A stretch of DNA of 64,000 nucleotides, taken from NCBI GenBank assembly GCA_030018135.1, contig JASEGJ010000003.1:27083-91082 (forward strand), read 5' to 3'. The number at the start of each line of letters is the position of its first letter. Positions within the stretch are counted from its first letter, which is position 1. The notes beneath the pieces are model-generated. The model was not told the DNA's origin and ran no database searches. It was given only the letters and a program-made list of their open reading frames with translations. This stretch comes from Candidatus Hodarchaeaceae archaeon. GTDB lineage: Archaea > Hadarchaeota > Hadarchaeia > Hadarchaeales > Hadarchaeaceae. Below, piece after piece: positions 1 through 64,000 of this stretch. The translations under genes and the position numbers were made by a program.

Positions 1-278
1 GGGAACAGGCGGGGATTGCCGCCGTCTTCATCGGGGTCGCGATCGGAAGTTTGCTACCAGCTTGCCCTTTCATCTCCTTCCCGATAATCGCGGGTGTTTA
101 TGCTGCTGGTGCGAGTCTTGTCGGAGTGATGGCTATGCTTTTCGGGTCTGGGCTCGCCTTCGCGTGTCGGGTCACTTGCGATCTCATGTTTTTTAACCCA
201 AAGGTTGCCGGAGCCCGGATGACGCTGTCGTTCTTCGTGGCCGTCGTTGCAGGGCTTCTGGTTTACTTCATCATCTGA
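1..278 (+). CDS. Permease (DUF318/ArsP-like), 5'-truncated by window edge
   Basis: Hydrophobic ORF with IGSLLPACPF motif, paralogous to GSLLPPCPY in the next gene. Confidence 0.6.
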   Translation, partial: EQAGIAAVFIGVAIGSLLPACPFISFPIIAGVYAAGASLVGVMAMLFGSGLAFACRVTCDLMFFNPKVAGARMTLSFFVAVVAGLLVYFII

Positions 279-287
279 GGTGAAGCA

Positions 288-839
288 ATGGAGACGAAGG
301 AAAAGATCTACTTGAGCATAGTAATCGCGGCGGTTCTTCTCTACTTGGTGACTTGGCTTTTGGACCCCACGCGAGTCAAAAAATGCGTTGCCGCGAGTTT
401 TTCTGAAGTGAAGAAACTGTTCATCCCTATCTTGGCAGCGATCTTCGCCGGAAGTGTCGCAAAGAACCTTCTGCTGGGAAGCCGTTTCATGAAGATCTTG
501 GGTGGTAAATCCAAGCTGAGGGGGGTAGTTGCGGGGGGGACGCTCGGCAGTCTGTTGCCGCCATGTCCTTACGCCTCCTATCCGTTGATAAAAGGCGTAA
601 GCGACGGAGGAGCCAACTCCCTGAGCACGATGGCGATGCTCCTCGGCCTCACGTCGGTGGCGGTGGGGCGAGTTTTCGCCGGGATCGCGATCTTGGGCCC
701 GGAGATCGAAGGACTCAGAATACTTTTTTCATTTTTGGCAGTGATGCTCGTCGGCACCCTTTGCTTCTACTTTGACCGCGCCTTGGAGGTTAAGAGAAGG
801 TTGCCGCGTGTTCTGAGCCGCGCGAGCGAACCCAAGTGA
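288..839 (+). CDS. Permease (DUF318/ArsP-like)
   Basis: Multi-TM protein with LGSLLPPCPYASYP motif; GAGGTGA SD upstream. Confidence 0.65.
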   Translation: METKEKIYLSIVIAAVLLYLVTWLLDPTRVKKCVAASFSEVKKLFIPILAAIFAGSVAKNLLLGSRFMKILGGKSKLRGVVAGGTLGSLLPPCPYASYPLIKGVSDGGANSLSTMAMLLGLTSVAVGRVFAGIAILGPEIEGLRILFSFLAVMLVGTLCFYFDRALEVKRRLPRVLSRASEPK

Positions 840-1029
840 TCAAATTCGCTGCCTTAGCTCTACTGCGTGGGGACACTCGCGGTTTTGTTTTCTGGGAGCT
901 AGCATAGTGGCCATCGCATCGGGACCTTAGAGTACTGACAAATTTCCCCCAACGCCGCTGCTATCCGAACCAACGAGAGATGAAGGTAATACTTTTATTC
1001 AAATAGGTAATATCAATTGAGGCGATGCG

Positions 1030-2304
1030 ATGCTCAATTATATGATCGAGAGAATGACTAGGAAAAAAATTGGAAATGTCAAATTTTCCAGAACCAAACC
1101 AGAAATCCCAAATGATAAGGATGAAATCGGTCTATACATCCACATACCATTTTGTAAGGTCCCATGTCCGTTCTGCGCTTACATCCGCTATCCTTGGAAC
1201 CCAAAGCTCGAGCGACCTTACGTGGAGGCCGTGAAGGAGGAGATAAACCTCTACCGGGAGAGGCTAAGCGACGTGAAAATAAACTCTATATACGTCGGCG
1301 GGGGCACCCCAACCATCATGCCTGAGGGCATTGCCGATATCCTCAGACATGCCGAGGACACTTTCGACGTGAGCAGCGACATAGGAGTCGAATCAAACCC
1401 CGATGATTTGAATGAAAAAACCCTTGAGCTTCTGCTTGACGCCGGCGTGAGCAAGCTCAGCATGGGGGTACAGTCCTTCAACGACGAGATCTTAAAAGCG
1501 ATAGGGAGACGAAGCCACGACGCAAAACAGGCGCTTGACGCAATAGAACTCGTCATGGACAACGGTGGATTTGACACTTTCAGCATCGATTTGATGTTTT
1601 CCCTGCCGACCCAGTCCCTCTCCAGTTTGAAGAGAGATCTCGAGATAGCCATCGAAAAGGGCGTGCCGCAGGTCGCAACTTATCCCCTCCTCTTGTTCCC
1701 CTACTGCAAGATGTACCGCGATGAGAAAGAGGGAAAGGTGAAGCTGCAGAACAAAAAAATCGAAAAGTGCATGTACGACACCATCGTGGATTCCTTCACG
1801 GATGCGGGCTATGAACCATGTTCGGTCTGGAGCTTCGTAAAGCAAGGGATAGACAAGTACGGATCGGTCGAACGCGATGAGTACGTTGGGATAGGCGCGG
1901 GGGCGATGAGTTCTGTGAACCAATACTTTTACGCCAACACCGCTTCGATCGAGGAATACACCCGGACGGTAGGGGAGGGAGCTCTACCAATAACGATCGG
2001 GGCAGAGTTCCAGCCGGAGGGCGTCGCGGCGAGATGGCTGTCTATGTCACTTTACGAAACGGGGTTCGACAAGCGCGAGTTCAAAAATCGCTTCAGCATG
2101 GGTGTCGACGAGAAATTTAAATCATTCCTGCGCTGGCTCAAACTCTTTGGGATCATAAAACTCGAAGGAGATCACGTCCAAGTTACAAGGAAAGGTATGT
2201 GCCCCATCCATCTGATGACAAAAACATTCTTGCTCACGTTCATAGCCAAAGCGTGCGTCGCGTGCATGGAAAACCCAAAGCCCCTAAACTTGCAGGTAGG
2301 CTAA
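1030..2304 (+). CDS. HemN-like (class C) radical SAM protein, possibly a MenK/MenK2-type methyltransferase
   Basis: LYIHIPFCKVPCPFC (CxxxCxxC), YVGGGTPT, SMGVQSF, QVATYPL. Confidence 0.8.
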   Translation: MLNYMIERMTRKKIGNVKFSRTKPEIPNDKDEIGLYIHIPFCKVPCPFCAYIRYPWNPKLERPYVEAVKEEINLYRERLSDVKINSIYVGGGTPTIMPEGIADILRHAEDTFDVSSDIGVESNPDDLNEKTLELLLDAGVSKLSMGVQSFNDEILKAIGRRSHDAKQALDAIELVMDNGGFDTFSIDLMFSLPTQSLSSLKRDLEIAIEKGVPQVATYPLLLFPYCKMYRDEKEGKVKLQNKKIEKCMYDTIVDSFTDAGYEPCSVWSFVKQGIDKYGSVERDEYVGIGAGAMSSVNQYFYANTASIEEYTRTVGEGALPITIGAEFQPEGVAARWLSMSLYETGFDKREFKNRFSMGVDEKFKSFLRWLKLFGIIKLEGDHVQVTRKGMCPIHLMTKTFLLTFIAKACVACMENPKPLNLQVG

Positions 2305-2384
2305 GCGTTGCTTCTCTTCAGTCTTCGGATGGATTTTATTGCAATTGCATATAACAACAACAGTTAAAAACACTTTCACGCTAA

Positions 2385-2404
2385 AAATTAGGCATGCCTA
2401 ATTT
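2385..2404. promoter_or_regulatory. DtxR/IdeR-type operator upstream of feoAB
   Basis: Perfect 20-bp palindrome AAATTAGGCATGCCTAATTT (TTAGG-N4-CCTAA) between a TATA-like element and the feoA start; a DtxR-family gene ends the operon. Confidence 0.8.
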
Positions 2405-2419
2405 CAAGGAGAGCCGTAT

Positions 2420-2653
2420 TTGAGAAAATTACTCGTTGAGCTAAGAGCGGGCGAGAGTGGCATCATTGCGGGCGTCACAGGCGGGTTTGGGTTGCAACGG
2501 CGTTTGGCAACTTTAGGGATAAAAATCAACAAAAAAGTCCGAATGATCACTGCTCAACCGTTCAGGGGCCCTGTTGTCGTGGAAGTCGATGGGGCCCGTG
2601 TAGCAATCGGCATGGGAATAGCTTGGAAGGTCCTTGTGGAGGTAACAAAGTGA
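2420..2653 (+). CDS. feoA: Ferrous iron transport protein A
   Basis: 77 aa, RRLATLGI...PFRGPVVVEVDGARVAIG SH3-like FeoA signature; overlaps feoB (GTGA). Confidence 0.9.
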   Translation: MRKLLVELRAGESGIIAGVTGGFGLQRRLATLGIKINKKVRMITAQPFRGPVVVEVDGARVAIGMGIAWKVLVEVTK

Positions 2654-4356
2654 GAATACTCCTCATGGGAAATCCAAACGTCGGTAAAAGTGTCGTTTTT
2701 TCAAGGCTGACAGGTACCAGCGTGGTCGTGTCCAATTACCCCGGTACCACAGTTGAGTTCACGAAAGGCACGATGAAGATTGGGGAAAAGAAAGCAGACG
2801 TAATCGACGTTCCGGGGACCTATACCTTGGAGCCAACCACAAGGGCAGAAGAAGTCGCAGTTGAGATGCTTAAAGAAGGCGATGTGGTCATCGATATCGT
2901 CGACGCCACAAACTTGGAGAGAAACCTTTACTTAACGCTTCAGCTATTGGAAAAGAAAGTGCCTGTGATCGTGGCCCTCAACTTGTCGGACGAGGCCAAG
3001 CACAAAGGTATAACTATCGATGTCAAGAAACTCGAGAAATTATTAGACGTCCCAGTCGTTCCCACCGTTGCCATCACTGGAGAGGGGCTCAAAAAACTCG
3101 TTTCTCGCCTGCCTGAAGCCAAAGCACATGCTTACAGACACACCGACGAACAAAGATGGGAAAAAGTGGGCAAGATCGTTGAAGATGTCCAATCAGTAGC
3201 GCATCGACATCATACTTTGGCAGAAAGGCTAGGGGATGCAACCGTTAGGCCCTTAACTGGGATCCCAATTGCCATTGGAATAGTTACACTAATGTTCCTT
3301 GTGATACGATTCATCGGCGAGGGATTGATTGCCAATGTGTTTGATCCAGCGTTTGGGGCCTATGAACCCGTAGCGATGAGGATGAGCGAAGCATTAGGTT
3401 CTGGCGGCCTCCTCCATAATATCGTAATCGGAAACCTGATCGATGGCGGGATAGACTTTACGCAGTCCATGGGCCTATTGACTACCGGGATTTTTGTCCC
3501 GTTCGCAATGGTTCTACCTTACGTGTTTGCGTTTTACTTGGTGCTGGGATTTCTCGAGGATAGCGGCTACTTACCAAGGCTAGGTGTACTTGTCGATAGT
3601 GGAATGCACAGGGTAGGGATGCACGGCCTTGCGGTAGTGCCGATGTTGCTTGGCTTAGGGTGCAATGTCCCGGGAGCTCTTTCTTCCAGAATTCTCGAAA
3701 CTCAAAGGCAAAGGTTCATTGCCCTCACGCTCATGGGGATAGCAGTCCCATGCATGGCCCAGCTCGCCATAATCTTCGGGTTGGTAGGTCCCTATGGCAT
3801 CGGAGCTCTGGCGATGGTCTTTGCAACACTTTTTGTGGTATGGGTGGTGATTGGGCTCTTGCTCAACAAGGTTTTGGCGGGCGAAAGTCCGGAGATGTTC
3901 ACAGAAATTCCGCCTTACCGCATGCCGTATTGGGGGGCAACATTGAAAAAGCTGTGGATGAGGATAAGGCACTTTTTGACCACGGCGATCCCCTTCGTGC
4001 TGCTGGGCGTACTTCTTGTGAATGTATTGTATACTTTGGGGATAATCGACTTCATGGGTGATATCGCATCCCCAGTTGTTGTTGGGTTGCTTGGGTTACC
4101 GCCGGCTGCGGCCGGAGCATTGATAATAGGATTTCTGCGCAAAGATGTGGCTGTAGGGATGTTGCTGCCCCTCGGCCTGAGCATGCAACAGCTGGTAGTG
4201 GCCAGCGTGGTACTGGCGATGTACTTCCCCTGTGTCGCAACCTTCGCCATCCTCTTCAAAGAGTTCGGGATAAAAGGCACGATAAAATCTACTTCAATTA
4301 TGATCGGAATGGCGTTGCTAGTGGGGACTTTACTTAGACTTGTACTCGGTGTGTGA
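2650..4356 (+). CDS. feoB: Ferrous iron transport protein B
   Basis: [22 protein letters not shown] GTPase motifs plus membrane domain ([23 protein letters not shown]); GTG start at 2650. Confidence 0.95.
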
Positions 4357-4357
4357 G

Positions 4358-4786
4358 ATGCCATCGGTAAGTATCGACGAATATCTGGAAGTCCTGTGGA
4401 CTCTACGGGTCGATAGAAATCAGCCCGGAAAGATAAGGGATGTCGCAAAGTTATTAAAAATCGCGCCGCCAAGTGTGTTCCAAATGTTCGAAAAAATGAG
4501 AATGCAGGGGCTGATTAAATATGACAAGCGCTCTGGGGCAGATTTCACACGAAAGGGAAAGAGGAGGGCCAGACATATTGTGAGAAGTCACAAGCTTGTG
4601 GAAAAACTCCTCGTTGACATCGTGGGCGTTAAACTCGGTGAGGTGGAACGTCCCGCTTGCGGCGCCGAGCATTATCTGCCAGAAGAAGTGGCTGATGCGA
4701 TATGTATTTATTTGAAACATCCGCGCGAGTGTCCACACGGAGATCCGATTCCGAAGGGAAAATGTTGTCCTCAGAGGAAAGTTTGA
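4358..4786 (+). CDS. DtxR/MntR-family metal-dependent transcriptional regulator
   Basis: DEYLE, HTH IRDVAKLLKIAPPSV, HKLVEKLL, AEH, CPHGDPIP. Confidence 0.9.
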   Translation: MPSVSIDEYLEVLWTLRVDRNQPGKIRDVAKLLKIAPPSVFQMFEKMRMQGLIKYDKRSGADFTRKGKRRARHIVRSHKLVEKLLVDIVGVKLGEVERPACGAEHYLPEEVADAICIYLKHPRECPHGDPIPKGKCCPQRKV

Positions 4787-4855
4787 GGGCGCCGATATAG
4801 GACCATTGCACAAAAACCTATATTGGCACGAGTAATTCTCTTCTATGGGGTTAGC

Positions 4856-5203
4856 TTGTACCAATGGCGTCGCGGTCGGCGAGGGGGACCTGGAAGGCCG
4901 ATGAAACCCAGGTTCTTGAGCTTCAGGCCCGAAGCGATAACGTTTATGCCATCCGCTCCAATAGGGCCACCAATCGCGGGCGAGCCGATCTACATGACTT
5001 ATGACGAGTACGAGGCCTTTCGCCTGATTTATCACGAAGGGCTGAACCAGGAGGAGGCCGCCAAGCGGATGAAAATTTCGCGTGGGACGGTGTGGCGCTG
5101 CTTAGAGAGCGCGAGGAATAAGGTTGCCTGCATGCTCGTCGAACGCCGCCCGCTCGTGGTCACGTCTGCACCTCCTCGACCTCCAGAGGAGACAGGCACT
5201 TGA
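4856..5203 (+). CDS. DUF134 (UPF0251) DNA-binding protein
   Basis: GRPMKPR, DEYEAFRL...GLNQEEAAKRMKISRGTVWRCLESARNKVA; start uncertain (TTG 4856 vs 4823). Confidence 0.85.
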   Translation: MYQWRRGRRGGPGRPMKPRFLSFRPEAITFMPSAPIGPPIAGEPIYMTYDEYEAFRLIYHEGLNQEEAAKRMKISRGTVWRCLESARNKVACMLVERRPLVVTSAPPRPPEETGT

Positions 5204-6039
5204 GCCAAGTCGATAGAATACGGCTCACGGTTTTGGTTGACGATTCCAAGAACCCGATCAGACCCGAACTCACAGCCAAGCACGGGTTGTCCTTCTTCAT
5301 CGAATTGAAAGCTGGCAGACACACAACTAGTCTGTTGCTGGATACCGGGCCGTCCGCCGATGTTGTCCTACAAAACGCTCGGAAGCTCGACATCGATTTG
5401 AGGAAGGTGGATTCTATTTTCCTGAGCCACGGACATTACGACCATACCGGTGGGCTCTTGGGCGTCCTAAAACACATCGGCAAAAAGGTACCTGTGATAG
5501 CCCACCCAGAGGCGCTTGAGCCAAAATTTGCGAGGAGGAAGAAGCGTCTCAAAAAGGCCGGCATCCCTTTTCAAGTTTCAGAGTTGCAGAGATCGAGCGG
5601 CATCTTAACTCTAAAACGGGGGTCGACTTCCGTAGCGCCCGGAGTTTGGGTGAGCGGGGAAATCAAAAGAGTCAGCCCATTTGAAGAGGTAAAGGGGTTC
5701 AAGGTTATGAGGCGGGGCAAACTCGTAGAGGATTACATGCCGGATGATCAGGCTCTTTTCGTGAGGGTCAAGGGCAGGGGGCTGGTGGTCATCACGGGTT
5801 GCGCTCACGCGGGGTTGATAAACACGATCAAGCAGGCGCAAAAGGTAACGGGTTCGAGCGGCGTGTATGCGGTCGTTGGTGGGTTTCACCTAGCTGGAGC
5901 AAGTGCGGGAAGGATAAATGCAACCATTGAGGAGCTCCAGAAAGCTGGCGTGAAAGCTGTCATGCCATGTCACTGCACGGGAAAGAAGGCAATCACAAAG
6001 TTCTCGAAGGTCTTTGGAAAAAAAGTGCAACCAGCTTAG
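5200..6039 (+). CDS. MBL-fold metallohydrolase (COG1237/MJ0301-like)
   Basis: HGLSF, LLDTG, LSHGHYDHTGG, DDQAL, TGCAHAG, GGFHL, PCHCTG; possible 1-bp indel in A7 run near the 3' end. Confidence 0.85.
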   Translation: MSQVDRIRLTVLVDDSKNPIRPELTAKHGLSFFIELKAGRHTTSLLLDTGPSADVVLQNARKLDIDLRKVDSIFLSHGHYDHTGGLLGVLKHIGKKVPVIAHPEALEPKFARRKKRLKKAGIPFQVSELQRSSGILTLKRGSTSVAPGVWVSGEIKRVSPFEEVKGFKVMRRGKLVEDYMPDDQALFVRVKGRGLVVITGCAHAGLINTIKQAQKVTGSSGVYAVVGGFHLAGASAGRINATIEELQKAGVKAVMPCHCTGKKAITKFSKVFGKKVQPA

Positions 6040-6067
6040 AACAGGTAATGTAATCATTCTAAGCACC

Positions 6068-6101
6068 AAAAAGCTTTTATAGAATTATGTGCAATAGCAC
6101 A
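6068..6101 (+). promoter_or_regulatory. BRE/TATA promoter with downstream palindrome
   Basis: AAAAAGCTTTTATA followed by TGTGCAATAGCACA (6088-6101). Confidence 0.6.
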
Positions 6102-6127
6102 AATAGTACAAATAGAGGTGGTAACGA

Positions 6128-6391
6128 ATGTGGTGGCCGGGTTTCGGCTGGGGTCGAGGCTGGTTTGGACCTTGGCCAGGCAGAGGGCCTTTTAGCTATC
6201 TGCCCCCATGGCAGAGACCCGGGTGGTGGTTTGGTCGAGGAGCGTGCTGGTGGCTCTTCGGACCTTGGGCGTGGTCGATGTTCGGATACCCATGGAGTGG
6301 ATACCTAGGAACCTACGGGTTTGCTCCGTACGCGATGCCACAGTACCCCTACCAAAGATACGTACCATACCCTTATCCGGGATACTGGTAA
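6128..6391 (+). CDS. Trp/Gly/Pro/Tyr-rich small protein (DUF5320-associated)
   Basis: GAGGTG SD; GPWPGRGPFSYLPPWQRPGW motif; 14 W, 11 Y and 7 F in 87 aa. Confidence 0.7.
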   Translation: MWWPGFGWGRGWFGPWPGRGPFSYLPPWQRPGWWFGRGACWWLFGPWAWSMFGYPWSGYLGTYGFAPYAMPQYPYQRYVPYPYPGYW

Positions 6392-6414
6392 ACAAACAAA
6401 AGGAGGTCAAAAGT

Positions 6415-6732
6415 ATGTGGTGGCCTAGAGGTTGGAGATGTTGGTGGTGGTATATGAATCCATACATGTACCCACCCTACCTACCATACGTGCAAGCGCC
6501 GCAGCAACCCTCGCAACCTGCGCCGCAACCCACGCAGCCCGCAACAGTACCTTACTACCCGCTCCCACCGTTCATGCCTCCTCCACCGACGCCCGAGCAA
6601 GAGATCGAAGCGCTGGAGGCATACAAAAGCGAGCTCGAAGAGGAACTCAAGGGCATCGAGGCGAGGATAAAAGAGTTGAGGGAGTCCCTAGGCAAAGGAT
6701 CCAGCGGTCAACCATCTGAAACCGGAAAGTGA
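6415..6732 (+). CDS. DUF5320-like protein (Trp/Pro-rich N-terminus, coiled-coil C-terminus)
   Basis: AGGAGG SD then ATG 6415 MWWPRGWRCWWW...; PEQEIEALEAYKSELEEELKGIEARIKEL coiled coil. Confidence 0.75.
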   Translation: MWWPRGWRCWWWYMNPYMYPPYLPYVQAPQQPSQPAPQPTQPATVPYYPLPPFMPPPPTPEQEIEALEAYKSELEEELKGIEARIKELRESLGKGSSGQPSETGK

Positions 6733-6736
6733 TAAA

Positions 6737-7102
6737 TTGGGGCTTAAAGTGGCAGTTGCCACGAAGGGGCTCAAAAGCCTAGAGGATGAAGTATCAGATG
6801 TCTTCGGCAGAGCTCGAGCCTTTGCAATAGTCGAGACCGAGGGAGGTCAGATCAAGAACGCAAAAGCTGTGGAGAATCCCGCAGCTTCATACGAGTACGG
6901 AGCTGGACCGATAGTCACAAAAATGCTCGCCGACATGGGAGTCGAGGTCGTGATCGCTGGCGAGTTCGGTATGGGGGTGTCAGTTCTCCTCAAGGATAAG
7001 AATATCCGTGCAGTCAAAGTTAGAGCTGGAACAAATGTCTGCCGGGCCGTGGATAGTGAATTAAGTGAGAAACAAACTTCGGAGCGATTGTCATGCGGGT
7101 AG
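6737..7102 (+). CDS. NifB/NifX-family (dinitrogenase FeMo-co biosynthesis fold) protein
   Basis: KVAVAT, VSDVFGRARAFAIVE, ENPA, GAG, VIAGEFG. Confidence 0.85.
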   Translation: MGLKVAVATKGLKSLEDEVSDVFGRARAFAIVETEGGQIKNAKAVENPAASYEYGAGPIVTKMLADMGVEVVIAGEFGMGVSVLLKDKNIRAVKVRAGTNVCRAVDSELSEKQTSERLSCG

Positions 7103-7971
7103 CCATCCCATCAAATAAGCCTGGCGGACTGGATGCTGCGGTCTCCCCCCATTTTGGTCGTTGTGATGTATTCACGATAGTTAAAATTGAAAATGGCAAG
7201 GTAGTGGATGTAAGCGTTGTTGAAAATCGAGGGACACATTTCGGCTTTGGAGCAACACCTGCGGAAATCTTGGTTTCGAACGGCGTAGATGCGGTATTAG
7301 CTCAGGGTATGGGACCTAAGGCCCTGCAGCTCTTGGCACAAAGCGGTATCACAACGTACATGGCCTCGGCTCAAACGGTTGGAGAGGCTGTGCGCGAGCT
7401 GGTCGAGGATAAGGTCAGGCTGGCTACAATCGAGGAAGCGTGCAAAGAAGCAAGAGAACCTTGGTTGCCTCCGGCCCCTATCATGCCCGGTGTGGGGATG
7501 GGGATGGGCCGTGGAATGGGAAGGGGGGGGAGAATGATGGGTCCCTCTCCTTATGGTCCCGCTTACCCACCGATGATCCCCCCAACGCCGTATCCTCCAC
7601 AAATGCCGAAACCTTCTCCCCCACCAACAGGCCGCTTTAAAGTGGGCGTCGCAAGCCAGGGGCCAGGGGGACTCGACGACATGGTATCGCCGATCTTTGG
7701 CAGGTGCCCGAGCTTTACCATCGTCGAGATCGAAGGGAGAGAAATTAAAAATGTAAAGGTGATACCGAATCAATTCGTTTCTACGCCTCGCGGTGTGGGA
7801 ATCGCTGTGGTCCAGATGCTAGCAAGCGAAGGGGTGAAATTTATTTTGGCCGGACGATTTGGCCCTTGGGCATCCTCAACTTCTAGTCAATTCGATATCC
7901 AAATGGTCATGGTCCCGCCCGGCGTGAGGATTAGGGACGCTATCAACCAATACATCATCGGCTCACGCTAG
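7093..7971 (+). CDS. Tandem NifB/NifX-domain protein with Pro/Gly/Met-rich linker
   Basis: Two domains (SPHFGRCDVFTIV; SPIFGRCPSFTIVE) joined by PGVGMGMGRGMGRGGRMMGP...PPP linker. Confidence 0.85.
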   Translation: MRVAIPSNKPGGLDAAVSPHFGRCDVFTIVKIENGKVVDVSVVENRGTHFGFGATPAEILVSNGVDAVLAQGMGPKALQLLAQSGITTYMASAQTVGEAVRELVEDKVRLATIEEACKEAREPWLPPAPIMPGVGMGMGRGMGRGGRMMGPSPYGPAYPPMIPPTPYPPQMPKPSPPPTGRFKVGVASQGPGGLDDMVSPIFGRCPSFTIVEIEGREIKNVKVIPNQFVSTPRGVGIAVVQMLASEGVKFILAGRFGPWASSTSSQFDIQMVMVPPGVRIRDAINQYIIGSR

Positions 7972-7972
7972 G

Positions 7973-8878
7973 GTGCAGCGATTGAAGGAAATTGTGATCG
8001 CTAGTGGAAAGGGTGGAGTCGGTAAGACTACGGTCGCTGCATCGCTTGCAGTTTTTTTGGCCAAAGCCGGGACGAAAATCGTTGCAGCTGATGCAGATGT
8101 TGATGCACCGGATCTCTTGTTGGCGCTGGGTGGCGGAAAGACAATTTCCTCAACCGAGATCGAAGCTTCAGAAAAAGCGGTGGTCGACGGGTCGAAATGC
8201 ACTGGATGTGGTAATTGCGTCAGCGCTTGCCCGTTCGGCGCGATTGTGGTGCAGAATCGTCGACCAACCGTTGTGCGGCTCATGTGTGAGGGTTGCGGCG
8301 TGTGCGAGGTTGTCTGCCCCGTCAACGCAGTTGAGGTGAAAAAGGCGGTGACGGGCACCCTGAAAATCGAGGATACTAAGTACGGATTCCCGTTGGTGAC
8401 TGGGTACCTGAGGCTGGGCGAACACAATTCGGGGCACCTCGTAGCGAGCGTAAAAAAATCCGGGCGGAAGACGGCTGAGGATTTGGGGGCAAGGGCGCTC
8501 GTGGTCGACGCAGCGCCGGGTATAGGTTGCCCAGTGATCGCTTCGATCTCGGGAGCCAGCTATGTTATTGCTGTTACCGAGCCGACGCCTGCCGCCAAGC
8601 GGGACCTAGAACGCTTGGTCAAAATCATAAAACACTTCGGGGTCTCGGCGGGAGTGGTGATAAACAAGGCGAACCTCTCGGACGACTTCAGGGATGCGCT
8701 TGAGGACTGGGTAAAGCATGTGCTAGGTTATCAAATTTTAGGCGAGATCCCCATCGACTACGAAGTTGTTAAAGCTCTGGTGAACATGGTGCCGGTCACT
8801 GAGTTTAATCCAAACGCTGAAGCATCGAAGATCTTGACTGCGATAGCCAAACGCGTGCGAGATGAGGTTTTACTATGA
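7973..8878 (+). CDS. MinD-superfamily P-loop ATPase with inserted 2x[4Fe-4S] ferredoxin
   Basis: SGKGGVGKTT, DADVDAPD, CTGCGNCVSAC, CEGCGVCEVVC, GIGCPV, VTEPTP. Confidence 0.9.
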   Translation: MQRLKEIVIASGKGGVGKTTVAASLAVFLAKAGTKIVAADADVDAPDLLLALGGGKTISSTEIEASEKAVVDGSKCTGCGNCVSACPFGAIVVQNRRPTVVRLMCEGCGVCEVVCPVNAVEVKKAVTGTLKIEDTKYGFPLVTGYLRLGEHNSGHLVASVKKSGRKTAEDLGARALVVDAAPGIGCPVIASISGASYVIAVTEPTPAAKRDLERLVKIIKHFGVSAGVVINKANLSDDFRDALEDWVKHVLGYQILGEIPIDYEVVKALVNMVPVTEFNPNAEASKILTAIAKRVRDEVLL

Positions 8879-9828
8879 AACCCGGCGGGGAGGTGTCAGC
8901 GAAAGTGCTCAGGAAAAAGAGCGTGAGCGTGCCCATGATAGCAGTCACCGGCGGAAAGGGCGGCACGGGCAAAACCACGGTTGCGGTGAATTTGGCCGTG
9001 GGGTTGAGTTTGAAAGGCTCTAAGGTCATGCTGGTCGATGCCGACGTTGACTGCCCCTGTTGCGCGATGTTGCTCGGAACCGAACTGAATGCTAGCGAGG
9101 AAGTCAGAGTATTTAAGCCAGTGATCGATGCGGCGAAGTGCACTGGATGTGGAAGGTGTGTGGAAGTCTGTCGGGAACATGCATTGGTAGGGCTTGAGGG
9201 GCAAGTCCCATCACTTTTCGAAGAACTTTGCTCCGGGTGTAAAGCGTGTCAGCTCGTTTGCGAAGCCGGCGCCATGAAGAGCGGTCAGAAAGTTCTCGGT
9301 ACCATCTACGTCGCAGATTCAAATGGGATTAAACTGGTGGTGGGCGAACTCAAACCGACCGAGCCGAGGTCGCCGATCGTGGCGCGCGCGACCATGCTCA
9401 AAGCCGCTGAGGAGCTTAAGCTTGACAAACACGATATCGTAATCGTGGACACCGCTCCGGGGATTCATAACGTGGTGGCTCAAGCCCTTTGGGAAGCCGA
9501 CCTAGCGCTGGCTGTGACTGAGCCGACCCCACTCGGAGCTCACGATCTGGGATTCATGTTAGACCTCACCGAGGAACTGGGGTTGCCGACCGAGGTCATC
9601 CTGAACAAGGCCGACATCCCAAGCGGTTTGAAGGATAAGGTGGTGAAGACGAGCCGTGATCGGGGAGTTAAAATCGTTGCGGAGATACCGATGGACGAAG
9701 AGCTGTTGCGCTCCTACGTTTCGGGTGAGCCGCTCGTGAGAAAATCACCCAAGAGCCCAGCTGCAGCTGCAATGTTAACTCTGGTTCCGCACATTCGTGA
9801 AATGTTTGTAAAGGGAGGTGAAACCTGA
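8875..9828 (+). CDS. MinD-superfamily P-loop ATPase with inserted ferredoxin (second paralog)
   Basis: GGKGGTGKTT, DADVDCP, CTGCGRCVEVC, CSGCKACQLVC, VTEPTPLGAHDL. Confidence 0.9.
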   Translation: MKPGGEVSAKVLRKKSVSVPMIAVTGGKGGTGKTTVAVNLAVGLSLKGSKVMLVDADVDCPCCAMLLGTELNASEEVRVFKPVIDAAKCTGCGRCVEVCREHALVGLEGQVPSLFEELCSGCKACQLVCEAGAMKSGQKVLGTIYVADSNGIKLVVGELKPTEPRSPIVARATMLKAAEELKLDKHDIVIVDTAPGIHNVVAQALWEADLALAVTEPTPLGAHDLGFMLDLTEELGLPTEVILNKADIPSGLKDKVVKTSRDRGVKIVAEIPMDEELLRSYVSGEPLVRKSPKSPAAAAMLTLVPHIREMFVKGGET

Positions 9829-10037
9829 TGGCGCAACCACCCACCCCACCACCGCTGCCAACTAAAAAGTTTCAATGTTTTGCCTGCGGGAACATCATAG
9901 AGGTGCCTCAGGGGATACCCAAGCCACCAGCGTGCTCTAGGTGCGGCGCTCCGGCGGTAATGATTCATCGTGTTGACAAGGGGCCGCCGGGTGGAAGACG
10001 CGGCGCTGCGGGCCCACCTTGGGCTCAGCAAGGCTGA
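9828..10037 (+). CDS. Small Zn-ribbon/rubredoxin-like protein
   Basis: FQCFACG...PPACSRCGA; GGAGGTG SD; TGATG overlap with upstream gene. Confidence 0.7.
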   Translation: MAQPPTPPPLPTKKFQCFACGNIIEVPQGIPKPPACSRCGAPAVMIHRVDKGPPGGRRGAAGPPWAQQG

Positions 10038-10122
10038 TTTAGTTGGGCCGTGGAACCAAAATCACTGAAAGAAGGGATAGATGTTTACGGCAAGGAGAAA
10101 CTACAAAAATTGGTGAATAAGA

Positions 10123-10971
10123 GTGAGGATCTATTTAGATTGCATCCCGTGCTTCGTGAGGCAGGCTTTGGAAGCGAGCAAGATGGCTACGAGGAACAAA
10201 AACAAACAAGAAAAAGTCTTGAAGAAAGTTTTATCTGAGATTGGGAAAACTTCGTTAAAAAACAAGATACCATCTGATATTGCTCATAAAGTTCACCGCA
10301 TAATCAGAAAAATGACAGGGAATAACGATCCTTACAAGAAATTGAAAGACCAGTGCAACAGAAAAGCGCTGAGGATGTACCCGGACCTTAAACAAAAGGT
10401 CGCTGGGTCTAAAGATAGATTGCTGACGGCGACAAAACTCGCCATAGCTGGAAACATTATCGATTTTGGGCCCGGTTCTGAGTTCAATCTGGAGAAAACA
10501 ATAGAGGAAGTTCTAGTTCAGGATTTCGCTATAAATCATTTTAATCGGCTTAGGGAAGCGTTGCAAAAATCTGAAAAGATTGTATATTTAGGAGACAATG
10601 CAGGTGAGATAGTTTTCGATCGGATTCTCTTGGAAGAATTGAAGGATAAAGAGATCACATTTGTGGTCAAAGGAGGGCCCATCATAAATGATGCAACGGT
10701 CGAAGATGCAAAATTCGCTGGCATAGACAAAATTGCTGAGATTAAAACAATAAGCAATGGGGAGCCTGGCACGGGGCCGAAGAGAAATTCAAAGGAATTT
10801 ACAAATTTCTTAAAAAGCGCCGATGTCGTGATTAGCAAAGGGCAGGGAAACTATGAAGCCTTAAGCGAAGTGAACGCGAACATATTCTTCTTGCTCAAGG
10901 TGAAGTGCCCAACGATTGCTGGGGATATCGGAGTTAAAATTGGTGGTATCGTCGTAAAACAATCGTGTTAG
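10123..10971 (+). CDS. DUF89/ARMT1-like damage-control phosphatase
   Basis: DCIPCF, DPYK, AIAGNIIDFG, DNAGEIVFD, PIINDAT, ISKGQGNYE, LKVKCP. Confidence 0.9.
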   Translation: MRIYLDCIPCFVRQALEASKMATRNKNKQEKVLKKVLSEIGKTSLKNKIPSDIAHKVHRIIRKMTGNNDPYKKLKDQCNRKALRMYPDLKQKVAGSKDRLLTATKLAIAGNIIDFGPGSEFNLEKTIEEVLVQDFAINHFNRLREALQKSEKIVYLGDNAGEIVFDRILLEELKDKEITFVVKGGPIINDATVEDAKFAGIDKIAEIKTISNGEPGTGPKRNSKEFTNFLKSADVVISKGQGNYEALSEVNANIFFLLKVKCPTIAGDIGVKIGGIVVKQSC

Positions 10972-10991
10972 TTGGTTGAGGCGATCCCAAG

Positions 10992-11075
10992 ATGTCGGAG
11001 ACCAAGCTCGTGAGCGCCTGCCTTTTTGGGGTCAACTGTAGTACGACGGTCAAAACAACTTTAACGAGAAAGACA
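10992..11075 (+). pseudogene. DUF523 (2-thiouracil desulfurase-like) 5' remnant
   Basis: MSETKLVSACLFGVNC then, after a 1-bp shift, YDGQNNFNEK (family motif VSACLLGxxCRYDG); rest absent. Confidence 0.6.
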
Positions 11076-11278
11076 AATGCTTGAAGGTCAGGCGGCAGCG
11101 CTCCGGCAGCAATTGGATCAATCAAGAAGAGGCTTGAAGAGCTCAGCAAAATGTAGGGCCCAATCGTCTTATCAATGAGTCCGACAACAGGGGTGAAAAA
11201 GTGCTACGATAAGTGTGTAGCCTCATCTTGAATCAGCTGGATACACATTTATTTTGTGCAATCGCCAGAAAAAAATGA

Positions 11279-12136
11279 ATGGTGGGGCAAGTAGAAGAAA
11301 GGATGAAAGAAATACAGGAACAGGAAAGGCGCCTCAAAATACGGATGGCCAAAATCAAGTATAAACTGGCGATACTGAGTGGAAAGGGCGGGGTCGGCAA
11401 GAGTACCATCACCGCTAATTTAGCCATTGCTTTTGCACGCAAGGGTCACAAGGTGGGTGTTTTGGATGTTGATATTCACGGCCCGAGTATTCCCAAAATA
11501 CTCGGCATGAGGGGGCAGGAGTTGACTGCAGGGCGGCTTGAAGGTGTGGGCATCTTTCCGGCCAAAGGTCCGCTCGACATCAAAGTCATCTCCATGGATT
11601 TCCTCCTCCCAGATGACGAAACCCCGGTTATTTGGCGCGGTCCGATGAAGATGGGTGCGATCAGGCAATTTTTGGCGGATGTGGCGTGGGGTGACTTGGA
11701 TTTTCTGTTTATTGATGTCCCGCCAGGAACTGGGGACGAGCCGCTCAGCTTGATGCAATTGTTGCCAGACATCACGGGTGTCATCGTAGTAACTGCACCA
11801 TCCGAGGTTTCTCAGATCGTCGTCAAGAGAGCAGTAGGATTTACAAGGGAGCTGCACGTGCCGGTGGTTGGCATCGTAGAGAACATGAGTGGGTTCGTTT
11901 GTCCAAAATGTGGTGCAGAATTCGACATTTTAGGAACTAGTGGTGGGCAAAAAATATCAGAGCAACTTGGCATCCCATTTTTGGGCAAGATTCCAATCGA
12001 TCAAAAGATATGTGAGGATTCAGACAGGGGAACGCCTTTCGTCATCGAGCGTGCTGAAACTCCGGCGGCTAAGGCCTTCATGCGAGTGGTTGATAAAGTG
12101 GAGGGGTATTTAAAACAACTGGGAGTGCGGGCTTGA
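11279..12136 (+). CDS. mrp: Mrp/NBP35 (ApbC) Fe-S cluster carrier ATPase
   Basis: SGKGGVGKST, DVDIHGPS, IWRGPMK, DVPPGTGDE, ENMSGFVCPKCG. Confidence 0.92.
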   Translation: MVGQVEERMKEIQEQERRLKIRMAKIKYKLAILSGKGGVGKSTITANLAIAFARKGHKVGVLDVDIHGPSIPKILGMRGQELTAGRLEGVGIFPAKGPLDIKVISMDFLLPDDETPVIWRGPMKMGAIRQFLADVAWGDLDFLFIDVPPGTGDEPLSLMQLLPDITGVIVVTAPSEVSQIVVKRAVGFTRELHVPVVGIVENMSGFVCPKCGAEFDILGTSGGQKISEQLGIPFLGKIPIDQKICEDSDRGTPFVIERAETPAAKAFMRVVDKVEGYLKQLGVRA

Positions 12137-12891
12137 TCGTCGACGAGTTATTGGGTCTGGTCGGGGAGCGGAGAAGCCAGCTAGAAGACCTGACGCTCTC
12201 GAGGGTATGCGTGAGCCTCTGCTATACCGCGGTGATGCTCGATAACGGCTACGTTGGGCTCTGCCACACGCCTACCGAGGACATTGCACACACTCATTGG
12301 GGCCGCAGGCGGGACTTCCACGGCTTCAAGGCCTTGGAAATCACGCGCCTGGCGAATTCGCTTGACATGATTGAGAGGACCGTTGGCATAGCGGCATTGA
12401 ACGCCCTCTCACAGTACCTGATGGACTCTGAAGGTTATGAGCGGCAGTTTGGAATGGACGCCTTTAATGCGATAGATGTAAAGGAGGAAGACAGCGCCGC
12501 GGTGGTTGGGTACATGAGGCCCCTAGTCGGGAAGCTGAGGGCAAAGGCCCGCGAAGTCCACGTTTTCGAACGCAACCCCCAATTGAGGGGGGATGCCCTG
12601 CCTGATACTTTTGTCGACTCGATATTGCCGAAAGCGGATATCGTGGTTATAAGCGGGTCGAGTTTAGTCAATGGAACCCTTGATAGGTTGCTGGAGCTAT
12701 CCAAAAGAACTAGATTCGTGATTTTTGCAGGGCCAACGGCCAGCACTTTACCAGAGCCTCTTTTCAAGCGGGGTGTAAGCGTCGTGGCGGGCGTTCGCGC
12801 GAAAGGTCCTAAGGTGATGGGTGCAGTAGCCGAGGCCAAACCATTCGTGGCATTCAAACAGCTTGTGGAGAAGTATATTTTAAGGAGATGA
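12133..12891 (+). CDS. DUF364 Rossmann-like protein
   Basis: GIAALNALSQ, VVGYMRP, VFERNP, VISGSSLVNGTLD, GPTAS. Confidence 0.8.
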   Translation: MIVDELLGLVGERRSQLEDLTLSRVCVSLCYTAVMLDNGYVGLCHTPTEDIAHTHWGRRRDFHGFKALEITRLANSLDMIERTVGIAALNALSQYLMDSEGYERQFGMDAFNAIDVKEEDSAAVVGYMRPLVGKLRAKAREVHVFERNPQLRGDALPDTFVDSILPKADIVVISGSSLVNGTLDRLLELSKRTRFVIFAGPTASTLPEPLFKRGVSVVAGVRAKGPKVMGAVAEAKPFVAFKQLVEKYILRR

Positions 12892-12911
12892 AAACAGCCT
12901 AAGGGGTAAGA

Positions 12912-13520
12912 GTGAATCGGCTTAAGCACATCGCTGCAGAGCTCAAAGAGCATGCACCTTTCACCGCTTTTGGAGCGGGCGTAGGGATGGTTGTAATGGC
13001 TGTTGTGTGTCTAACCAAACCCGACCCAGAGGTCTCTCACCACACCTTCCACGTCCTGCATCCCGCCCACATGCTACTGAGCTCGATCGTGACCGCCGCG
13101 ATGTTCAGGCTGCATAGGAGGGGTGTCAGATCCTCGATAGTCGTCGGACTCGTGGGAGCAGCGGGAATATGCGCGATAAGTGACATATTGTTCCCCTACG
13201 TGGGAGGTACTTTGCTCGGGGCTAGGATGACTTTGCACGTGTGCCTCTTAAAGCACCCGTGGCTCGTGCTTATACCAGGAGTCGTTGGCGCGACAATTGG
13301 TGCCCTTACACGCCGCCCTACCAAGTGCCCGCACGCGGCGCACGTGCTAATAAGCACCCTCGCATCGCTCTTCTACCTCATGGCGTTTGGGGTGGTGGAT
13401 TGGCTCCCGGTGTTTCCGCTCGTATTCGTGGTACTGTTCATAGCGGTATGGATCCCATGTTGCACCAGTGATATCGTGTTTCCCCTCTTGTTCGTGAGGG
13501 AAGGGAGGCATCGGAGGTGA
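12912..13520 (+). CDS. His/Cys-rich integral membrane protein of unknown function
   Basis: EHAPFT, FHVLHPAH, SDILFPY, PHAAHVLIS, PCCTSDIVFP; about 6 TM segments. Confidence 0.7.
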   Translation: MNRLKHIAAELKEHAPFTAFGAGVGMVVMAVVCLTKPDPEVSHHTFHVLHPAHMLLSSIVTAAMFRLHRRGVRSSIVVGLVGAAGICAISDILFPYVGGTLLGARMTLHVCLLKHPWLVLIPGVVGATIGALTRRPTKCPHAAHVLISTLASLFYLMAFGVVDWLPVFPLVFVVLFIAVWIPCCTSDIVFPLLFVREGRHRR

Positions 13521-13524
13521 CCTC

Positions 13525-13920
13525 GTGGACGAATTGGATGAAATACGCAAGAGGGGGATGAAAGAGCTGATGCGGAAATATTTGGGGAAAAAGGAAGCGT
13601 TTGGCAAACCCATTCAGGTCACGGACGAAACATTCGACCGAGTCATCAAGGCCCATCCCGTAGTCGTGGTGGACTTCTGGGGTGAGTGGTGCCCGCCATG
13701 TCGCTTAATCGCGCCAATCATCGAGGAGCTCGCAAGGGATTACGCAGGAAAGGTGATATTCGGGAAGCTGAACGTCGATGAGAACAAAGCTACCGCGGTG
13801 AGGTATGGTATAACGGCGATCCCGACCTTACTGATTTTTAAGAACGGTAAGCTGGTCGACCAAGTGCTCGGCGCTGTGTCGAAGCGGCACTTGGAGGAAA
13901 AAATTAGAAAAACGATTTAA
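13525..13920 (+). CDS. trxA: Thioredoxin
   Basis: DFWGEWCPPC, KLNVDEN, AIPTLLIFKNG. Confidence 0.92.
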   Translation: MDELDEIRKRGMKELMRKYLGKKEAFGKPIQVTDETFDRVIKAHPVVVVDFWGEWCPPCRLIAPIIEELARDYAGKVIFGKLNVDENKATAVRYGITAIPTLLIFKNGKLVDQVLGAVSKRHLEEKIRKTI

Positions 13921-13924
13921 AGCT

Positions 13925-14266
13925 CTAACTGAGTCCCTTCATCGCATCCATCGCCACCTTCGTGTAGGCCAGCGCAGGACCACCGCCCATCACTATCGCC
14001 ATGAAGCAAGCCTCGATTATTTCGTCCTTCGTCGCCCCCGCCTCTATCGCCTTCTTCACGTGGGTCGCTATGCACCAGTCGCATCCCCTGACGATCCCCG
14101 CGGCCAGCGCTATCAGCCGCTTCACCTTGGCGGAAAGGGCTCCCTCTTCAAAGGCGTGCCTCAGGAACACGTTGAACTGTCCTCCGACTTTCGGGGATAT
14201 CCTCCCTAGCTCTTCGGCTGTTTCCGCCAGTTCCTTTACCAGCCTAACGGCTTCTCCTCCTTCCAT
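13925..14266 (-). CDS. Carboxymuconolactone decarboxylase/AhpD-family protein
   Basis: GALSAKVKRLIALA, GCDWCIATH, GATKDEIIEA; GGGGTGA SD before ATG 14266. Confidence 0.85.
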   Translation of the reverse strand: MEGGEAVRLVKELAETAEELGRISPKVGGQFNVFLRHAFEEGALSAKVKRLIALAAGIVRGCDWCIATHVKKAIEAGATKDEIIEACFMAIVMGGGPALAYTKVAMDAMKGLS

Positions 14267-14358
14267 CTCGATCACCCCCTTTAACACCTATAGGCTACTG
14301 TTAAATCGTCAAATGAGTTCTTATTAACCTTTGAGAACGTCGGCGAAAAGGGGAAAAC

Positions 14359-14937
14359 ATGGTAAATTGTGTATCTTGCGTGGAAAAAGCGTGTTCAAGA
14401 GGGAACCCATGCCCAGTCGGCGAACCTTTGAAAAAATTTGCATTCAAATTCAAGGAATACCGCAAAGCGGGCAACTTGAAGCTCTATCAAAAATCCAGCT
14501 CGCTAGAAGTCGAAGGGTACATGAGATACCCCCGGGTGAAAGAACCCATCCGGCTGGCAGAGGGGATGGGCTGGAATAAACTGGGGATGGCCTTTTGCAT
14601 AGGTCTTTCGGAGGAGGCGAAGAAGCTGCAGGAGGTACTGAAGTGCACGGTTTTGAAGTTCATTCGGTTGTGTGTAAAGTTGGTGGCGTTGAGAAGGAAA
14701 AATTCTCTTCCCGAAAGGAAAAGATCACGCATGCAATCCAATTCTCCAAGCGATGGTCCTCAACGAGGTTGGAACGGATTTGAACGTCATCGTGGGTCTT
14801 TGCATCGGCCACGACACCTGTTCCAGCGGTATTCGAAGGCTCCGACGACGACGCTCATAGTCAAGGATCGAGTACTGGCTCACAATCCGGTCGGGGCCCT
14901 CTACTCGAGATACCACTTCAAAAAGTTGTTGCGGTAG
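14359..14937 (+). pseudogene. DUF1847 metal-binding protein with three compensating 1-bp deletions
   Basis: KLGMAFCIGL (frame 1), HGFEVHSVVCKVGG (frame 2), [25 protein letters not shown] (frame 3), [17 protein letters not shown] (back in frame 1). Confidence 0.7.
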
Positions 14938-14943
14938 GAGAGG

Positions 14944-15732
14944 TTGAGCGATAATTTCAGAGAGGTAATCTACGGCCCGGTTTTCTCTTGGCGGCTTGGC
15001 AGATCTCTGGGAGTAGACCCGATTTGCGCCGAGGGGAAAATCTGTTCATTCGATTGTGTGTATTGCTCTCTCGGTCGGACCGCGATGAAAACCGTCGACC
15101 GCAGAACCTTTGTCCCGGCGAAAACTGTGGAGCGAGCCCTTGGAGAAGCGCTGAAAAGTGTCAAGGCGGATGTCATAACTTTTTCTGGAACGGGTGAGCC
15201 GACACTCGCCAAAAACTTGGGTGAACTCATAGAGGTCGCTAAAGAATCCTCCGATCTCCCGGTCGCGGTTTTAACGAATTCCTCCCTCCAATTCAGGAAG
15301 GATGCGAGAAAAGAACTCGCAAAGGCGGACATCGTGAAAGGCAAACTGGATGCTCAAAACGATGAACTTCTCAAACGGATAAATCGTCCGCACGAGAAAA
15401 TTTCGTTCTCTGAAATCATAGCGGGTTTGAAAAAATTCCGAAAGGAGTTCACCGGAAGGTTCGCGATAGAGGTGATGTTCGTCCCGGAAAACAAGGATTT
15501 TTCGGGCGAGATCGCGGAAATTGTGGAAACAATAGAGCCGGATGAGGTCCAGATTAACACCCCTCTCAGACCGAGTCCCGCAACACCGCTTACCCGAGAG
15601 GAGTTGGAGAAAGTCGAGAAAAGCTTTCGGGGTTTGAATTGCAGGTCCGTTTACAAAGCTAGAATCCCGGCAAGACGCTACCTAAAAGTCTTGGGAGCGG
15701 AAAAAATAAGACGGCTCAAACGAGTCGATTGA
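14944..15732 (+). CDS. Radical SAM Fe-S oxidoreductase (COG0731-like)
   Basis: YGPVFSWRLGRSLGVD, CSFDCVYC, FSGTGEPTL, INRPH, INTPLRP. Confidence 0.85.
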   Translation: MSDNFREVIYGPVFSWRLGRSLGVDPICAEGKICSFDCVYCSLGRTAMKTVDRRTFVPAKTVERALGEALKSVKADVITFSGTGEPTLAKNLGELIEVAKESSDLPVAVLTNSSLQFRKDARKELAKADIVKGKLDAQNDELLKRINRPHEKISFSEIIAGLKKFRKEFTGRFAIEVMFVPENKDFSGEIAEIVETIEPDEVQINTPLRPSPATPLTREELEKVEKSFRGLNCRSVYKARIPARRYLKVLGAEKIRRLKRVD

Positions 15733-15819
15733 TTACTTGGGTTCGTTGGTGCCAAGAATAAAATCCGAGCCCCGCCTTTCTCTCCTCTTCCCGTCTCCCA
15801 CTAGCAAAGAGTCGAACAC

Positions 15820-16062
15820 CACTGATCGACAATTTTCTCCAAGCCTTCCCTTTCGTCGATATCAATGCCGCCACACGAGCCGCCTGGGCTTTACTCTGCA
15901 CGAGGATCACGCCTGCCCTTTCGAGTTTTCTTCGTTGCACCGATAGGTTTTGCGGATCGCGGGGTGTGTCAAATCGAGGCGACAATGCTCAAGTGCCCCT
16001 TCTCTGCCCCCACGGCATGCTTTGCTTCACCGATCGCTTTTGCGAGTTCATCCGCTGGGTTT
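15820..16062 (-). pseudogene. FdrA-like (acyl-CoA synthetase-like) C-terminal remnant
   Basis: NPADELAKAIGEAK...HLSIVASI / shift / DPQNLSVQRRKLERAGVILVQSKAQAARVAALI; no 5' portion. Confidence 0.55.
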
Positions 16063-16352
16063 TAAAGGCCTCTCGGATGGAGTGGCATGTGCTTTTGCTC
16101 GGGCCAAAACCTTCACGATCCTCGATGTAGGGGGCAGAAAGGTTCAGGTGAAAGTCATCGCCAACCGGCAATTTCTGCGAGCGCGGCCGCGGACGGGCGG
16201 TAGTTCAAATGCTTTCGGAGGAGGGCGTGGATGTTGCGATCGCGGGCGAGTTCGGCCCGGGGGCGGCGGCATTTCTCCAAAAGAATAGAATCGACACGGT
16301 CGTGGAAAAAGCCGGCACTAAGGTTGTCGACTTGCTGAGGGGCAAATATTGA
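16060..16352 (+). pseudogene. NifB/NifX-family remnant
   Basis: KGLSDGVACAFARAKTFTILD / shift / VVQMLSEEGVDVAIAGEFGPGA...LLRGKY*; paralog of 6737-7102 lacking a start. Confidence 0.65.
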
Positions 16353-16436
16353 AATACGATATCGCATAGTGCATTCCTCACGAGTTGGCTCTGAGGAGCT
16401 GGGCCTTCCATCAAACCTAGGTCTTAGGAGCACGGC

Positions 16437-17102
16437 CTACCATCGACTTTCTTTAACGAGTCGGTGGGCCATCCTCACGTGCATGTCCGCAGACTCCTCG
16501 ACGACCGGCCCGTGGCCGGGAAGCAGCTTCTGCACCTCCAGTCTAGCCAACCTCCGCAGCGATTTCAGCATTGCCGCCGCGTCGCCCGTCGGCAAATCAA
16601 CGCGCCCGATGCCTTCACAGAAAACAGTGTCCCCCGAGAAGAGGAGCCGCTGCTTTGGCTCGTACAGGCATATGCTACCCAGCGTGTGGCCAGGAGTATG
16701 CAACACCTCGAGCTTGAGTTTACCGAGCTTAATGCGGTCGCCCTCGCGTAACTCCCGCGCAACCTCCATTGGCCCCAACCTTCCACCGAAGCCTCCTGCT
16801 AGCGTGATAGTTTGATCCCCCTTCCGAAGCAGCTCCGCCTCGAGCTCATGGATCGACACCTCGCAGCCCGCAGCGACGAAATCCCGGTCGCCGCCAGCGT
16901 GATCGAAGTGGCAGTGGGTGTTGATGATGAGTTCGATGTCGCCCGGCTTCAGGTTAAAATCGGCCAGATTTCGTTTGACCGACTCGAAGTTCATGCCCGT
17001 GCCCGCGTCGATGAGCGCTACGGTCTCGTCGATGATCAAGTAGATATTCGAGTCGAATCCAAAACCACCTATACTGTGCACCTCTGCCAATTTCACCGCC
17101 AA
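16437..17102 (-). CDS. MBL-fold hydrolase (glyoxalase II-like)
   Basis: THCHFDHAGG, HTPGHTLG, FSGDTVF, GRVDLP, PGHG. Confidence 0.9.
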   Translation of the reverse strand: MAVKLAEVHSIGGFGFDSNIYLIIDETVALIDAGTGMNFESVKRNLADFNLKPGDIELIINTHCHFDHAGGDRDFVAAGCEVSIHELEAELLRKGDQTITLAGGFGGRLGPMEVARELREGDRIKLGKLKLEVLHTPGHTLGSICLYEPKQRLLFSGDTVFCEGIGRVDLPTGDAAAMLKSLRRLARLEVQKLLPGHGPVVEESADMHVRMAHRLVKESRW

Positions 17103-17117
17103 AATACGGATGGTGGG

Positions 17118-18209
17118 CTAAGTTATGACATTTTCTAGTCCAACCTCGCGAGCTATTTCGAGCGCCCTACCAAATTCATCGCTCGTCAGTCGCCTGTTCA
17201 GTTCCTCGAACTCATGGGCCCGATATTCTGGCCTGTACTGGTCCATCAAATTCACACGAACCATTGAGCCCAAGTTCTCGGCTATCCATTCGAGCACCGG
17301 GCGGGTGCAGCATTCGATGTGGTTGGGAAGGACTAGATGGCGGACGATGAGCTCTGAGTCAGCAAAAGCGAGCCTATGATTGCGTGCAACGATTTTGAAA
17401 AAATTTGGCACCTTTGAATACTTGAGTGCACACTTATCGTCTGCATACTTAAAATCGGTTAAATAGACATCCTGCGTCCCGAAAAGCAGTTTCATTGCCT
17501 CGAGCGACATGTAGAAGTTAGAGTTCCAAACACTCGGTACGCTTACTTCACACAGGTTAAGCGTCTCCAGGATCGTATGAAGGTGAGGAGTAGGGGAACC
17601 ACCGACCCAGTTGACGTTTCTAGCCCCATCATGACGTTGGGCTTCGACGAGTCTGGCAAGCGTCCGAGGCGAGACTTCGACTCCCCCTCTTGGATCTTGG
17701 GAGATGTCATAGTTCTGGCAGAAGCAGCACTTGAAGGTGCAGCCGTTAAAAAAGATCGTGTAACTCGGCACAAGCTCCGGCTCTTCGCCCATGTGGATGA
17801 ACTCCGATGCTATTCGCGACCGTTCACTCACCCCACAGACCCCAACTTTCCCCGCAGTTCGGTCGACCACACACCTGCGCTCGCAGAAGTGGCAAGATTT
17901 CAGGATTCGCCGGGCGAGTTCCACCTTTAAGTCGAGCAGCGAGGGCTCTGGTCGCTCGAGGTCCTCAAGCCTCGCCTTGCCCCCGTCGATGTGCGCGAGC
18001 AGCTTGCGGAACTCCCTCAGGCCGCGATCGTGCGCGCGCCACAGCTCCTCATCGCCCGCCGAAAGGTCGACCTTGACCTCCGCACGCTTGCACACCAAGA
18101 AGCGCGCCGGGAGCTCGCCCCCCATGACCGCGAAGTAGCGGCCGAGCGATTTCCGCGCCCGCTCGTCCTTGAGCACCGCCACCGCGTCCGGCCTCAAAAC
18201 CCGCCACAT
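17118..18209 (-). CDS. pflX: PflX-like radical SAM protein
   Basis: CHFCERRC, HMGEEPEL, GCTFKCCFCQN, NWVGGSPTP, RHLVLPNH, MDQYRP. Confidence 0.85.
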   Translation of the reverse strand: MWRVLRPDAVAVLKDERARKSLGRYFAVMGGELPARFLVCKRAEVKVDLSAGDEELWRAHDRGLREFRKLLAHIDGGKARLEDLERPEPSLLDLKVELARRILKSCHFCERRCVVDRTAGKVGVCGVSERSRIASEFIHMGEEPELVPSYTIFFNGCTFKCCFCQNYDISQDPRGGVEVSPRTLARLVEAQRHDGARNVNWVGGSPTPHLHTILETLNLCEVSVPSVWNSNFYMSLEAMKLLFGTQDVYLTDFKYADDKCALKYSKVPNFFKIVARNHRLAFADSELIVRHLVLPNHIECCTRPVLEWIAENLGSMVRVNLMDQYRPEYRAHEFEELNRRLTSDEFGRALEIAREVGLENVIT

Positions 18210-18272
18210 TTGCCAGCCCCATATATGTTTTTAAATCAGCCCCACAAAAGGGTTGTCGCATCAGGTGTCATC

Positions 18273-19139
18273 ATGATAGTGGTTGCTGGCCCAGCTTCAG
18301 GTGAATTAGCCGCGCGGGTCGCCAAGGCCTTGAAGTGTTCGCTCATCGAGCCAGAACTCAAACGCTTCCCGGATGGCGAGAGCTACGTGCGCATCGACCA
18401 CAAGTTCGAGGGCGAACACGCCGTGGTCGTGCAATCCACCTGCCATCCGGTGAACGACAATTTCATGGAGCTATTTCTGCTCTTGGATACCACCAAGGAC
18501 TTGGGCGCCAAGCGCGTGACGGCGGCAGTGCCCTATTTTGGCTACGCCCGGCAGGATAAGCGCTTCAAGCCCGGCGAGGCCATCAGCGTTCGGACCATGT
18601 GCAAGCTGATCGAGCGCGCTGGCGCGGATGATCTGCTGACGATCGATATCCATGAGGATGAAATAATGGCGAACTTCGCGATCCCCGCATACAACCTCAC
18701 CGCAATGCCGCTGATCGGCCGCTACCTCGCAAACCTCGACCTTCGAGATCCGGTCGTTCTGGCGCCGGACCCCGGGGCGTTGCGCCACGCCCGTCGCGCC
18801 GCGGCCGAGTTCATGGCGGACTACGATTACCTCGAAAAGACCAGGCTGACCTCAACCAAGGTCGCGATGCGCCCCAAGCGACTCAGCGTGTCCGGGAGGG
18901 ACGTCGCGATAGTCGACGACATAATCAGCACGGGCGGCACGGTAATCGAGGCCACCAAGGTACTCAAAAAGCAGGGAGCCCGCAAGATCTACGCAGCTTG
19001 CACTCATCCGGTGCTCGTGGGCAAGGCCGCGCAAAAGATCCTGGCAGCCGGCGTGCGAGAAATCATCTCGACCGATACCATCAAGCATAAGACAAATATG
19101 ATATCCGTAGCGCCAGTCATAGCAGAATCGATCCATTAG
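18273..19139 (+). CDS. prs: Ribose-phosphate pyrophosphokinase
   Basis: KRFPDGESYVRI, PYFGYARQDK, APDPGA, IVDDIISTGGT; ATG at 18273. Confidence 0.95.
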   Translation: MIVVAGPASGELAARVAKALKCSLIEPELKRFPDGESYVRIDHKFEGEHAVVVQSTCHPVNDNFMELFLLLDTTKDLGAKRVTAAVPYFGYARQDKRFKPGEAISVRTMCKLIERAGADDLLTIDIHEDEIMANFAIPAYNLTAMPLIGRYLANLDLRDPVVLAPDPGALRHARRAAAEFMADYDYLEKTRLTSTKVAMRPKRLSVSGRDVAIVDDIISTGGTVIEATKVLKKQGARKIYAACTHPVLVGKAAQKILAAGVREIISTDTIKHKTNMISVAPVIAESIH

Positions 19140-19147
19140 GGTTTCCC

Positions 19148-20173
19148 ATGAGGCAACTCATGTTCCTGCTCTCAGGCGAGCACCCAACTCTGCCGGTGGC
19201 GGAGGCAGCGGCTGCCATCAAGGCGGAACACCGCGCCTACAAGGTGATCGAACAGTTCGACCAAGTTTTGGTGGTGGAAACCAAGGCCAAGCCGGAAGTC
19301 CTCGCCTCGAGGCTCGCCATGTGTCGTGAGATATGTTGGCACCTCTGTACCTCCGGCGTTGACGAGGTCTTGGAAGCGGTGGGCAGCTCCGACATCGTCG
19401 ACCTCATCCCCCACGGCCGGACCTTCGCGGTGCACATAAAACGCGTGAAGCGCCACTCCTCTGAAGTCGATGTGCCCAAGCTGACCAGAGATATTGCGGA
19501 GTTGATAGCCAGCGAGGTGGAGTTCAAGGTCGACCTTGTGCAACCCGAAGTTGAGGTGTTGGGTGTACTCACGGATGGCAAGTGCATAATCGGTCTAAAG
19601 GCCACGCACGTCGACCGCACCCAGTTTACAAAGCGCCGGCCGACGATGAGGCCAGCGTTTCACCCCGGCACGCTTACGCCCCTTTTGGCGCGCTGCATGG
19701 TGAACTTGGCGCGGACCCCCAGGGGCGGTACCATGCTCGATCCGTTTTGCGGTGTCGGGGGTATCCTGATCGAAGCGGGCCTGATGGGCGCGAAGCCAAT
19801 CGGCATGGATATCGACGCGGAGATGATAGAGGGCGCTCGGCGCAACCTCGAAGCCGCTGGTATAAAAGATTACCAGTTGCTCGTTGGAGATGCGCGGCAT
19901 CTCCCAGTGGCGGAGGTCGACGCAGTTGCCACTGACCCGCCGTACGGACGACAGGCCACCACCGCAGGCCTGCGGCTCGAGGAGCTTTATGGGCAGGCGT
20001 TACCTTCGATCGCAGGCGTGCTCAAACGCAGGGGGTACGTGTGCATCACCTCGCCGGCGGATCTTGAGCTCAAGGAGCTAGCCAAGGGAGCGGGCCTGAG
20101 GCTCATCGAAAGGCATGAGCAACGCGTGCATAAGAGCTTGACCCGCCGCATCTATGTATTCAGGGGAAAGTAG
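19148..20173 (+). CDS. trm11: tRNA (guanine-10-N2)-dimethyltransferase (THUMP + MTase)
   Basis: LSGEHPTLP, ARCMVNLA, LDPFCGVGG, TDPPYGR, VHKSLTR. Confidence 0.9.
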   Translation: MRQLMFLLSGEHPTLPVAEAAAAIKAEHRAYKVIEQFDQVLVVETKAKPEVLASRLAMCREICWHLCTSGVDEVLEAVGSSDIVDLIPHGRTFAVHIKRVKRHSSEVDVPKLTRDIAELIASEVEFKVDLVQPEVEVLGVLTDGKCIIGLKATHVDRTQFTKRRPTMRPAFHPGTLTPLLARCMVNLARTPRGGTMLDPFCGVGGILIEAGLMGAKPIGMDIDAEMIEGARRNLEAAGIKDYQLLVGDARHLPVAEVDAVATDPPYGRQATTAGLRLEELYGQALPSIAGVLKRRGYVCITSPADLELKELAKGAGLRLIERHEQRVHKSLTRRIYVFRGK

Positions 20174-20174
20174 G

Positions 20175-21086
20175 ATGAGGCTAATATTTTTGGGCACCGG
20201 TGGGAGCATCCCGACGCCATCACGCAGCCTGCCTGCGATCGCAGTCAAGAGAGCGAGGGAACTTTTACTTTTCGATTGTGGGGAGGGCACGCAATCTCAA
20301 ATGGCCCGCGCTGGAGTGAGCCCGATGAAGGTGAAGGCCGTTTTCCTGACCCATTTCCACGGCGACCATTTTCTCGGCTTGCCCGGCCTGGTGCAGACGA
20401 TGGCATTGATGAACCGCGACGAGGAACTCGAGATTTATGGTCCGCGAGGCGCCGCCGGGCTCGTCGAGAAGTTGCTCGATCTGGGCTACTACACCCTAAC
20501 GTTTCAAGTGCGGGCGCGGGATGTCAAACCGGGCGAGGAGCTGCGGCGTCAGGGCTACCGCGTTCAAACATGCGAGGTTGAGCACACGGTCGAGAGCTTG
20601 GCATACGCGATTGTCGAGGACCTCCGCCCGGGCAAATTTTACCTCGAGAAGGCCCTCGAGTTCGGAGTCAAGCCTGGGCCGGACTTCTCGCGCCTGCAAG
20701 CTGGGCAAACCGTTGAGCTGCCTGGCGGGCGAGTGATAAAACCGGAGCAGGTGATGGGACCGGCTAGGCCTGGGCGAAAGGTGGTTTACGCCGGAGATAC
20801 GAGGCCCTGCGAGCGCCTAATAGAGCTTGCTCGCGACGCCGATGTGTTGATTCACGATTGCACGCTGGCTAACGAACTCGCCGACAAGGCGGCGGAGAGC
20901 GGCCACTCGACGCCCGCCGAAGCCGCGGAGGTCGCAAGGAGGGCAGGCGTCAAGCAACTGGTGCTCGTCCACATAAGCCCGCGCTACACCGACGATGCGG
21001 AGTTGCTCAGGGAGGCGCAGCAAATATTTCCAAACGTCATCGTCGCCCGCGATCTGATGGAGTTGAATGTACAGCTGAGAGAATGA
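20175..21086 (+). CDS. rnz: Ribonuclease Z
   Basis: FLGTGGSIPT, FDCGEGTQ, THFHGDH, GDTRP, GHST, HISPRY. Confidence 0.95.
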   Translation: MRLIFLGTGGSIPTPSRSLPAIAVKRARELLLFDCGEGTQSQMARAGVSPMKVKAVFLTHFHGDHFLGLPGLVQTMALMNRDEELEIYGPRGAAGLVEKLLDLGYYTLTFQVRARDVKPGEELRRQGYRVQTCEVEHTVESLAYAIVEDLRPGKFYLEKALEFGVKPGPDFSRLQAGQTVELPGGRVIKPEQVMGPARPGRKVVYAGDTRPCERLIELARDADVLIHDCTLANELADKAAESGHSTPAEAAEVARRAGVKQLVLVHISPRYTDDAELLREAQQIFPNVIVARDLMELNVQLRE

Positions 21087-21102
21087 GGGGTTAAAAAGTT
21101 TG

Positions 21103-21753
21103 TTACAGCCCCTCAAAGCGGATGCCGACGCCAGCTGTCTTGTAGCGTCGGGTGAGTTCGACGAGCAGCGCCACCATTGGTTCAACAAATCTGCTGTTGC
21201 ACAGGGGCCCGCCGTCTATCGCCCGCACGCTTGGCATTTTTTCCGCCAGCTTCATGACTACCTGTTTGGCCTCTAGGTCGTCGCCGCACACGACGACATC
21301 GCAGTCGAGCGGCGTCGAGATATCCTGTATTCTTTTTGCACCTATGGTCTGAAATCCCGACACCACCCTCACACCCTTCGGTACCAGCCTCGCCAGCTCC
21401 TCGGTGGCGGAACCCGCCCTTGGCTGCTCAACCACGATCACGCCCCGCCGAAGCTCGATGGGGACGACGACGTTGACGAGGATCTTGCCCGGGCTCAAAG
21501 CCGGCTTTATATCCTCGATGATCCTCTTCATTGCTTTAAACGGCACGCTTAAAACCACGATGTCAGCAGCGCGCGCGGCCTCGAGATTTGTCGCCCCGCG
21601 TACCGATTTGCCGGTACGCTCGCTCACTTGGCTTGCTACGAGTTCGGCCTTCTCACGCTGGCGGGAGCCTATGATAACGTTCTCGCCGGCCAACGCCAGA
21701 CGCGCCACCAATCCGCGGCCTTGTGCGCCAGTTCCACCTATGACCGCTATCAC
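21103..21753 (-). CDS. npdG: NADPH-dependent F420 reductase
   Basis: IGGTGAQGRGL, IIGSR, LSVPF, VVCGDD, IDGGPL. Confidence 0.9.
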   Translation of the reverse strand: MIAVIGGTGAQGRGLVARLALAGENVIIGSRQREKAELVASQVSERTGKSVRGATNLEAARAADIVVLSVPFKAMKRIIEDIKPALSPGKILVNVVVPIELRRGVIVVEQPRAGSATEELARLVPKGVRVVSGFQTIGAKRIQDISTPLDCDVVVCGDDLEAKQVVMKLAEKMPSVRAIDGGPLCNSRFVEPMVALLVELTRRYKTAGVGIRFEGL

Positions 21754-21762
21754 GCCATCGCC

Positions 21763-22179
21763 TCAGTATTTGATCTCCTCGATCGGCTTACCGTTTACGG
21801 TGCGTGGGGCGAGGTAGTCTATCAGATGCTCCGCATCGGGAGCTTCGAGCGTAACCATGATAGGGCCGAGCGGCGACTCCCCGTTTGTGAAGCTTACCCT
21901 CCCAACCGCGGCAACTTGTTTATTCAGCATGAATCGCACGATGTTTTCCCGCATGCCGCCGCGCATGACCCTTCGCGCGGAGTCGAGGATGGCCTGCAAC
22001 CTCAACAGCTGATGCAGCCTATCCAGGGCTTCTACCTGCGTTGACTCGCCCATGAGCAGGTTTCCCGCGAGGTTCAGCCGGAGCGTTGGGAAGATGTTTT
22101 TTACGGCCGCCTCCACCTTTTTAGGATCCTCGGTCGGTTTAACTTCGGCCTCGACGCGCAGCCTTAACAAGCTTTTCAC
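21763..22179 (-). CDS. DUF54/UPF0201 RNA-binding protein
   Basis: VKPTEDPKKV, QAILDSAR, LNKQVA, SPLGPI, YLAPRT; start approximate. Confidence 0.85.
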   Translation of the reverse strand: MKSLLRLRVEAEVKPTEDPKKVEAAVKNIFPTLRLNLAGNLLMGESTQVEALDRLHQLLRLQAILDSARRVMRGGMRENIVRFMLNKQVAAVGRVSFTNGESPLGPIMVTLEAPDAEHLIDYLAPRTVNGKPIEEIKY

Positions 22180-22738
22180 CAGCCACGATCTTTTTAAGGA
22201 TTTTATCCGCCTTTTCGTGGAGTTCGGCAAGCGTGCCCTCGTTGACGATGATTGAATCGGCCAGCGCGAACGCATCGCCCAGCCCCCAGCTGAGTTCGCG
22301 CGCGTCCTTTTGGCGAAAAGTTTTCATGCCGGCGATGTCATCCGCCCTACCTCGGGCCACGACCCTCGAGTAGCGCGTGGGCTCGCTCGCCCAAATCGCT
22401 AGGAGATGAAAACGGTCGCCGAAGGCGCGGCGGAACTCCTCGACCTCGGCAATGCCCCTGATGCCATCGACTATTACGGCCTGCTTGCCCCTGCCCCTCC
22501 GCTCGATCAGTGGCACGCAGCGATTGGCGATCGTCCCGAGCCCCTCCCGCTGCCTGAGCTCGTTCGCCACAGCTCCGACGTTCGCCTCGTTCAGCTCCAG
22601 CCCGCGGCGCTTGACCTCCGCCCAAACGACATCGCCCATCCGTACGTAGGGCATATCCAGCTTCATGGCCACCCCAGCGACCTCGGTCTTGCCGGATCCC
22701 TGCAGGCCGACGATGCCTATGACCTTAAAATCGCTCAT
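22139..22738 (-). CDS. Archaeal dephospho-CoA kinase (UPF0200)
   Basis: GLQGSGKT, MGDVV, DGIRG, RGRADD, DARELSWG, IVNEG. Confidence 0.85.
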   Translation of the reverse strand: MSDFKVIGIVGLQGSGKTEVAGVAMKLDMPYVRMGDVVWAEVKRRGLELNEANVGAVANELRQREGLGTIANRCVPLIERRGRGKQAVIVDGIRGIAEVEEFRRAFGDRFHLLAIWASEPTRYSRVVARGRADDIAGMKTFRQKDARELSWGLGDAFALADSIIVNEGTLAELHEKADKILKKIVAGEKLVKAARRGRS

Positions 22739-22968
22739 AACTCGACCACGATCAGCGTCGTGGTGTTCGTGACGCCGGGTATGCCTCGGATATCACCAAA
22801 AACAGCTTTCGTCAACTTCTCAAGGGAGTCCACTTCTATGCGGGCGACGATCTCATACGGACCAGCGACGCATTCAGCCTTCTTGACGCCTTCGATGGTT
22901 TTCACCTTGCGAAAAACATCTGCGGTTTTACCCGACTCCGCGGAAATTAGGCTATAGGCATTTACCAT
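22735..22968 (-). CDS. Lrp/AsnC ligand-binding (RAM) domain protein
   Basis: AYSLI...VAGPYEIVARIE...IPGVTNTTTLIV; GAGGTG SD. Confidence 0.85.
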   Translation of the reverse strand: MVNAYSLISAESGKTADVFRKVKTIEGVKKAECVAGPYEIVARIEVDSLEKLTKAVFGDIRGIPGVTNTTTLIVVEL

Positions 22969-23033
22969 ATACCCACCTCTTTTTACCACTATGTTGAACT
23001 GCTTTAAAACTTCAGCGTCAAGGATATCGATGG

Positions 23034-23456
23034 GTGCGCTGGGTGAAGCTCAGGACATCGCGCGAGCACCTCAGGCAAATCGGGGCGGATGCTAAGGCTA
23101 GAGCGCCGATCGAGGCATGTGGCGTTTTGGTGGGCGTCCGCAGAAAGGGGGGATTCGAGGTTTTGGAAGTCCTTCCCGCCCCCAACGAGTTGAGTTCGCC
23201 GACCCGCTTCGAGATAAATCCCGAGCGCCTCTACGAGTTCATCAAGGGCGCTGAGGGCAAAGGCTTGGAGGTCATAGGGTTTTATCATTCCCACCTAGGT
23301 TATGGCGCAGGGCCGTCAGCAACAGATCTTGAGCACTTGAAATTTCTTCCGAACTTGGTGTGGTTGATATGTGATGTTTCCACAGCTGGCGCTGAGTTCA
23401 GAGCTTTTGTCATGCGATCAGGTGCGTTGGTGGAGCTTGAGGTCGTGGTGGCTTGA
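23034..23456 (+). CDS. JAMM/MPN+ metalloprotease (desampylase-like)
   Basis: EACGVLVG...GFYHSH...PSATD. Confidence 0.88.
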   Translation: MRWVKLRTSREHLRQIGADAKARAPIEACGVLVGVRRKGGFEVLEVLPAPNELSSPTRFEINPERLYEFIKGAEGKGLEVIGFYHSHLGYGAGPSATDLEHLKFLPNLVWLICDVSTAGAEFRAFVMRSGALVELEVVVA

Positions 23457-24055
23457 CTCTAGTTTATTACAGGGGAAAAGGCTTCGAGGTCAGGCCAAGC
23501 GTTTACGAGCCCGCCGAGGACACATTTCTCCTCGCGGATAACCTCGATGTGTATCCGGGTGAAAAAGTTTTAGAGCTCGGGACTGGTTGTGGCTTGTTGG
23601 CAATTCTAGCGGCGGAAGCCGGGGGCCGCGTGGTTGCGACAGATATAAACCCAATCGCGCTTGAGTGCGCCCGCACAAACGCGGTAGCGCACGAGGTCCT
23701 CGACCTCGTAGATTTTCGATTTGGCGACCTCTTCGAGCCGGTCGTCGATGAACGCTTTGATTTAGTGATCTTTAATCCGCCATATTTACCCGTTCAGCCT
23801 GAGGAAGTGCTTGGTACCATGCTCGATCGCGCGTGGGGGGCGGGACCAGAAGGTAGAGAGGTTATCGATCGGTTTTTGAGCAGGTTGCCAAACCATTTGG
23901 TAAGCAAAGGCCGGGCGTTATTTGTGCAGTCGTCTTTGTCAAATGCTGCCAAAACGCTCCGCGCCCTCCAAGCTCGCGGTTTTCAGGTCGATGTCATTGG
24001 CAAGAAGTTGCCATTTGAGGAGCTGTTCTTGTTTAAGGCAAAGCTCATGTTTTAG
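23453..24055 (+). CDS. HemK2/PrmC-like protein methyltransferase
   Basis: VYEPAEDTFLL, LELGTGCG, IFNPPYLP, GREVIDRFL. Confidence 0.9.
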   Translation: MTLVYYRGKGFEVRPSVYEPAEDTFLLADNLDVYPGEKVLELGTGCGLLAILAAEAGGRVVATDINPIALECARTNAVAHEVLDLVDFRFGDLFEPVVDERFDLVIFNPPYLPVQPEEVLGTMLDRAWGAGPEGREVIDRFLSRLPNHLVSKGRALFVQSSLSNAAKTLRALQARGFQVDVIGKKLPFEELFLFKAKLMF

Positions 24056-24146
24056 GCTGGGGACAAACAAGCAAAATATCATGCGAAACTTGGATTAGGT
24101 AAGATTTTTAGCCTCGCAGTAGCAAGTCGAGCAAGCTGGTGCTAAC

Positions 24147-24254
24147 ATGGGGAAAAGGCCTCGCAAGTGGAAGAAGAAGGGAAGGATGCGTTGGAAGTGG
24201 GTCAAGAAGCGCATGCGCAGGAAAAAGCGCAGACTGAAGCAGAGAAAGGCTTAG
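24147..24254 (+). CDS. rpl41e: Ribosomal protein eL41 (L41e/eS32), 35 aa, absent from ORF track
   Basis: [35 protein letters not shown], matching the archaeal L41e pattern [15 protein letters not shown]; GGTG SD. Confidence 0.85.
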
Positions 24255-24388
24255 TTTCTTTAGATTTAAAAGGTCAAAATCGAGCGGTGCCCATTCAAGG
24301 CAAAGATTTTTATATTGGATGGATAATCCATCCAAGAGGAGGTTATAGCATATTCGCAAAGTTATTCCGCGGCGGTGTCCCAGAAGAG

Positions 24389-25000
24389 GTGCTATCCAAA
24401 AGGATCAAGATATTCGTCCTTCTTGGGTTCACATTTATAGCGATAAACAAATTCACGTTAAGCCGATTTAGCCCCCTCCCAAATCTTGAGATGATAATTC
24501 CGACCATCTGCGTCATGGGCTGCTTTCCGCTCTATTGCGGCGGGGGCAAGTTCTGGGGTCTTTTGATGAGATATTTTGGGGTAGTGGCATTGGTCAGCGT
24601 GTTCTTGGCGGATTTGTGGGTCTGGGGTTTCCGCTCGATATATGCCTTTACCTGGTCGGGGTTCGTAATTTGCTGGTTTTTCGCCGCGCGCAGGAAGCTC
24701 TTCATGTTCGGTAGATTCAAACACCTGCTCTGGCACTCGATGCTGACAACCGCGGTCGCCATCATAATGTTTGATATCTACACCTGTTTTGGTTGGGCAT
24801 TTCTGACGGGGGCTAGGACCCTTGCAGGGCTAACGGCAGTTTTCCTCGCCCAAATACCCTTCACTCTGTACCATCTCTCCTCCCTGACGTTCGTTCCGCC
24901 TTTAGTCGGGTTGGCTAAGTTGTTGATCAGGGTTAGAGTTCCAGTTCCAGCGGCAGTTCCCATGGCGATGAAAATTCGGACCGCTCAGGGAAGGGGGTGA
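24389..25000 (+). CDS. Membrane protein, ECF S-component-like
   Basis: About 6 TM, PLPNLE, FTWSGF, AQIPFTLYH; true start uncertain (track start 24167 overlaps L41e). Confidence 0.55.
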   Translation: MLSKRIKIFVLLGFTFIAINKFTLSRFSPLPNLEMIIPTICVMGCFPLYCGGGKFWGLLMRYFGVVALVSVFLADLWVWGFRSIYAFTWSGFVICWFFAARRKLFMFGRFKHLLWHSMLTTAVAIIMFDIYTCFGWAFLTGARTLAGLTAVFLAQIPFTLYHLSSLTFVPPLVGLAKLLIRVRVPVPAAVPMAMKIRTAQGRG

Positions 25001-25006
25001 ATTGAA

Positions 25007-25420
25007 TTGGGCATCAAAGTCTTAGCCTTTGGCATCCTATCGGCGGCGATATTGGCAGGGGCGATGTTCCAAATTGGCAGCATGTATGGCTCTAAGGGAA
25101 CGGAAACGGTTGGCAGCGTGTCCATCCGCGTCATCGTGGTGCAACCAGGAGAGAACCAATTGTTAAAAAATGAAAACGTGAGGATCTCGACAGGAACCAC
25201 GGTTTTCGAGGTGCTGGACCGAGTTGCGGATGTGGGTTATAAAAAATACCCAGGGGTGGGCAAATTTGTGATCTCCATCGACAACGTGGAGCAAACCCCC
25301 GACAAATGGTGGCTCTACCAGGTGAACGGGGTCTACCCAAATATCGCGTCGGATAGGTATGCCGTGATGGACGGGGACAACATCCTCTGGGAGTTCACCT
25401 CGGAATGGCCCACCTTCTGA
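25007..25420 (+). CDS. DUF4430 (transcobalamin C-terminal-like) membrane-anchored protein
   Basis: N-terminal TM; TVFEVL, GKFVISIDNV, WWLYQVNG, DGDNILW. Confidence 0.8.
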   Translation: MGIKVLAFGILSAAILAGAMFQIGSMYGSKGTETVGSVSIRVIVVQPGENQLLKNENVRISTGTTVFEVLDRVADVGYKKYPGVGKFVISIDNVEQTPDKWWLYQVNGVYPNIASDRYAVMDGDNILWEFTSEWPTF

Positions 25421-25440
25421 CGATTTTCAGACGGGCCCCG

Positions 25441-26001
25441 TTACGAAAGCCTTCTTGCCGCGGCCCTCGCCCCAGCCTCGGCTTTTGCTACATCTCCCCC
25501 TGTCCCGATTATGATGACGTCTCCTTCGCGAGGCTTAAAAATCTTCTTCAACTCGGAGCTGATTTCCTTGTTGACTTCTAGAAAGCCGTCCGGGAACTGA
25601 AGTTTGCCCGCCCTGAAGACGAGCACGGTAGCTCCATCGGCACCAGCTTTAATCGCCTCATCGCGTTGCTCCACGCCCCGCCTAACCTTTGCTGCAGCAT
25701 TTCTGACGATTATCGCGACATCGACCTCGCCGACCGTTAAATCTCCAGCATCGATTTGCGCGCATTTGAACGCCTTTCCGAGTTCGCGCCTGCCCTTCTC
25801 AGTTATCGAGTGACCGCCCCTGCCCGAAGTTATTAGCCCACGTTTTTTCAGGCGGTTTAGGATCGTGCGCATACTGCCCTCGCCTATGCCAAGTTTCCCC
25901 GCCAATCTCTTGCGCCCCAGCGCCTTTTGCTCGGCGATGAGTTCTAGCGCCATGCGAACTTGGACCTCGGCGAAGTGCGGCATTGGCCCTGTGGCGGGCA
26001 A
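25441..26001 (-). CDS. Winged-HTH/DUF4443-type protein
   Basis: LGRKRLAGKLGIGEGSMRTIL, GHSITEKG, EQRDEAIKAGADGA. Confidence 0.75.
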   Translation of the reverse strand: MPATGPMPHFAEVQVRMALELIAEQKALGRKRLAGKLGIGEGSMRTILNRLKKRGLITSGRGGHSITEKGRRELGKAFKCAQIDAGDLTVGEVDVAIIVRNAAAKVRRGVEQRDEAIKAGADGATVLVFRAGKLQFPDGFLEVNKEISSELKKIFKPREGDVIIIGTGGDVAKAEAGARAAARRLS

Positions 26002-26002
26002 G

Positions 26003-26926
26003 CTACATCACCACGCAGAGGATTGCTTTCTGGGAATGCAGCCTGTTCTCAGCTTGGTCGAAGACGACCGAGTGAGGCCCGTCTATTACCTCAGCGGTAA
26101 CCTCTTCTCCGCGATGGGCGGGTAGGCAATGCATGAAGATTACGTCCTCCTTCGCATGTTTCAGAAGGCCGGCGTTAACTTGGTAGCCCTTGAAGTCCTT
26201 CATCCTCCTCTCTCGCTCCGCCTCGTGGCCCATCGAGACGAACACATCGGTGTAAATTACATCCGCCCCCTTGACCGCTTTTTTTGGGTCGTTGAGGATT
26301 TCGAGCTTAACCCCGCTGCGCTTGGCATTCTTCTGCGCCTGTTCCACTATTTCGGCGTTCGGTTCATATCCCTTCGGGCACGCGACTGAAATGTTCATGC
26401 CGACGAGCGTACACGCGAGCAGCAGCGAGTTGCACACGTTGTTGCCGTCTCCGACCCAAGCTAGCTTCAGGCCCTCCAGCCCGCCCTTCTTTTCCCTGAT
26501 CGTCTGGAGGTCCGCGAGCGTCTGGCAGGGGTGGAGCAGCTCGGTGAGGCCATTTATCACCGGCACGCTCGAATTTCGCGCCAGCTCGACAACATCCTCA
26601 TGCTTGAATAACCTAGCCATCACCGCATCGACGTAGCGTGAAAGCGTTCTGGCCGTGTCGGCGATGGTTTCTCCTCGCCCAAGTTGAAGGTCGCCGGTGC
26701 CCAAGTAAATCGCGTGCCCACCCAGCTGGGTCATCGCGGCCTCGAAGCTGACACGTGTCCTCGTTGATGGCTTGGCGAATATCATACCAAGCGTCTTGCC
26801 GTGGAGCACCTCATGGGGTTCGCCCCTGCGCAGCTTCTGCTTGAGTTCGTCCGCCTTGTCGAGCAGAGCAATGATCTCCTCAGGGCTTAAATCCTGAGGC
26901 GACAGGAGATGTCTTCCCTTCAGCAT
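26003..26926 (-). CDS. argF: Ornithine carbamoyltransferase
   Basis: [37 protein letters not shown]. Confidence 0.97.
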
Positions 26927-28110
26927 TTCCCCACCTCCGTCAGGATTTGGTCGAGCTCCTTAATTAGGCGATCTACGTGTTTGCGTTCGACTATGAGGGG
27001 CGGCACGAACCTTAGAACTTTGTCAGCCGTGCAGTTTATCAATAAACCCCTCTCCCTTGCCTTTGCCACCGCCGCATCTGCGATCTGCTTACTTGAAAGT
27101 TCCATCCCGAGCATGAGCCCAAGCCCTCGAACGTCGAGCACGCAGTCATGTTTGTCCTTTAACTCGAGCAAGCGCTTCTTGAAATATTTGCCGATCCTCG
27201 CGACGCGCTTGGGGAGCTTCAGCCGCAGCATGGTCTTGATCACCGCCTTCGAAGCCTCGCATGCGAGGGGGTTGCCGCCAAAGGTTGAGGCGTGATCGCC
27301 CGGGGAGAATGAAGCCATAACGTCGCCCTTGGCGCCGAAGCAACCTATCGGGAAGCCCCCTCCGAGAGCCTTTGCCATCGTTACAATATCGGGAGTTACC
27401 CCCCAATTCTGGCAGGCGAACCATCGCCCTGTTCGTCCCATGCCCGTCTGGATCTCGTCGCAGATCAGGAGGATGCCCCGCTCATCACAGAGCTTTCTGA
27501 GCCCGGGCAGGAAATCGTCGGAGGCAACGTTTATCCCCCCTTCCCCTTGGACGGGCTCGACGATCACCGCGGCGGTTTGATCGGTCGTCGCCTTCTCCAC
27601 GGCCGCAAGGTCGTTGAACGGCACGAAATCGAAGACCTTGGGGATCAGCGCCGCATAGGGCTCACGATAGGAGGCGTGCCAAGTTGCCCCTACTGTAGAT
27701 GCCGTCCTGCCGTGGAACGAGCCTTCCATGGCTATGATGCGTTGGCGCTTCGTGTGTTTGACCGCGAGCTTGAAGGAGCCCTCGACGGCCTCAGCGCCGG
27801 AATTGCAGAAGAAGAACTTGTCTATACCCTGAGGAGCGACTTGAGCGAGCAGTCCAGCTAGTTCAGCCTGCGGTTGGATGTAGTAGAGGTTTGAAACGTG
27901 CATCAGTTTCTTAGCCTGCGTAGAAATCGCTTTTATGATTGCCGGATGGCAATGACCCAGAGCACAAACCGCTATTCCACCGACGAAGTCGAGGTATTTC
28001 TTTCCCTCGATGTCGCGGACGAACATTCCCTTGCCTTCGACGAGGCAAAGGGGCTGGCGTCTGTAGGTCTGGGCGACGTAGCGCCCGTCTAACTCTTGAA
28101 TGCGATGCAT
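26920..28110 (-). CDS. argD: Acetylornithine aminotransferase
   Basis: [46 protein letters not shown]. Confidence 0.95.
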
Positions 28111-29007
28111 TCATTGCCCTCGTTCGATCATCGTACCTATACCGCTCTCAGTCAAGATCTCGAGCAAGAGGACATGAGGCATGGTGCCTTTGAGAATGTG
28201 GCACCGCTCGACGCCGCTCTGTATGGCCTTCAGACAAGCATCGACCTTGGGTATCATACCCTTCTTGATCACCCCATCCTGTATGAGCTTCCGCGCCTCG
28301 TCAACTGTCAACACCGAAATTAAGGTTTTTTCATCGTTTGGGTCTCGCATAACCCCAACGACATCCGTGAGCAGGATGAGCTTTTTTGCATGCATGGCCC
28401 CGGCGAGTTCGGCGGCGGTGATGTCGGCGTTTATGTTTAAACTGTGACCTTCGGCATCCACACCGATTGGCGTGATCACCGGGATGCAGCCCCCTTTGAT
28501 CAAGTTATGGATGATGGTCGGGTCGATCTTTTCCACCTCTCCGACGAGCCCGAGGTCGACTTCAACTTCCTTTCCCTTGCTTGTGGTCATCTTGTGGATG
28601 AGCTTGCGCGCGCGGATGAGGTTCCCATCCATCCCGGAGATCCCGAAGGCTTTTCCCCCGTGGTGGTTGATCCCGAGGACTATCTGCTTGTTGATCTTCC
28701 CGGCGAGCTGTTCGTGCAGGATCTCCATCGTCCTCTCATCGGTGACGCGAAGCCCCTCGATGAACTTAGGCTTGATCCCCAGCTTGCGCATTTCCTCGCT
28801 TATCTCCGGGCCGCCTCCGTGGACCACCACTATCTTCATCCCAAAGAGGTTGAGGAGGACTACATCTTGGAGGAGGGTATCGAGCATCTTTTCGCCCCCT
28901 AGCACGCTGCCGCCGATTTTGATGACGATGATTTTGCCGTGAAAGCGCTGAATGTAGGGTAGTGCCTCGAGCAATACCGACGCGCGATCTTGCATCTTTA
29001 TCTCCAC
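28111..29007 (-). CDS. argB: Acetylglutamate kinase
   Basis: EALPYI, IKIGG, VVHGGGP, GLRVTD, NINAD, GMIPKV. Confidence 0.96.
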   Translation of the reverse strand: MEIKMQDRASVLLEALPYIQRFHGKIIVIKIGGSVLGGEKMLDTLLQDVVLLNLFGMKIVVVHGGGPEISEEMRKLGIKPKFIEGLRVTDERTMEILHEQLAGKINKQIVLGINHHGGKAFGISGMDGNLIRARKLIHKMTTSKGKEVEVDLGLVGEVEKIDPTIIHNLIKGGCIPVITPIGVDAEGHSLNINADITAAELAGAMHAKKLILLTDVVGVMRDPNDEKTLISVLTVDEARKLIQDGVIKKGMIPKVDACLKAIQSGVERCHILKGTMPHVLLLEILTESGIGTMIERGQ

Positions 29008-29173
29008 AATTTCACTTCATTGTTATGTATCTTCTTAAAAACATTTGTAAACGACGTAAGCGTCAAAGTAAAAATCTTGATCGCTGGATCGATGTTTTTC
29101 TAGGCACGCACAGCTGTGAAGTTAGGGGAAATTGGTTATTTTTTAGATTCTCAAGCAATCTTGGTGAACCTCA

Positions 29174-30406
29174 TCAGGTGGTGTACCTCGAGTTTATCCT
29201 CACGTAGTCATAGGTCAGGTCGCATCCCCACGCGACTGCCTCGGCCTTCCCCGCGGCCAAGTCCACATGGACCTCGATCTCCCGACAGCGCATTATGTCG
29301 CGCGCTCGCTCGAGGGCTCGCCTTGGCTTGGGCTTGCCCCGTTCGACTAGGTTGACCCGCCCACGATCGCTCACAAACTCCAGGCTGATCTTGGACGGAT
29401 CGAAGGAAGCTCCGGAGTACCCGAGCGCGGCGATCACGCGGCCCCAATTTGGATCTCGGCCAAAGACGGCGGCCTTAACGAGGTTCGAGCCAGCCACAGC
29501 GAGGGCCGCTCGACGTGCGTCCCCCTCGTTGCGCGCGTTTTTTACCCGTACCTCGATTAGGTGGGCCGCGCCTTCCCCATCCCTCACGATCATGCGCGCG
29601 AGTTCGATGAGCACATAGTCCAAACCGGATTGGAACATTTTGTCGATGTGTTTGATGGTTATCGGGCGATTTTTCGCGCGCCCATTTGCCATGATCAATA
29701 CCATATCATTTGTGCTTGTATCGTCATCGACGGTGATCATGTTAAAGCTCCGCTCAACGGAGTTTTGGAGCGCAGCTCTCAAGGCAGCCGGGGTCACCGT
29801 GGCATCGGTCACGATCAATGCCAACATGGTTGCAACCCTCATCCGCGGTCGGATCATGCCTGCGCCCTTGGCTACCCCAGCGATGTTGATCGTCGTGCCG
29901 TCCTCCAGGTTAACTCTGATCGCGATTTCCTTTGGAAATGTATCGGTCGTCATGATGGCCCTTGCGGCGTTCAAGCTCGCCTCGCGTGAGCTGGAGAGCT
30001 CCTCGACTGCTGCCCTGATACCTGCCTCTATTCGACGCATGGGGAGACGCATTCCTATGAGGCCAGTCGACGCAACGGCGAGGTCATTCGAGCGCAGCTT
30101 GAGAAGCTTGGCAGCGAGCCGTGCCATCTGGCGCGCGTCCCGTATCCCCTGCTTGCCGGTGTATGCATTCGCGTTGCCGCTGTTAGCGACCACCGCCGCG
30201 AGCTTGCCGTCCTTGAGGTGCTCCATTGTAACCAAAAGCGGCGCACCCCTGACTAGGTTGGTTGTAAAGGAGCCAGCAGCCGGCACCGGGCCATCCTCGC
30301 TCACCAGCATCATGATGTCCAAGCCGCGCCGCTTGACGTTTGCCCTAACCCCCGCCGCCAAAAAGCCAGGCACTGCGGTTAAGCCGCCCTCCAGCACGGT
30401 GATCAT
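29174..30406 (-). CDS. argJ: Ornithine acetyltransferase / N-acetylglutamate synthase
   Basis: NSGNANA, STGLIG, IMTTDT, KGAGMI..ATML, DTSTND, DGEGA, DPNWGR. Confidence 0.96.
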   Translation of the reverse strand: MITVLEGGLTAVPGFLAAGVRANVKRRGLDIMMLVSEDGPVPAAGSFTTNLVRGAPLLVTMEHLKDGKLAAVVANSGNANAYTGKQGIRDARQMARLAAKLLKLRSNDLAVASTGLIGMRLPMRRIEAGIRAAVEELSSSREASLNAARAIMTTDTFPKEIAIRVNLEDGTTINIAGVAKGAGMIRPRMRVATMLALIVTDATVTPAALRAALQNSVERSFNMITVDDDTSTNDMVLIMANGRAKNRPITIKHIDKMFQSGLDYVLIELARMIVRDGEGAAHLIEVRVKNARNEGDARRAALAVAGSNLVKAAVFGRDPNWGRVIAALGYSGASFDPSKISLEFVSDRGRVNLVERGKPKPRRALERARDIMRCREIEVHVDLAAGKAEAVAWGCDLTYDYVRINSRYTT

Positions 30407-30414
30407 GGCTTCAC

Positions 30415-31443
30415 CTATGGGCGTAGCGGCGGGGTTTCCAAGCCCCTCGCCTCATCGATGCCGAACATCAGATTCATGTTTTGGATCGCCTGACCGGATG
30501 CGCCCTTGATGAGGTTATCGATCGTAGATACCACCACAAGCCTTTTCCCCTCGGCGTCGCATTCGACCCCGACATCGCAGTAATTCGACCCCGCGACGAA
30601 GTTGACCTGCGGCAGATCTTCCAGCACGCGCACAAAGCGCTCGCCGCGGTAAAACTCTTGATAGAGCTTGAGCACCCTCTCCTTAAACATTGGCTCACGA
30701 GCGAACACGTGCATGGTAGATAGGATGCCTCGCACGATCGGTATGAGGTGCGGGGTGAAGAATGCCTTGATTTCCCGTCCGGCGAGTTTACTCAGCTCCT
30801 GATCTATTTCGGGGCCGTGGCGATGGGTCGTCACTGCATAGGCGCGGACATTTGAGCCGCAGGTGGGGTGATGGGTAATTTCGCCGGGTGCGGCCCCGGC
30901 TCCAGAGGTGCCGCTCTTGGCATCGATCACTATATGTCCAAGATCGACGAGATGTCCCTTGACGAGCGGCGCTAAACCCAGGACGGCGGCAGTTGGATAG
31001 CAGCCGGGGTTGGCGACGAGTTCGGCCCCCTTTATTTCATCGCGGTAGAGCTCCGGCAATCCGTAGACCGCTTTAAGGTGCGGGCTCTCGTGTTTGACGT
31101 AGTGCCGTTCAAACACCTTGGGGTCGTCGAACCTATAGTCGGCACTAAGGTCGACCACTTTCGCACCGCCCTCTAAAAGCTTTGGGACAAACTTCATAGC
31201 AATCCCATGTGGCGTGGCGGTGAACACGACATCAGCTGCTTTACCTATCTTTGCATAGTCTGGCTCAGCTATGGTTAAATCAACCAATCCCCGCAAGTTT
31301 GGGTGTACCCTGTGTAATGGCTGACCGGCGTTTTTAATGTCATACGCACCGACGAGATTTACATCCGGATGGTTCGCCAGAAGCCTGAACAGCTCGCCCC
31401 CAGCATATCCAGATGCCCCGATGACGGCAGCGGTTATCGTCAA
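30415..31443 (-). CDS. argC: N-acetyl-gamma-glutamyl-phosphate reductase
   Basis: GASGYAG, DLSADYR, ANPGCYPT, SGTSGAG, DNLIKGASGQA. Confidence 0.97.
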   Translation of the reverse strand: MTITAAVIGASGYAGGELFRLLANHPDVNLVGAYDIKNAGQPLHRVHPNLRGLVDLTIAEPDYAKIGKAADVVFTATPHGIAMKFVPKLLEGGAKVVDLSADYRFDDPKVFERHYVKHESPHLKAVYGLPELYRDEIKGAELVANPGCYPTAAVLGLAPLVKGHLVDLGHIVIDAKSGTSGAGAAPGEITHHPTCGSNVRAYAVTTHRHGPEIDQELSKLAGREIKAFFTPHLIPIVRGILSTMHVFAREPMFKERVLKLYQEFYRGERFVRVLEDLPQVNFVAGSNYCDVGVECDAEGKRLVVVSTIDNLIKGASGQAIQNMNLMFGIDEARGLETPPLRP

Positions 31444-32921
31444 CGCACCCTTCTCCTCACGTCTTTCAACAGTTTTGTCTCCGCCTTTGCAATCGCCCTC
31501 GCTCGTGCGCGCACCAGCTTTTCCCTGTTTTTAACGGCTCTCCTTAGTTGATTTATTTGCCCTTTTATCACCTTCGGCGCAGGTCCACCGAGCGTGCCTC
31601 GAGCCTCCACGCATTTTTCGGCATCCCAAGCTTCTTTAAACTCCTTTTCTGTGAGCGAGATTCCCTTGCCGAGGATCTCGCGGCATGCCGCCTGCAAATC
31701 CTCGATGCTTAATGCCCGCGGGGATTTGTGCTCTTTCACGGCCCGAGCGACCATTCGGCCAACTACCGCGTGCGCGTCCCTGAACGCCAACCCAGCTCTG
31801 CGCACGAGCGTGTCGGCGAGTTCCGTTGCGGTGGCAAAGCTCATCTCTGCGCGCTCGCGCATGACCTCCGGCTTAGGCTCGATTGCACCCATGAGTTTTG
31901 ACATCGCCTTCAAGCTATCCCTTGTCTGGTCGATGGCGTCCCAAAGCAGGGGAGTGAGATCCTGGAGGTCCAAGTTATATGACTGCGGCAGGGCTTTCAT
32001 TACGGCCAATGCACCGACTAGGTTGCCGGTCAAGCGTCCTGCCTTCGCGCGGGCTATTTCTGCAACCACCGGGTTTTTCTTCTGAGGCATTATGCTGCTG
32101 GTCGCTGCAAACTCGTCGGGCATCTCGATCATGTCAAACTCGGCCGAACCCCAAAGCACGAGCTCATCAGCTAACCTGCTCACATTCACCATTGAAATGG
32201 CCAGAGCTGATATTGTCTGAAGGGCAAAGTCCCGACCACCGACGGCGTCGATGGTGTTCTCCAGGATGTGCTTAAAACCGAGCAACCGAGCGACACGCAT
32301 CCGATCGATGGGAAAGCTCGTTCCAGCCAAAGCGCAGGCGCCCATTGGACAGGAGCTGGCCTGTTCTAGCGCGTGCGAGAGGCGGTCCGCATCCCGGAGG
32401 AAAGCCGATGCATGGGCGACAAGGTAGTGGGCGAAGGTTGTTGGCTCCGCAACTTGGAGGTGGGTATAGCCGGGCATTATTGTCCTAGTGTTTTTTTCGG
32501 CGAGGGCTATCAAATTGCCTATCAGCTCGAGGAGCGCGGCCTGAACTTCCAAAAGGTCCTTTCGAAGGGTCATGCGAATGGCGGCGGCGACTTGGTCGTT
32601 ACGGCTCTTCGCCGTGTGAAGTTTACCTCCGACCTCCTCGTCGGTGGCCGCAATGACGAACTTCTCAACGGCCATGTGGATGTCCTCGAGCTCCGGCCGT
32701 AGCTCGAGGGCTTCCACGCCCCGCTCATGGAGTTCATGAAGCGCACGAAGTATTGCGGCGGCATCTTCCTCAGGGATTATACGGCGTTCAGCCAGCATGA
32801 TGATGTGCGCCATGTTGATCTGGACAACTGGCTTAAAAATCCGGACATCGGCCCGCATTGAGGAGGTGTACTCGCTGATCATCTCATCCGTCGGCGGCTT
32901 GAGGCGTCCTCTGCGCAACAT
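31440..32921 (-). CDS. argH: Argininosuccinate lyase
   Basis: EDIH, SRNDQV, PGYTHLQ, SSIMPQKKNP, FRDAH. Confidence 0.97.
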   Translation of the reverse strand: MLRRGRLKPPTDEMISEYTSSMRADVRIFKPVVQINMAHIIMLAERRIIPEEDAAAILRALHELHERGVEALELRPELEDIHMAVEKFVIAATDEEVGGKLHTAKSRNDQVAAAIRMTLRKDLLEVQAALLELIGNLIALAEKNTRTIMPGYTHLQVAEPTTFAHYLVAHASAFLRDADRLSHALEQASSCPMGACALAGTSFPIDRMRVARLLGFKHILENTIDAVGGRDFALQTISALAISMVNVSRLADELVLWGSAEFDMIEMPDEFAATSSIMPQKKNPVVAEIARAKAGRLTGNLVGALAVMKALPQSYNLDLQDLTPLLWDAIDQTRDSLKAMSKLMGAIEPKPEVMRERAEMSFATATELADTLVRRAGLAFRDAHAVVGRMVARAVKEHKSPRALSIEDLQAACREILGKGISLTEKEFKEAWDAEKCVEARGTLGGPAPKVIKGQINQLRRAVKNREKLVRARARAIAKAETKLLKDVRRRVR

Positions 32922-32960
32922 CCTATCTCCCTCACTCTACTTTTACCACAACTTGTTTGA

Positions 32961-34142
32961 TCATCTACCCTTCTTTCTGGCACATGCAATTTTTTGTTGC
33001 AACCCATACAATTTTATGAACGCTTCCGCGTCGGCGCCTTTCCAACTTGCCATCTGTGCGTACCGTGCGACATCTTCGCGCACGAGGGAGTATGGGGATG
33101 AAACGCTTACCTGAATTGCACTCATGTGATCCAGTTTCATCACCGTTTCCCCCGTCACAACCTTTTGAGTTGAATCCATGAAGGCTTCTATGTCTCGCAC
33201 CAGTGGCTCATAAAACAAACCACGGTAAGACATGTCCGCATAGGTACTCTCTAGAGGGGTTTTGGTGGCAAGCTGGTGTCGCGTGAGCACAAGCCTTTCA
33301 AGCGCCCTGTGCGCCTCGATCAGCAGGAGCAAGCCCGGTGCTTCAAATGCCTGAAAACCTTTTATCCCAACCGTTTCGTCCTCCACGTAAAGTCCCCTTC
33401 CGTACCCGTGCGCCCCGGCCACCTCGTTCAACTTCTGGAGGATCTCTATTCCATGCATTTTCTTTCCGTCCAACGCGACGGGAACCCCTTTCTCGAAGGA
33501 AATTTTAACATATTCGGGTTCTCTTTTCCTTACTTTAGTTAACACCCATACTTCCTCACTTGGCTCCTTGTTTTCGTCTATTTCTGAGCCTGAAATAGTT
33601 CGCCCGAAAACATTTTCGTTGATGGTGTATTTTTTCGTCGCATTTTTCACGCTGAATCCTTTTTTCTCCAAATACTCTATTTCCTGCGGCCTTCTTATCC
33701 CGAGCTCTCGTATGGGCGCGATTATTTTAAGATCCGGAGCCAAGCACATCGTAGTTATGTCGATTCGCACTTGGTCATTTCCCGCCCCGGTGCATCCGTG
33801 CGCAACCGCGCTAGCTTTTTCCTCAGCCGCGATCTCGATTAGATGTTTTGCGATGGTATAGCGGTCGGAGCACATGAGGGGGTACACTCCCTCATACAAC
33901 GCGTTTGCCTTGATGATGTAAGAGATTATCTCGTCGAAGATTTCTTTTTTCGCATCGACAAAATAATGTTTTATTGCGCCCAACTTCTTTGAACGATTTT
34001 CGATGTACTTCAATTCTTCTTTACTCAGTCCACCAGTATCTACCGTTGCGGTAATCACGTCAAACTTTTTTTCTTTTAAGTAGAGCAAACAAAAACTCGT
34101 GTCTAAGCCACCAGAAAAAGCCAATACAACTTTTTCGGTCAT
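32961..34142 (-). CDS. argG: Argininosuccinate synthase
   Basis: LAFSGGLDTS, HGCTGAGNDQVR, FEAPG. Confidence 0.95.
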   Translation of the reverse strand: MTEKVVLAFSGGLDTSFCLLYLKEKKFDVITATVDTGGLSKEELKYIENRSKKLGAIKHYFVDAKKEIFDEIISYIIKANALYEGVYPLMCSDRYTIAKHLIEIAAEEKASAVAHGCTGAGNDQVRIDITTMCLAPDLKIIAPIRELGIRRPQEIEYLEKKGFSVKNATKKYTINENVFGRTISGSEIDENKEPSEEVWVLTKVRKREPEYVKISFEKGVPVALDGKKMHGIEILQKLNEVAGAHGYGRGLYVEDETVGIKGFQAFEAPGLLLLIEAHRALERLVLTRHQLATKTPLESTYADMSYRGLFYEPLVRDIEAFMDSTQKVVTGETVMKLDHMSAIQVSVSSPYSLVREDVARYAQMASWKGADAEAFIKLYGLQQKIACARKKGR

Positions 34143-34279
34143 TTACTCCACCCACCTACAATAGCGTCTCAGTTTTTATCACTATTTAGTTCGGGTATAT
34201 CAATAAATCTTTAATCATCCCGAAAGCTTTTTAGCAGCCGTTCTCCAATCGCTACGGTTGAAGTTCCACGGGTGCCTAG

Positions 34280-34714
34280 ATGGGAAGGATCGCGTACGTG
34301 GGTGAAGGCTGTACCGGATGCAAAATCTGCTCTGTTGCCTGTGCTTATGCGCACGATCGGACATTTGGCGTCAAGGCGGGCCGCATTTGGGTCGTCAAGG
34401 AGGAGCCACTTACAGATTATCCCGTTGTTTGCGTCCAGTGCGCTAAGCCCCGGTGCCAAGAAGTTTGTCCGGTGGCGGCCATCAGCCGCGTTAACGATTT
34501 GGTGCTTGTCGACGAAAATGCTTGCATAGGCTGTGGCGCGTGCGTCGAGGCCTGTCCGTTTGGTGCGATAATTTTGCATCCCGCGAAGCGCATCGCGATT
34601 AAATGCGACCTCTGCGGCGGCAATGAGCCACAATGCGTAAAGTTTTGCCCAGCGGACGTATTGAAACTCAAAGAGCTCGCAGCCGTGGCGCAGGAGAAGC
34701 GGACTAAGGGGTGA
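34280..34714 (+). CDS. 4Fe-4S electron-transfer subunit (AorA/DmsB-like)
   Basis: CTGCKICSVAC, CVQC..CQEVCP, CIGCGACVEACP, KCDLC..CVKFCP. Confidence 0.9.
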   Translation: MGRIAYVGEGCTGCKICSVACAYAHDRTFGVKAGRIWVVKEEPLTDYPVVCVQCAKPRCQEVCPVAAISRVNDLVLVDENACIGCGACVEACPFGAIILHPAKRIAIKCDLCGGNEPQCVKFCPADVLKLKELAAVAQEKRTKG

Positions 34715-34718
34715 TATC

Positions 34719-36629
34719 TTGCCATATCCGTTCGGCGGCTACATGGGACAAATCCTGCGCGTGGATTTGACGAGACAAAAGTCCGCCGTGGAGCAACTGC
34801 CGAGCAGGCTTGTGCGCGACTATATCGGCGGCACAGGCTTTGCAGCTCGCATTTTGTTCGATGAGCTCAAGTCCGGGATGGACGCCCTCGATCCGGAAAA
34901 CAGGCTAATCTTCGCGACCGGTCCGCTGGTGGGCACGCTCTGGCCAACGTCTGGCAGGTGGGCGGTTTACGCGAAATCTCCTCTGACAGATATTTGGGGG
35001 GAGTCGCACTGCGGAGGGTTCTTCGGCGCGGAGCTGAAGTTCGCTGGCTACGATATGATCATAGTGAATGGGCGAGCGAACAAACCCGTTTATTTGTGGA
35101 TCGACGACGGAAGGATCGAGATCCTGTCCGCCAAAAACCTCTGGAACAGAAACACGGCCGAAACCACGGACGCGATTCGAGAGCAACACGGCGATCGGGA
35201 GATCGAGGTGGCTTGCATCGGTCCAGCGGGTGAGAACCTCGTGCGCTTCGCTTGCATAATGAACAATTATCAAGACGCGGCTGGCAGGGCAGGCTTGGGG
35301 GCGGTGATGGGCTCGAAGCGCCTAAAGGCGGTTGCCGTGAGGGGTTCGCAAAGCGTCAGGGTGGCGGATGATGATAAGTTTATGGAGCTGGTTGAGGATG
35401 CCCACGAGCGCGTGCTCAAGCAACCTCAAGCTCGGGAGATGACCAAGTATGGCACGCCGTTGCTTGTCGCATACAAATCAGAAATTGGGGAACTCCCCAC
35501 GCGAAACCATCAAACGGGCATATTTGCGGGCGCCGGTAAACTTAAGGCAGACACGATCCGCGCGCAGTACTTCGCCAAAACGCGGTCATGCTTTGGCTGC
35601 CGCATAATGTGCAAAAAGGTAAACCGCATCCCCGAGGGCCCGTATAAGGGGACGATATCCGGCGGGCCGGAATATGAGTCAATTTTTTCGCTCGGCACCA
35701 ATTGCGGCATAGATGATTTTGGCGCGATACATAAGGCGAACCAGCTTTGCAACCTGTACGGTCTCGACGCCATCTCAGCGGGCTGCGTCGTAGCATGGCT
35801 GATGGAGTGCTATGAACGTGGGCTGATCAACCGTGGGCAGTGCGATGGCCTCGACCCGACGTGGGGCAACCATGGGGCGATGGTGACGCTAATCGAGAAA
35901 ATTGCAAAACGCGAGGGGATCGGCGATACCCTCGCGGAGGGCAGCTATCGCGCGGCGAAGAAGCTGGGCAAGGGCGCCGAATACGTCATGCACGTCAAAA
36001 AACTGGAAATATCGGGTCAGGATGGCCGCACCCATCGAAGCGTCGCGCTTACGCACGCCATATCCGTGCGCGGCGCCGACCATCTGCGCTCGCTCGTCAC
36101 CGTGGATCAGCTCGGCTACGAGGAGACGGCGGCGAAGCGCTACGGCAAGGACAAGTTACCGGAGATATGCGATCCCTACGTGGAGAAATACAAGGCCGCG
36201 GCGGTCAAGGACACCGAGGACGCGTTCGCGATACGCGATAGCTTGATCGTCTGTTGGTACTCCTGCGGTTGGCCGCCCATCTTCTGGATGCCTGACTTTG
36301 CGGCGGTTGCGGCGGCGGCAACTGGCATAAAGGAGTTCGGCAGGCTCGAGGAGCTTTACCGCATAGCGCAGCGCATATGCAATCTGCGGCGGGCCTTCAA
36401 CGTGCGCGAGGGGCTGGATCGAAGGCACGACGCGCTGCCCAAGCGTTTCACCCACGAACCCATGCCCGAAGGGCCTGGCAAGGGGCAGGTGGCGAACCTT
36501 GAAATAATGTTGCGCGAATATTACAAATTGAGGGGCTGGGGCGAAAATGGCATACCTACGAGGCGGACGTTGGGTGAGCTTGGGTTGAGCGATGTGGCGG
36601 CCGAGCTGGAGCGCTTGGGGAGGTTGTGA
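34719..36629 (+). CDS. aor: Tungsten-family aldehyde:ferredoxin oxidoreductase
   Basis: ILRVDLT, KSPLT, ELKFAGYD, IGPAGENLV, GAVMGSKRLKA, CFGC..C, GPEYE, LDAIS. Confidence 0.92.
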   Translation: MPYPFGGYMGQILRVDLTRQKSAVEQLPSRLVRDYIGGTGFAARILFDELKSGMDALDPENRLIFATGPLVGTLWPTSGRWAVYAKSPLTDIWGESHCGGFFGAELKFAGYDMIIVNGRANKPVYLWIDDGRIEILSAKNLWNRNTAETTDAIREQHGDREIEVACIGPAGENLVRFACIMNNYQDAAGRAGLGAVMGSKRLKAVAVRGSQSVRVADDDKFMELVEDAHERVLKQPQAREMTKYGTPLLVAYKSEIGELPTRNHQTGIFAGAGKLKADTIRAQYFAKTRSCFGCRIMCKKVNRIPEGPYKGTISGGPEYESIFSLGTNCGIDDFGAIHKANQLCNLYGLDAISAGCVVAWLMECYERGLINRGQCDGLDPTWGNHGAMVTLIEKIAKREGIGDTLAEGSYRAAKKLGKGAEYVMHVKKLEISGQDGRTHRSVALTHAISVRGADHLRSLVTVDQLGYEETAAKRYGKDKLPEICDPYVEKYKAAAVKDTEDAFAIRDSLIVCWYSCGWPPIFWMPDFAAVAAAATGIKEFGRLEELYRIAQRICNLRRAFNVREGLDRRHDALPKRFTHEPMPEGPGKGQVANLEIMLREYYKLRGWGENGIPTRRTLGELGLSDVAAELERLGRL

Positions 36630-36919
36630 CGGCTGTGGAAGTCGTGATCAAACTTCACGGCGATTTATGCGAGAAGGCGGGCACCGACACGATAAAGCTG
36701 CCGATCGACGAAGACGAGACGATCGACACGCTGCTGATGAAGCTCGGCAGGCGCCACTCGGACCTGCTGGAGGCCATCCTCGATCCGCAGACGGGCGAAC
36801 TCAAGTCCTACTACAATATTTTGCTCAATGGTAGGAGGGTACAGCAGCTTCGCGGCATCCATACCAAGCTGAAGCACAAGGACGAGCTCGCGATCTTTCC
36901 GCCCGTGGCGGGGGGTTAG
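36626..36919 (+). CDS. MoaD/ThiS/SAMP ubiquitin-like sulfur carrier
   Basis: ILLNGR, DELAIFPPVAGG C-terminus. Confidence 0.92.
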   Translation: MTAVEVVIKLHGDLCEKAGTDTIKLPIDEDETIDTLLMKLGRRHSDLLEAILDPQTGELKSYYNILLNGRRVQQLRGIHTKLKHKDELAIFPPVAGG

Positions 36920-36959
36920 CAAGCATCCGGAGATTTTGCTCGACGTTTTGCCCGACCCC

Positions 36960-37247
36960 GAGTACCATGGAGTTTGTCGGACACCTCTCCAACTTTGCTA
37001 GCAACTCAGCGATGCTCAGGTCAGCCAGCTTGTATCTGATCAATTTTCCTTGGCGCACACTTTTTACCAGCCCGCACCTTCTGGCAACTTGCAGGTGGTG
37101 CGAAATCAAGGATTGCTCCTTACCCAGCCCCCTAAAGATCTCGCACACGCAGCGCTCGCCGTCCTTCGGCATCAACAGAATTTTAAACTGCGTTTCGTCC
37201 GCTATGCGCTTGAGCAGGGCGAGCTGGTTGTCGATGGGCTGAGGCAT
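36960..37247 (-). pseudogene. Degenerate ArsR/SmtB regulator
   Basis: IADETQFKIL (R->Q), ERCVCEI, QSLISHHL; ORF runs on into the convergent SAMP gene, suggesting a lost stop. Confidence 0.6.
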
Positions 37248-37436
37248 GCGCTCATCCCGGAATGTCGCGCCTTATGACCAAGACTGGCCTCCGAGTCGTT
37301 TTTCAGCCACTTTTGCCACCTAAGATTCTTGAGCGTCTTCTTGGTAAATGAATGATGGTTCAAATAAGGTTTTCTTAGCGCGAAACTTTCGCCAACGACA
37401 AAGGACAAGAAATGTATCCTCTTTCGTTTTTAAACT

Positions 37437-38672
37437 CTACAGGATCCTTTTCGCTGTTATGTCGATTATTTTCTTGATTTCGCTCTCCAGCGCATCAGGG
37501 AGCCCGAGGATGCTGGCATCCATGAACCCCCTTACTATCAGCGATTGGGCCTCCTCTTCGGAGAACCCCCTCGCCATTAGATATCGTATCTGGTCCCCGG
37601 CTATCTTGCCGACCGCCGCCTCGTGCGAGAGCTCGGTTCCCTTGACCCTCGCGACGAGCTCAGGGATCGCATGGATGGACGCGTCGTCGGAGAGCAGGAG
37701 GCCCCTGCATTCGAGGTGTGCTTTGCTATCTTCATGTTCCCCCACCAAAAGGCCTCGGGCGTAGATTTGCGCGCTGTCAGATGCTAAAGCGCGGGCGATG
37801 ACCTCTCCCCTGCTACCCGCGCCCTGGAGGATCACCTTGGACCCGATATCCAAATAGGAATTTCCAGCTCCGTAAAAAATCGCGTTAAATCTAGCCCTTG
37901 AGTTATCTCCTTTGCAATACGCAACTGGGTACATCTGGAGGCTCTTGACTGGCTTCAGGCAAACGTAGTTGTTCACGAACGTGGCGTTGTCCTCCAGCAG
38001 CGCCGCGGTTCTAGGGCGGACGTCAAAATCTTGGGCCCAGTTGTGGACCATGGTGAAGGTGAGCTTCGCCCCCTCCTTCACGAAGAACTCGGTAATTCCG
38101 ACGTGCAACCCCCGCTTGACGTCTGGATGGATGGTGCAGCCAGTTATTATCTGAACCTCCGAGTTGGGCTCCGCTACTATGAGGTTGTGAACGTTCTGGT
38201 TCAGATTGTCCTTGGAGATGAAGAGGCACGCCTGCAGGGGGAGGTCGACCTTCTGGCCTTCAAATATCCTGATGAAGTAGCCCTGGTCCCACTTTAACTC
38301 GGCCAAGGTAGTGTACTTGTCCTGGTTCACATCGATGATTTTCCACCAATAGTCCCCTACCCAGCCGTATTTTTGAAGGGCCTCTTGGGTACTCATTATT
38401 TCTGTCTTTCCTTCCAACGCCCTTTGAACTCCTTGAAAGACCACCGAGTGATCCATCTGAAAATATGTGCCTGCCCTCTTCCCTTCATCGACCCTAACCC
38501 CAACGCTTAGGGCTTGCCGCAGGATATCCTCCGGCAGACCTGAAATTGGGCAGGGGGCCCACGGCCTCGCATCCCTTGAGAAGCTTTCGACATCTAGGTC
38601 AGGGCCAAGCTTGGATGACCTTTCTTTGGCCCTCAGCGCGGCTTCCTTGCTTCGGGGCATCTCTCGCACCAC
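37437..38672 (-). CDS. sufB: SufB/SufD-family (SmsB-type) Fe-S assembly scaffold
   Basis: PLQAC, QNVHN, ITGCT, TMVHNW, VRPRT, QMYP, HLECRGLLL, SHEAAVGKI, YLMARG. Confidence 0.92.
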   Translation of the reverse strand: MVREMPRSKEAALRAKERSSKLGPDLDVESFSRDARPWAPCPISGLPEDILRQALSVGVRVDEGKRAGTYFQMDHSVVFQGVQRALEGKTEIMSTQEALQKYGWVGDYWWKIIDVNQDKYTTLAELKWDQGYFIRIFEGQKVDLPLQACLFISKDNLNQNVHNLIVAEPNSEVQIITGCTIHPDVKRGLHVGITEFFVKEGAKLTFTMVHNWAQDFDVRPRTAALLEDNATFVNNYVCLKPVKSLQMYPVAYCKGDNSRARFNAIFYGAGNSYLDIGSKVILQGAGSRGEVIARALASDSAQIYARGLLVGEHEDSKAHLECRGLLLSDDASIHAIPELVARVKGTELSHEAAVGKIAGDQIRYLMARGFSEEEAQSLIVRGFMDASILGLPDALESEIKKIIDITAKRIL

Positions 38673-39352
38673 CTATAACCTTCCTTCATGATCTGACTGA
38701 GGATTTTGATCGGCTTTCCGGAGCAGGCGATGCTGCCGTTTATCAACACGTGCGCTTCATCCGCCTCTATGTAACGAAGGATGTGGCCCAGGTGGGTTAT
38801 CAAAAGCCCAGATCTACCATCGAGGAAGCTGTTGATGGCCTTGCCGACTATCTCTAGGTTTTCGACATCCACTCCCGAGTCGGGCTCGTCGAATATCGCG
38901 AGACCCGGTTCTTGTGCGAGCACCTGCAAGATCTCAGAGCGTTTTAGCTCCCCGCCGGAAAATCCAAGATTTAAATCCCTCCTCAAGAACTCCGTAGGGA
39001 GGTTTACGGATTCAGCTAGCTTCCAAGCGTCGACTTCGCCTTCGGTGAGTCGATTCAAGATATCGCCTAATTTTACACCCCTTATAGCGGGGGGATTTTG
39101 GAAGGCCACGCCGATCCCGAGCTCCACGCGCTCGTCGATGGGCATGCTCGTGATATTCACCCCTTTAAACAAGATCTCGCCTGAAACGACGCGGTAATTC
39201 GGAAAACCTAGGATCGACATTATTAACGATGTCTTTCCGGAGCCATTTGGGCCGAATAGGACATGGACCTCCCCTTCAGGTATCTCCAAATCGACATTTT
39301 CAAGTACCTTCTTTCCCGCGGTTTCGACTGTTAGGCCTTTTATCTTTAACAA
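38633..39352 (-). CDS. sufC: SufC-type ABC ATPase
   Basis: GPNGSGKT, GFSGGELKRSE, FDEPDSGVD, LITH. Confidence 0.92.
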   Translation of the reverse strand: MLKIKGLTVETAGKKVLENVDLEIPEGEVHVLFGPNGSGKTSLIMSILGFPNYRVVSGEILFKGVNITSMPIDERVELGIGVAFQNPPAIRGVKLGDILNRLTEGEVDAWKLAESVNLPTEFLRRDLNLGFSGGELKRSEILQVLAQEPGLAIFDEPDSGVDVENLEIVGKAINSFLDGRSGLLITHLGHILRYIEADEAHVLINGSIACSGKPIKILSQIMKEGYRWCERCPEARKPR

Positions 39353-39587
39353 GGTGCACGACCTCGCGAATTAGCCCCTATCGCTAACATCAATGTGGGT
39401 TTTAAACTTAAGATTACCGCCTAACCCTGCACGCAGCAGCTATAGAACCGTCGGGGATGTGGCGCTCTTTCTCCCGCAACAGGCGCGCTGCATTCACGGG
39501 AGGGCATAAAAAATCTCAACTCAAGGGCGCTTACGGAATGGCATATGTGTTAGGGGAACCGCTAGAAAATGGTGAGCGGGACAATTC

Positions 39588-39990
39588 GTGAAGGGAGGAA
39601 AATTGAGGGTTCTGTTCGTTTGCGTGGAGAACGCCTGCTGGAGCCAGATGGCGGAGGCATTTTTCAACAAGATGTCAAGGGCGGCTAAGGCAAGCAACGC
39701 TGGCACCAAGCCAGCAATGGTGGTGAATCCTATAGCCGTTGAGGTGATGAAGGAGGTCGGGGTCGACATGAGCGATGCGAGGTCCAAATTGCTGACCCTC
39801 GAAATGCTCGAGGAAGCAGACAAGGTGATAACGATGGGCTGCTCCGTGGGGAGGTCTGCCCCGGGGCCACCGTTGAGGCCGAGGATTGGGCGTCGAGGAC
39901 CAAGCTGGGAAATCGATCGAAAAATTCCGAGAAGTTAGGGATCTGGTGGAGGGGAAAGTTAAGGAGTTGCCGAAAAAATTGGAAGGTTGA
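39588..39990 (+). pseudogene. arsC: Arsenate reductase/LMW-PTP (ArsC), inactivated
   Basis: FVCVENACWSQMAEAF (catalytic R->W), ITMGC then frameshifts; shifted frames give EVCP...EDW and GKSIEKFREVRD. Confidence 0.75.
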
Positions 39991-39998
39991 TGTCTGAA

Positions 39999-40598
39999 TT
40001 ACTTCTCCCGAACGGCGCTGAATCCCAGCTCGAATGCGCGCAGGTTAACCTCTTCGGTGCCCTTCGGCACGTTTTCCCGGATGACGCGCTTCAGGGATTC
40101 CGGTGATGTCGGTAGCTTGTCGACGCCCGCGAGCGCCCCGAGCATGACGACGTTCATCGTCCGCACATTTCCCGCCTGCTGGGCGAGCGAGGTCGCGTCT
40201 ATCGCGATGACCCTCCCGCCGAGCTTTTCCACGGCGCCCCTGATGGTCTCCATACTCGGGTACTCAGCCCTGCCCGTGTTGACGTCCACCGGCGTCCACG
40301 CTCGAGTATTCGTCAGCAATATACCACCCCCGGCGAGGTACTTTACAGCATTCCTGAGCCCTTCGAGCGGCTCAAGCGCGAGCACGATTTCGGCGCCGCC
40401 CTCCGGCACAAGCGGGGTAGGGGCATCTTCGCCTATGCGCACATGGCTTGCAACCGCGCCGCCTCGCATCGCCGCGCCGAAGGTTTCGCCGACGCGAGCG
40501 CGCAACCCATCTCGGATCGCCGCCATTGCGACGAGGTGCGACGCCAGCACGCTGCCTTGGCCGCCGACGCCGGCGATTATCAGGTTGAGCTCGGTCAT
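39999..40598 (-). CDS. iorB: Indolepyruvate:ferredoxin oxidoreductase beta subunit
   Basis: AGVGGQG, ETFGAAMRGGAVASHVRIG, ALEPLEGLR, NVVMLGA. Confidence 0.92.
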   Translation of the reverse strand: MTELNLIIAGVGGQGSVLASHLVAMAAIRDGLRARVGETFGAAMRGGAVASHVRIGEDAPTPLVPEGGAEIVLALEPLEGLRNAVKYLAGGGILLTNTRAWTPVDVNTGRAEYPSMETIRGAVEKLGGRVIAIDATSLAQQAGNVRTMNVVMLGALAGVDKLPTSPESLKRVIRENVPKGTEEVNLRAFELGFSAVREK

Positions 40599-42557
40599 CT
40601 ACTCAACCACGCTCAGGGCCCCGGTCGGGCAGACTTGGGCGCACATCCCGCAGCCGTTGCAGAGAAGAAAATCTATGCCCCCTTTGTTGTCCTTGTAGGT
40701 TATGGCGGGGCAGCCGAAGCTGACGCAAAGTCTGCAGCTAGTGCATTTTTCAGGGCTCACTACCATTTTTTTGCCAACGAATTTCTTCTCCCGCTGCGCC
40801 TGAAGCGTGCAGACCCGTCTAGCGACGACTACGGCGAAGCCCTCGTGCTTTAGCGCCTCCTCGATCGCAGCTTGAGTGGCTCCCAGGTCGAATGGGTCGG
40901 CGGTCCTGATGAAGTCCACGCCGCAGGCTTTAGCTACGTCCTCGATGCGGAGGGCCCTAACCCGCTCGCCGGTGGCCGTGATACCAGTGGCGGGATTTGG
41001 CTGGTGGCCCGTCATCGCCGTCCAGGAGTTGTCCATCACCAGGAAGACGCCCTTCGCTAGGTTGCAGACGGCATTTATCACCGCGGGTATGCAGGCGTGG
41101 AAGAAGGTGGAGTCGCCAGCCACCGCGACGATGGCGCCGTCTCTATAGCCTGCGTGAAACTCTCCCTGCATCAGCCCAACGCCTCCTCCCATGATATAGT
41201 TGGTATCAAGCGCCTCGTATGGCGACTCGATGGGATAGCGGACGGATTCGGTCGAGAAGCTTGGTTTTATCGCCTTCGCGAAAATCCCGTAGCCCCCCTG
41301 CTCGTAACAACCAATGTCGCCGTTGACTATGGGCACCCGACCGCCGAGCTTGCGAAGGGCCTGTTTGAGGGCCCAGTAGCTTCCTAGGTGCTGGCAGCCA
41401 GCGCACAGCGTCGATGAGCGGGGTGAGACGAGTTCGCCCACCTCGGCCTTGATGAACTCCCTCGCCCTATCCCTTCGCCGCCTAATACCTGCCAACTTTG
41501 CGAGGGCATTTGCGACGATGTCGGAGTTTATCTCCCCGACCGGAGGCAGCTCGCCCGTCAACTTGCCAGCAATTTTGACCCTTGGGTTCAGGTCCTTAGC
41601 GAGGGCTTTTACCTGAAATTCCACGAGGGGGTCGCCCTCCTCCACTACGAAGACGGTTTTGACGGCTTTCAGCAGGCGGCCCACCATCCGCTCTGGTAAG
41701 GGCGTCGGGGTTCCCACCTTGAGGAACGCCACCTTGCCCTCGAGCCCGAGTCTTCGAACGGCATCCCGAGCGTAGCTGGCGCCGAGCCCAGGAGCTATGA
41801 TGCCGAGTTTGGGCTTTCCCTTCAGCTCAAGCTTGTTCCACGGCAACTTTTCAACTGCCCTTTTGGCGAGCGGCATGCGGGAGTGTAGCCACCGATGTTT
41901 CTCCACCGGACCTGGAGGCCCGTATACGTTCCAGCGGTAGGCCAGCTCGTAATGCTTGTCGAAGGCCGGCTTTCGGTCGAGCTTTTGAATCTTGCCGAGC
42001 TCGACATCGCCTGAGGCATGACTTAGTCGCGTTGCTGATCGGACCATCACGGGTAGCTTGAGCTGTTCCGAGAGTTCGAAGGCGTAGCGGGTCATGTCCT
42101 TAGCTTCTTGCTGGTCAGCTGGCTCAAGGCAGGGGATCTCGCCGTAGAATGCGGCGAAGCGCGTGTCCTGCTCGTTTGAGGAATAGTGGGCGTCAGGGTC
42201 ATCCGCGACGGCGACGACGAAGCCGCCACGCACGCCCCCGTAGACGAGCGTCATGAACATGTCCATGACCCAATTCAAGCCCGCGTTTTTCATGGAGGTC
42301 AACGCTCGAATGCCGGTTATGGCTGCGCCCGCGGCGACCTCGAAGGCCACCTTCTCATTGGTCGACCATTCGGCATGAAAGCCGAGCCTCGGCGCGGCGA
42401 GCGCGAGCGCCTCCATGATTTCCGACGCCGGTGTGCCGGGGTAGGAAGCCGCGACCCCTATGCCGGCTTCAATTGCCCCTCGAGCGATTGCCTCGTTGCC
42501 CATCAGCAGGACGCGTTTTCCCGGCGAGTCTTCAGCGATGGTTTCGGCAATTCCCAA
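40599..42557 (-). CDS. iorA: Indolepyruvate:ferredoxin oxidoreductase alpha subunit
   Basis: GNEAIARGA, YPGTPASE, NEKVAFE, LCAGC, GDIGCY, GDSTFFH, TAMTGHQP, C-terminal ferredoxin; TTG start after GAGGTGA. Confidence 0.93.
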   Translation of the reverse strand: MGIAETIAEDSPGKRVLLMGNEAIARGAIEAGIGVAASYPGTPASEIMEALALAAPRLGFHAEWSTNEKVAFEVAAGAAITGIRALTSMKNAGLNWVMDMFMTLVYGGVRGGFVVAVADDPDAHYSSNEQDTRFAAFYGEIPCLEPADQQEAKDMTRYAFELSEQLKLPVMVRSATRLSHASGDVELGKIQKLDRKPAFDKHYELAYRWNVYGPPGPVEKHRWLHSRMPLAKRAVEKLPWNKLELKGKPKLGIIAPGLGASYARDAVRRLGLEGKVAFLKVGTPTPLPERMVGRLLKAVKTVFVVEEGDPLVEFQVKALAKDLNPRVKIAGKLTGELPPVGEINSDIVANALAKLAGIRRRRDRAREFIKAEVGELVSPRSSTLCAGCQHLGSYWALKQALRKLGGRVPIVNGDIGCYEQGGYGIFAKAIKPSFSTESVRYPIESPYEALDTNYIMGGGVGLMQGEFHAGYRDGAIVAVAGDSTFFHACIPAVINAVCNLAKGVFLVMDNSWTAMTGHQPNPATGITATGERVRALRIEDVAKACGVDFIRTADPFDLGATQAAIEEALKHEGFAVVVARRVCTLQAQREKKFVGKKMVVSPEKCTSCRLCVSFGCPAITYKDNKGGIDFLLCNGCGMCAQVCPTGALSVVE

Positions 42558-42599
42558 ATCGATCACCTCGATCGTCGATTTCGTGAGGGGGCTGCTCGC

Positions 42600-43967
42600 T
42601 TAAAGGTTTTGCCCGCGAGTTTGGGACTTCCTCGACCTCGCATATTTGACCAACGCTGCCAGCGTGCGCGCTGCGCGCACGGGGCTTGAATACACTGGCA
42701 CCCGCATTTTTTGGAGCTTCGCCCGCTCCTCGATCTCCGCCCGTCCGCCGCCCAGCATCACCGGTATAAGCGTCCTGCCGCCGCCGAAATGCTTCGCGAT
42801 GACATCCGCGATTCCGGGCATCGGGTCGCCGACTATCGCAATGACGGAGTGCACACCCGCGGCCGCCGACAATGCCGTGAGCACTTCATCGTACATCTGC
42901 GAGGTCGCGCTCCCGGTTAGGTCTAGTGGGTTGCGCAATATGCACTCGGGCGGTAGCTTGTCCTCGAGCGAGTGGCGAACGTTCGCCGGTAGCTCGACGA
43001 CGTTCAAACCCAGCTCCTCGCAGGCATCAGTAGCCAAGATGCCCGAGCCACCGGAGCTCGTCACGATGACGACGTCGTCTCCCTCGGGCAGGGGCAGGTG
43101 CGCGAATCCCTTGCAAACATCGTATAGCTCTTCAACGTCGAGAACGCGGATCACGCCAGCCTGCTTGAATGCAACGTCGAAAATCACGTCCGAACCAGCC
43201 AGCGAGCGGGTGTGGGACAGGACGGCTTCCGCACCCTTGGCAGTCCGCCCGCCCTTGAGCACCACGACTGGCTTCCTGCGCGCGGCGGCACGCGAGGTCT
43301 CCATGAACCTCCTGCCATCGCGCACCCCCTCCATGTACAACGCGACCACCTTCGTCCGGGGGTCTTCGGCTAGGTACTCGAGCAGCTCGGTTTCATCCAC
43401 ATCGCACTTGTTTCCTAGCGCCACGAGCTTGCATATCCCAATCCCTTCGTCGGCGGCCCAGCACCCGAGCGCCGCGCCGATCGTGCCGCTCTGTGAGACT
43501 ATGGAGATCGGCCCTTGAACCTTGACCAACGGCCAGCTCGCGCATAGTCCAACGAAGGTGCTGTTGACGCCTTGGCAGTTTGGCCCGATGATGCGGATGC
43601 CCGCTCGTTTTGCGATTTCGAGCGTTTGGCGCTCGAGTTCCTCGCCTGGTGCGCCAGACTCCCTGAAGCCGCCCGAGATGATAGCCGCGGCGGGCACGCC
43701 CTTGGCGGCGCAGTCGGTCATGACCGATGGCACGAAGCGCGCGGGCACGATGATGACCGCAAGCTCGATGTCATCTTGCACATCCTTCACGGAAGGGTAG
43801 CACTTGAGCCCCAGGATCTCGTCGGCTTTGGGGTTGATCGGGTAAAGCTTACCCTTAAAGCCGGCCTCGATGATATTGCGCAGGATTTCATACCCGAGCT
43901 TGCCCGGCTCCCGTGACGCCCCCACGACCGCGACGCTCGATGGCTCGAAAAAGCTGCTCAGCGCCAT
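42600..43967 (-). CDS. acdA: Acyl-CoA synthetase (ADP-forming) alpha subunit
   Basis: VAVVGAS, YPINP, IIGPNC, SQSG, GNKCD, KGGRT, SHTRSLAG, NPLDLTG. Confidence 0.9.
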   Translation of the reverse strand: MALSSFFEPSSVAVVGASREPGKLGYEILRNIIEAGFKGKLYPINPKADEILGLKCYPSVKDVQDDIELAVIIVPARFVPSVMTDCAAKGVPAAAIISGGFRESGAPGEELERQTLEIAKRAGIRIIGPNCQGVNSTFVGLCASWPLVKVQGPISIVSQSGTIGAALGCWAADEGIGICKLVALGNKCDVDETELLEYLAEDPRTKVVALYMEGVRDGRRFMETSRAAARRKPVVVLKGGRTAKGAEAVLSHTRSLAGSDVIFDVAFKQAGVIRVLDVEELYDVCKGFAHLPLPEGDDVVIVTSSGGSGILATDACEELGLNVVELPANVRHSLEDKLPPECILRNPLDLTGSATSQMYDEVLTALSAAAGVHSVIAIVGDPMPGIADVIAKHFGGGRTLIPVMLGGGRAEIEERAKLQKMRVPVYSSPVRAARTLAALVKYARSRKSQTRGQNL

Positions 43968-45358
43968 CAGACCACCGGCCATCTAGGTCCGATGTTCAAC
44001 CCCAGTCGCTCGTCGACCTTGAGGCCGAGTTCCTGCGCGAGTGCTACGACCTCCGCTTCATCGATGGTCTTGACCTCGCGCTCCCGCATGACGATCTCGC
44101 CATCGACGATGACGGTGTCGACATCGCCGCCGTTTGCGGCGTAGACCAAGTTTGAGACCGGATTGCGCACTGGCACGAGGTGGGGTTTTCGCCGATCTAG
44201 GACGATCACATCCGCCAGCTTGCCCGGTTCGAGCGAGCCCAACCGGTCGCCCCAGAGCGTCGCACGGGCGCCATTTACGGTGGCCATCTCCAGGACCGCT
44301 TCGGCGGGCAGGACCTCCGGGTCCAGCAGCCAGCCCTTGTGGACGATCGCGGCGAGCTTCATCTCCCGCATCATGTCGTAGCAGTTGTTGCTCGGTCCGC
44401 CGTCGCAACCGAGCGCCACGTTGACGCGCGATTTGAGCATCTCCGGCACCGGCGCGATGCCGGATGCCAGCTTTAAGTTGCTCGCCGGGCAGTGGCAAAC
44501 GGTTCCGCCAGTCTCGCGCAGCCTCGCGAAGTCCTCCTCCGGGAGCCAGACCCCGTGCGCGTAGATCACGTGCTCGCCCACGAGCCCGCAGTACTCCATG
44601 AATTGCATGGGGGTCATGTTAAACTCCTTTCGCATGTATTCGATGTCCTGCCTAACTTCGGCCAAGTGGATCGTTATGCCCGTACCATGCTCTTTCGCCC
44701 GTTCGGCTATCTCGCGGTAAAAGTCGACGGTGCAGGCGCCGGGCGTCCTAGGGCCGAACCAAACGTGTATCCGGTCGTTGGCTTTGCCGTGCCATTTTTT
44801 GATCATCGCCAGGGTTTCCTCCATCGTCGACCTGCCCTCCTCGACCATGCTAGCGGGTATCGCATCCGGCCTGTCCGCGTAGCCCGCCACATCCATCAGT
44901 TTTTTCGAGAGGGCGGCGCGCATGCCCATCGATTCGACGACTTCGGCGATGCCGTCAAAACCGTAGCGGCTGTGCAAGCCGCTCTCCACGAATGTGGTCG
45001 TGCCGGATTTTATCATCTCCAAGCAGCAGAGTTGGGCGCTGAGCTTACCCTCCTCGGCGGTGTAGGAGCCCTGCATGGGCCAAACCCGCTCGCACAGCCA
45101 CGGGATGAGCGACATGTCGTCCGCGCAGCCGCGGAGGAGCGCCTGGGCGAGGTGAACGTGGCAGTCCACCAGGCCGGGCAGGACCAGCTTGTCTCTGCAG
45201 TCGAGCTCGATGTCGACGCGGTAACGCGGTCGAACATCGTCGGTCTTGCCCACATCGACGATTTCATTGCCCTCGATCACGACCGAGCCGTCCCGCAGGA
45301 TCTCGCGCCGCTCGTTCATCGTCACAACCGTCGCGCGCGTAAGGGCGATATCCGCCAT
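43967..45358 (-). CDS. Amidohydrolase (MtaD/DadD/SsnA-like deaminase family)
   Basis: PGLVDCHVH, IHLAE, YAHGVW, HCPASNLKLASG, LGCDGGPSNN. Confidence 0.88.
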   Translation of the reverse strand: MADIALTRATVVTMNERREILRDGSVVIEGNEIVDVGKTDDVRPRYRVDIELDCRDKLVLPGLVDCHVHLAQALLRGCADDMSLIPWLCERVWPMQGSYTAEEGKLSAQLCCLEMIKSGTTTFVESGLHSRYGFDGIAEVVESMGMRAALSKKLMDVAGYADRPDAIPASMVEEGRSTMEETLAMIKKWHGKANDRIHVWFGPRTPGACTVDFYREIAERAKEHGTGITIHLAEVRQDIEYMRKEFNMTPMQFMEYCGLVGEHVIYAHGVWLPEEDFARLRETGGTVCHCPASNLKLASGIAPVPEMLKSRVNVALGCDGGPSNNCYDMMREMKLAAIVHKGWLLDPEVLPAEAVLEMATVNGARATLWGDRLGSLEPGKLADVIVLDRRKPHLVPVRNPVSNLVYAANGGDVDTVIVDGEIVMREREVKTIDEAEVVALAQELGLKVDERLGLNIGPRWPVV

Positions 45359-45463
45359 GGTATGACCTTACCGATGTAGATTGGACGCCAATTTAATCTT
45401 TCTTTCGAGTCTGGCATGCGCAAAAAATGTCGACCAGCCGTTGGCTTCGGCCATGAGTAGAAT

Positions 45464-46141
45464 TTAAGCGCCCATCCTCCGGCGCCTTCGCTTGTACTCG
45501 GCCAAGCACTCCTTGAAATCCTCGCGGGTGAAGTCAGGCCAGAATTTATCCACGAAGATGATTTCTGCGTAGGCGGACTGGTAGGGCAAAAAGTTGGATA
45601 GCCTGCGGTCGCCGCCAGTCCTTATGATGAGATCCACGGGCCTCGAGACCCAGAGGCATCGCTCGAGCAGCCTTTTGGTTATCCTGCCGACTCTGCTCCT
45701 GCTCGCCTTCTGGACGCACCTCAACAACTCATCCTGCCCGCCGTACGCGACAAGTATGTTTAAGAAGTGGTTGGCGTGGCCCTTCGTGGCCTTCGCGACC
45801 TTGTTTGCCGCCCCCAGGACCGGATCCGGCAGCTTGTAAGTTCGCCCCAATACCCTGATGTTCACCTCATGCCTGTGCACGAACTCGTCCCGGGATAACT
45901 TTTCGAAGTATTCAGAAAATATGGCAAAAATTTTTTTCAGTTCCTGCTCGGGGCGCTTGATTAGGTTTTCTGCCGATAGGGCATAGACGCTGATCTCTTC
46001 TATTCCTTCGTCGACGCACCACCTCAGGCACTCCTCCATGACCTTAGCTCCGCGCTCATGCCCCTGCCAGGGCTCGAGCCCGTGCGCGCGAGCCCACCTC
46101 CGGTTGCCATCTGGGATCAAGCCCAGGTGAATCGGTTGCAC
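45464..46141 (-). CDS. uppS: Polyprenyl (undecaprenyl) diphosphate synthase
   Basis: IPDGNRRWA, LSAEN, AYGGQDE, IIRTGG, RLSNFLPYQ, WPDF. Confidence 0.93.
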   Translation of the reverse strand: MQPIHLGLIPDGNRRWARAHGLEPWQGHERGAKVMEECLRWCVDEGIEEISVYALSAENLIKRPEQELKKIFAIFSEYFEKLSRDEFVHRHEVNIRVLGRTYKLPDPVLGAANKVAKATKGHANHFLNILVAYGGQDELLRCVQKASRSRVGRITKRLLERCLWVSRPVDLIIRTGGDRRLSNFLPYQSAYAEIIFVDKFWPDFTREDFKECLAEYKRRRRRMGA

Positions 46142-46262
46142 TTCATCCGCCGTTTTGAGATAGCATCGTACGTTATTTAACGTTGCCGAGGCCGCCGCGG
46201 CTTCATGTCAATTTCCTCCTGCAAGGGCTTTGCTCGAGGGAAGAATCCCTATGGCACAACGG

Positions 46263-46526
46263 TCAAAGCAAGCGCTTGTGCCTTAATTTTTTCCATGAAG
46301 TTTTCTTCGGTCTCCGCCCTTCCGTGATCGAATATGTAGGCGCATGTCCGATCAATAGCCGCTTACCCTGCATGTCTATCTCCACCTCGACCTCATCCCC
46401 TGGCCTGAACGGGAACGCAGAGTCCCTGGCCAGCTCGGTCGGGATGTAGATGAAGAACTTATCGTAGGTCCGTCGGCCGGTTTGGGTCGGGCGGTTGATG
46501 AGCCTCCCTTTTCCTTTTAGCACCAA
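46263..46526 (-). CDS. AbrB/SpoVT-like small DNA-binding protein
   Basis: KFFIYIPTELARDSAFPFRPGDEVEVEID. Confidence 0.65.
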   Translation of the reverse strand: MVLKGKGRLINRPTQTGRRTYDKFFIYIPTELARDSAFPFRPGDEVEVEIDMQGKRLLIGHAPTYSITEGRRPKKTSWKKLRHKRLL

Positions 46527-46598
46527 TTTGGTTCCCTATTGAGTATCACCAAAAACGCCACTTAACCGATTTTTCGCTCACCATTCTGCTGTTTCTAT

Positions 46599-46901
46599 TT
46601 GGTAACGCAAAGAGTATATACAGCAATGGAAGAACGGGGGCGGGTGAGGAAAATGCGCGAGCGGAGGCCGGCCGAACGGGTTAAGAATGAGGTGGACAAA
46701 AAGTTCCGGAAAATCGGAAAGCTGTCAAAGGCGAAAGGCAGCCTCAAGGAGGGCGGACGAGTGAGGGGCGATATCGAGGCCATGAAGCGACAGATCGAGG
46801 CGCTGTCGGAGCATGTCGACAACCTGACCCACAGGGTGATCAAGATAGAGGAGGGCCTGGAGAAATTGGAGGACGAGTTGAGGCGGCTTTCCAAATCGTA
46901 A
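46599..46901 (+). CDS. Hypothetical basic coiled-coil protein
   Basis: Heptad-rich C-half (IEAMKRQIEALSEHVDNL...LEDELRRL); start uncertain. Confidence 0.5.
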   Translation: MVTQRVYTAMEERGRVRKMRERRPAERVKNEVDKKFRKIGKLSKAKGSLKEGGRVRGDIEAMKRQIEALSEHVDNLTHRVIKIEEGLEKLEDELRRLSKS

Positions 46902-47054
46902 CGCACGAGCCAGTGTCATCCCTCGGCCACCCACTTAGGCTTGAGCTTACTCATGAACCCGCGCTTTTTCGCCGATGGATTTCAGCGCCGCCGAAGGCAA
47001 AATCGAGGGGCGTATATCAAGCGGGAAGCGGCATGAATGAAGGTGGGCGTAGCC

Positions 47055-47675
47055 ATGGAAATAGTGCTCGTCGGGCGGTCGAACGTGGGCAAGTCCAGCG
47101 TGATAAGGCAGCTCACCGGCAAGCGCATTCCGGTCGGCAGGCGCCCGGGCGTCACGCGCAAGTTGCTCCGCTACAGGCACGGCGAACTCGACATCGTCGA
47201 CATGCCGGGCTTCGGGTACATGGCGGGCGTGAGCAGGGCGAGGCAAGAGGAGATCAAGACAGAGATCGTGCGCTACCTCGAGGCACGCAGGCAGGGCATC
47301 CTGTTTGCGATCCAGGTGCTGGACGCCCGCGCGTTCGGCGAGATAGTCGAGCGCTGGGAGCGCCGAGGGCAGGTGCCGATCGACGTCGAGATGTTTCATT
47401 TTTTGCAGGAGCTTGAACTGCGCCCGATAGTGGTAGCGAACAAGATCGACCTCATCTATCCTGACGAACGCGACGAGGTGCTCGACGATATCTGCGAGAA
47501 GCTCGGCATGCCATTCCCGTGGAGCCAATGGAAAGATATCATAGTCCCATTTTCTGCGAAAACGGGAGAAGGCTTAGAGGGTTTAGTAAAGCTGATTTGC
47601 GAGAGATTGATCGCTTGCGGCAAGCCCCACTTTATCAAGTTCTTTAAAATTAGGCGCAAGCTGCATCAGCGATAG
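47055..47675 (+). CDS. engB: GTP-binding protein EngB/YsxC
   Basis: GRSNVGKSS, PGVT, DMPGFG, NKID, FSAK. Confidence 0.92.
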   Translation: MEIVLVGRSNVGKSSVIRQLTGKRIPVGRRPGVTRKLLRYRHGELDIVDMPGFGYMAGVSRARQEEIKTEIVRYLEARRQGILFAIQVLDARAFGEIVERWERRGQVPIDVEMFHFLQELELRPIVVANKIDLIYPDERDEVLDDICEKLGMPFPWSQWKDIIVPFSAKTGEGLEGLVKLICERLIACGKPHFIKFFKIRRKLHQR

Positions 47676-47906
47676 ATTTTTCCGCTGAAGCGGAAAACCG
47701 ATGTTTTCTTTAAAGCGCCGAATATCGCATTGGCGCGTGATTAGAAGCTTCCACCGCGCGGTAACGCGTTTTGAGGTTATGTACCTCTTTCTCACCCCTA
47801 AATATCGCGCCATCTTCATCGGCCTCTCCCCAATTGCGGTTCTGATCTGAGGTATTCGCCATCTTCTTGATCCTTTGATGTTCGATACGCTTATCGAATA
47901 GTTCAT
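47676..47906 (-). pseudogene. Possible LAGLIDADG-like endonuclease relic
   Basis: WKLLITRQCDIRRFKENIGFPLQRK resembles the C-terminal segment of archaeal LAGLIDADG domains; no intact ORF. Confidence 0.35.
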
Positions 47907-47967
47907 CGATGGCTCTTATCAGTTTGTAACTTTCCTTTCGCTTCAAGAACATCCTCTCGCCCTGCGC

Positions 47968-48249
47968 TCAAGGCTCCCCTCGCCCAGACTTGGCCACGAA
48001 AAGCCCGCAGTGGCACCTTCCCATGCTCCTGATCTCCTCCTTGTGGTAAACGCATGGGCAGATGATCCTAGCGTCCTGCTTCTTATCGCCGGTGACAACC
48101 CTGCAGGGGCAGTACCTGTAGCCGAACTTCTCCTCGTTCTTTAGCAGCCCCTGTATGACGAAGTCCACGATCTTTTCGTCCGGGTTTATCTCGAACCCCT
48201 GCGACTCGGCGTACTTTCTCAACGCGCTCAAGAGCTGCTCCGCGTTCAT
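47968..48249 (-). CDS. Ferredoxin-thioredoxin reductase catalytic subunit
   Basis: YCPCR, ICPC, CHCGLF. Confidence 0.9.
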   Translation of the reverse strand: MNAEQLLSALRKYAESQGFEINPDEKIVDFVIQGLLKNEEKFGYRYCPCRVVTGDKKQDARIICPCVYHKEEIRSMGRCHCGLFVAKSGRGEP

Positions 48250-48345
48250 CCCGCCACCAACTTGATTCGGCGAGCGAACATAAAACCTTTCAAGCCGCGC
48301 CCCGAGCATTTTTTAGGCGGGCGACTCTAGAGAGCTGGGGTTTGG

Positions 48346-50172
48346 GTGTTTGGCTACAAGGGCAAGCTGTTGCGCGTCGATCTAACGGAGGGCTCGCTCG
48401 AGGAGCGCCCCACGTCCGAGCAGCTCGCCCGCGCCTTCCTGGGCGGCCGCGGCTTGGGGGCGGCGCTGCTGTACAAGGAGCTGGAGCGAGGCGTCGACCC
48501 CCTCTCCCCGAAAAATGTCTTGATATTCATGACCGGCCCGGCAGTCGGCACGCCGCTGCCAGCCTGCCCCCGCTGGGAGGTCGTCACCAAATCTCCGCTC
48601 ACGAGCATGTATTGCTGCGGCTCGGTCGGCGGGTTCTTCGGCGCGGAGCTGAAGTTCGCTGGCTACGACGGGATAATCGTGCGGGGCAAGGCGGCCAACC
48701 CCACCTACTTGGCGATAATCGACGGCAGGGCCGAGCTGCGCGATGCGGGCAAACTCTGGGGGATGAACACCGACGAGGTCGAGGCGGCGCTCCGCAAGGA
48801 ACTCAAGGACAGCCGCGCGCGCGTCGCAAGCATCGGCCCGGCGGGCGAGAACTTGGTCAAGATCGCGAGCATTCAGGCGGACCTCCGGTCGGCGGGACGC
48901 GGAGGCCCTGGCGCGGTGATGGGGTCGAAGCTGCTCAAGGCGATCGCCGTCAGGGGGCATGAAAGGATAGAGGTGGCCGACGAGGACGGACTGATGGCGC
49001 TCACCCGCGAGCTTGTTTCGAGCATGAAGGAGAGCCGGGCGGTTCAGAACTTCTCCAGGTGGGGAACGCCGCAGTTCGTCGACCCGGTCAACGAGGGAGG
49101 CCTCTGGCCGACCAGGAACTTTCGGGAGGGCTCCTTCGAGGGGGCGAGGCGCTTGAACGCCGAGAGCATGCGCGAGCGCCTGGTGAAGCGCGACACCGCC
49201 TGCTATGCGTGCCCCATAGCGTGCGGCAAGCTGAGCGTGGTCGGCGATGGCCCATACGCGGGCGTCGTGGTCGAGGGCCCGGATTACGAGACGCTCTGGG
49301 CCTTCGGCGCGCAGTGCGGCGTGGATCGCCTCGATGCGATCGCCGCGGCGAACCTGTGGTGCGACCGCTATGGCATCGATACGATTTCCGCGGGCAACGC
49401 GATCGGCTTCGCCATGGAGTGCTTCGAGCACGGCCTGCTGACCTCGAGCGACACGGGCGGGCTGGATCTGAAGTTCGGCAATCACGAGGTCTTCGTCGAA
49501 CTCCTGCGCAGGATCGCGTTTCGGGAGGGCATTGGCGACCTGCTCGCGGAGGGTGTCCGCGCGGCGGCTGAACGGATGGGGAGGGGCGCGGAGAAATTCG
49601 CTATGCACGTAAAGGGCCTGGAGCTGCCGGCGTACGACCCGAGGGGCGCGTGGGGCATGGCCTTGGCGTATGCCACGGCATGTCGCGGCGGCTGTCATCT
49701 CAAGGCCTGGACCCTCGCGGCGGAGGTGTTCGAGGCGAGGTACGACCGCTTCTCGAGCGAGGGAAAGGCGAAGCTGGTGTTCGACCTCCAGAACATACGC
49801 GCCGCGGTGGATTCGATAGGCGTGTGCGTCATAGGCAGCCGCGCGATGGGCGTGCGGGAGATGGCGAGGGTGATGACGGTCACGACCGGCTGGAGCTTTA
49901 AAGCCGACGACATAACCAAGGCGGGCGAGCGGATCTACAACCTCGAGCGCCTGCTAGCCGTGCGGGACGGCATCTCGCGCGAGGACGACACCCTGCCGCC
50001 GAGGCTGTTGAACGAGACCCTGCCCCATGGCCCGTGCAAGGGCATCGCGCTCCGAGGGGAGGACCTCGATCGCATGCTCGATGAGTACTACGCGCTGCGC
50101 GGGTGGGATCGCCGCGGCAGGCCAAAAAAAGATAAGATAGAAGAACTCGGGATAACCAAGTTGCTGGGGTAG
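48346..50172 (+). CDS. aor: Tungsten-family aldehyde:ferredoxin oxidoreductase (second paralog)
   Basis: LLRVDLT, KSPLT, ELKFAGYD, GAVMGSKLLKA, CYACPIAC, GPDYET, IDTIS, YDPRG, RGGCHL. Confidence 0.93.
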   Translation: MFGYKGKLLRVDLTEGSLEERPTSEQLARAFLGGRGLGAALLYKELERGVDPLSPKNVLIFMTGPAVGTPLPACPRWEVVTKSPLTSMYCCGSVGGFFGAELKFAGYDGIIVRGKAANPTYLAIIDGRAELRDAGKLWGMNTDEVEAALRKELKDSRARVASIGPAGENLVKIASIQADLRSAGRGGPGAVMGSKLLKAIAVRGHERIEVADEDGLMALTRELVSSMKESRAVQNFSRWGTPQFVDPVNEGGLWPTRNFREGSFEGARRLNAESMRERLVKRDTACYACPIACGKLSVVGDGPYAGVVVEGPDYETLWAFGAQCGVDRLDAIAAANLWCDRYGIDTISAGNAIGFAMECFEHGLLTSSDTGGLDLKFGNHEVFVELLRRIAFREGIGDLLAEGVRAAAERMGRGAEKFAMHVKGLELPAYDPRGAWGMALAYATACRGGCHLKAWTLAAEVFEARYDRFSSEGKAKLVFDLQNIRAAVDSIGVCVIGSRAMGVREMARVMTVTTGWSFKADDITKAGERIYNLERLLAVRDGISREDDTLPPRLLNETLPHGPCKGIALRGEDLDRMLDEYYALRGWDRRGRPKKDKIEELGITKLLG

Positions 50173-50176
50173 TGAC

Positions 50177-51535
50177 ATGCGCGACAAGAGGCTCTTCGGC
50201 ACGAGGGGCATCAGGGGGCCGATAGCCACGAAGGTCACGCCCGAGCTGATGCTGAAGCTTGGGCTGGCCCTGGCGACCCATGTCGGGGAGGGGGAAATAG
50301 TGGTGGGGCGCGACACCCGCACATCGGGCGAGATGTTGCAGCACGCGTTCATGGCAGGGGTGCTGGCGGGCGGCTGCGATGTCGTGGACATAGGTCTGGC
50401 TCCCTCGCCGTGCGTCGCGTTCACGACCAAGGAGCTAGGCGCCAAGGCTGGGGCGATCATAACCGCCTCGCACAATCCCCCGCCGGACAACGGCGTCGCT
50501 TTCTACGGCGCGGACGGCATGGAGTACCTGCCGAGCCAGGAGCTCGACATCGAGGACCTGGTGTTGAACGAGAAGCTCAAGCTCGCCGGCTGGGACTCTC
50601 TGGGGAGGGTGCGGAGCTACCCTCGCGCGACCTCGCGCTATATCGAAGCCATCAAGAGGGCGGTCAAGGTCAAGCGCGGCTTCAAGGTCGTCGTCGACTG
50701 CGCCAACGGCTCCGGCTCGGTGGTCACGCCCTACCTGCTCCGCGAGCTGGGCTGCAAGGTCATGACGCTCAACTCCCATCCAGATGGCCATTTCCCCGGG
50801 CGGGCGGTGGAGCCGCAGCCCTGGAACCTCGGCGACCTGATGAACACGGTGCGCGAGGTCGGAGCCGATGCCGGCTTTGCGCACGACGGCGACGCGGACC
50901 GCTTCGCGGCCGTCGATGAAAACGGCAAGTTCATAAAGCACGATGCCCTCATCGCGTTGTTCGCGAGGCTGGCGGTCGGGGCCGAGAAGGGGGGAAAGGT
51001 GGTCACGAGCATCAACACCTCCGTCGCGATAGAGGAGGTCGTCGCGGAGGCGGGCGGCCGCACGATCCGAACCGCGCTCGGCGACATACACGCGGCGATG
51101 CTCGAGCACGGCGCGATATTTGCGGGGGAGCCGGGCAAGATCATCTTCCCGGAGTTCGGCAGGTGGATAGACGGCGTGTACGGCGTCGCGAAGATGTTGG
51201 AGCTGATGTCGCTGGAGGGGAAGCCGCTCTCGAGGATCGTCGCGAGCGTGCCGGACTACCCCATGTACCACGAGGACTTTTCATGCCCCGACGAGCGCAA
51301 GGCCGGCTTCATGGAGAACATCCGCAAGTACATGCTCGAGGAGGTGGACGGGATACGCGATATCCTGGACATCGATGGCCTGCGCGTCAACCGCAAGGAT
51401 GGAAGCTGGTTGCTCATCCGGGTGTCGGGGACCGAGCCAAAGGCCAGGATGGTACTCGAGGGCAGGACGCGGGCCGGGGCCGAGAGGCTCAGGGATATCG
51501 GCCTCAGGGGCATCAAAAAGTTCTTGAAGCAATGA
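50177..51535 (+). CDS. glmM: Phosphohexomutase (phosphoglucosamine mutase/PMM-PGM)
   Basis: LFGTRGIRG, GRDTR, ITASHNP, HDGDADR, RVSGTEP. Confidence 0.88.
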   Translation: MRDKRLFGTRGIRGPIATKVTPELMLKLGLALATHVGEGEIVVGRDTRTSGEMLQHAFMAGVLAGGCDVVDIGLAPSPCVAFTTKELGAKAGAIITASHNPPPDNGVAFYGADGMEYLPSQELDIEDLVLNEKLKLAGWDSLGRVRSYPRATSRYIEAIKRAVKVKRGFKVVVDCANGSGSVVTPYLLRELGCKVMTLNSHPDGHFPGRAVEPQPWNLGDLMNTVREVGADAGFAHDGDADRFAAVDENGKFIKHDALIALFARLAVGAEKGGKVVTSINTSVAIEEVVAEAGGRTIRTALGDIHAAMLEHGAIFAGEPGKIIFPEFGRWIDGVYGVAKMLELMSLEGKPLSRIVASVPDYPMYHEDFSCPDERKAGFMENIRKYMLEEVDGIRDILDIDGLRVNRKDGSWLLIRVSGTEPKARMVLEGRTRAGAERLRDIGLRGIKKFLKQ

Positions 51536-51581
51536 TTTTCCGGCTGATTTTTGATGAGGTGCACGTATTTCAACTGGCGCT

Positions 51582-51601
51582 GATGTCACAGCTGTGACAT
51601 C
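51582..51601. repeat. Perfect 20-bp palindrome
   Basis: GATGTCACAGCTGTGACATC is its own reverse complement. Confidence 0.9.
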
Positions 51602-51725
51602 GTCGACGTTAAGGTACGCAGCCCAGTTTTCGATTCGGTACTGTCAAAGGTTGACGTGCCCCCTCCGCTCCGGCAACCGCCCCCATGGATTTCATGTCAA
51701 GCCCGAGATCACCTGAGTGCGCGTC

Positions 51726-51759
51726 CCTAAAAATTTAAGTGAAAGCCCAAACCCAAACC
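51726..51759. repeat. Left end: 14-bp direct repeat + 15-bp inverted repeat
   Basis: CCTAAAAATTTAAG-TGAAA-GCCCAAACCCAAACC. Confidence 0.85.
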
Positions 51760-51784
51760 CCTTGGGGTGGTAGGGTATCCCATG

Positions 51785-51810
51785 AATGATAAAATGATAA
51801 AATGATAAAA
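51785..51810. repeat. Tandem 8-bp repeat (AATGATAA)x3
   Basis: AATGATAAAATGATAAAATGATAAAA. Confidence 0.85.
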
Positions 51811-51903
51811 CTAACTCTTATGGCCGTACTTCTTCAACAATACTGCAATAGACCCCACGATCAATATCACAATCATCCGGACGCCAAATTCCTCGGGTGT
51901 CAA
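51811..51903 (-). CDS. Putative 30-aa single-TM microprotein
   Basis: TTG start; MTPEEFGVRMIVILIVGSIAVLLKKYGHKS*; purine-rich AGGGA upstream. Confidence 0.4.
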   Translation of the reverse strand: MTPEEFGVRMIVILIVGSIAVLLKKYGHKS

Positions 51904-51948
51904 GATTTTCCCTACTTTTATTGAAGTTCACTATAACCAAGGCGCAAC

Positions 51949-52035
51949 TTACTTCTTTATCTTTTTCCCGCAACTCGGGCAGAACGCCGCACCCGGAACG
52001 AGTTGAACGCCGCAGAACGGACAGTAACCCTTCCC
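51949..52035 (-). pseudogene. Zinc-ribbon domain C-terminal remnant
   Basis: GKGYCPFCGVQLVPGAAFCPSCGKKIKK* with no in-frame start nearby. Confidence 0.55.
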
Positions 52036-52072
52036 TGTCTGTACACATAAATTAATAATCGATAGAACCTCG

Positions 52073-55000
52073 TTGTTATTGGGAGAAATGCAAATGGAGC
52101 GCGAGGCCAAACTTCAAGACGATCTTAAAAACCTAATCGAAACGGTGACAAAAGAGCGCAGGTTTCACGGGGTTGAGATAACCCACGTTGAGTGGAATTA
52201 CCCCGTAGATGGCAGGGAGGCGGACCTCGTGATCTTCATGCGGGGCGAAATTCCCTTCATGTTTATCGAAACCAAGCGAAAAGTTGGCAGGGGCGCCCTA
52301 TTTGATCCCTTGGATGCTTCGGTTGTCGGCCAGGTGATGAGTTACGCCGCGCTCTGGAAACGTTCACATCCGGAGCACGAAATCCCGTTTGTCGCCACGG
52401 CAAATCCTGAATCCATCGCGATTTTCAAAGTCCCCAAAAATATCGAGGAGTACATCGACCGAACCGCCTTGATGAAAAGGGACTACAGGGGCGCCATCAA
52501 GCGGAAGTACCTTTCCATAATCGAGAACCAGATGGTGGGCAAACTCCAGAGACTTTCGTTAACAAGGGAATTTATCGACTATTTGCTCGACAGGCTTGCC
52601 GAAGAATACGCCGGGAAAAGGATAACCAAGCCCGAGCCAAGCGAGGCCATGATAGAGAGGTTCAGGGGATTTGTCAAAACCGTGGCTGATAAGTGCCTAC
52701 CCCTTCTGGAATCGAAGTTAAAAGAAGATGGAATTTTCAGGGGAGAGATAGAAAAACTTGGATACAAGGCGGAGCCCGATGTCCTACCTCAAACCGCGAG
52801 AAATCTGGCGCGTATGATGGCATACGTGCTCATGAACAAACTCATTTTTCGTAAAGTGCTGGAAAAAGTTACAGGTTGCCTCCGATGGTTTTGCTCGATT
52901 CGTCCTCGCTGGTTAGGTTCAGGGAGGATTTGAAGCGTAATTTCGACGGGGCCGTTGAGGTAACCCAAGATTTCGAGCCCATCTTCCGTACTGGAGTGTA
53001 CGATCAAATTCCAATCCCAGATGATCCGGGGCTGATGGAGTACATCAACGACTTCATCTATGACCTCGAAAGCGTCGATGTTGTCAAAATCGGGGACCAG
53101 ATAGGGTACATGTACGAGGTGCTCATCCCGCCCGAGGAGAGGCACCAACTCGGTCAGTTCTATACGCCGCCGTGGGTTTGCGAACTCATAACTCGCTGGT
53201 GTATCAGAAGCCCGGAGGATGTGGTTTTGGACCCGGGCGTCGGCAGCGGGGGCTTTCTCCTGCAGGCTTACAAAAGGCTTCAGGAGAAGAAGATCGGCCC
53301 CAGCGTGATTTCGGTTGTGCGTTCAGAAATTCATGAGAGGATTTTGAGCCAACTTTACGCTCTGGACCTAAACCCGTTCCCGTCCCATCTTTCTGCCATG
53401 GGGGTCTCTATCAAGAACATCAAGGTCCCATCCACGAAATTGAACGTGCTGGTGTCAGACTTCTTCGCACTGCAACCAGGACAAAAAGTTTTGAGCCCAC
53501 AAGGTGAAGACGATTGTTCGGGAGGAAGAGCGCGAGATCGTTATGCCGAAATTCGATGTTGTGGTCGGGAATCCACCGTACACGAGGTGGACCGAGATCC
53601 ACGATGAGACGCAGGGGTTGATCAGAAAACGCCTAGGAAATCTAATGAGGAGGTACGGATTAACCCCACAAGTTTCTCGCGGGGTAGAGCCCGGCATCTA
53701 CACCTACTGGATAATGCACGCCACCGACTTCCTGAAAGAGGACGGAAGGCTGGGGATGATAATCTCGAACACATGGCTCCAGACGGACTATGGGATCGGT
53801 TTTGGGAGCTTTCTTCTGGACAACTTCAGGATAAAGGCGATAATAGACACGGCTCTCAAACTTTTCAAGGATGCCCTGGTGACAACGTGTATAGTGCTCG
53901 CTGAAAGGGAGTCAGACGAGGCAAAGAGATTGGAGAATGAAGTTGTTTTTATCCACATCCCGGGCGAGGTCAAAAGCGCGGATGTGGGCAGGCTTTTGAG
54001 AGCCGTTGAAACTGGAAGTTCAGATGATTATACCGTAACGGTGGTGAAACAGAAAGAATTGCCTAGGGACCGAAAATGGATAGACATTTTCTTCAAGACC
54101 GTGGATATTTCAAAACACCCACTTATGACAAAACTCGGCGAACTTTTCGAGCCGCTGAGAGGAAACACAGTTTGGGCTGAATGGTCTATCTCTCACGGGA
54201 GAAGACCAGACCCCGGTAGTAGCGACTTCACTTATTTGTCGCCATCAAAAATTAAAGAGTTTAACCTCGATAAGTGGGCTTACCCAAATGTCCCGTTAAA
54301 GGATGCCTTGGTTTACCCTGCCATAACCAGCGCTAGGCAGACGAACTACTTTACATTCACCGAGGAGGACTGGGAGGAGATGCGCGGATCCGACGATAGG
54401 TGTTACATGTTCGTGTGCCATGTGCCTAGGAAAAAGCTCCCCAAGGAGATGGCGGACTACGTCAAGTGGGGCGAGACCGAGTGCATGACGAGAATAAGGG
54501 GAACTAGGAAAGGTGGGAGGCTGGCAAGCGAGACAGAGGCGGCAAAAACTAGGGCAAATGAGCCAAAGCGATTTCACGGCTGGTACGATTTGGGCGGAGT
54601 AATCCCAGCACCCATATTCGCCATCCGCCAAGCATGGTATAAGACTAGGTTTACGTGGTGCAGGTTTCCAGTAACTATGTATGACGCACTAATAGCCCTT
54701 GCACCCAAAAAGAGTGTTTCTCTCGATGAGGCCCAGACTAAGGCACTTCTAGCTTATCTCAATTCAAGCTTTGCACAGGCTTACATCGAAACTGATGGCA
54801 GGAAAAGTCCTGGGGGGATAATAGGCTTCGAGGTGAACATAGCCAGAGAGATGCCCGTTCTAGATGTAAGGAAATTGAACAATAAACAACTGAACTCGCT
54901 GGCCAAGCTTTTCGACAAGCTGGAGCACGAGGCGAGGAAAATCGGTGGCGCTTCTCGCAGAGAGGAGATCGAGAAGCTTAAGCCAAAGATATACGAGATC

Positions 55001-55114
55001 GACCGCGCCGTGGCCTCGCTCTTGAGCATCAAGGATGAAGATGTCAAAAATGTGCAGGCCCAGGTAGATTTGATGGTAGAGAGGAGGGTCAGTGTGGCGA
55101 AGAAGGCCCGCTAA
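52073..55114 (+). pseudogene. Type IIG-like fused restriction endonuclease-m6A methyltransferase-TRD, split by two frameshifts
   Basis: ADLVIF..FIETK (PD-(D/E)xK) in 52073-52933; QLGQFYTP and DPGVGSGGFL in 52876-53607; VVGNPPY and TRD (LAYLNSS) in 53504-55114. Confidence 0.85.
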
Positions 55115-55193
55115 CACAATATGTATGTATATATACCCTTATCCTATGCTAGCTTTGTCAGTAAAGACGCTACATAAGCAAATAGCCCATTCT

Positions 55194-55221
55194 GGTTTGG
55201 GTTTGGGCCTAAAAATTTAAG
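55194..55221. repeat. Right end: 15-bp inverted repeat + 14-bp direct repeat
   Basis: GGTTTGGGTTTGGG-CCTAAAAATTTAAG. Confidence 0.85.
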
Positions 55222-55358
55222 GCACCGACCAAGTTCCAACTTTGCCGCATATGGATAAGTTCGTCGCGATGCATATACGTCGCACCGCGTCCTTGGATGG
55301 ATTCCTCCATGAAGCCGTTATATTTTTATTGGACAATCAACAGTTATTGGGCGATCGA

Positions 55359-56504
55359 ATGGAAGTGGGAATCGTCTCCTACGGACATACAAAATTTGGC
55401 GTGTTGGAGGAGGATACCCCGGATCTCATCAAGAAGGCCATAGAAGGTTGTTTGAATAACGTTGAGAAGGGCATTTCTCCCAAAGAGATAGAATGCATTA
55501 TCGTGAGCTGCGTCGACAACGCCTTTTCCGAGCAGCATCAAACTGGGACGTTGGCGTGGGAATACTTGGGAAACCCAGACGCTTACGGCTTCAAGGTTGA
55601 ATCGGCCTGCGTGAGCGGGAGCATGGCAATATATCAAGGCAGGAAGATGATCGAGGCGGGGATGGCGAAGAACGTTCTCATCGTCGGTTTTGAAAAGATG
55701 AACAAGTTTCCCACAGATAAGGTCACGGAGATTTTGACCCACGGATCCTCCCCCGAGGAGAGGAGGTACGGCATAACCCAGCCCGGTGCTTACGCCTTGC
55801 TGATAAGGCTGTACGCCCAGAAGTATGATGTCACTGAGAGGGACTGGGCGGAGATATCGGTGAAGAACCACAAAAACGCGCTCAGAAACCCGTGGGCCCA
55901 CCTCCAAAAGGACATCACGGTCGAGCAGGTGATGAACTCGAGGATGATAGCCGATCCGATCAGGTTGTTCCATTGCTCCACGATCAGCGACGGTGCGGCC
56001 TCCATTTTGCTGAGCGCGGATCCGAGGAAGTACACCGACACGCCTGTCTTTATCAAGGGGATGGGCGTGGCCCACGATTACATGTCGGTGATCGATAGGG
56101 AGGACCCGACGGTGTTGCTCTGCTCGAAAAGGGCCGCTGATCAGGCCTACAAAGAAGCGGGAAAGACCCCAAAGGACATAAGCCTCGCGGAGGTCCACGA
56201 CGCCTTTACTCCTGTCGAGCCCATGTGTTATGAAGCCGTAGGTTTTGCCGAGAAGGGTGAAGGCTCCAAGTTGGTCAGGGAGGGGGTGGTCATGTTCGAC
56301 GGATCCCTCCCGGTGAACGTGAGCGGTGGACTCAAGGCCAAAGGACACCCCGTGGGCGCCACACATGTGGGAACCATGGTGGAGATGTTCCTGCAACTCA
56401 GGGGAGAGGCCGATAAGAGGCAGGTTCCGGATGCAGAAACCGCCCTGATCGAGGGACACGGCGGAACCGGCTCCGTCGCGGTGGTCTCGATATTGGGGAG
56501 ATGA
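55359..56504 (+). CDS. Archaeal-type acetyl-CoA acetyltransferase (thiolase)
   Basis: VESACVSG, VKNHKNA, CSTISDGA, AEVHDAF, VNVSGGLKAKGHPVGAT; ATG 55359. Confidence 0.92.
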   Translation: MEVGIVSYGHTKFGVLEEDTPDLIKKAIEGCLNNVEKGISPKEIECIIVSCVDNAFSEQHQTGTLAWEYLGNPDAYGFKVESACVSGSMAIYQGRKMIEAGMAKNVLIVGFEKMNKFPTDKVTEILTHGSSPEERRYGITQPGAYALLIRLYAQKYDVTERDWAEISVKNHKNALRNPWAHLQKDITVEQVMNSRMIADPIRLFHCSTISDGAASILLSADPRKYTDTPVFIKGMGVAHDYMSVIDREDPTVLLCSKRAADQAYKEAGKTPKDISLAEVHDAFTPVEPMCYEAVGFAEKGEGSKLVREGVVMFDGSLPVNVSGGLKAKGHPVGATHVGTMVEMFLQLRGEADKRQVPDAETALIEGHGGTGSVAVVSILGR

Positions 56505-57466
56505 AAATGAAGGCAAAATTGATTAGTTACACGGATGTGGCCGTTCCCACGCCACCTTATAGGACATCAACGAAGTCCGGGATTGTCGAGGACGAGGAAG
56601 GAAAGCGTTTGTTGGTCAGAATAGAGGATGAGTACTATCCTATTTTGAAGATAGGGATGGAGGGCGAAGTCGAGGAGAGGAGGACCGACTTCGGGACCTT
56701 CAACTTCTTCATTCCGGCAGTCAAGAAGGAAGAAAAGAGAAAGGTTGCCATCGTCACTGGAGCCAGCAGGGGGATAGGAAAGGCGATCGCTTTTGAACTC
56801 GCCCGAAGCGGATTTGATGTCGTGATAAGCGATATCGAAAAAGCGGATGAGTGCGAAGAAAACATGAAAAGGATAAAAGAACTGGGCAGGGAATCGATTT
56901 TCGTTAAAGCCGATGTTTCGGATTTCAATCAGGTCGAGAATATGGTAAAGGAAACGGTCGAGAAATTCGGGCGCGTCGACGTTCTGATAAATAACGCCGG
57001 GCTAAATATCGACAAGCTGGTCACCACCATGACCCTTGAGCAATGGCAAAAAGTCATCGACGTGGACTTAAACGGAGTTTTCAATTGCACGAAGGCCATT
57101 CTTCCCTACATGATCCAGCAAGGCGGGGGCAGGATAGTGAACGTTAGCTCCATGAGCGCCCTCGATGGGGCAGTGGGGCAGGCGAATTACGCGGCCGCAA
57201 AGGGAGGGATTATCTCGTTTACGAAGGTGATAGCGAAGGAGTACGCGCAGTACAACATACTCTGCAACGCGATAGCACCAGGATTCATAAGGACCAGAAT
57301 GACCGATGCAATGCCGCCCGGTTTGTTCCGGGATAGATTGGCGCGAAATCCTCTCGGGAGGAGGGGAGAACCGGAGGAAGTCGCGAAGCTGGTAAGGTTT
57401 CTTGTCACCGAAGGGGATTACATAACCGGCCAAGTGATAGGCATAAACGCCGGGGAATATGTTTGA
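56501..57466 (+). CDS. fabG: Fusion: DUF35-type OB-fold + 3-oxoacyl/acetoacetyl-CoA reductase (FabG/PhaB-like SDR)
   Basis: N-terminal KLISYTDVAVP..GIVEDEEGKRLLVRI..LKIGMEGEV (OB_aCoA-like); then TGASRGIG, NNAG, NYAAAK, NAIAPGFI. Confidence 0.8.
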   Translation: MKMKAKLISYTDVAVPTPPYRTSTKSGIVEDEEGKRLLVRIEDEYYPILKIGMEGEVEERRTDFGTFNFFIPAVKKEEKRKVAIVTGASRGIGKAIAFELARSGFDVVISDIEKADECEENMKRIKELGRESIFVKADVSDFNQVENMVKETVEKFGRVDVLINNAGLNIDKLVTTMTLEQWQKVIDVDLNGVFNCTKAILPYMIQQGGGRIVNVSSMSALDGAVGQANYAAAKGGIISFTKVIAKEYAQYNILCNAIAPGFIRTRMTDAMPPGLFRDRLARNPLGRRGEPEEVAKLVRFLVTEGDYITGQVIGINAGEYV

Positions 57467-57495
57467 ACGGCAAAAGGTGAAGGCCGGGGTCGAAG

Positions 57496-59049
57496 ATGAA
57501 GGTAGTTGCGAGCGAGGAAGCTGTAGGTCGCATAAAAAATGGGGATACGGTCGCAACTGGCGGTTTCACAACGACCAACCTTCCGTGGGAACTCTTCCAC
57601 GCGTTGAGGAACAGATTTCTCAAAACGGGCAAACCGAGAGACCTAACGATCATACAGCCCGCGGGCCAATCTGGAGGTAAAGGAGTCGGATTCGATCTCT
57701 TGGGCATCGAAGGCCTTATTAAAAAAATGATATTCACCCACTCCGGAAAGGCTCCGATGACAAGCGATTTGATAATGAACAACAAGATCATCGCTTATTG
57801 TCTCCCGCAGGGTGTAATCTCTCAAATGTTCAGGGACATTGCCGCAAAAAAACCATATTTGATAACGCACACGGGCTTGTACACATTCGTGGATCCTCGG
57901 GTCGATGGGGGCAAGGTAAACGATATCACAAAGAAAGAGGAAGACATAGTCAAACTGGTTGAGGTAGACGGCAGGGAATATTTGCTTTATAAAACTTTCC
58001 CGGTAGATTTCGCCCTAATTCGGGGGACGACTTCGGACGAAAAGGGCAACATTTCAATGGAAAAGGAAGGAGTAACCCTCGAAAACCTATCCATAGCTCA
58101 AGCGACGAAAAATTCCGGGGGAACCGTGGCCGTTCAGGTGGAGAAGGTCATCGAAGGACTCTTGCCGGGCAGGACGGTCAAGGTCCCCGGGATTCTTGTG
58201 GATTATGTTGTGATAGCCTCGAAACCCGAGTACGGCTGGCAGACCGTTCGCATATCACACGATCCAGCCATCAGCGGTGAAACGAGAATTCCCCCATCCG
58301 CGGTTGAACCTAGGCCGCTCGACGAGAGAAAGGTCATCGGTAGGAGGGCGGCCATGGAAATAAGACCCGGCGATGTCATAAACCTCGGCATCGGGATGGC
58401 CACGGAGGTCGCCAATGTCGCAATGGAGGAAAACGTCTACGAAGAATTCACGCTGACTGTCGAGTCGGGCGTAACGGGCGGTGTCCCCCTCTCCGCCCTA
58501 GATTTCGGGCTCGGGGTGAACTACGAGGCCCTCATCGATCAACCCTATCAATTCGATTTCTATCAGGGTGGAGGATTGGATTTGGGCTTCCTGGGAATGG
58601 CCCAAGCCGACGAAAAGGGAAACACAAACGTGAGCAAATTCGGTGGAAGGTTTGCAGGTTGCGGCGGTTTTATCGATATCGCCCAGAACGCCAAGAAAGT
58701 CGTCTTTTGCGGGACCTTGACCACGAAGGGCCTTCAGGTGGAAGTCGGAGATGGGAGATTGAAAATTTTGCAGGAGGGATCGGTCAAGAAATTCGTAAAA
58801 AATGTGGAGCACATTACATTTAGCGGCGAGTACGCGAGAAAGCTCGGACAAGAAGTTTTGTACGTCACCGAAAGGGCCGTTTTCAGGCTCGGTAGGGATG
58901 GCATGATGTTGGAGGAAATCGCGCCCGGAGTCGATCTAAAGAAGGACGTCCTTGACAAGATGGAATTTTCTCCAATCGTCTCGGATGAACTTAGGACTAT
59001 GGACGAAAAAATATTCAAAAAGGAGAAAATAGGAATTCTACTGACCTAG
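57496..59049 (+). CDS. Acyl-CoA:acetate/propionate CoA-transferase (YdiF/Pct type)
   Basis: LPQGVI, TFVDPR, NLGIGM, LTVESG, DFYQGGGLD, GCGGFIDI, YVTERAVF. Confidence 0.92.
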   Translation: MKVVASEEAVGRIKNGDTVATGGFTTTNLPWELFHALRNRFLKTGKPRDLTIIQPAGQSGGKGVGFDLLGIEGLIKKMIFTHSGKAPMTSDLIMNNKIIAYCLPQGVISQMFRDIAAKKPYLITHTGLYTFVDPRVDGGKVNDITKKEEDIVKLVEVDGREYLLYKTFPVDFALIRGTTSDEKGNISMEKEGVTLENLSIAQATKNSGGTVAVQVEKVIEGLLPGRTVKVPGILVDYVVIASKPEYGWQTVRISHDPAISGETRIPPSAVEPRPLDERKVIGRRAAMEIRPGDVINLGIGMATEVANVAMEENVYEEFTLTVESGVTGGVPLSALDFGLGVNYEALIDQPYQFDFYQGGGLDLGFLGMAQADEKGNTNVSKFGGRFAGCGGFIDIAQNAKKVVFCGTLTTKGLQVEVGDGRLKILQEGSVKKFVKNVEHITFSGEYARKLGQEVLYVTERAVFRLGRDGMMLEEIAPGVDLKKDVLDKMEFSPIVSDELRTMDEKIFKKEKIGILLT

Positions 59050-59127
59050 GGAAGACATCTCGTTTTTCATTTCGCCGGCCTCGCTTCCTATTTAACCTGA
59101 TTTAAAACATTACAAAAGTGTGATCTG

Positions 59128-60507
59128 GTGTTAGTCAAAAATGAAAGGCAATTACTTGAAAGAGCCAAGACCCCGGAGCTTCGGAAAGCGAGGGGCATTC
59201 TCATTGAGATAGTGAATAGGGCAATTTCCTCTGCTGACCCGTCTTCTGCGATGCGCCGTCGGTTGAGGTTGGTTGAGGGACGCTTGAGGGTCGGGGCTCA
59301 CGAGTTTGACCTCTCGGAGGTTGGAAAGATCATCGTGGTGGGTGGCGGAAAGGCGAGCGGGAACATGGCCGAGGTGCTAGAGGAAATACTCGGAGATAGG
59401 ATAACGGGAGGCGTGGTCAACGTCCCGGAGGGCGCGGCGTCGAGATGCGAAACGCGAAAGATCAAGCTCGTCGAAGCTGGCCACCCCCTCCCAACCGAGG
59501 CGGGAGTAGGGGGCGCCGAAGAGATGATAGATCTAGTTAGCGACCTCGAGCCACAGGACCTCGTTATATGTCTCCTGAGTGGGGGTGGCTCGGCCCTCGT
59601 CACCCTCCCCGCGGAAGGGATTTCTCTGGATGAGCTGCGGGAGACGACCCAACTGCTCCTCAAAAGCGGGGCGACTATTCAAGAGGTGAACGCCGTCAGG
59701 AAACACCTCTCTAGGATAAAAGGTGGCCAGCTGGCCAAAGCGGCCTATCCCGCGAAGGTCATCACCTTGCTCATTTCGGATGTGGTTGGCGACAGACTGG
59801 ACACAATCGCGAGCGGCCCGACCTATCCCGATTCGACAACATATTCGGACGCGTTGGCGGTGATTGAAAGATATGAGATACTCAAAAAGGTGCCTGTGAG
59901 CATTTTAAGGCACCTGAGATTGGGGGCAGAAGGGAAGGTACCCGAGACCCCAAAACCTGGTGAGAAATATTTTCTGAACACGCTCCACGAGGTCATAGCG
60001 AGCAACGCGGATGCGGTCGGGGCGGCTGCGGAAGTCGGGAGATCGCACGGCTTCAACGTCTCGGTGCTCACGGCGACCATGCACGGCGAGGCGCGTGAGG
60101 TCGGAGCGCATCTCGCAGCCGTCGCGAAAGATGTGATGGAGACAGGCAAACCCGTATCAAGGCCCGCGCTTCTGATCTCTGGAGGGGAGACGACGGTGAC
60201 GGTAAAGGGCGAGGGTACGGGTGGGCGAAATCAGGAGCTCGCGCTCAGCGCCGCTATAGGGATATCGGGCTTGAGGAACGTGGCCGTGGCTTCATTCAGC
60301 ACCGATGGAATAGACGGCCCGACTGATGCTGCTGGAGCTGTCGTGGATGGATTCACCATCGAAAGGGCAAGGCATCTCATGCTTGATCCCGTGGCTTATC
60401 TCGAGCGGAATGACTCCTACAGCTTCTTCAAGGGGCTTGAGGACCTCTTGGTAACTGGGCCCACAGGGACGAATGTTATGGATGTAACGTGCTTGATCCT
60501 GATCTGA
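59128..60507 (+). CDS. gck: Glycerate 2-kinase (class II, MOFRL family)
   Basis: GGGKAS, AGHPLP, LSGGGSAL, RKHLSRIKGG, IASGPT, GGETTV, GGRNQE, TDGIDG, TGTNVMD. Confidence 0.92.
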   Translation: MLVKNERQLLERAKTPELRKARGILIEIVNRAISSADPSSAMRRRLRLVEGRLRVGAHEFDLSEVGKIIVVGGGKASGNMAEVLEEILGDRITGGVVNVPEGAASRCETRKIKLVEAGHPLPTEAGVGGAEEMIDLVSDLEPQDLVICLLSGGGSALVTLPAEGISLDELRETTQLLLKSGATIQEVNAVRKHLSRIKGGQLAKAAYPAKVITLLISDVVGDRLDTIASGPTYPDSTTYSDALAVIERYEILKKVPVSILRHLRLGAEGKVPETPKPGEKYFLNTLHEVIASNADAVGAAAEVGRSHGFNVSVLTATMHGEAREVGAHLAAVAKDVMETGKPVSRPALLISGGETTVTVKGEGTGGRNQELALSAAIGISGLRNVAVASFSTDGIDGPTDAAGAVVDGFTIERARHLMLDPVAYLERNDSYSFFKGLEDLLVTGPTGTNVMDVTCLILI

Positions 60508-60786
60508 TGCTCCGAGGCTGAAGGTACGTATTAACTTGGTCCATTCAACTTATGTCAACTTTTTCAGCTTTGGTGGATAGCGTTTGAGTCGTCCCGGAGT
60601 ATTTTCATCCATTTTATCGATTTTATCGGGCTAACCAGAGTAGCGCGCCGGGTTCGTCAATACCCCCGTTGACGAGCAGCCACGAGACAGTGTTGGAGAT
60701 TTAAGAAATACGTAAAACACTCTGATAAAAACGGTGATTAGGGAGGGAACAGTGAAACTGGCGCAGTGTTCGAGAGGGGAGAAAAA

Positions 60787-61242
60787 TTAGTAACTCCTTC
60801 TACTTCGGCCCCTATATCCTCCCTTGAATCCGCCGCCGTACCTCGGCCTGAACCCCCCGCGCTGCTGCTCCGCGGCGCTGACATCGACTTCCGTGTTGAC
60901 ATTTGGTATATCCTTGTCGGATTTTGTCATCTTGCCGTATTTCCCGACGTTGAGGTGCATGTGGCCCCGCACGAGCGAGACGTATCCATTCTCTATGGAC
61001 AGGACATCTCCCTCGTTGACCGACCCGATTTGGTCCTGCCACAGGGAGAGTATAATCGTCCCGGTTTCGTCGCCCACCCTGGCCTCCGCCACCTTCCTTG
61101 CTTCTCCGCCGAATCTGCTGGGGATCTCTTTTGGCTCCCCGACACCCGTGACCTTCACCAAGACGTTTACTTTATCCGATGCTGGCGTCAGATCTTTTAC
61201 CTTTGTTACTCCAACTGGGCTCCCTTCCATTTTCCTTTCCAT
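60787..61242 (-). CDS. ssb: Single-OB-fold single-stranded DNA-binding protein with Gly/Arg tail
   Basis: KVKDL, VGDETGTI..LW, IENGYV, LNVGKYG; RGGFRPRYGGG tail. Confidence 0.88.
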   Translation of the reverse strand: MERKMEGSPVGVTKVKDLTPASDKVNVLVKVTGVGEPKEIPSRFGGEARKVAEARVGDETGTIILSLWQDQIGSVNEGDVLSIENGYVSLVRGHMHLNVGKYGKMTKSDKDIPNVNTEVDVSAAEQQRGGFRPRYGGGFKGGYRGRSRRSY

Positions 61243-61384
61243 TCTATCCCTTTCTCCCTTGTGCGTGCTACTATAAAAATTGGTTGTGCATGAAACTTTC
61301 TAGCAAATGTCGTGAATTGAATTGTTGAAAATCGTGGAGTTAGGGGGAAAGTTTATTTTTTATATACGAGTTCGTATTTTACGC

Positions 61385-61535
61385 CGACGCCCATCGCTCC
61401 TATTAATTACGTTTACGTCGCTTTCTTTGGCTGGATGAGGAAGATGACTATCGGTTGAGAAACCACTATTTTGTGAGTGGTGCCCCGGGCGAGATGCACA
61501 CTATAGTTTACATCCATCGCCCGGGCGGGATTTTT
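61385..61535 (+). other. Structured intergenic segment, candidate ncRNA
   Basis: Hairpins ACCACT/AGTGGT (61462-61481) and CCCGGGCGA/TCGCCCGGG (61484-61525) followed by a T-run; TATA-like element at about 61350-61366. Confidence 0.3.
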
Positions 61536-61629
61536 GCTTCTTCCATACAATTTTCAGGCAAAAATTGGGCAATAATCGAGCAGCTCAAAAGCAATTTTCA
61601 GGTAAAGAGAAATCGAGATTATCGGCCGT

Positions 61630-62127
61630 TTAGAGATTCTTGAAACTTTGATGTCGAGCCGGTCGCATGCGAGAGTGGCTTAAATCCCCTCGCAGTTTTA
61701 CCGGTCGATTTCTATAGCTTATCGATGGTTGCAGCACTTTCTCAAACTTTTGCAAGATCTCCTCATCAAATGAAGCCAGCATACATTTCTTTTCAGATGC
61801 GAGCTGGACAATAACGGCATCGGCCCCCCGCAATCCGTACTTGATGGCAATCAACTGCGCCTCATCGGCCCTCTTTTTGTCAAGTTCCTCGATAGTGATG
61901 AATCCACCCTTTGCCCAACTGGTGAATCTCTTCCTTATCCGTTTAGCGTACTTGGGCCCCACGACCCTACCCATGGCCCCGACGACTTCAACCAGTGCCA
62001 GACAACTCACAAAGGCGCGGTACTTGGTCCCGATTTGTTCGATAACCGCATGCGCCTGCCCGTGAAATGGGTCACCAACTTTGAACGCAGCGATGAATAC
62101 GGAGGAGTCTACAACGAGTTCATCCAT
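61630..62127 (-). CDS. vapC: PIN-domain toxin (VapC)
   Basis: LVVDSSVF, LVEV, LRGADA, LASFDEE. Confidence 0.88.
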   Translation of the reverse strand: MDELVVDSSVFIAAFKVGDPFHGQAHAVIEQIGTKYRAFVSCLALVEVVGAMGRVVGPKYAKRIRKRFTSWAKGGFITIEELDKKRADEAQLIAIKYGLRGADAVIVQLASEKKCMLASFDEEILQKFEKVLQPSISYRNRPVKLRGDLSHSRMRPARHQSFKNL

Positions 62128-62371
62128 GTTTTCCGCGCTCGCGTCTGACGATTTCAACCGCGGTCATCCCCCTGGGCCACTTGCCTCTTAGCTCTCGTGC
62201 TATTTCCTTTACATCCTCCGCCATCGGCCTCTGTACAGTCAGAAGAATGCCTTTTTGGCTTTCTTTTAACAACAACTTGGTCCCCTTCTCAATCCGATAC
62301 TTTCTCCTCAAAGCTTTGGGGATTACTACCTGCCCTTTGGAGCTGATGCTTACGGTTTTTTCTTCTACCAT
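62120..62371 (-). CDS. vapB: AbrB/MazE-type antitoxin (VapB)
   Basis: ISSKGQVVIPKALRRKYRIEKGTKL; overlaps vapC. Confidence 0.9.
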   Translation of the reverse strand: MVEEKTVSISSKGQVVIPKALRRKYRIEKGTKLLLKESQKGILLTVQRPMAEDVKEIARELRGKWPRGMTAVEIVRRERGKHG

Positions 62372-62392
62372 ACATCTCCCCACTTTTAATAG

Positions 62393-62434
62393 GTAAGACG
62401 AAAATTTAAATCTTACTAGAACTTACTTCTTACT
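62393..62434 (-). promoter_or_regulatory. vapBC promoter/autoregulatory operator
   Basis: IR GTAAGA...TCTTAC around TTTAAAT, plus CTTACT repeated three times. Confidence 0.45.
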
Positions 62435-62519
62435 TCTAAAAGTGCAAACATCAAGCAGTAATTAGACGGCTCCTTCGCCAAAAAAAGGGCTCAAATATTT
62501 TTCAGTTTATGTTTTTTAC

Positions 62520-62539
62520 TGGCGGGCCGGGCGGGATTC
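62520..62539 (-). other. tRNA 3'-end fragment (att-like site; tRNA-Lys-like)
   Basis: Minus strand GAATCCCGCCCGGCCCGCCA = T-loop half + T-stem + acceptor 3' strand + G73 + CCA; no 5' half of the tRNA present. Confidence 0.75.
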
Positions 62540-62576
62540 ATATGAGTTTTGGGGTCGAGTCTCTCCTCTTCAGGTG

Positions 62577-62813
62577 TCATTTTTTAGCCCTCGCCTTAAG
62601 CGGCACCACGAGAACCTGAACCAAGTCGCCGATTTCTAGCTCCGTTGACTCTCGCTCGGCGTCGGGGATCGTGATCCGGTAGCCCTCAACGATCCTCGCC
62701 TTGAACACCGCGTTCTCCCGTGCAACCTCGAGCACGGCCTCCCTCAGATCCCTCCGCAGTTCCTTGACGTTCGGAGCGGCGGCGGCAAGGAGCTTTGCGA
62801 TGCTTTCCACCAT
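62577..62813 (-). CDS. AbrB/SpoVT-domain regulator of integrated element
   Basis: FKARIVEGYRITIPDAERE..LEIGDLVQVLV; GAGGTGA SD. Confidence 0.75.
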   Translation of the reverse strand: MVESIAKLLAAAAPNVKELRRDLREAVLEVARENAVFKARIVEGYRITIPDAERESTELEIGDLVQVLVVPLKARAKK

Positions 62814-62950
62814 TTATCACCTCTTTTCGGTTTTTTTGGTTTTAAATTGTATTTTAAAGTATATAAAGTTTATTGATGTAAACTTGATAAAACAAAATAC
62901 GTATTTTGTTTTTCCTCACGCTTAAGAAAATCAATCTTGATTATCGTTTG

Positions 62951-63424
62951 ATGACCAGGAGAAAAGTCGCACGTGGTTGGCGAACTTGGTATCCATGGAC
63001 GACTGGGATGTTCATCAGGAGGTACTTGCTCGAAAAAGGCGAAGCGTATATCCACGAAACTTGGATGGCTTTCGCGCGAGCGCTAAAGGAGGCAGGGATC
63101 GAGTGGTGGGGAACATACACGAGCTTCCGACGGTATTTCTACATGCTCGAGCGCTTAGGGCTAATCTGGTTCGTAAGATCCGAGCCAGGGCTTAAACCCG
63201 AACTCCAGCCACGAAGGTACTACGCGGTCGTCCCCGAATTCGCCGATCTGATCGAGGCGTGGGTCAGGCCGCAAGTCGTGCTTTATCCCGAAACCGTTTG
63301 GGGGCGAAAGGACTACTCGAAGAAGGTCGAGGAAGCAAGAAAAGAGGGGATAACTATTCGAGAACTAACGCTCCGGGAGAGGCCCGAGCTCGCAGCCCTG
63401 AGGGCCAGATTGCGAATTTATTGA
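62951..63424 (+). CDS. Hypothetical winged-helix-like protein
   Basis: TYTSFRRYFYMLERLGLIWFVR..PRRYY wing-like pattern. Confidence 0.6.
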   Translation: MTRRKVARGWRTWYPWTTGMFIRRYLLEKGEAYIHETWMAFARALKEAGIEWWGTYTSFRRYFYMLERLGLIWFVRSEPGLKPELQPRRYYAVVPEFADLIEAWVRPQVVLYPETVWGRKDYSKKVEEARKEGITIRELTLRERPELAALRARLRIY

Positions 63425-63642
63425 AAATATAATGCTGAACTCTTCTCAAAGGCTCAGTGAATGGATTATTAAACCCCCCTTTTTCTCGGTTTTCCTCGGA
63501 ATCCGTGAGTTAGGATGATTTTTTCCTTTTGAAAAATCTCTGGAAAACGTTCGTCTCACCGGCGAAGCGTACCCTCTTGGAGACTTTTCCCCATCGCAGA
63601 TACCTCTTCATCAAAGGGAGGATAGCCCAAGCTAAACCCACA

Positions 63643-64000
63643 GTAGAGTTCGACGCTTGATGCTCAGCTAAGATGGGATCGAGCAAACTCGTATCAGGTC
63701 TAGTAGCCGATTTCTTCCGAGTCTGAAGTTTAGCCCCGTCACTTCGGCGGGCGTTCGCTTCGGGCCTTGATGGGTCCTCACGAAGTTGTAGATGAACCTC
63801 CTCAAGCTCAGGAAAGCCTCGGCTGAGGCAAAGCTCTTGAAATGCCGCATGATTTTGTAACGCTGTTTGATATCCCCATTGTGACGTTCGACTGGATTGT
63901 TGTTGTACTCTAACCCGTATTGCTTACACGCTATGGGTACTCCGAAAACCAGCTTGGCTACGCGATAGAAGTACCGGTTGAAAGCCGTGCGGTACTGCCA
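63643..64000 (-). mobile_element. Insertion sequence with DDE transposase (IS6/IS1-like), truncated by window edge; CDS stop at 63668
   Basis: NNNPVERHNGDIKQRYKIMRHFKS...YNFVRTH..RTPAE; candidate end GTAGAGTTCGAC at about 63643. Confidence 0.75.

Follow-up and report, generated by a model that had tools for sequence, protein, structure and literature searches.

An enzyme-less restriction-modification cassette with (CCCAAA)n ends in an archaeal genome, probably a fossil of casposase-mediated mobilisation

How a restriction-modification (R-M) gene can come to lie between exact direct and inverted repeats, accompanied by no recombination enzyme of its own, is the question raised by positions 51726-55221 of the DNA analysed here, a stretch of 64,000 nucleotides (hereafter the window) from a metagenome-assembled genome (MAG) of 1.1 Mb, 45 contigs and 93% completeness that belongs to a Hadesarchaea-like archaeon. 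The first-pass annotation had described two exact repeats around this gene, one direct (14 bp) and one inverted (15 bp), both of which are indeed present, and the segment (C33:78808-82303 in contig coordinates) comprises the following features, followed by one flank:

51726-51739, + strand: left direct repeat CCTAAAAATTTAAG, 14/14 match to the right copy; an AT-rich, near-palindromic box read as a target-site duplication
51740-51744, + strand: spacer TGAAA, 5 nt, separating the left copies of the direct and inverted repeats; absent from the right end
51745-51759, + strand: left terminal inverted repeat GCCCAAACCCAAACC, 15 nt, 100% complementary to the right one
51760-52087, no strand: non-coding subterminal DNA that includes ATGATAAA three times in tandem, at about 51786-51809
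51949-52110, - strand: 53-aa ORF with a zinc-ribbon match (PF13240, E = 3.9e-8), overlapping the start of the R-M frame; uncertain as a real gene
52073-55114, + strand: Type IIG-like R-M gene with N6_Mtase and Eco57I domains (PADLOC MTase_II and REase_MTase_IIG; PF02384, PF07669)
55194-55208, + strand: right terminal inverted repeat GGTTTGGGTTTGGGC
55208-55221, + strand: right direct repeat CCTAAAAATTTAAG, read as a target-site duplication
55222-55313, + strand: lineage-specific flank of 92 bp, also present after a solo end on contig C12

The inverted repeat is flush with the direct repeat on the right, where the two overlap by 1 nt (a common C), and is offset by TGAAA on the left, a spacer that possibly reflects damage to the left terminus after insertion. 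When the left and right boxes are compared by hand count, they agree at 14/14 positions in direct orientation versus 10/14 if read inverted. Between the ends there is nothing other than the R-M gene and short non-coding DNA; as had been noted at first pass, the ORFs of 51726-55221 include no integrase or transposase, and neither Cas1 nor a family B DNA polymerase was found among them. No tRNA (ARAGORN) and no known RNA (Rfam, E up to 1) was detected at the left boundary, and the subterminal stretch 51760-52087 has no similarity to the flanks of R-M homologs in relatives. Both repeat motifs occur exactly only at these two places in the window, where a search allowing up to two mismatches gave 3 and 2 matches, shuffled sequence giving 0.55 and 0.32 on average. 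In the whole genome the G-rich motif has three exact copies, being the two cassette ends and one on contig C12.

The R-M gene, which the first-pass annotation had assumed to be a functional defence gene, is broken twice, by a 1-nt deletion near 52863 that lies within an A-run and by a 2-nt deletion near 53498 outside any homopolymer, and is thereby spread over three frames (52073-52933, 52876-53607 and 53504-55114). A Type IIG enzyme is a single polypeptide that joins an N6-adenine methyltransferase domain (Eco57I/MmeI type) to an N-terminal nuclease region; its domains are present here and the intact reading frame is missing, which speaks against function; the N-terminal 286-aa part of the product matched no family. 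Homologs in three relatives (G029, G016 and G023) retain intact open frames of 1008-1027 aa, with a nucleotide identity to the window's gene of 78%, 73% and 63%, respectively. They stand in unrelated contexts and have no common cassette flanks, the G016 gene being flanked by direct repeats of which the downstream copy resembles a tRNA 3' end. The gene would have been acquired from related archaea as cargo.

Considering that the genome is a MAG of 45 contigs, that many motif sites in other MAGs are located near contig ends and that the first frameshift falls in an A-run, the junctions could be ascribed to chimeric assembly or binning and the frameshifts to sequencing errors. We regard this as scarcely credible, since the 91-kb contig extends beyond the cassette in both directions and shows conserved synteny blocks there, the second frameshift is outside any homopolymer, and an ordered structure of inverted and direct repeats is not produced by assembly errors.

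The third copy of the G-rich motif is informative with respect to the right boundary, as positions 55194-55313 of the window match C12 4821-4958 at 83%, a 19-bp tandem duplication in C12 included. Since this match runs 92 bp past the right direct repeat, the right flank cannot count as plain unique DNA of the host; homology of the thiolase upstream region to that of a relative (G040) begins only at 55323. The 92-bp flank is possibly a conserved, leader-like target flank or the end of a second, decayed element, and its occurrence on C12 is accounted for only in part. Two other candidates for it were rejected: a conserved small gene beginning there, as the 55-aa ORF of C12 was found in 0 of 64 relatives, and the terminal repeat of a classical casposon of the window's order, to which similarity was not significant (best z = 2.3, p about 0.03, uncorrected over 16 comparisons). 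All three copies in the window's genome have one derived box variant in common, and given this variant and the 92 bp shared with C12, the two boxes could owe part of their identity to a duplicated module rather than to one insertion. No left end was found on C12, even at 3 mismatches, nor was a second copy of the cassette found.

The first-pass annotation had proposed to look for an empty-site allele and had named the lack of glmM/thiolase adjacency in relatives, together with a lack of other copies and of an empty site, as evidence against its reading. A 24-nt probe for the empty site, which detects exact matches only, had 0 matches in the metagenome collection, and glmM and the thiolase gene are adjacent in 0 of the 40 relatives searched, all of which belong to other genera; gene order around both genes is scrambled in these 40. 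The composite pattern of the window's genome was retrieved from 3 metagenome contigs, all unrelated, and a search for sequencing runs that contain this DNA returned none.

The proposal that the cassette belongs to a family has been borne out, as other copies with other cargo were found. Members of this family end in inverted (CCCAAA)n termini that border directly on an AT-rich, near-palindromic box, and the repeats once described as telomere-like match such element ends instead. The composite of (TTTGGG)2 and the box was present in 98 stretches of GTDB genomes (80 listed, with 85 instances) against an expectation that we estimate at about 0.1; among those listed, nearly all are from Bathyarchaeia, with a Hadesarchaea MAG in addition, and none was found in viral contigs. 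All 4 of the listed loci with two copies in opposite orientation show the arrangement of the window's cassette, while a fifth pair spans two loci (L158) and a sixth was seen with a relaxed partner pattern. Two pairs lacking Cas1 were also compared by hand count, the box of L111 agreeing at 11/13 positions inverted versus 7/13 direct, and that of L096 being ambiguous in orientation. Two short pairs have the look of decayed, miniature versions of such elements: L114 spans 0.7 kb with no listed ORF of at least 70 aa, and L111 spans 1.5 kb with remnants of genes. Within genus g7, a sister genus, two sites (G048:C34 and G046:C157) are alike over 61 bp (93%); this match takes in 37 interior bp, the G-rich end and the first part of the box, beyond which the two sequences differ. 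G048:C34 is also alike to L098, over 181 bp (98.9%) that begin exactly at the G-rich motif, and the interiors of these two are unrelated. As judged from these alignments, one element end recurs at more than one site, and one site encloses unlike interiors.

It has to be asked whether the cassette's two ends could instead be solo remnants of two insertions, or of a tandem array, the R-M gene having arrived by another route. Solo ends far outnumber pairs (one genome, G068, holds 21 distinct sites of which most are solo, with 2 pairs), the right end with its box and 92-bp flank exists as an independent module on C12, the same R-M gene is found in unrelated contexts in the three relatives, and the left end has its aberrant 5-bp offset. 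Against this, the boxes are identical in direct orientation, asymmetry included, the inverted repeat is perfect over 15 bp, only the R-M gene and short non-coding DNA lie between the ends, and the arrangement is that of all 4 two-copy loci and of the Cas1-bearing elements described below. An origin from two remnants is accordingly held to be unlikely.

A second alternative is that motif and box represent a duplicated regulatory element, such as a TATA-like promoter or protein binding site, the gene in between having been acquired horizontally. The box is TATA-like, motif sites are almost all intergenic (5 of 85 are overlapped by an ORF), and in one genome (G003) two of the sites are followed, 40-70 nt downstream, by a gene start. 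The orientation of flanking genes shows no preference, however (21 (-,-), 14 (+,+), 11 divergent and 8 convergent among the 54 instances with ORFs on both sides), by which a promoter or terminator reading is rejected; moreover, the motif is scarce, genomes of the window's order having 0 to 3 copies each; the homology between genomes ends precisely where the G-rich motif meets the box; and Cas1 elements end in these very sequences. We consider a regulatory origin very improbable.

Candidates for the enzyme that acts on these ends are provided by the Cas1-bearing members of the family, Cas1 or accessory-gene matches being located at 16 of 80 motif loci. Four Bathyarchaeia elements with such ends carry a casposase-type Cas1, and no DNA polymerase gene was seen in them. 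In L157 and L158 a 344-aa Cas1 (PF01867, E = 1.9e-45) lies within the ends, and a 15-16-bp box is identical and directly oriented at both ends, the inverted repeats of L158 extending over about 75 bp (83%); L119 and L121 have the same layout, with Cas1 adjoining the left end. The exact terminus CCCAAACCCAAACC is common to the window's cassette and to L157, L158 and L119, all three from Bathyarchaeia and not from the window's order. In L164 the configuration is reversed, a Cas1 fragment being located between a right-type end and a left-type end. A Cas1 tree of 16 sequences, which includes no reference casposases from the literature, separates the four Bathyarchaeia proteins and two casposon Cas1s of the window's order from the 10 others with a support of 100/100, the row L184 of that order representing a 3.9-kb contig that ends before any PolB. 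With catalytic residues E162, H227, D239 and E242 conserved, the Bathyarchaeia enzymes appear, on the strength of tree and alignment, to form part of the casposase clade. Solved structures were discarded as arbiter, as Cas1 matches CRISPR Cas1 entries and 6opm about equally. The accessory proteins of the Cas1-only elements matched no Pfam or PHROGs family, and their atlas scores, at about 0.81, are too low to serve as evidence. Among 65 genomes of the window's order, no complete Cas1-bearing (CCCAAA)n element was found, only solo ends and Cas1 fragments, the latter having 63-79% identity to the Bathyarchaeia enzyme.

Classical casposons are present in the same order. Two genomes (G021 and G037) contain elements with Cas1 and a protein-primed PolB, inverted repeats of 151 nt and 210 nt, and flanking 15-bp direct repeats, AAGTTAAATTTTAAC and AGTTAAGGTTTATAT, which are the same type of box as the direct repeat of the window. 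Their termini (TTTTTTTATCAT... and TTTTTACATTATT...) are different; the target is thus common with the (CCCAAA)n elements and the ends are not. In the window's own genome, contig C40 has a casposon right terminus homologous to the G021 and G037 ends and adjoining the box AGTTAAGATTTAAC; about 2.9 kb upstream lies the C-terminal fragment of a Cas1. This 111-aa fragment, lacking the N-terminal two-thirds including the catalytic Glu, is the sole Cas1 of the genome; an intact Cas1 was not found in the 93% that the assembly represents. PF03175 was not found there either, a weak negative considering that the control search matched in no genome.

The 14-bp box could also be taken as the att core of a tyrosine or serine recombinase, with a circle carrying a G-rich/box/C-rich palindrome as attP. 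The direct repeat is constant and near-palindromic, and some Bathyarchaeia sites (L050, L096 and L047) read G-rich / box / CCCAAACCCAAA, which is exactly the junction predicted. Such junctions would, however, arise just as readily from tandem or abutting ends with a single duplication in common, a situation on record for casposons (PMC4779613, as far as its accessible text goes). In addition, no integrase was identified by Pfam among the cargo ORFs submitted, comprising those of the window's cassette, 6 from L089, 1 each from L096 and L111, and 2 from L158 (of which four proteins had no PHROGs match), autonomous members carry Cas1 with intact catalytic residues, and classical casposons duplicate the same kind of box, of which AGTTAAGGTTTATAT is clearly not palindromic. 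We therefore judge recombination at an att core to be quite improbable. The hairpin or attP-like circle junction that the first-pass annotation had favoured as mechanism is left without support, the repeats not being att-like; of the three comparisons it had offered, the casposase one fits, with the same ends and with 15-bp duplications of the same kind of box. It had also proposed that a constant direct repeat would mean a site-specific core and a variable one a target-site duplication: the type of box proved constant, and this still fits a target-site duplication made by a site-preferring casposase.

Segment 51726-55221 is, in our assessment, probably a non-autonomous, casposase-mobilised cassette that is now a fossil. 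According to this model, a casposase from elsewhere would have joined both 3' ends of the cassette (each ...TTTGGG) to an AT-rich near-palindromic box at positions staggered by 14 bp, and gap repair would then have yielded the 14-bp direct repeat. The element would since have decayed, as suggested by two frameshifts in the cargo, 5 extra bases at the left terminus and a genome in which the sole Cas1 is a truncated remnant. The casposase as mover, and which enzyme it was, are what we infer; the notion of a trans-mobilised cargo cassette is supported by Cas1-bearing elements that have the same ends and the same duplicated box. What speaks against the model is that no intact Cas1 was found in either cassette or genome, that the window's order yielded no complete Cas1-bearing element with such ends, that the inverted repeat is short and offset on the left, that classical casposons of the order end differently, that the box of L111 is inverted and that of L096 ambiguous, that L164 has the reversed configuration, that most sites are solo, that box variant and 92-bp flank recur on C12, and that neither an empty site nor a second copy of the cassette was found. 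Casposons have been defined as self-synthesizing and were first found through cas1 beside polB (PMC4046053, in the portion available), and having neither Cas1 nor PolB, the cassette falls outside the definition of an autonomous casposon. It does possess terminal inverted repeats and a target-site duplication, and, as expected of a non-autonomous derivative, its termini match those of enzyme-bearing elements and its duplication is of the same length and type; an active enzyme source in the same genome was not found.

Among known systems, casposons of Family 1 (Cas1 with protein-primed PolB, in Nitrosopumilus and relatives) are alike in having inverted repeats with a flanking direct repeat of about 14-15 bp, a compact Cas1 to which no further domains are attached, as in the autonomous relatives of the window's cassette, and restriction and methylase genes among the cargo abbreviations of figure legends (PMC4046053, PMC6563490, both as partially available). 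The PF03175-PolB members in the window's own order, with a decayed one in its genome, add to this likeness. For casposons at large, the published figures are a median duplication of 15 nt, a frequent overlap of inverted repeat and duplication, and inverted repeats of 25-602 nt; the 15-nt inverted repeat of the window is shorter than this range. Further differences from Family 1 are the absence of Cas1 and PolB and the (CCCAAA)n simple-repeat termini. Like the duplication length and the overlap, solo ends and tandem elements with one common duplication are published casposon traits that match the observations made here (PMC4046053, PMC4779613, PMC9939771, in the sections available). In Methanosarcina mazei, solo ends next to the target motif outnumber complete elements, duplications are of 14 bp, and the elements are hard to assemble and often at contig ends (Krupovic et al. 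2016, accessible text of PMC4779613). The C12 copy and most Bathyarchaeia sites resemble these solo ends; host lineages, termini and target (palindromic and AT-rich here) differ, and cargo-bearing, enzyme-less bounded units such as those found here are not described for M. mazei in that text.

Artificial mini-casposons, in which a resistance gene is placed between terminal repeats, are integrated in vitro as cargo alone by the A. boonei casposase, need only their termini in cis, produce duplications of about 15 bp, often in tandem, and use a two-part target consisting of an upstream recognition sequence and the duplicated segment (PMC5137440, PMC9939771, as far as available). We propose this mechanism for a natural cargo-only cassette; the mini-casposons are laboratory constructs with a tRNA-Pro target, and the window's cassette would be their natural counterpart. 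MITEs similarly resemble an autonomous family in their ends and duplication, lack a transposase and are moved in trans; classical MITEs, however, derive from DDE-transposase insertion sequences and have short duplications, while the partner here would be Cas1, with a duplication of 14-16 bp. In CRISPR adaptation, the site at which Cas1 inserts DNA is a short repeat, palindromic in part, which is restored through its own duplication, and in the scenario of a casposon origin for CRISPR an ancestral casposon loses its polymerase (PMC6452270, in its available part). The right end and box of the present family resemble G-rich-plus-box sites elsewhere, which may be likened to this regeneration; unlike CRISPR, the family shows neither an array nor Cas2, no sign of transcription or interference was seen, and the units are of kilobase scale with inverted ends rather than spacers.

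The findings point to polymerase-less Cas1 elements as a widespread group that has apparently gone undescribed so far. The literature consulted, supplementary tables aside, holds no account of a (CCCAAA)n-end family or of natural polymerase-less or non-autonomous casposons, and a prior description is possible; given that casposons were first sought as cas1 beside polB (PMC4046053, accessible portion), relatives without polymerase or without any enzyme would have been missed by design. A wider joint reading, which we put forward tentatively and hold to be possible, though less likely than not, is that of a large, undescribed polymerase-less casposon branch in Bathyarchaeia and Hadesarchaea. Its elements would be of 4-5 kb, with a casposase-type Cas1, a few small unassigned genes and (CCCAAA)n termini; insertion at a 15-bp palindromic box would regenerate a G-rich-plus-box target at the right end; the same enzymes would move enzyme-less cassettes with cargo useful to the host, defence genes for instance, across phylum boundaries; and the resulting repeat/insert/repeat units would be a living analogue of the postulated intermediate between casposons and CRISPR adaptation.

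In practical terms, the composite of (TTTGGG)n and GATTAAAWTTTAATC is a simple annotation marker for insertion hot spots and assembly breaks in such MAGs. If the reading holds, casposase mobility would extend to short Cas1-only elements and to cargo-only cassettes able to shuttle defence genes, and its host range to Bathyarchaeia and Hadesarchaea, between which the 63-79% identity of Cas1 fragments hints at exchange. The target would then be a short palindromic repeat that is regenerated at each insertion, and the transition from casposon to CRISPR by polymerase loss and repeat duplication (PMC6452270, available part) would therefore become testable with natural elements.

The segment between positions 51726 and 55221 of the window, which carries an R-M gene, is bounded by repeats whose sequences, positions and asymmetric placement were confirmed by direct check to be as described in the first-pass annotation.

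Repeats and flanking genes of the cassette
51726-51739 and 55208-55221: direct repeat CCTAAAAATTTAAG, exact copies
51745-51759: left inverted repeat GCCCAAACCCAAACC, perfect complement of the right inverted repeat
55194-55208: right inverted repeat GGTTTGGGTTTGGGC
Left flank, ending at 51535: aldehyde:ferredoxin oxidoreductase gene and phosphoglucosamine-mutase-type gene (the latter ending at 51535), a pair conserved in seven relatives
Right flank, from 55359 (conserved start): thiolase gene, then a short-chain dehydrogenase gene and two more genes, a block conserved in four relatives

The inverted and direct repeats are flush at the right end, and TGAAA lies between them at the left end. Exact copies of each motif in the 64-kb window are confined to these positions, the shuffle means for matches with at most two mismatches in the same window being 0.55 and 0.32. 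The window corresponds to C33:27083-91082 of a genome of 1.108 Mb (45 contigs, 93% complete), in which the G-rich (TTTGGG)n motif has three exact copies, two of them at the cassette and one on contig C12, and all three carry one common derived variant of the box, an AT-rich near-palindromic sequence at element ends that is read as target site. Pfam found no recombinase among the ORFs submitted from the segment, in agreement with the earlier claim that none lies inside.

One long gene makes up the cargo; it encodes N6_Mtase and Eco57I domains and matches PADLOC models for Type II methyltransferases and for Type IIG. When aligned with intact homologs of 1008-1027 aa from three genomes (G029, G016 and G023), this gene is spread over three frames, with deletions of 1 nt near 52863 (in an A-run) and 2 nt near 53498 (outside a homopolymer); therefore, the SAM-binding part of the methyltransferase is out of frame. 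Its DNA is 78% identical to the copy in G029, a member of a different family of the same order, and the flanks of the copies in relatives are unrelated to those in the window, from which it follows that the R-M gene has moved horizontally. The homolog in G016 (locus L026, contig C15) is located between direct repeats of at least 15 nt (GGTGGCGGGCCGGAC), the downstream copy being by eye the 3' end of a tRNA gene; there the cargo forms another insertion lacking a recombinase, distinct from the one in the window.

The two flanking blocks were adjacent in 0 of 40 searched relatives, none of them from the same genus (the source genome being the sole member of its genus in the set compared), so that no empty site can be inferred from synteny; the glmM/thiolase adjacency which the first-pass annotation had looked to in relatives was thus not recovered, and an exact 24-nt probe for its proposed empty site had no match in the metagenome collection. 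The oxidoreductase-mutase block (48200-51400) has a GC content of 64-68%, versus 54% for the contig and approximately 50% for the cassette, with a sharp step at the left boundary.

Downstream of its G-rich motif, C12 carries the same box and, beyond it, the 92 bp that also adjoin the window's right direct repeat. Window positions 55194-55313 align with C12 4821-4958, which contains a 19-bp tandem duplication, and similarity begins exactly at the G-rich motif. Homology upstream of the thiolase gene in relatives begins only at 55323, so the 92-bp stretch was not part of the ancestral region preceding that gene; the ORF that would start in it was found in 0 of 64 relatives. This sequence may be the part of the target that is recognised, with two copies in the genome that would each have received an insertion, or alternatively the end of a second, decayed element with a shared duplication. 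The C12 copy is a solo end (one terminus and a box without a partner), no left end being detected there, and its neighbours are housekeeping genes. A palindrome, TCAACACCCCTGTTGA, occurs three times at C12 ~5148-5355; the long intergenic region that holds these copies also contains the solo end and precedes a class II aminoacyl-tRNA synthetase gene. A further 20-bp palindrome, GATGTCACAGCTGTGACATC, with close variants (core TGTCAC-N4-GTGACA), is found at 12 places in the 1.1-Mb genome, sometimes clustered (contigs C10 and C44), with one copy at window 51582-51601 (C33:78664), shortly after the end of the mutase gene; these copies may serve as protein binding sites or form a small repeat family.

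The search for other copies that the first-pass annotation had proposed recovered the family of ends elsewhere, and no second copy of the cassette itself. The exact G-rich motif occurs 10 times in eight other genomes of the window's order, in seven of these instances directly followed by an AT-rich near-palindrome such as GGTTAAAATTTAACC. A degenerate pattern spanning all three copies of the source genome retrieved 98 stretches from GTDB species genomes, the 80 listed holding 85 instances (chance expectation ~0.1, by our own rough estimate), and none from viral contigs. Matches are almost all in Bathyarchaeia MAGs, with one Hadesarchaea MAG in which the matching contig corresponds to contig C70 of G044, a match that places the source genome among Hadesarchaea-like archaea. 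The consensus is (TTTGGG)2-5 followed by GATTAAA-W-TTTAATC, with purine-/G-rich low-complexity sequence on the 5' side and pyrimidine-/C-rich sequence on the 3' side; low-complexity subterminal repeats are common beside such ends. The sites are intergenic (ORF overlap in 5 of 85 instances), and the flanking genes show no preferred orientation (the four possible arrangements numbering 21, 14, 11 and 8 in the 54 instances that have an ORF on each side), which argues against a simple promoter or terminator.

The arrangement seen in the window, [box][(CCCAAA)n] ... [(TTTGGG)n][box], was present in all four listed loci holding two oppositely oriented copies. Only a minority of sites form complete pairs, with five distinct ones among the 80 listed loci plus L158 (the median upstream sequence per site being only 2.2 kb), and one genome, G068, has 21 distinct sites versus two pairs. 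Of the other pairs, L096 encodes a Kelch-repeat protein, L111 contains gene remnants and L114 has no listed ORF of at least 70 aa, and the box is inverted or ambiguous in the Cas1-less pairs L111 and L096. At L107 the box stands in tandem straight after the G-rich end (two copies of GTTAAAATTTAA), and at L047 two boxes 15 bp apart are followed by a CCAAAACCAAAC arm; such layouts could be excision footprints or minimal insertions.

Some of these elements encode a Cas1. Locus L089 (the same place as L157) spans 5.3 kb with a GC content below that of its surroundings and contains a 344-aa Cas1 (PF01867, E = 1.9e-45); immediately inward of its right end, 7.3 copies of a 20-bp unit (AGCGAGCTAACTAACGAACG) form a perfect tandem repeat (5316-5462). 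L158 is a second such element, of 4.35 kb with inverted repeats of ~75 bp (83% identical). In both L157 and L158 a 15-16-bp box is identical at the two ends in direct orientation, and since the L157 box is asymmetric, this identity is not explained by palindromy. L119 and L121 have the same layout with Cas1 adjoining the left end, and L164 has a Cas1 fragment in the opposite configuration. Cas1 or accessory-gene matches were obtained in 16 of the 80 listed loci, many being fragments, and no polymerase-sized gene was found in the Cas1 elements or near two other solo Cas1 genes.

With the L158 Cas1 as query, full-length homologs (36-40% identity) were recovered in three of the order's 65 genomes (G037, G021 and G055), and in the first two of these a family B polymerase of the protein-primed type (PF03175, E = 1e-18 and 5e-25 for G021 and G037, respectively) is encoded no more than ~1.8 kb from Cas1. 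These apparently represent two complete family-1-like casposons (Cas1 plus protein-primed PolB) in Hadesarchaea-like genomes.

Classical casposons of the window's order
G021 contig C8, ~1032-10992 (L183): 151-nt inverted repeats, flanking 15-bp direct repeat AAGTTAAATTTTAAC
G037 contig C13, locus 3950-13547 (L182): 210-nt inverted repeats, flanking direct repeat AGTTAAGGTTTATAT, 15-bp target duplication

A tree was built from 16 sequences, with two duplicate rows, every fragment and the G037 Cas1, which has no single ORF, excluded. In it a 100/100 split sets the solo Cas1s of Bathyarchaeia (four) and those of Hades casposons (two, one of them on a short contig ending before any PolB) apart from ten other Cas1s. 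Residues at the catalytic Glu/His/Asp/Glu positions are kept, and the solo and casposon groups share an insertion absent from other Cas1s. From sequence comparison, the Cas1 of the (CCCAAA)n-ended elements is predicted to be of casposase type, and the classical casposons of the window's order to use the same kind of target box.

Contig C40 carries at ~15825-18960 (L162 9832-12961) a decayed classical casposon, in which a 111-aa ORF, corresponding to no more of Cas1 than its C-terminal third (from the catalytic His), is located between housekeeping genes and a small island. The Cas1 fragment is followed by a 381-aa protein without family assignment, a matrixin-like peptidase and, where the island ends ~2.9 kb downstream of the fragment, a right terminus that is homologous to those of the G021 and G037 casposons and abuts a box (AGTTAAGATTTAAC); no left end was found. 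PolB was not found in the source genome by a search whose control matched in no genome either. The window's own genome has hosted casposons.

Casposase integration is reported to require the element termini alone, five 3'-terminal residues being critical, at a target composed of an upstream recognition sequence and a duplicated segment of ~14-15 bp, with tandem insertions and solo ends known (PMC6614799; PMC4779613; PMC9939771; PMC4046053). A casposase supplied in trans would have inserted the cassette at the AT-rich box, duplicating 14 bp. The cassette would work like a casposon-derived non-autonomous element; lacking both Cas1 and PolB, it falls outside the published definition of a casposon. 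One review describes the polymerase as invariably present (PMC6452270), and the discovery paper describes a screen for cas1 together with polB (PMC4046053). In the literature searched, natural polymerase-less or cargo-only casposon relatives are not described and casposons are not reported from Bathyarchaeia or Hadesarchaea; for both, prior description is possible.

A non-autonomous casposon-derived insertion is our main reading, which we consider reasonably probable, with a casposase as the most likely class of mobilising enzyme. Against it stand the lack of an enzyme in the cassette and of an intact one in the genome, the failure to find a complete Cas1 element with (CCCAAA)n ends in the window's order, the short inverted repeat (15 bp) with its left end offset by 5 bp, the inverted or ambiguous boxes of L111 and L096, the configuration of L164, the single box variant of the source genome and the failure to find an empty site or a second copy of the cassette. 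The idea of a trans-mobilised cargo cassette, put forward in the first-pass annotation, holds, its interpretation as a whole being partly supported. The cassette now looks immobile and non-functional.

Comparisons involving the sister genus bear on mobility. Contigs C34 of G048 and C157 of G046 have 61 bp in common (93%), which cover the G-rich end, the first part of the box and, on the inner side, 37 bp of the element, and the flanks beyond differ; in the G046 element a short Cas1 fragment (76% identity with the enzyme of Bathyarchaeia) lies 2.4 kb inward from the end. L098 and the same G048 contig have unrelated interiors but match over 181 bp (98.9%) from precisely the G-rich motif outward, a pattern of the same kind as that between the window and C12. 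Three motif-bearing contigs, L056, L080 and L098, are binned as bacteria (two Sulfotelmatobacter and one "bacterium"), and in view of its identity to a Hadesarchaea-family contig at least L098 looks mis-binned. Homology breaks at the G-rich/box junction, as predicted for a transposon end beside a target duplication, and these comparisons may be taken as direct signs of mobility. Short C-terminal Cas1 fragments were also observed in G060 (contigs C131, C135, C43 and C94) and G050 (C63), and together with that of G046 (C157) they are 63-79% identical to the Bathyarchaeia solo Cas1, versus 34-39% for the Hades casposases, which suggests that these elements may have been exchanged recently between Bathyarchaeia and Hadesarchaea.
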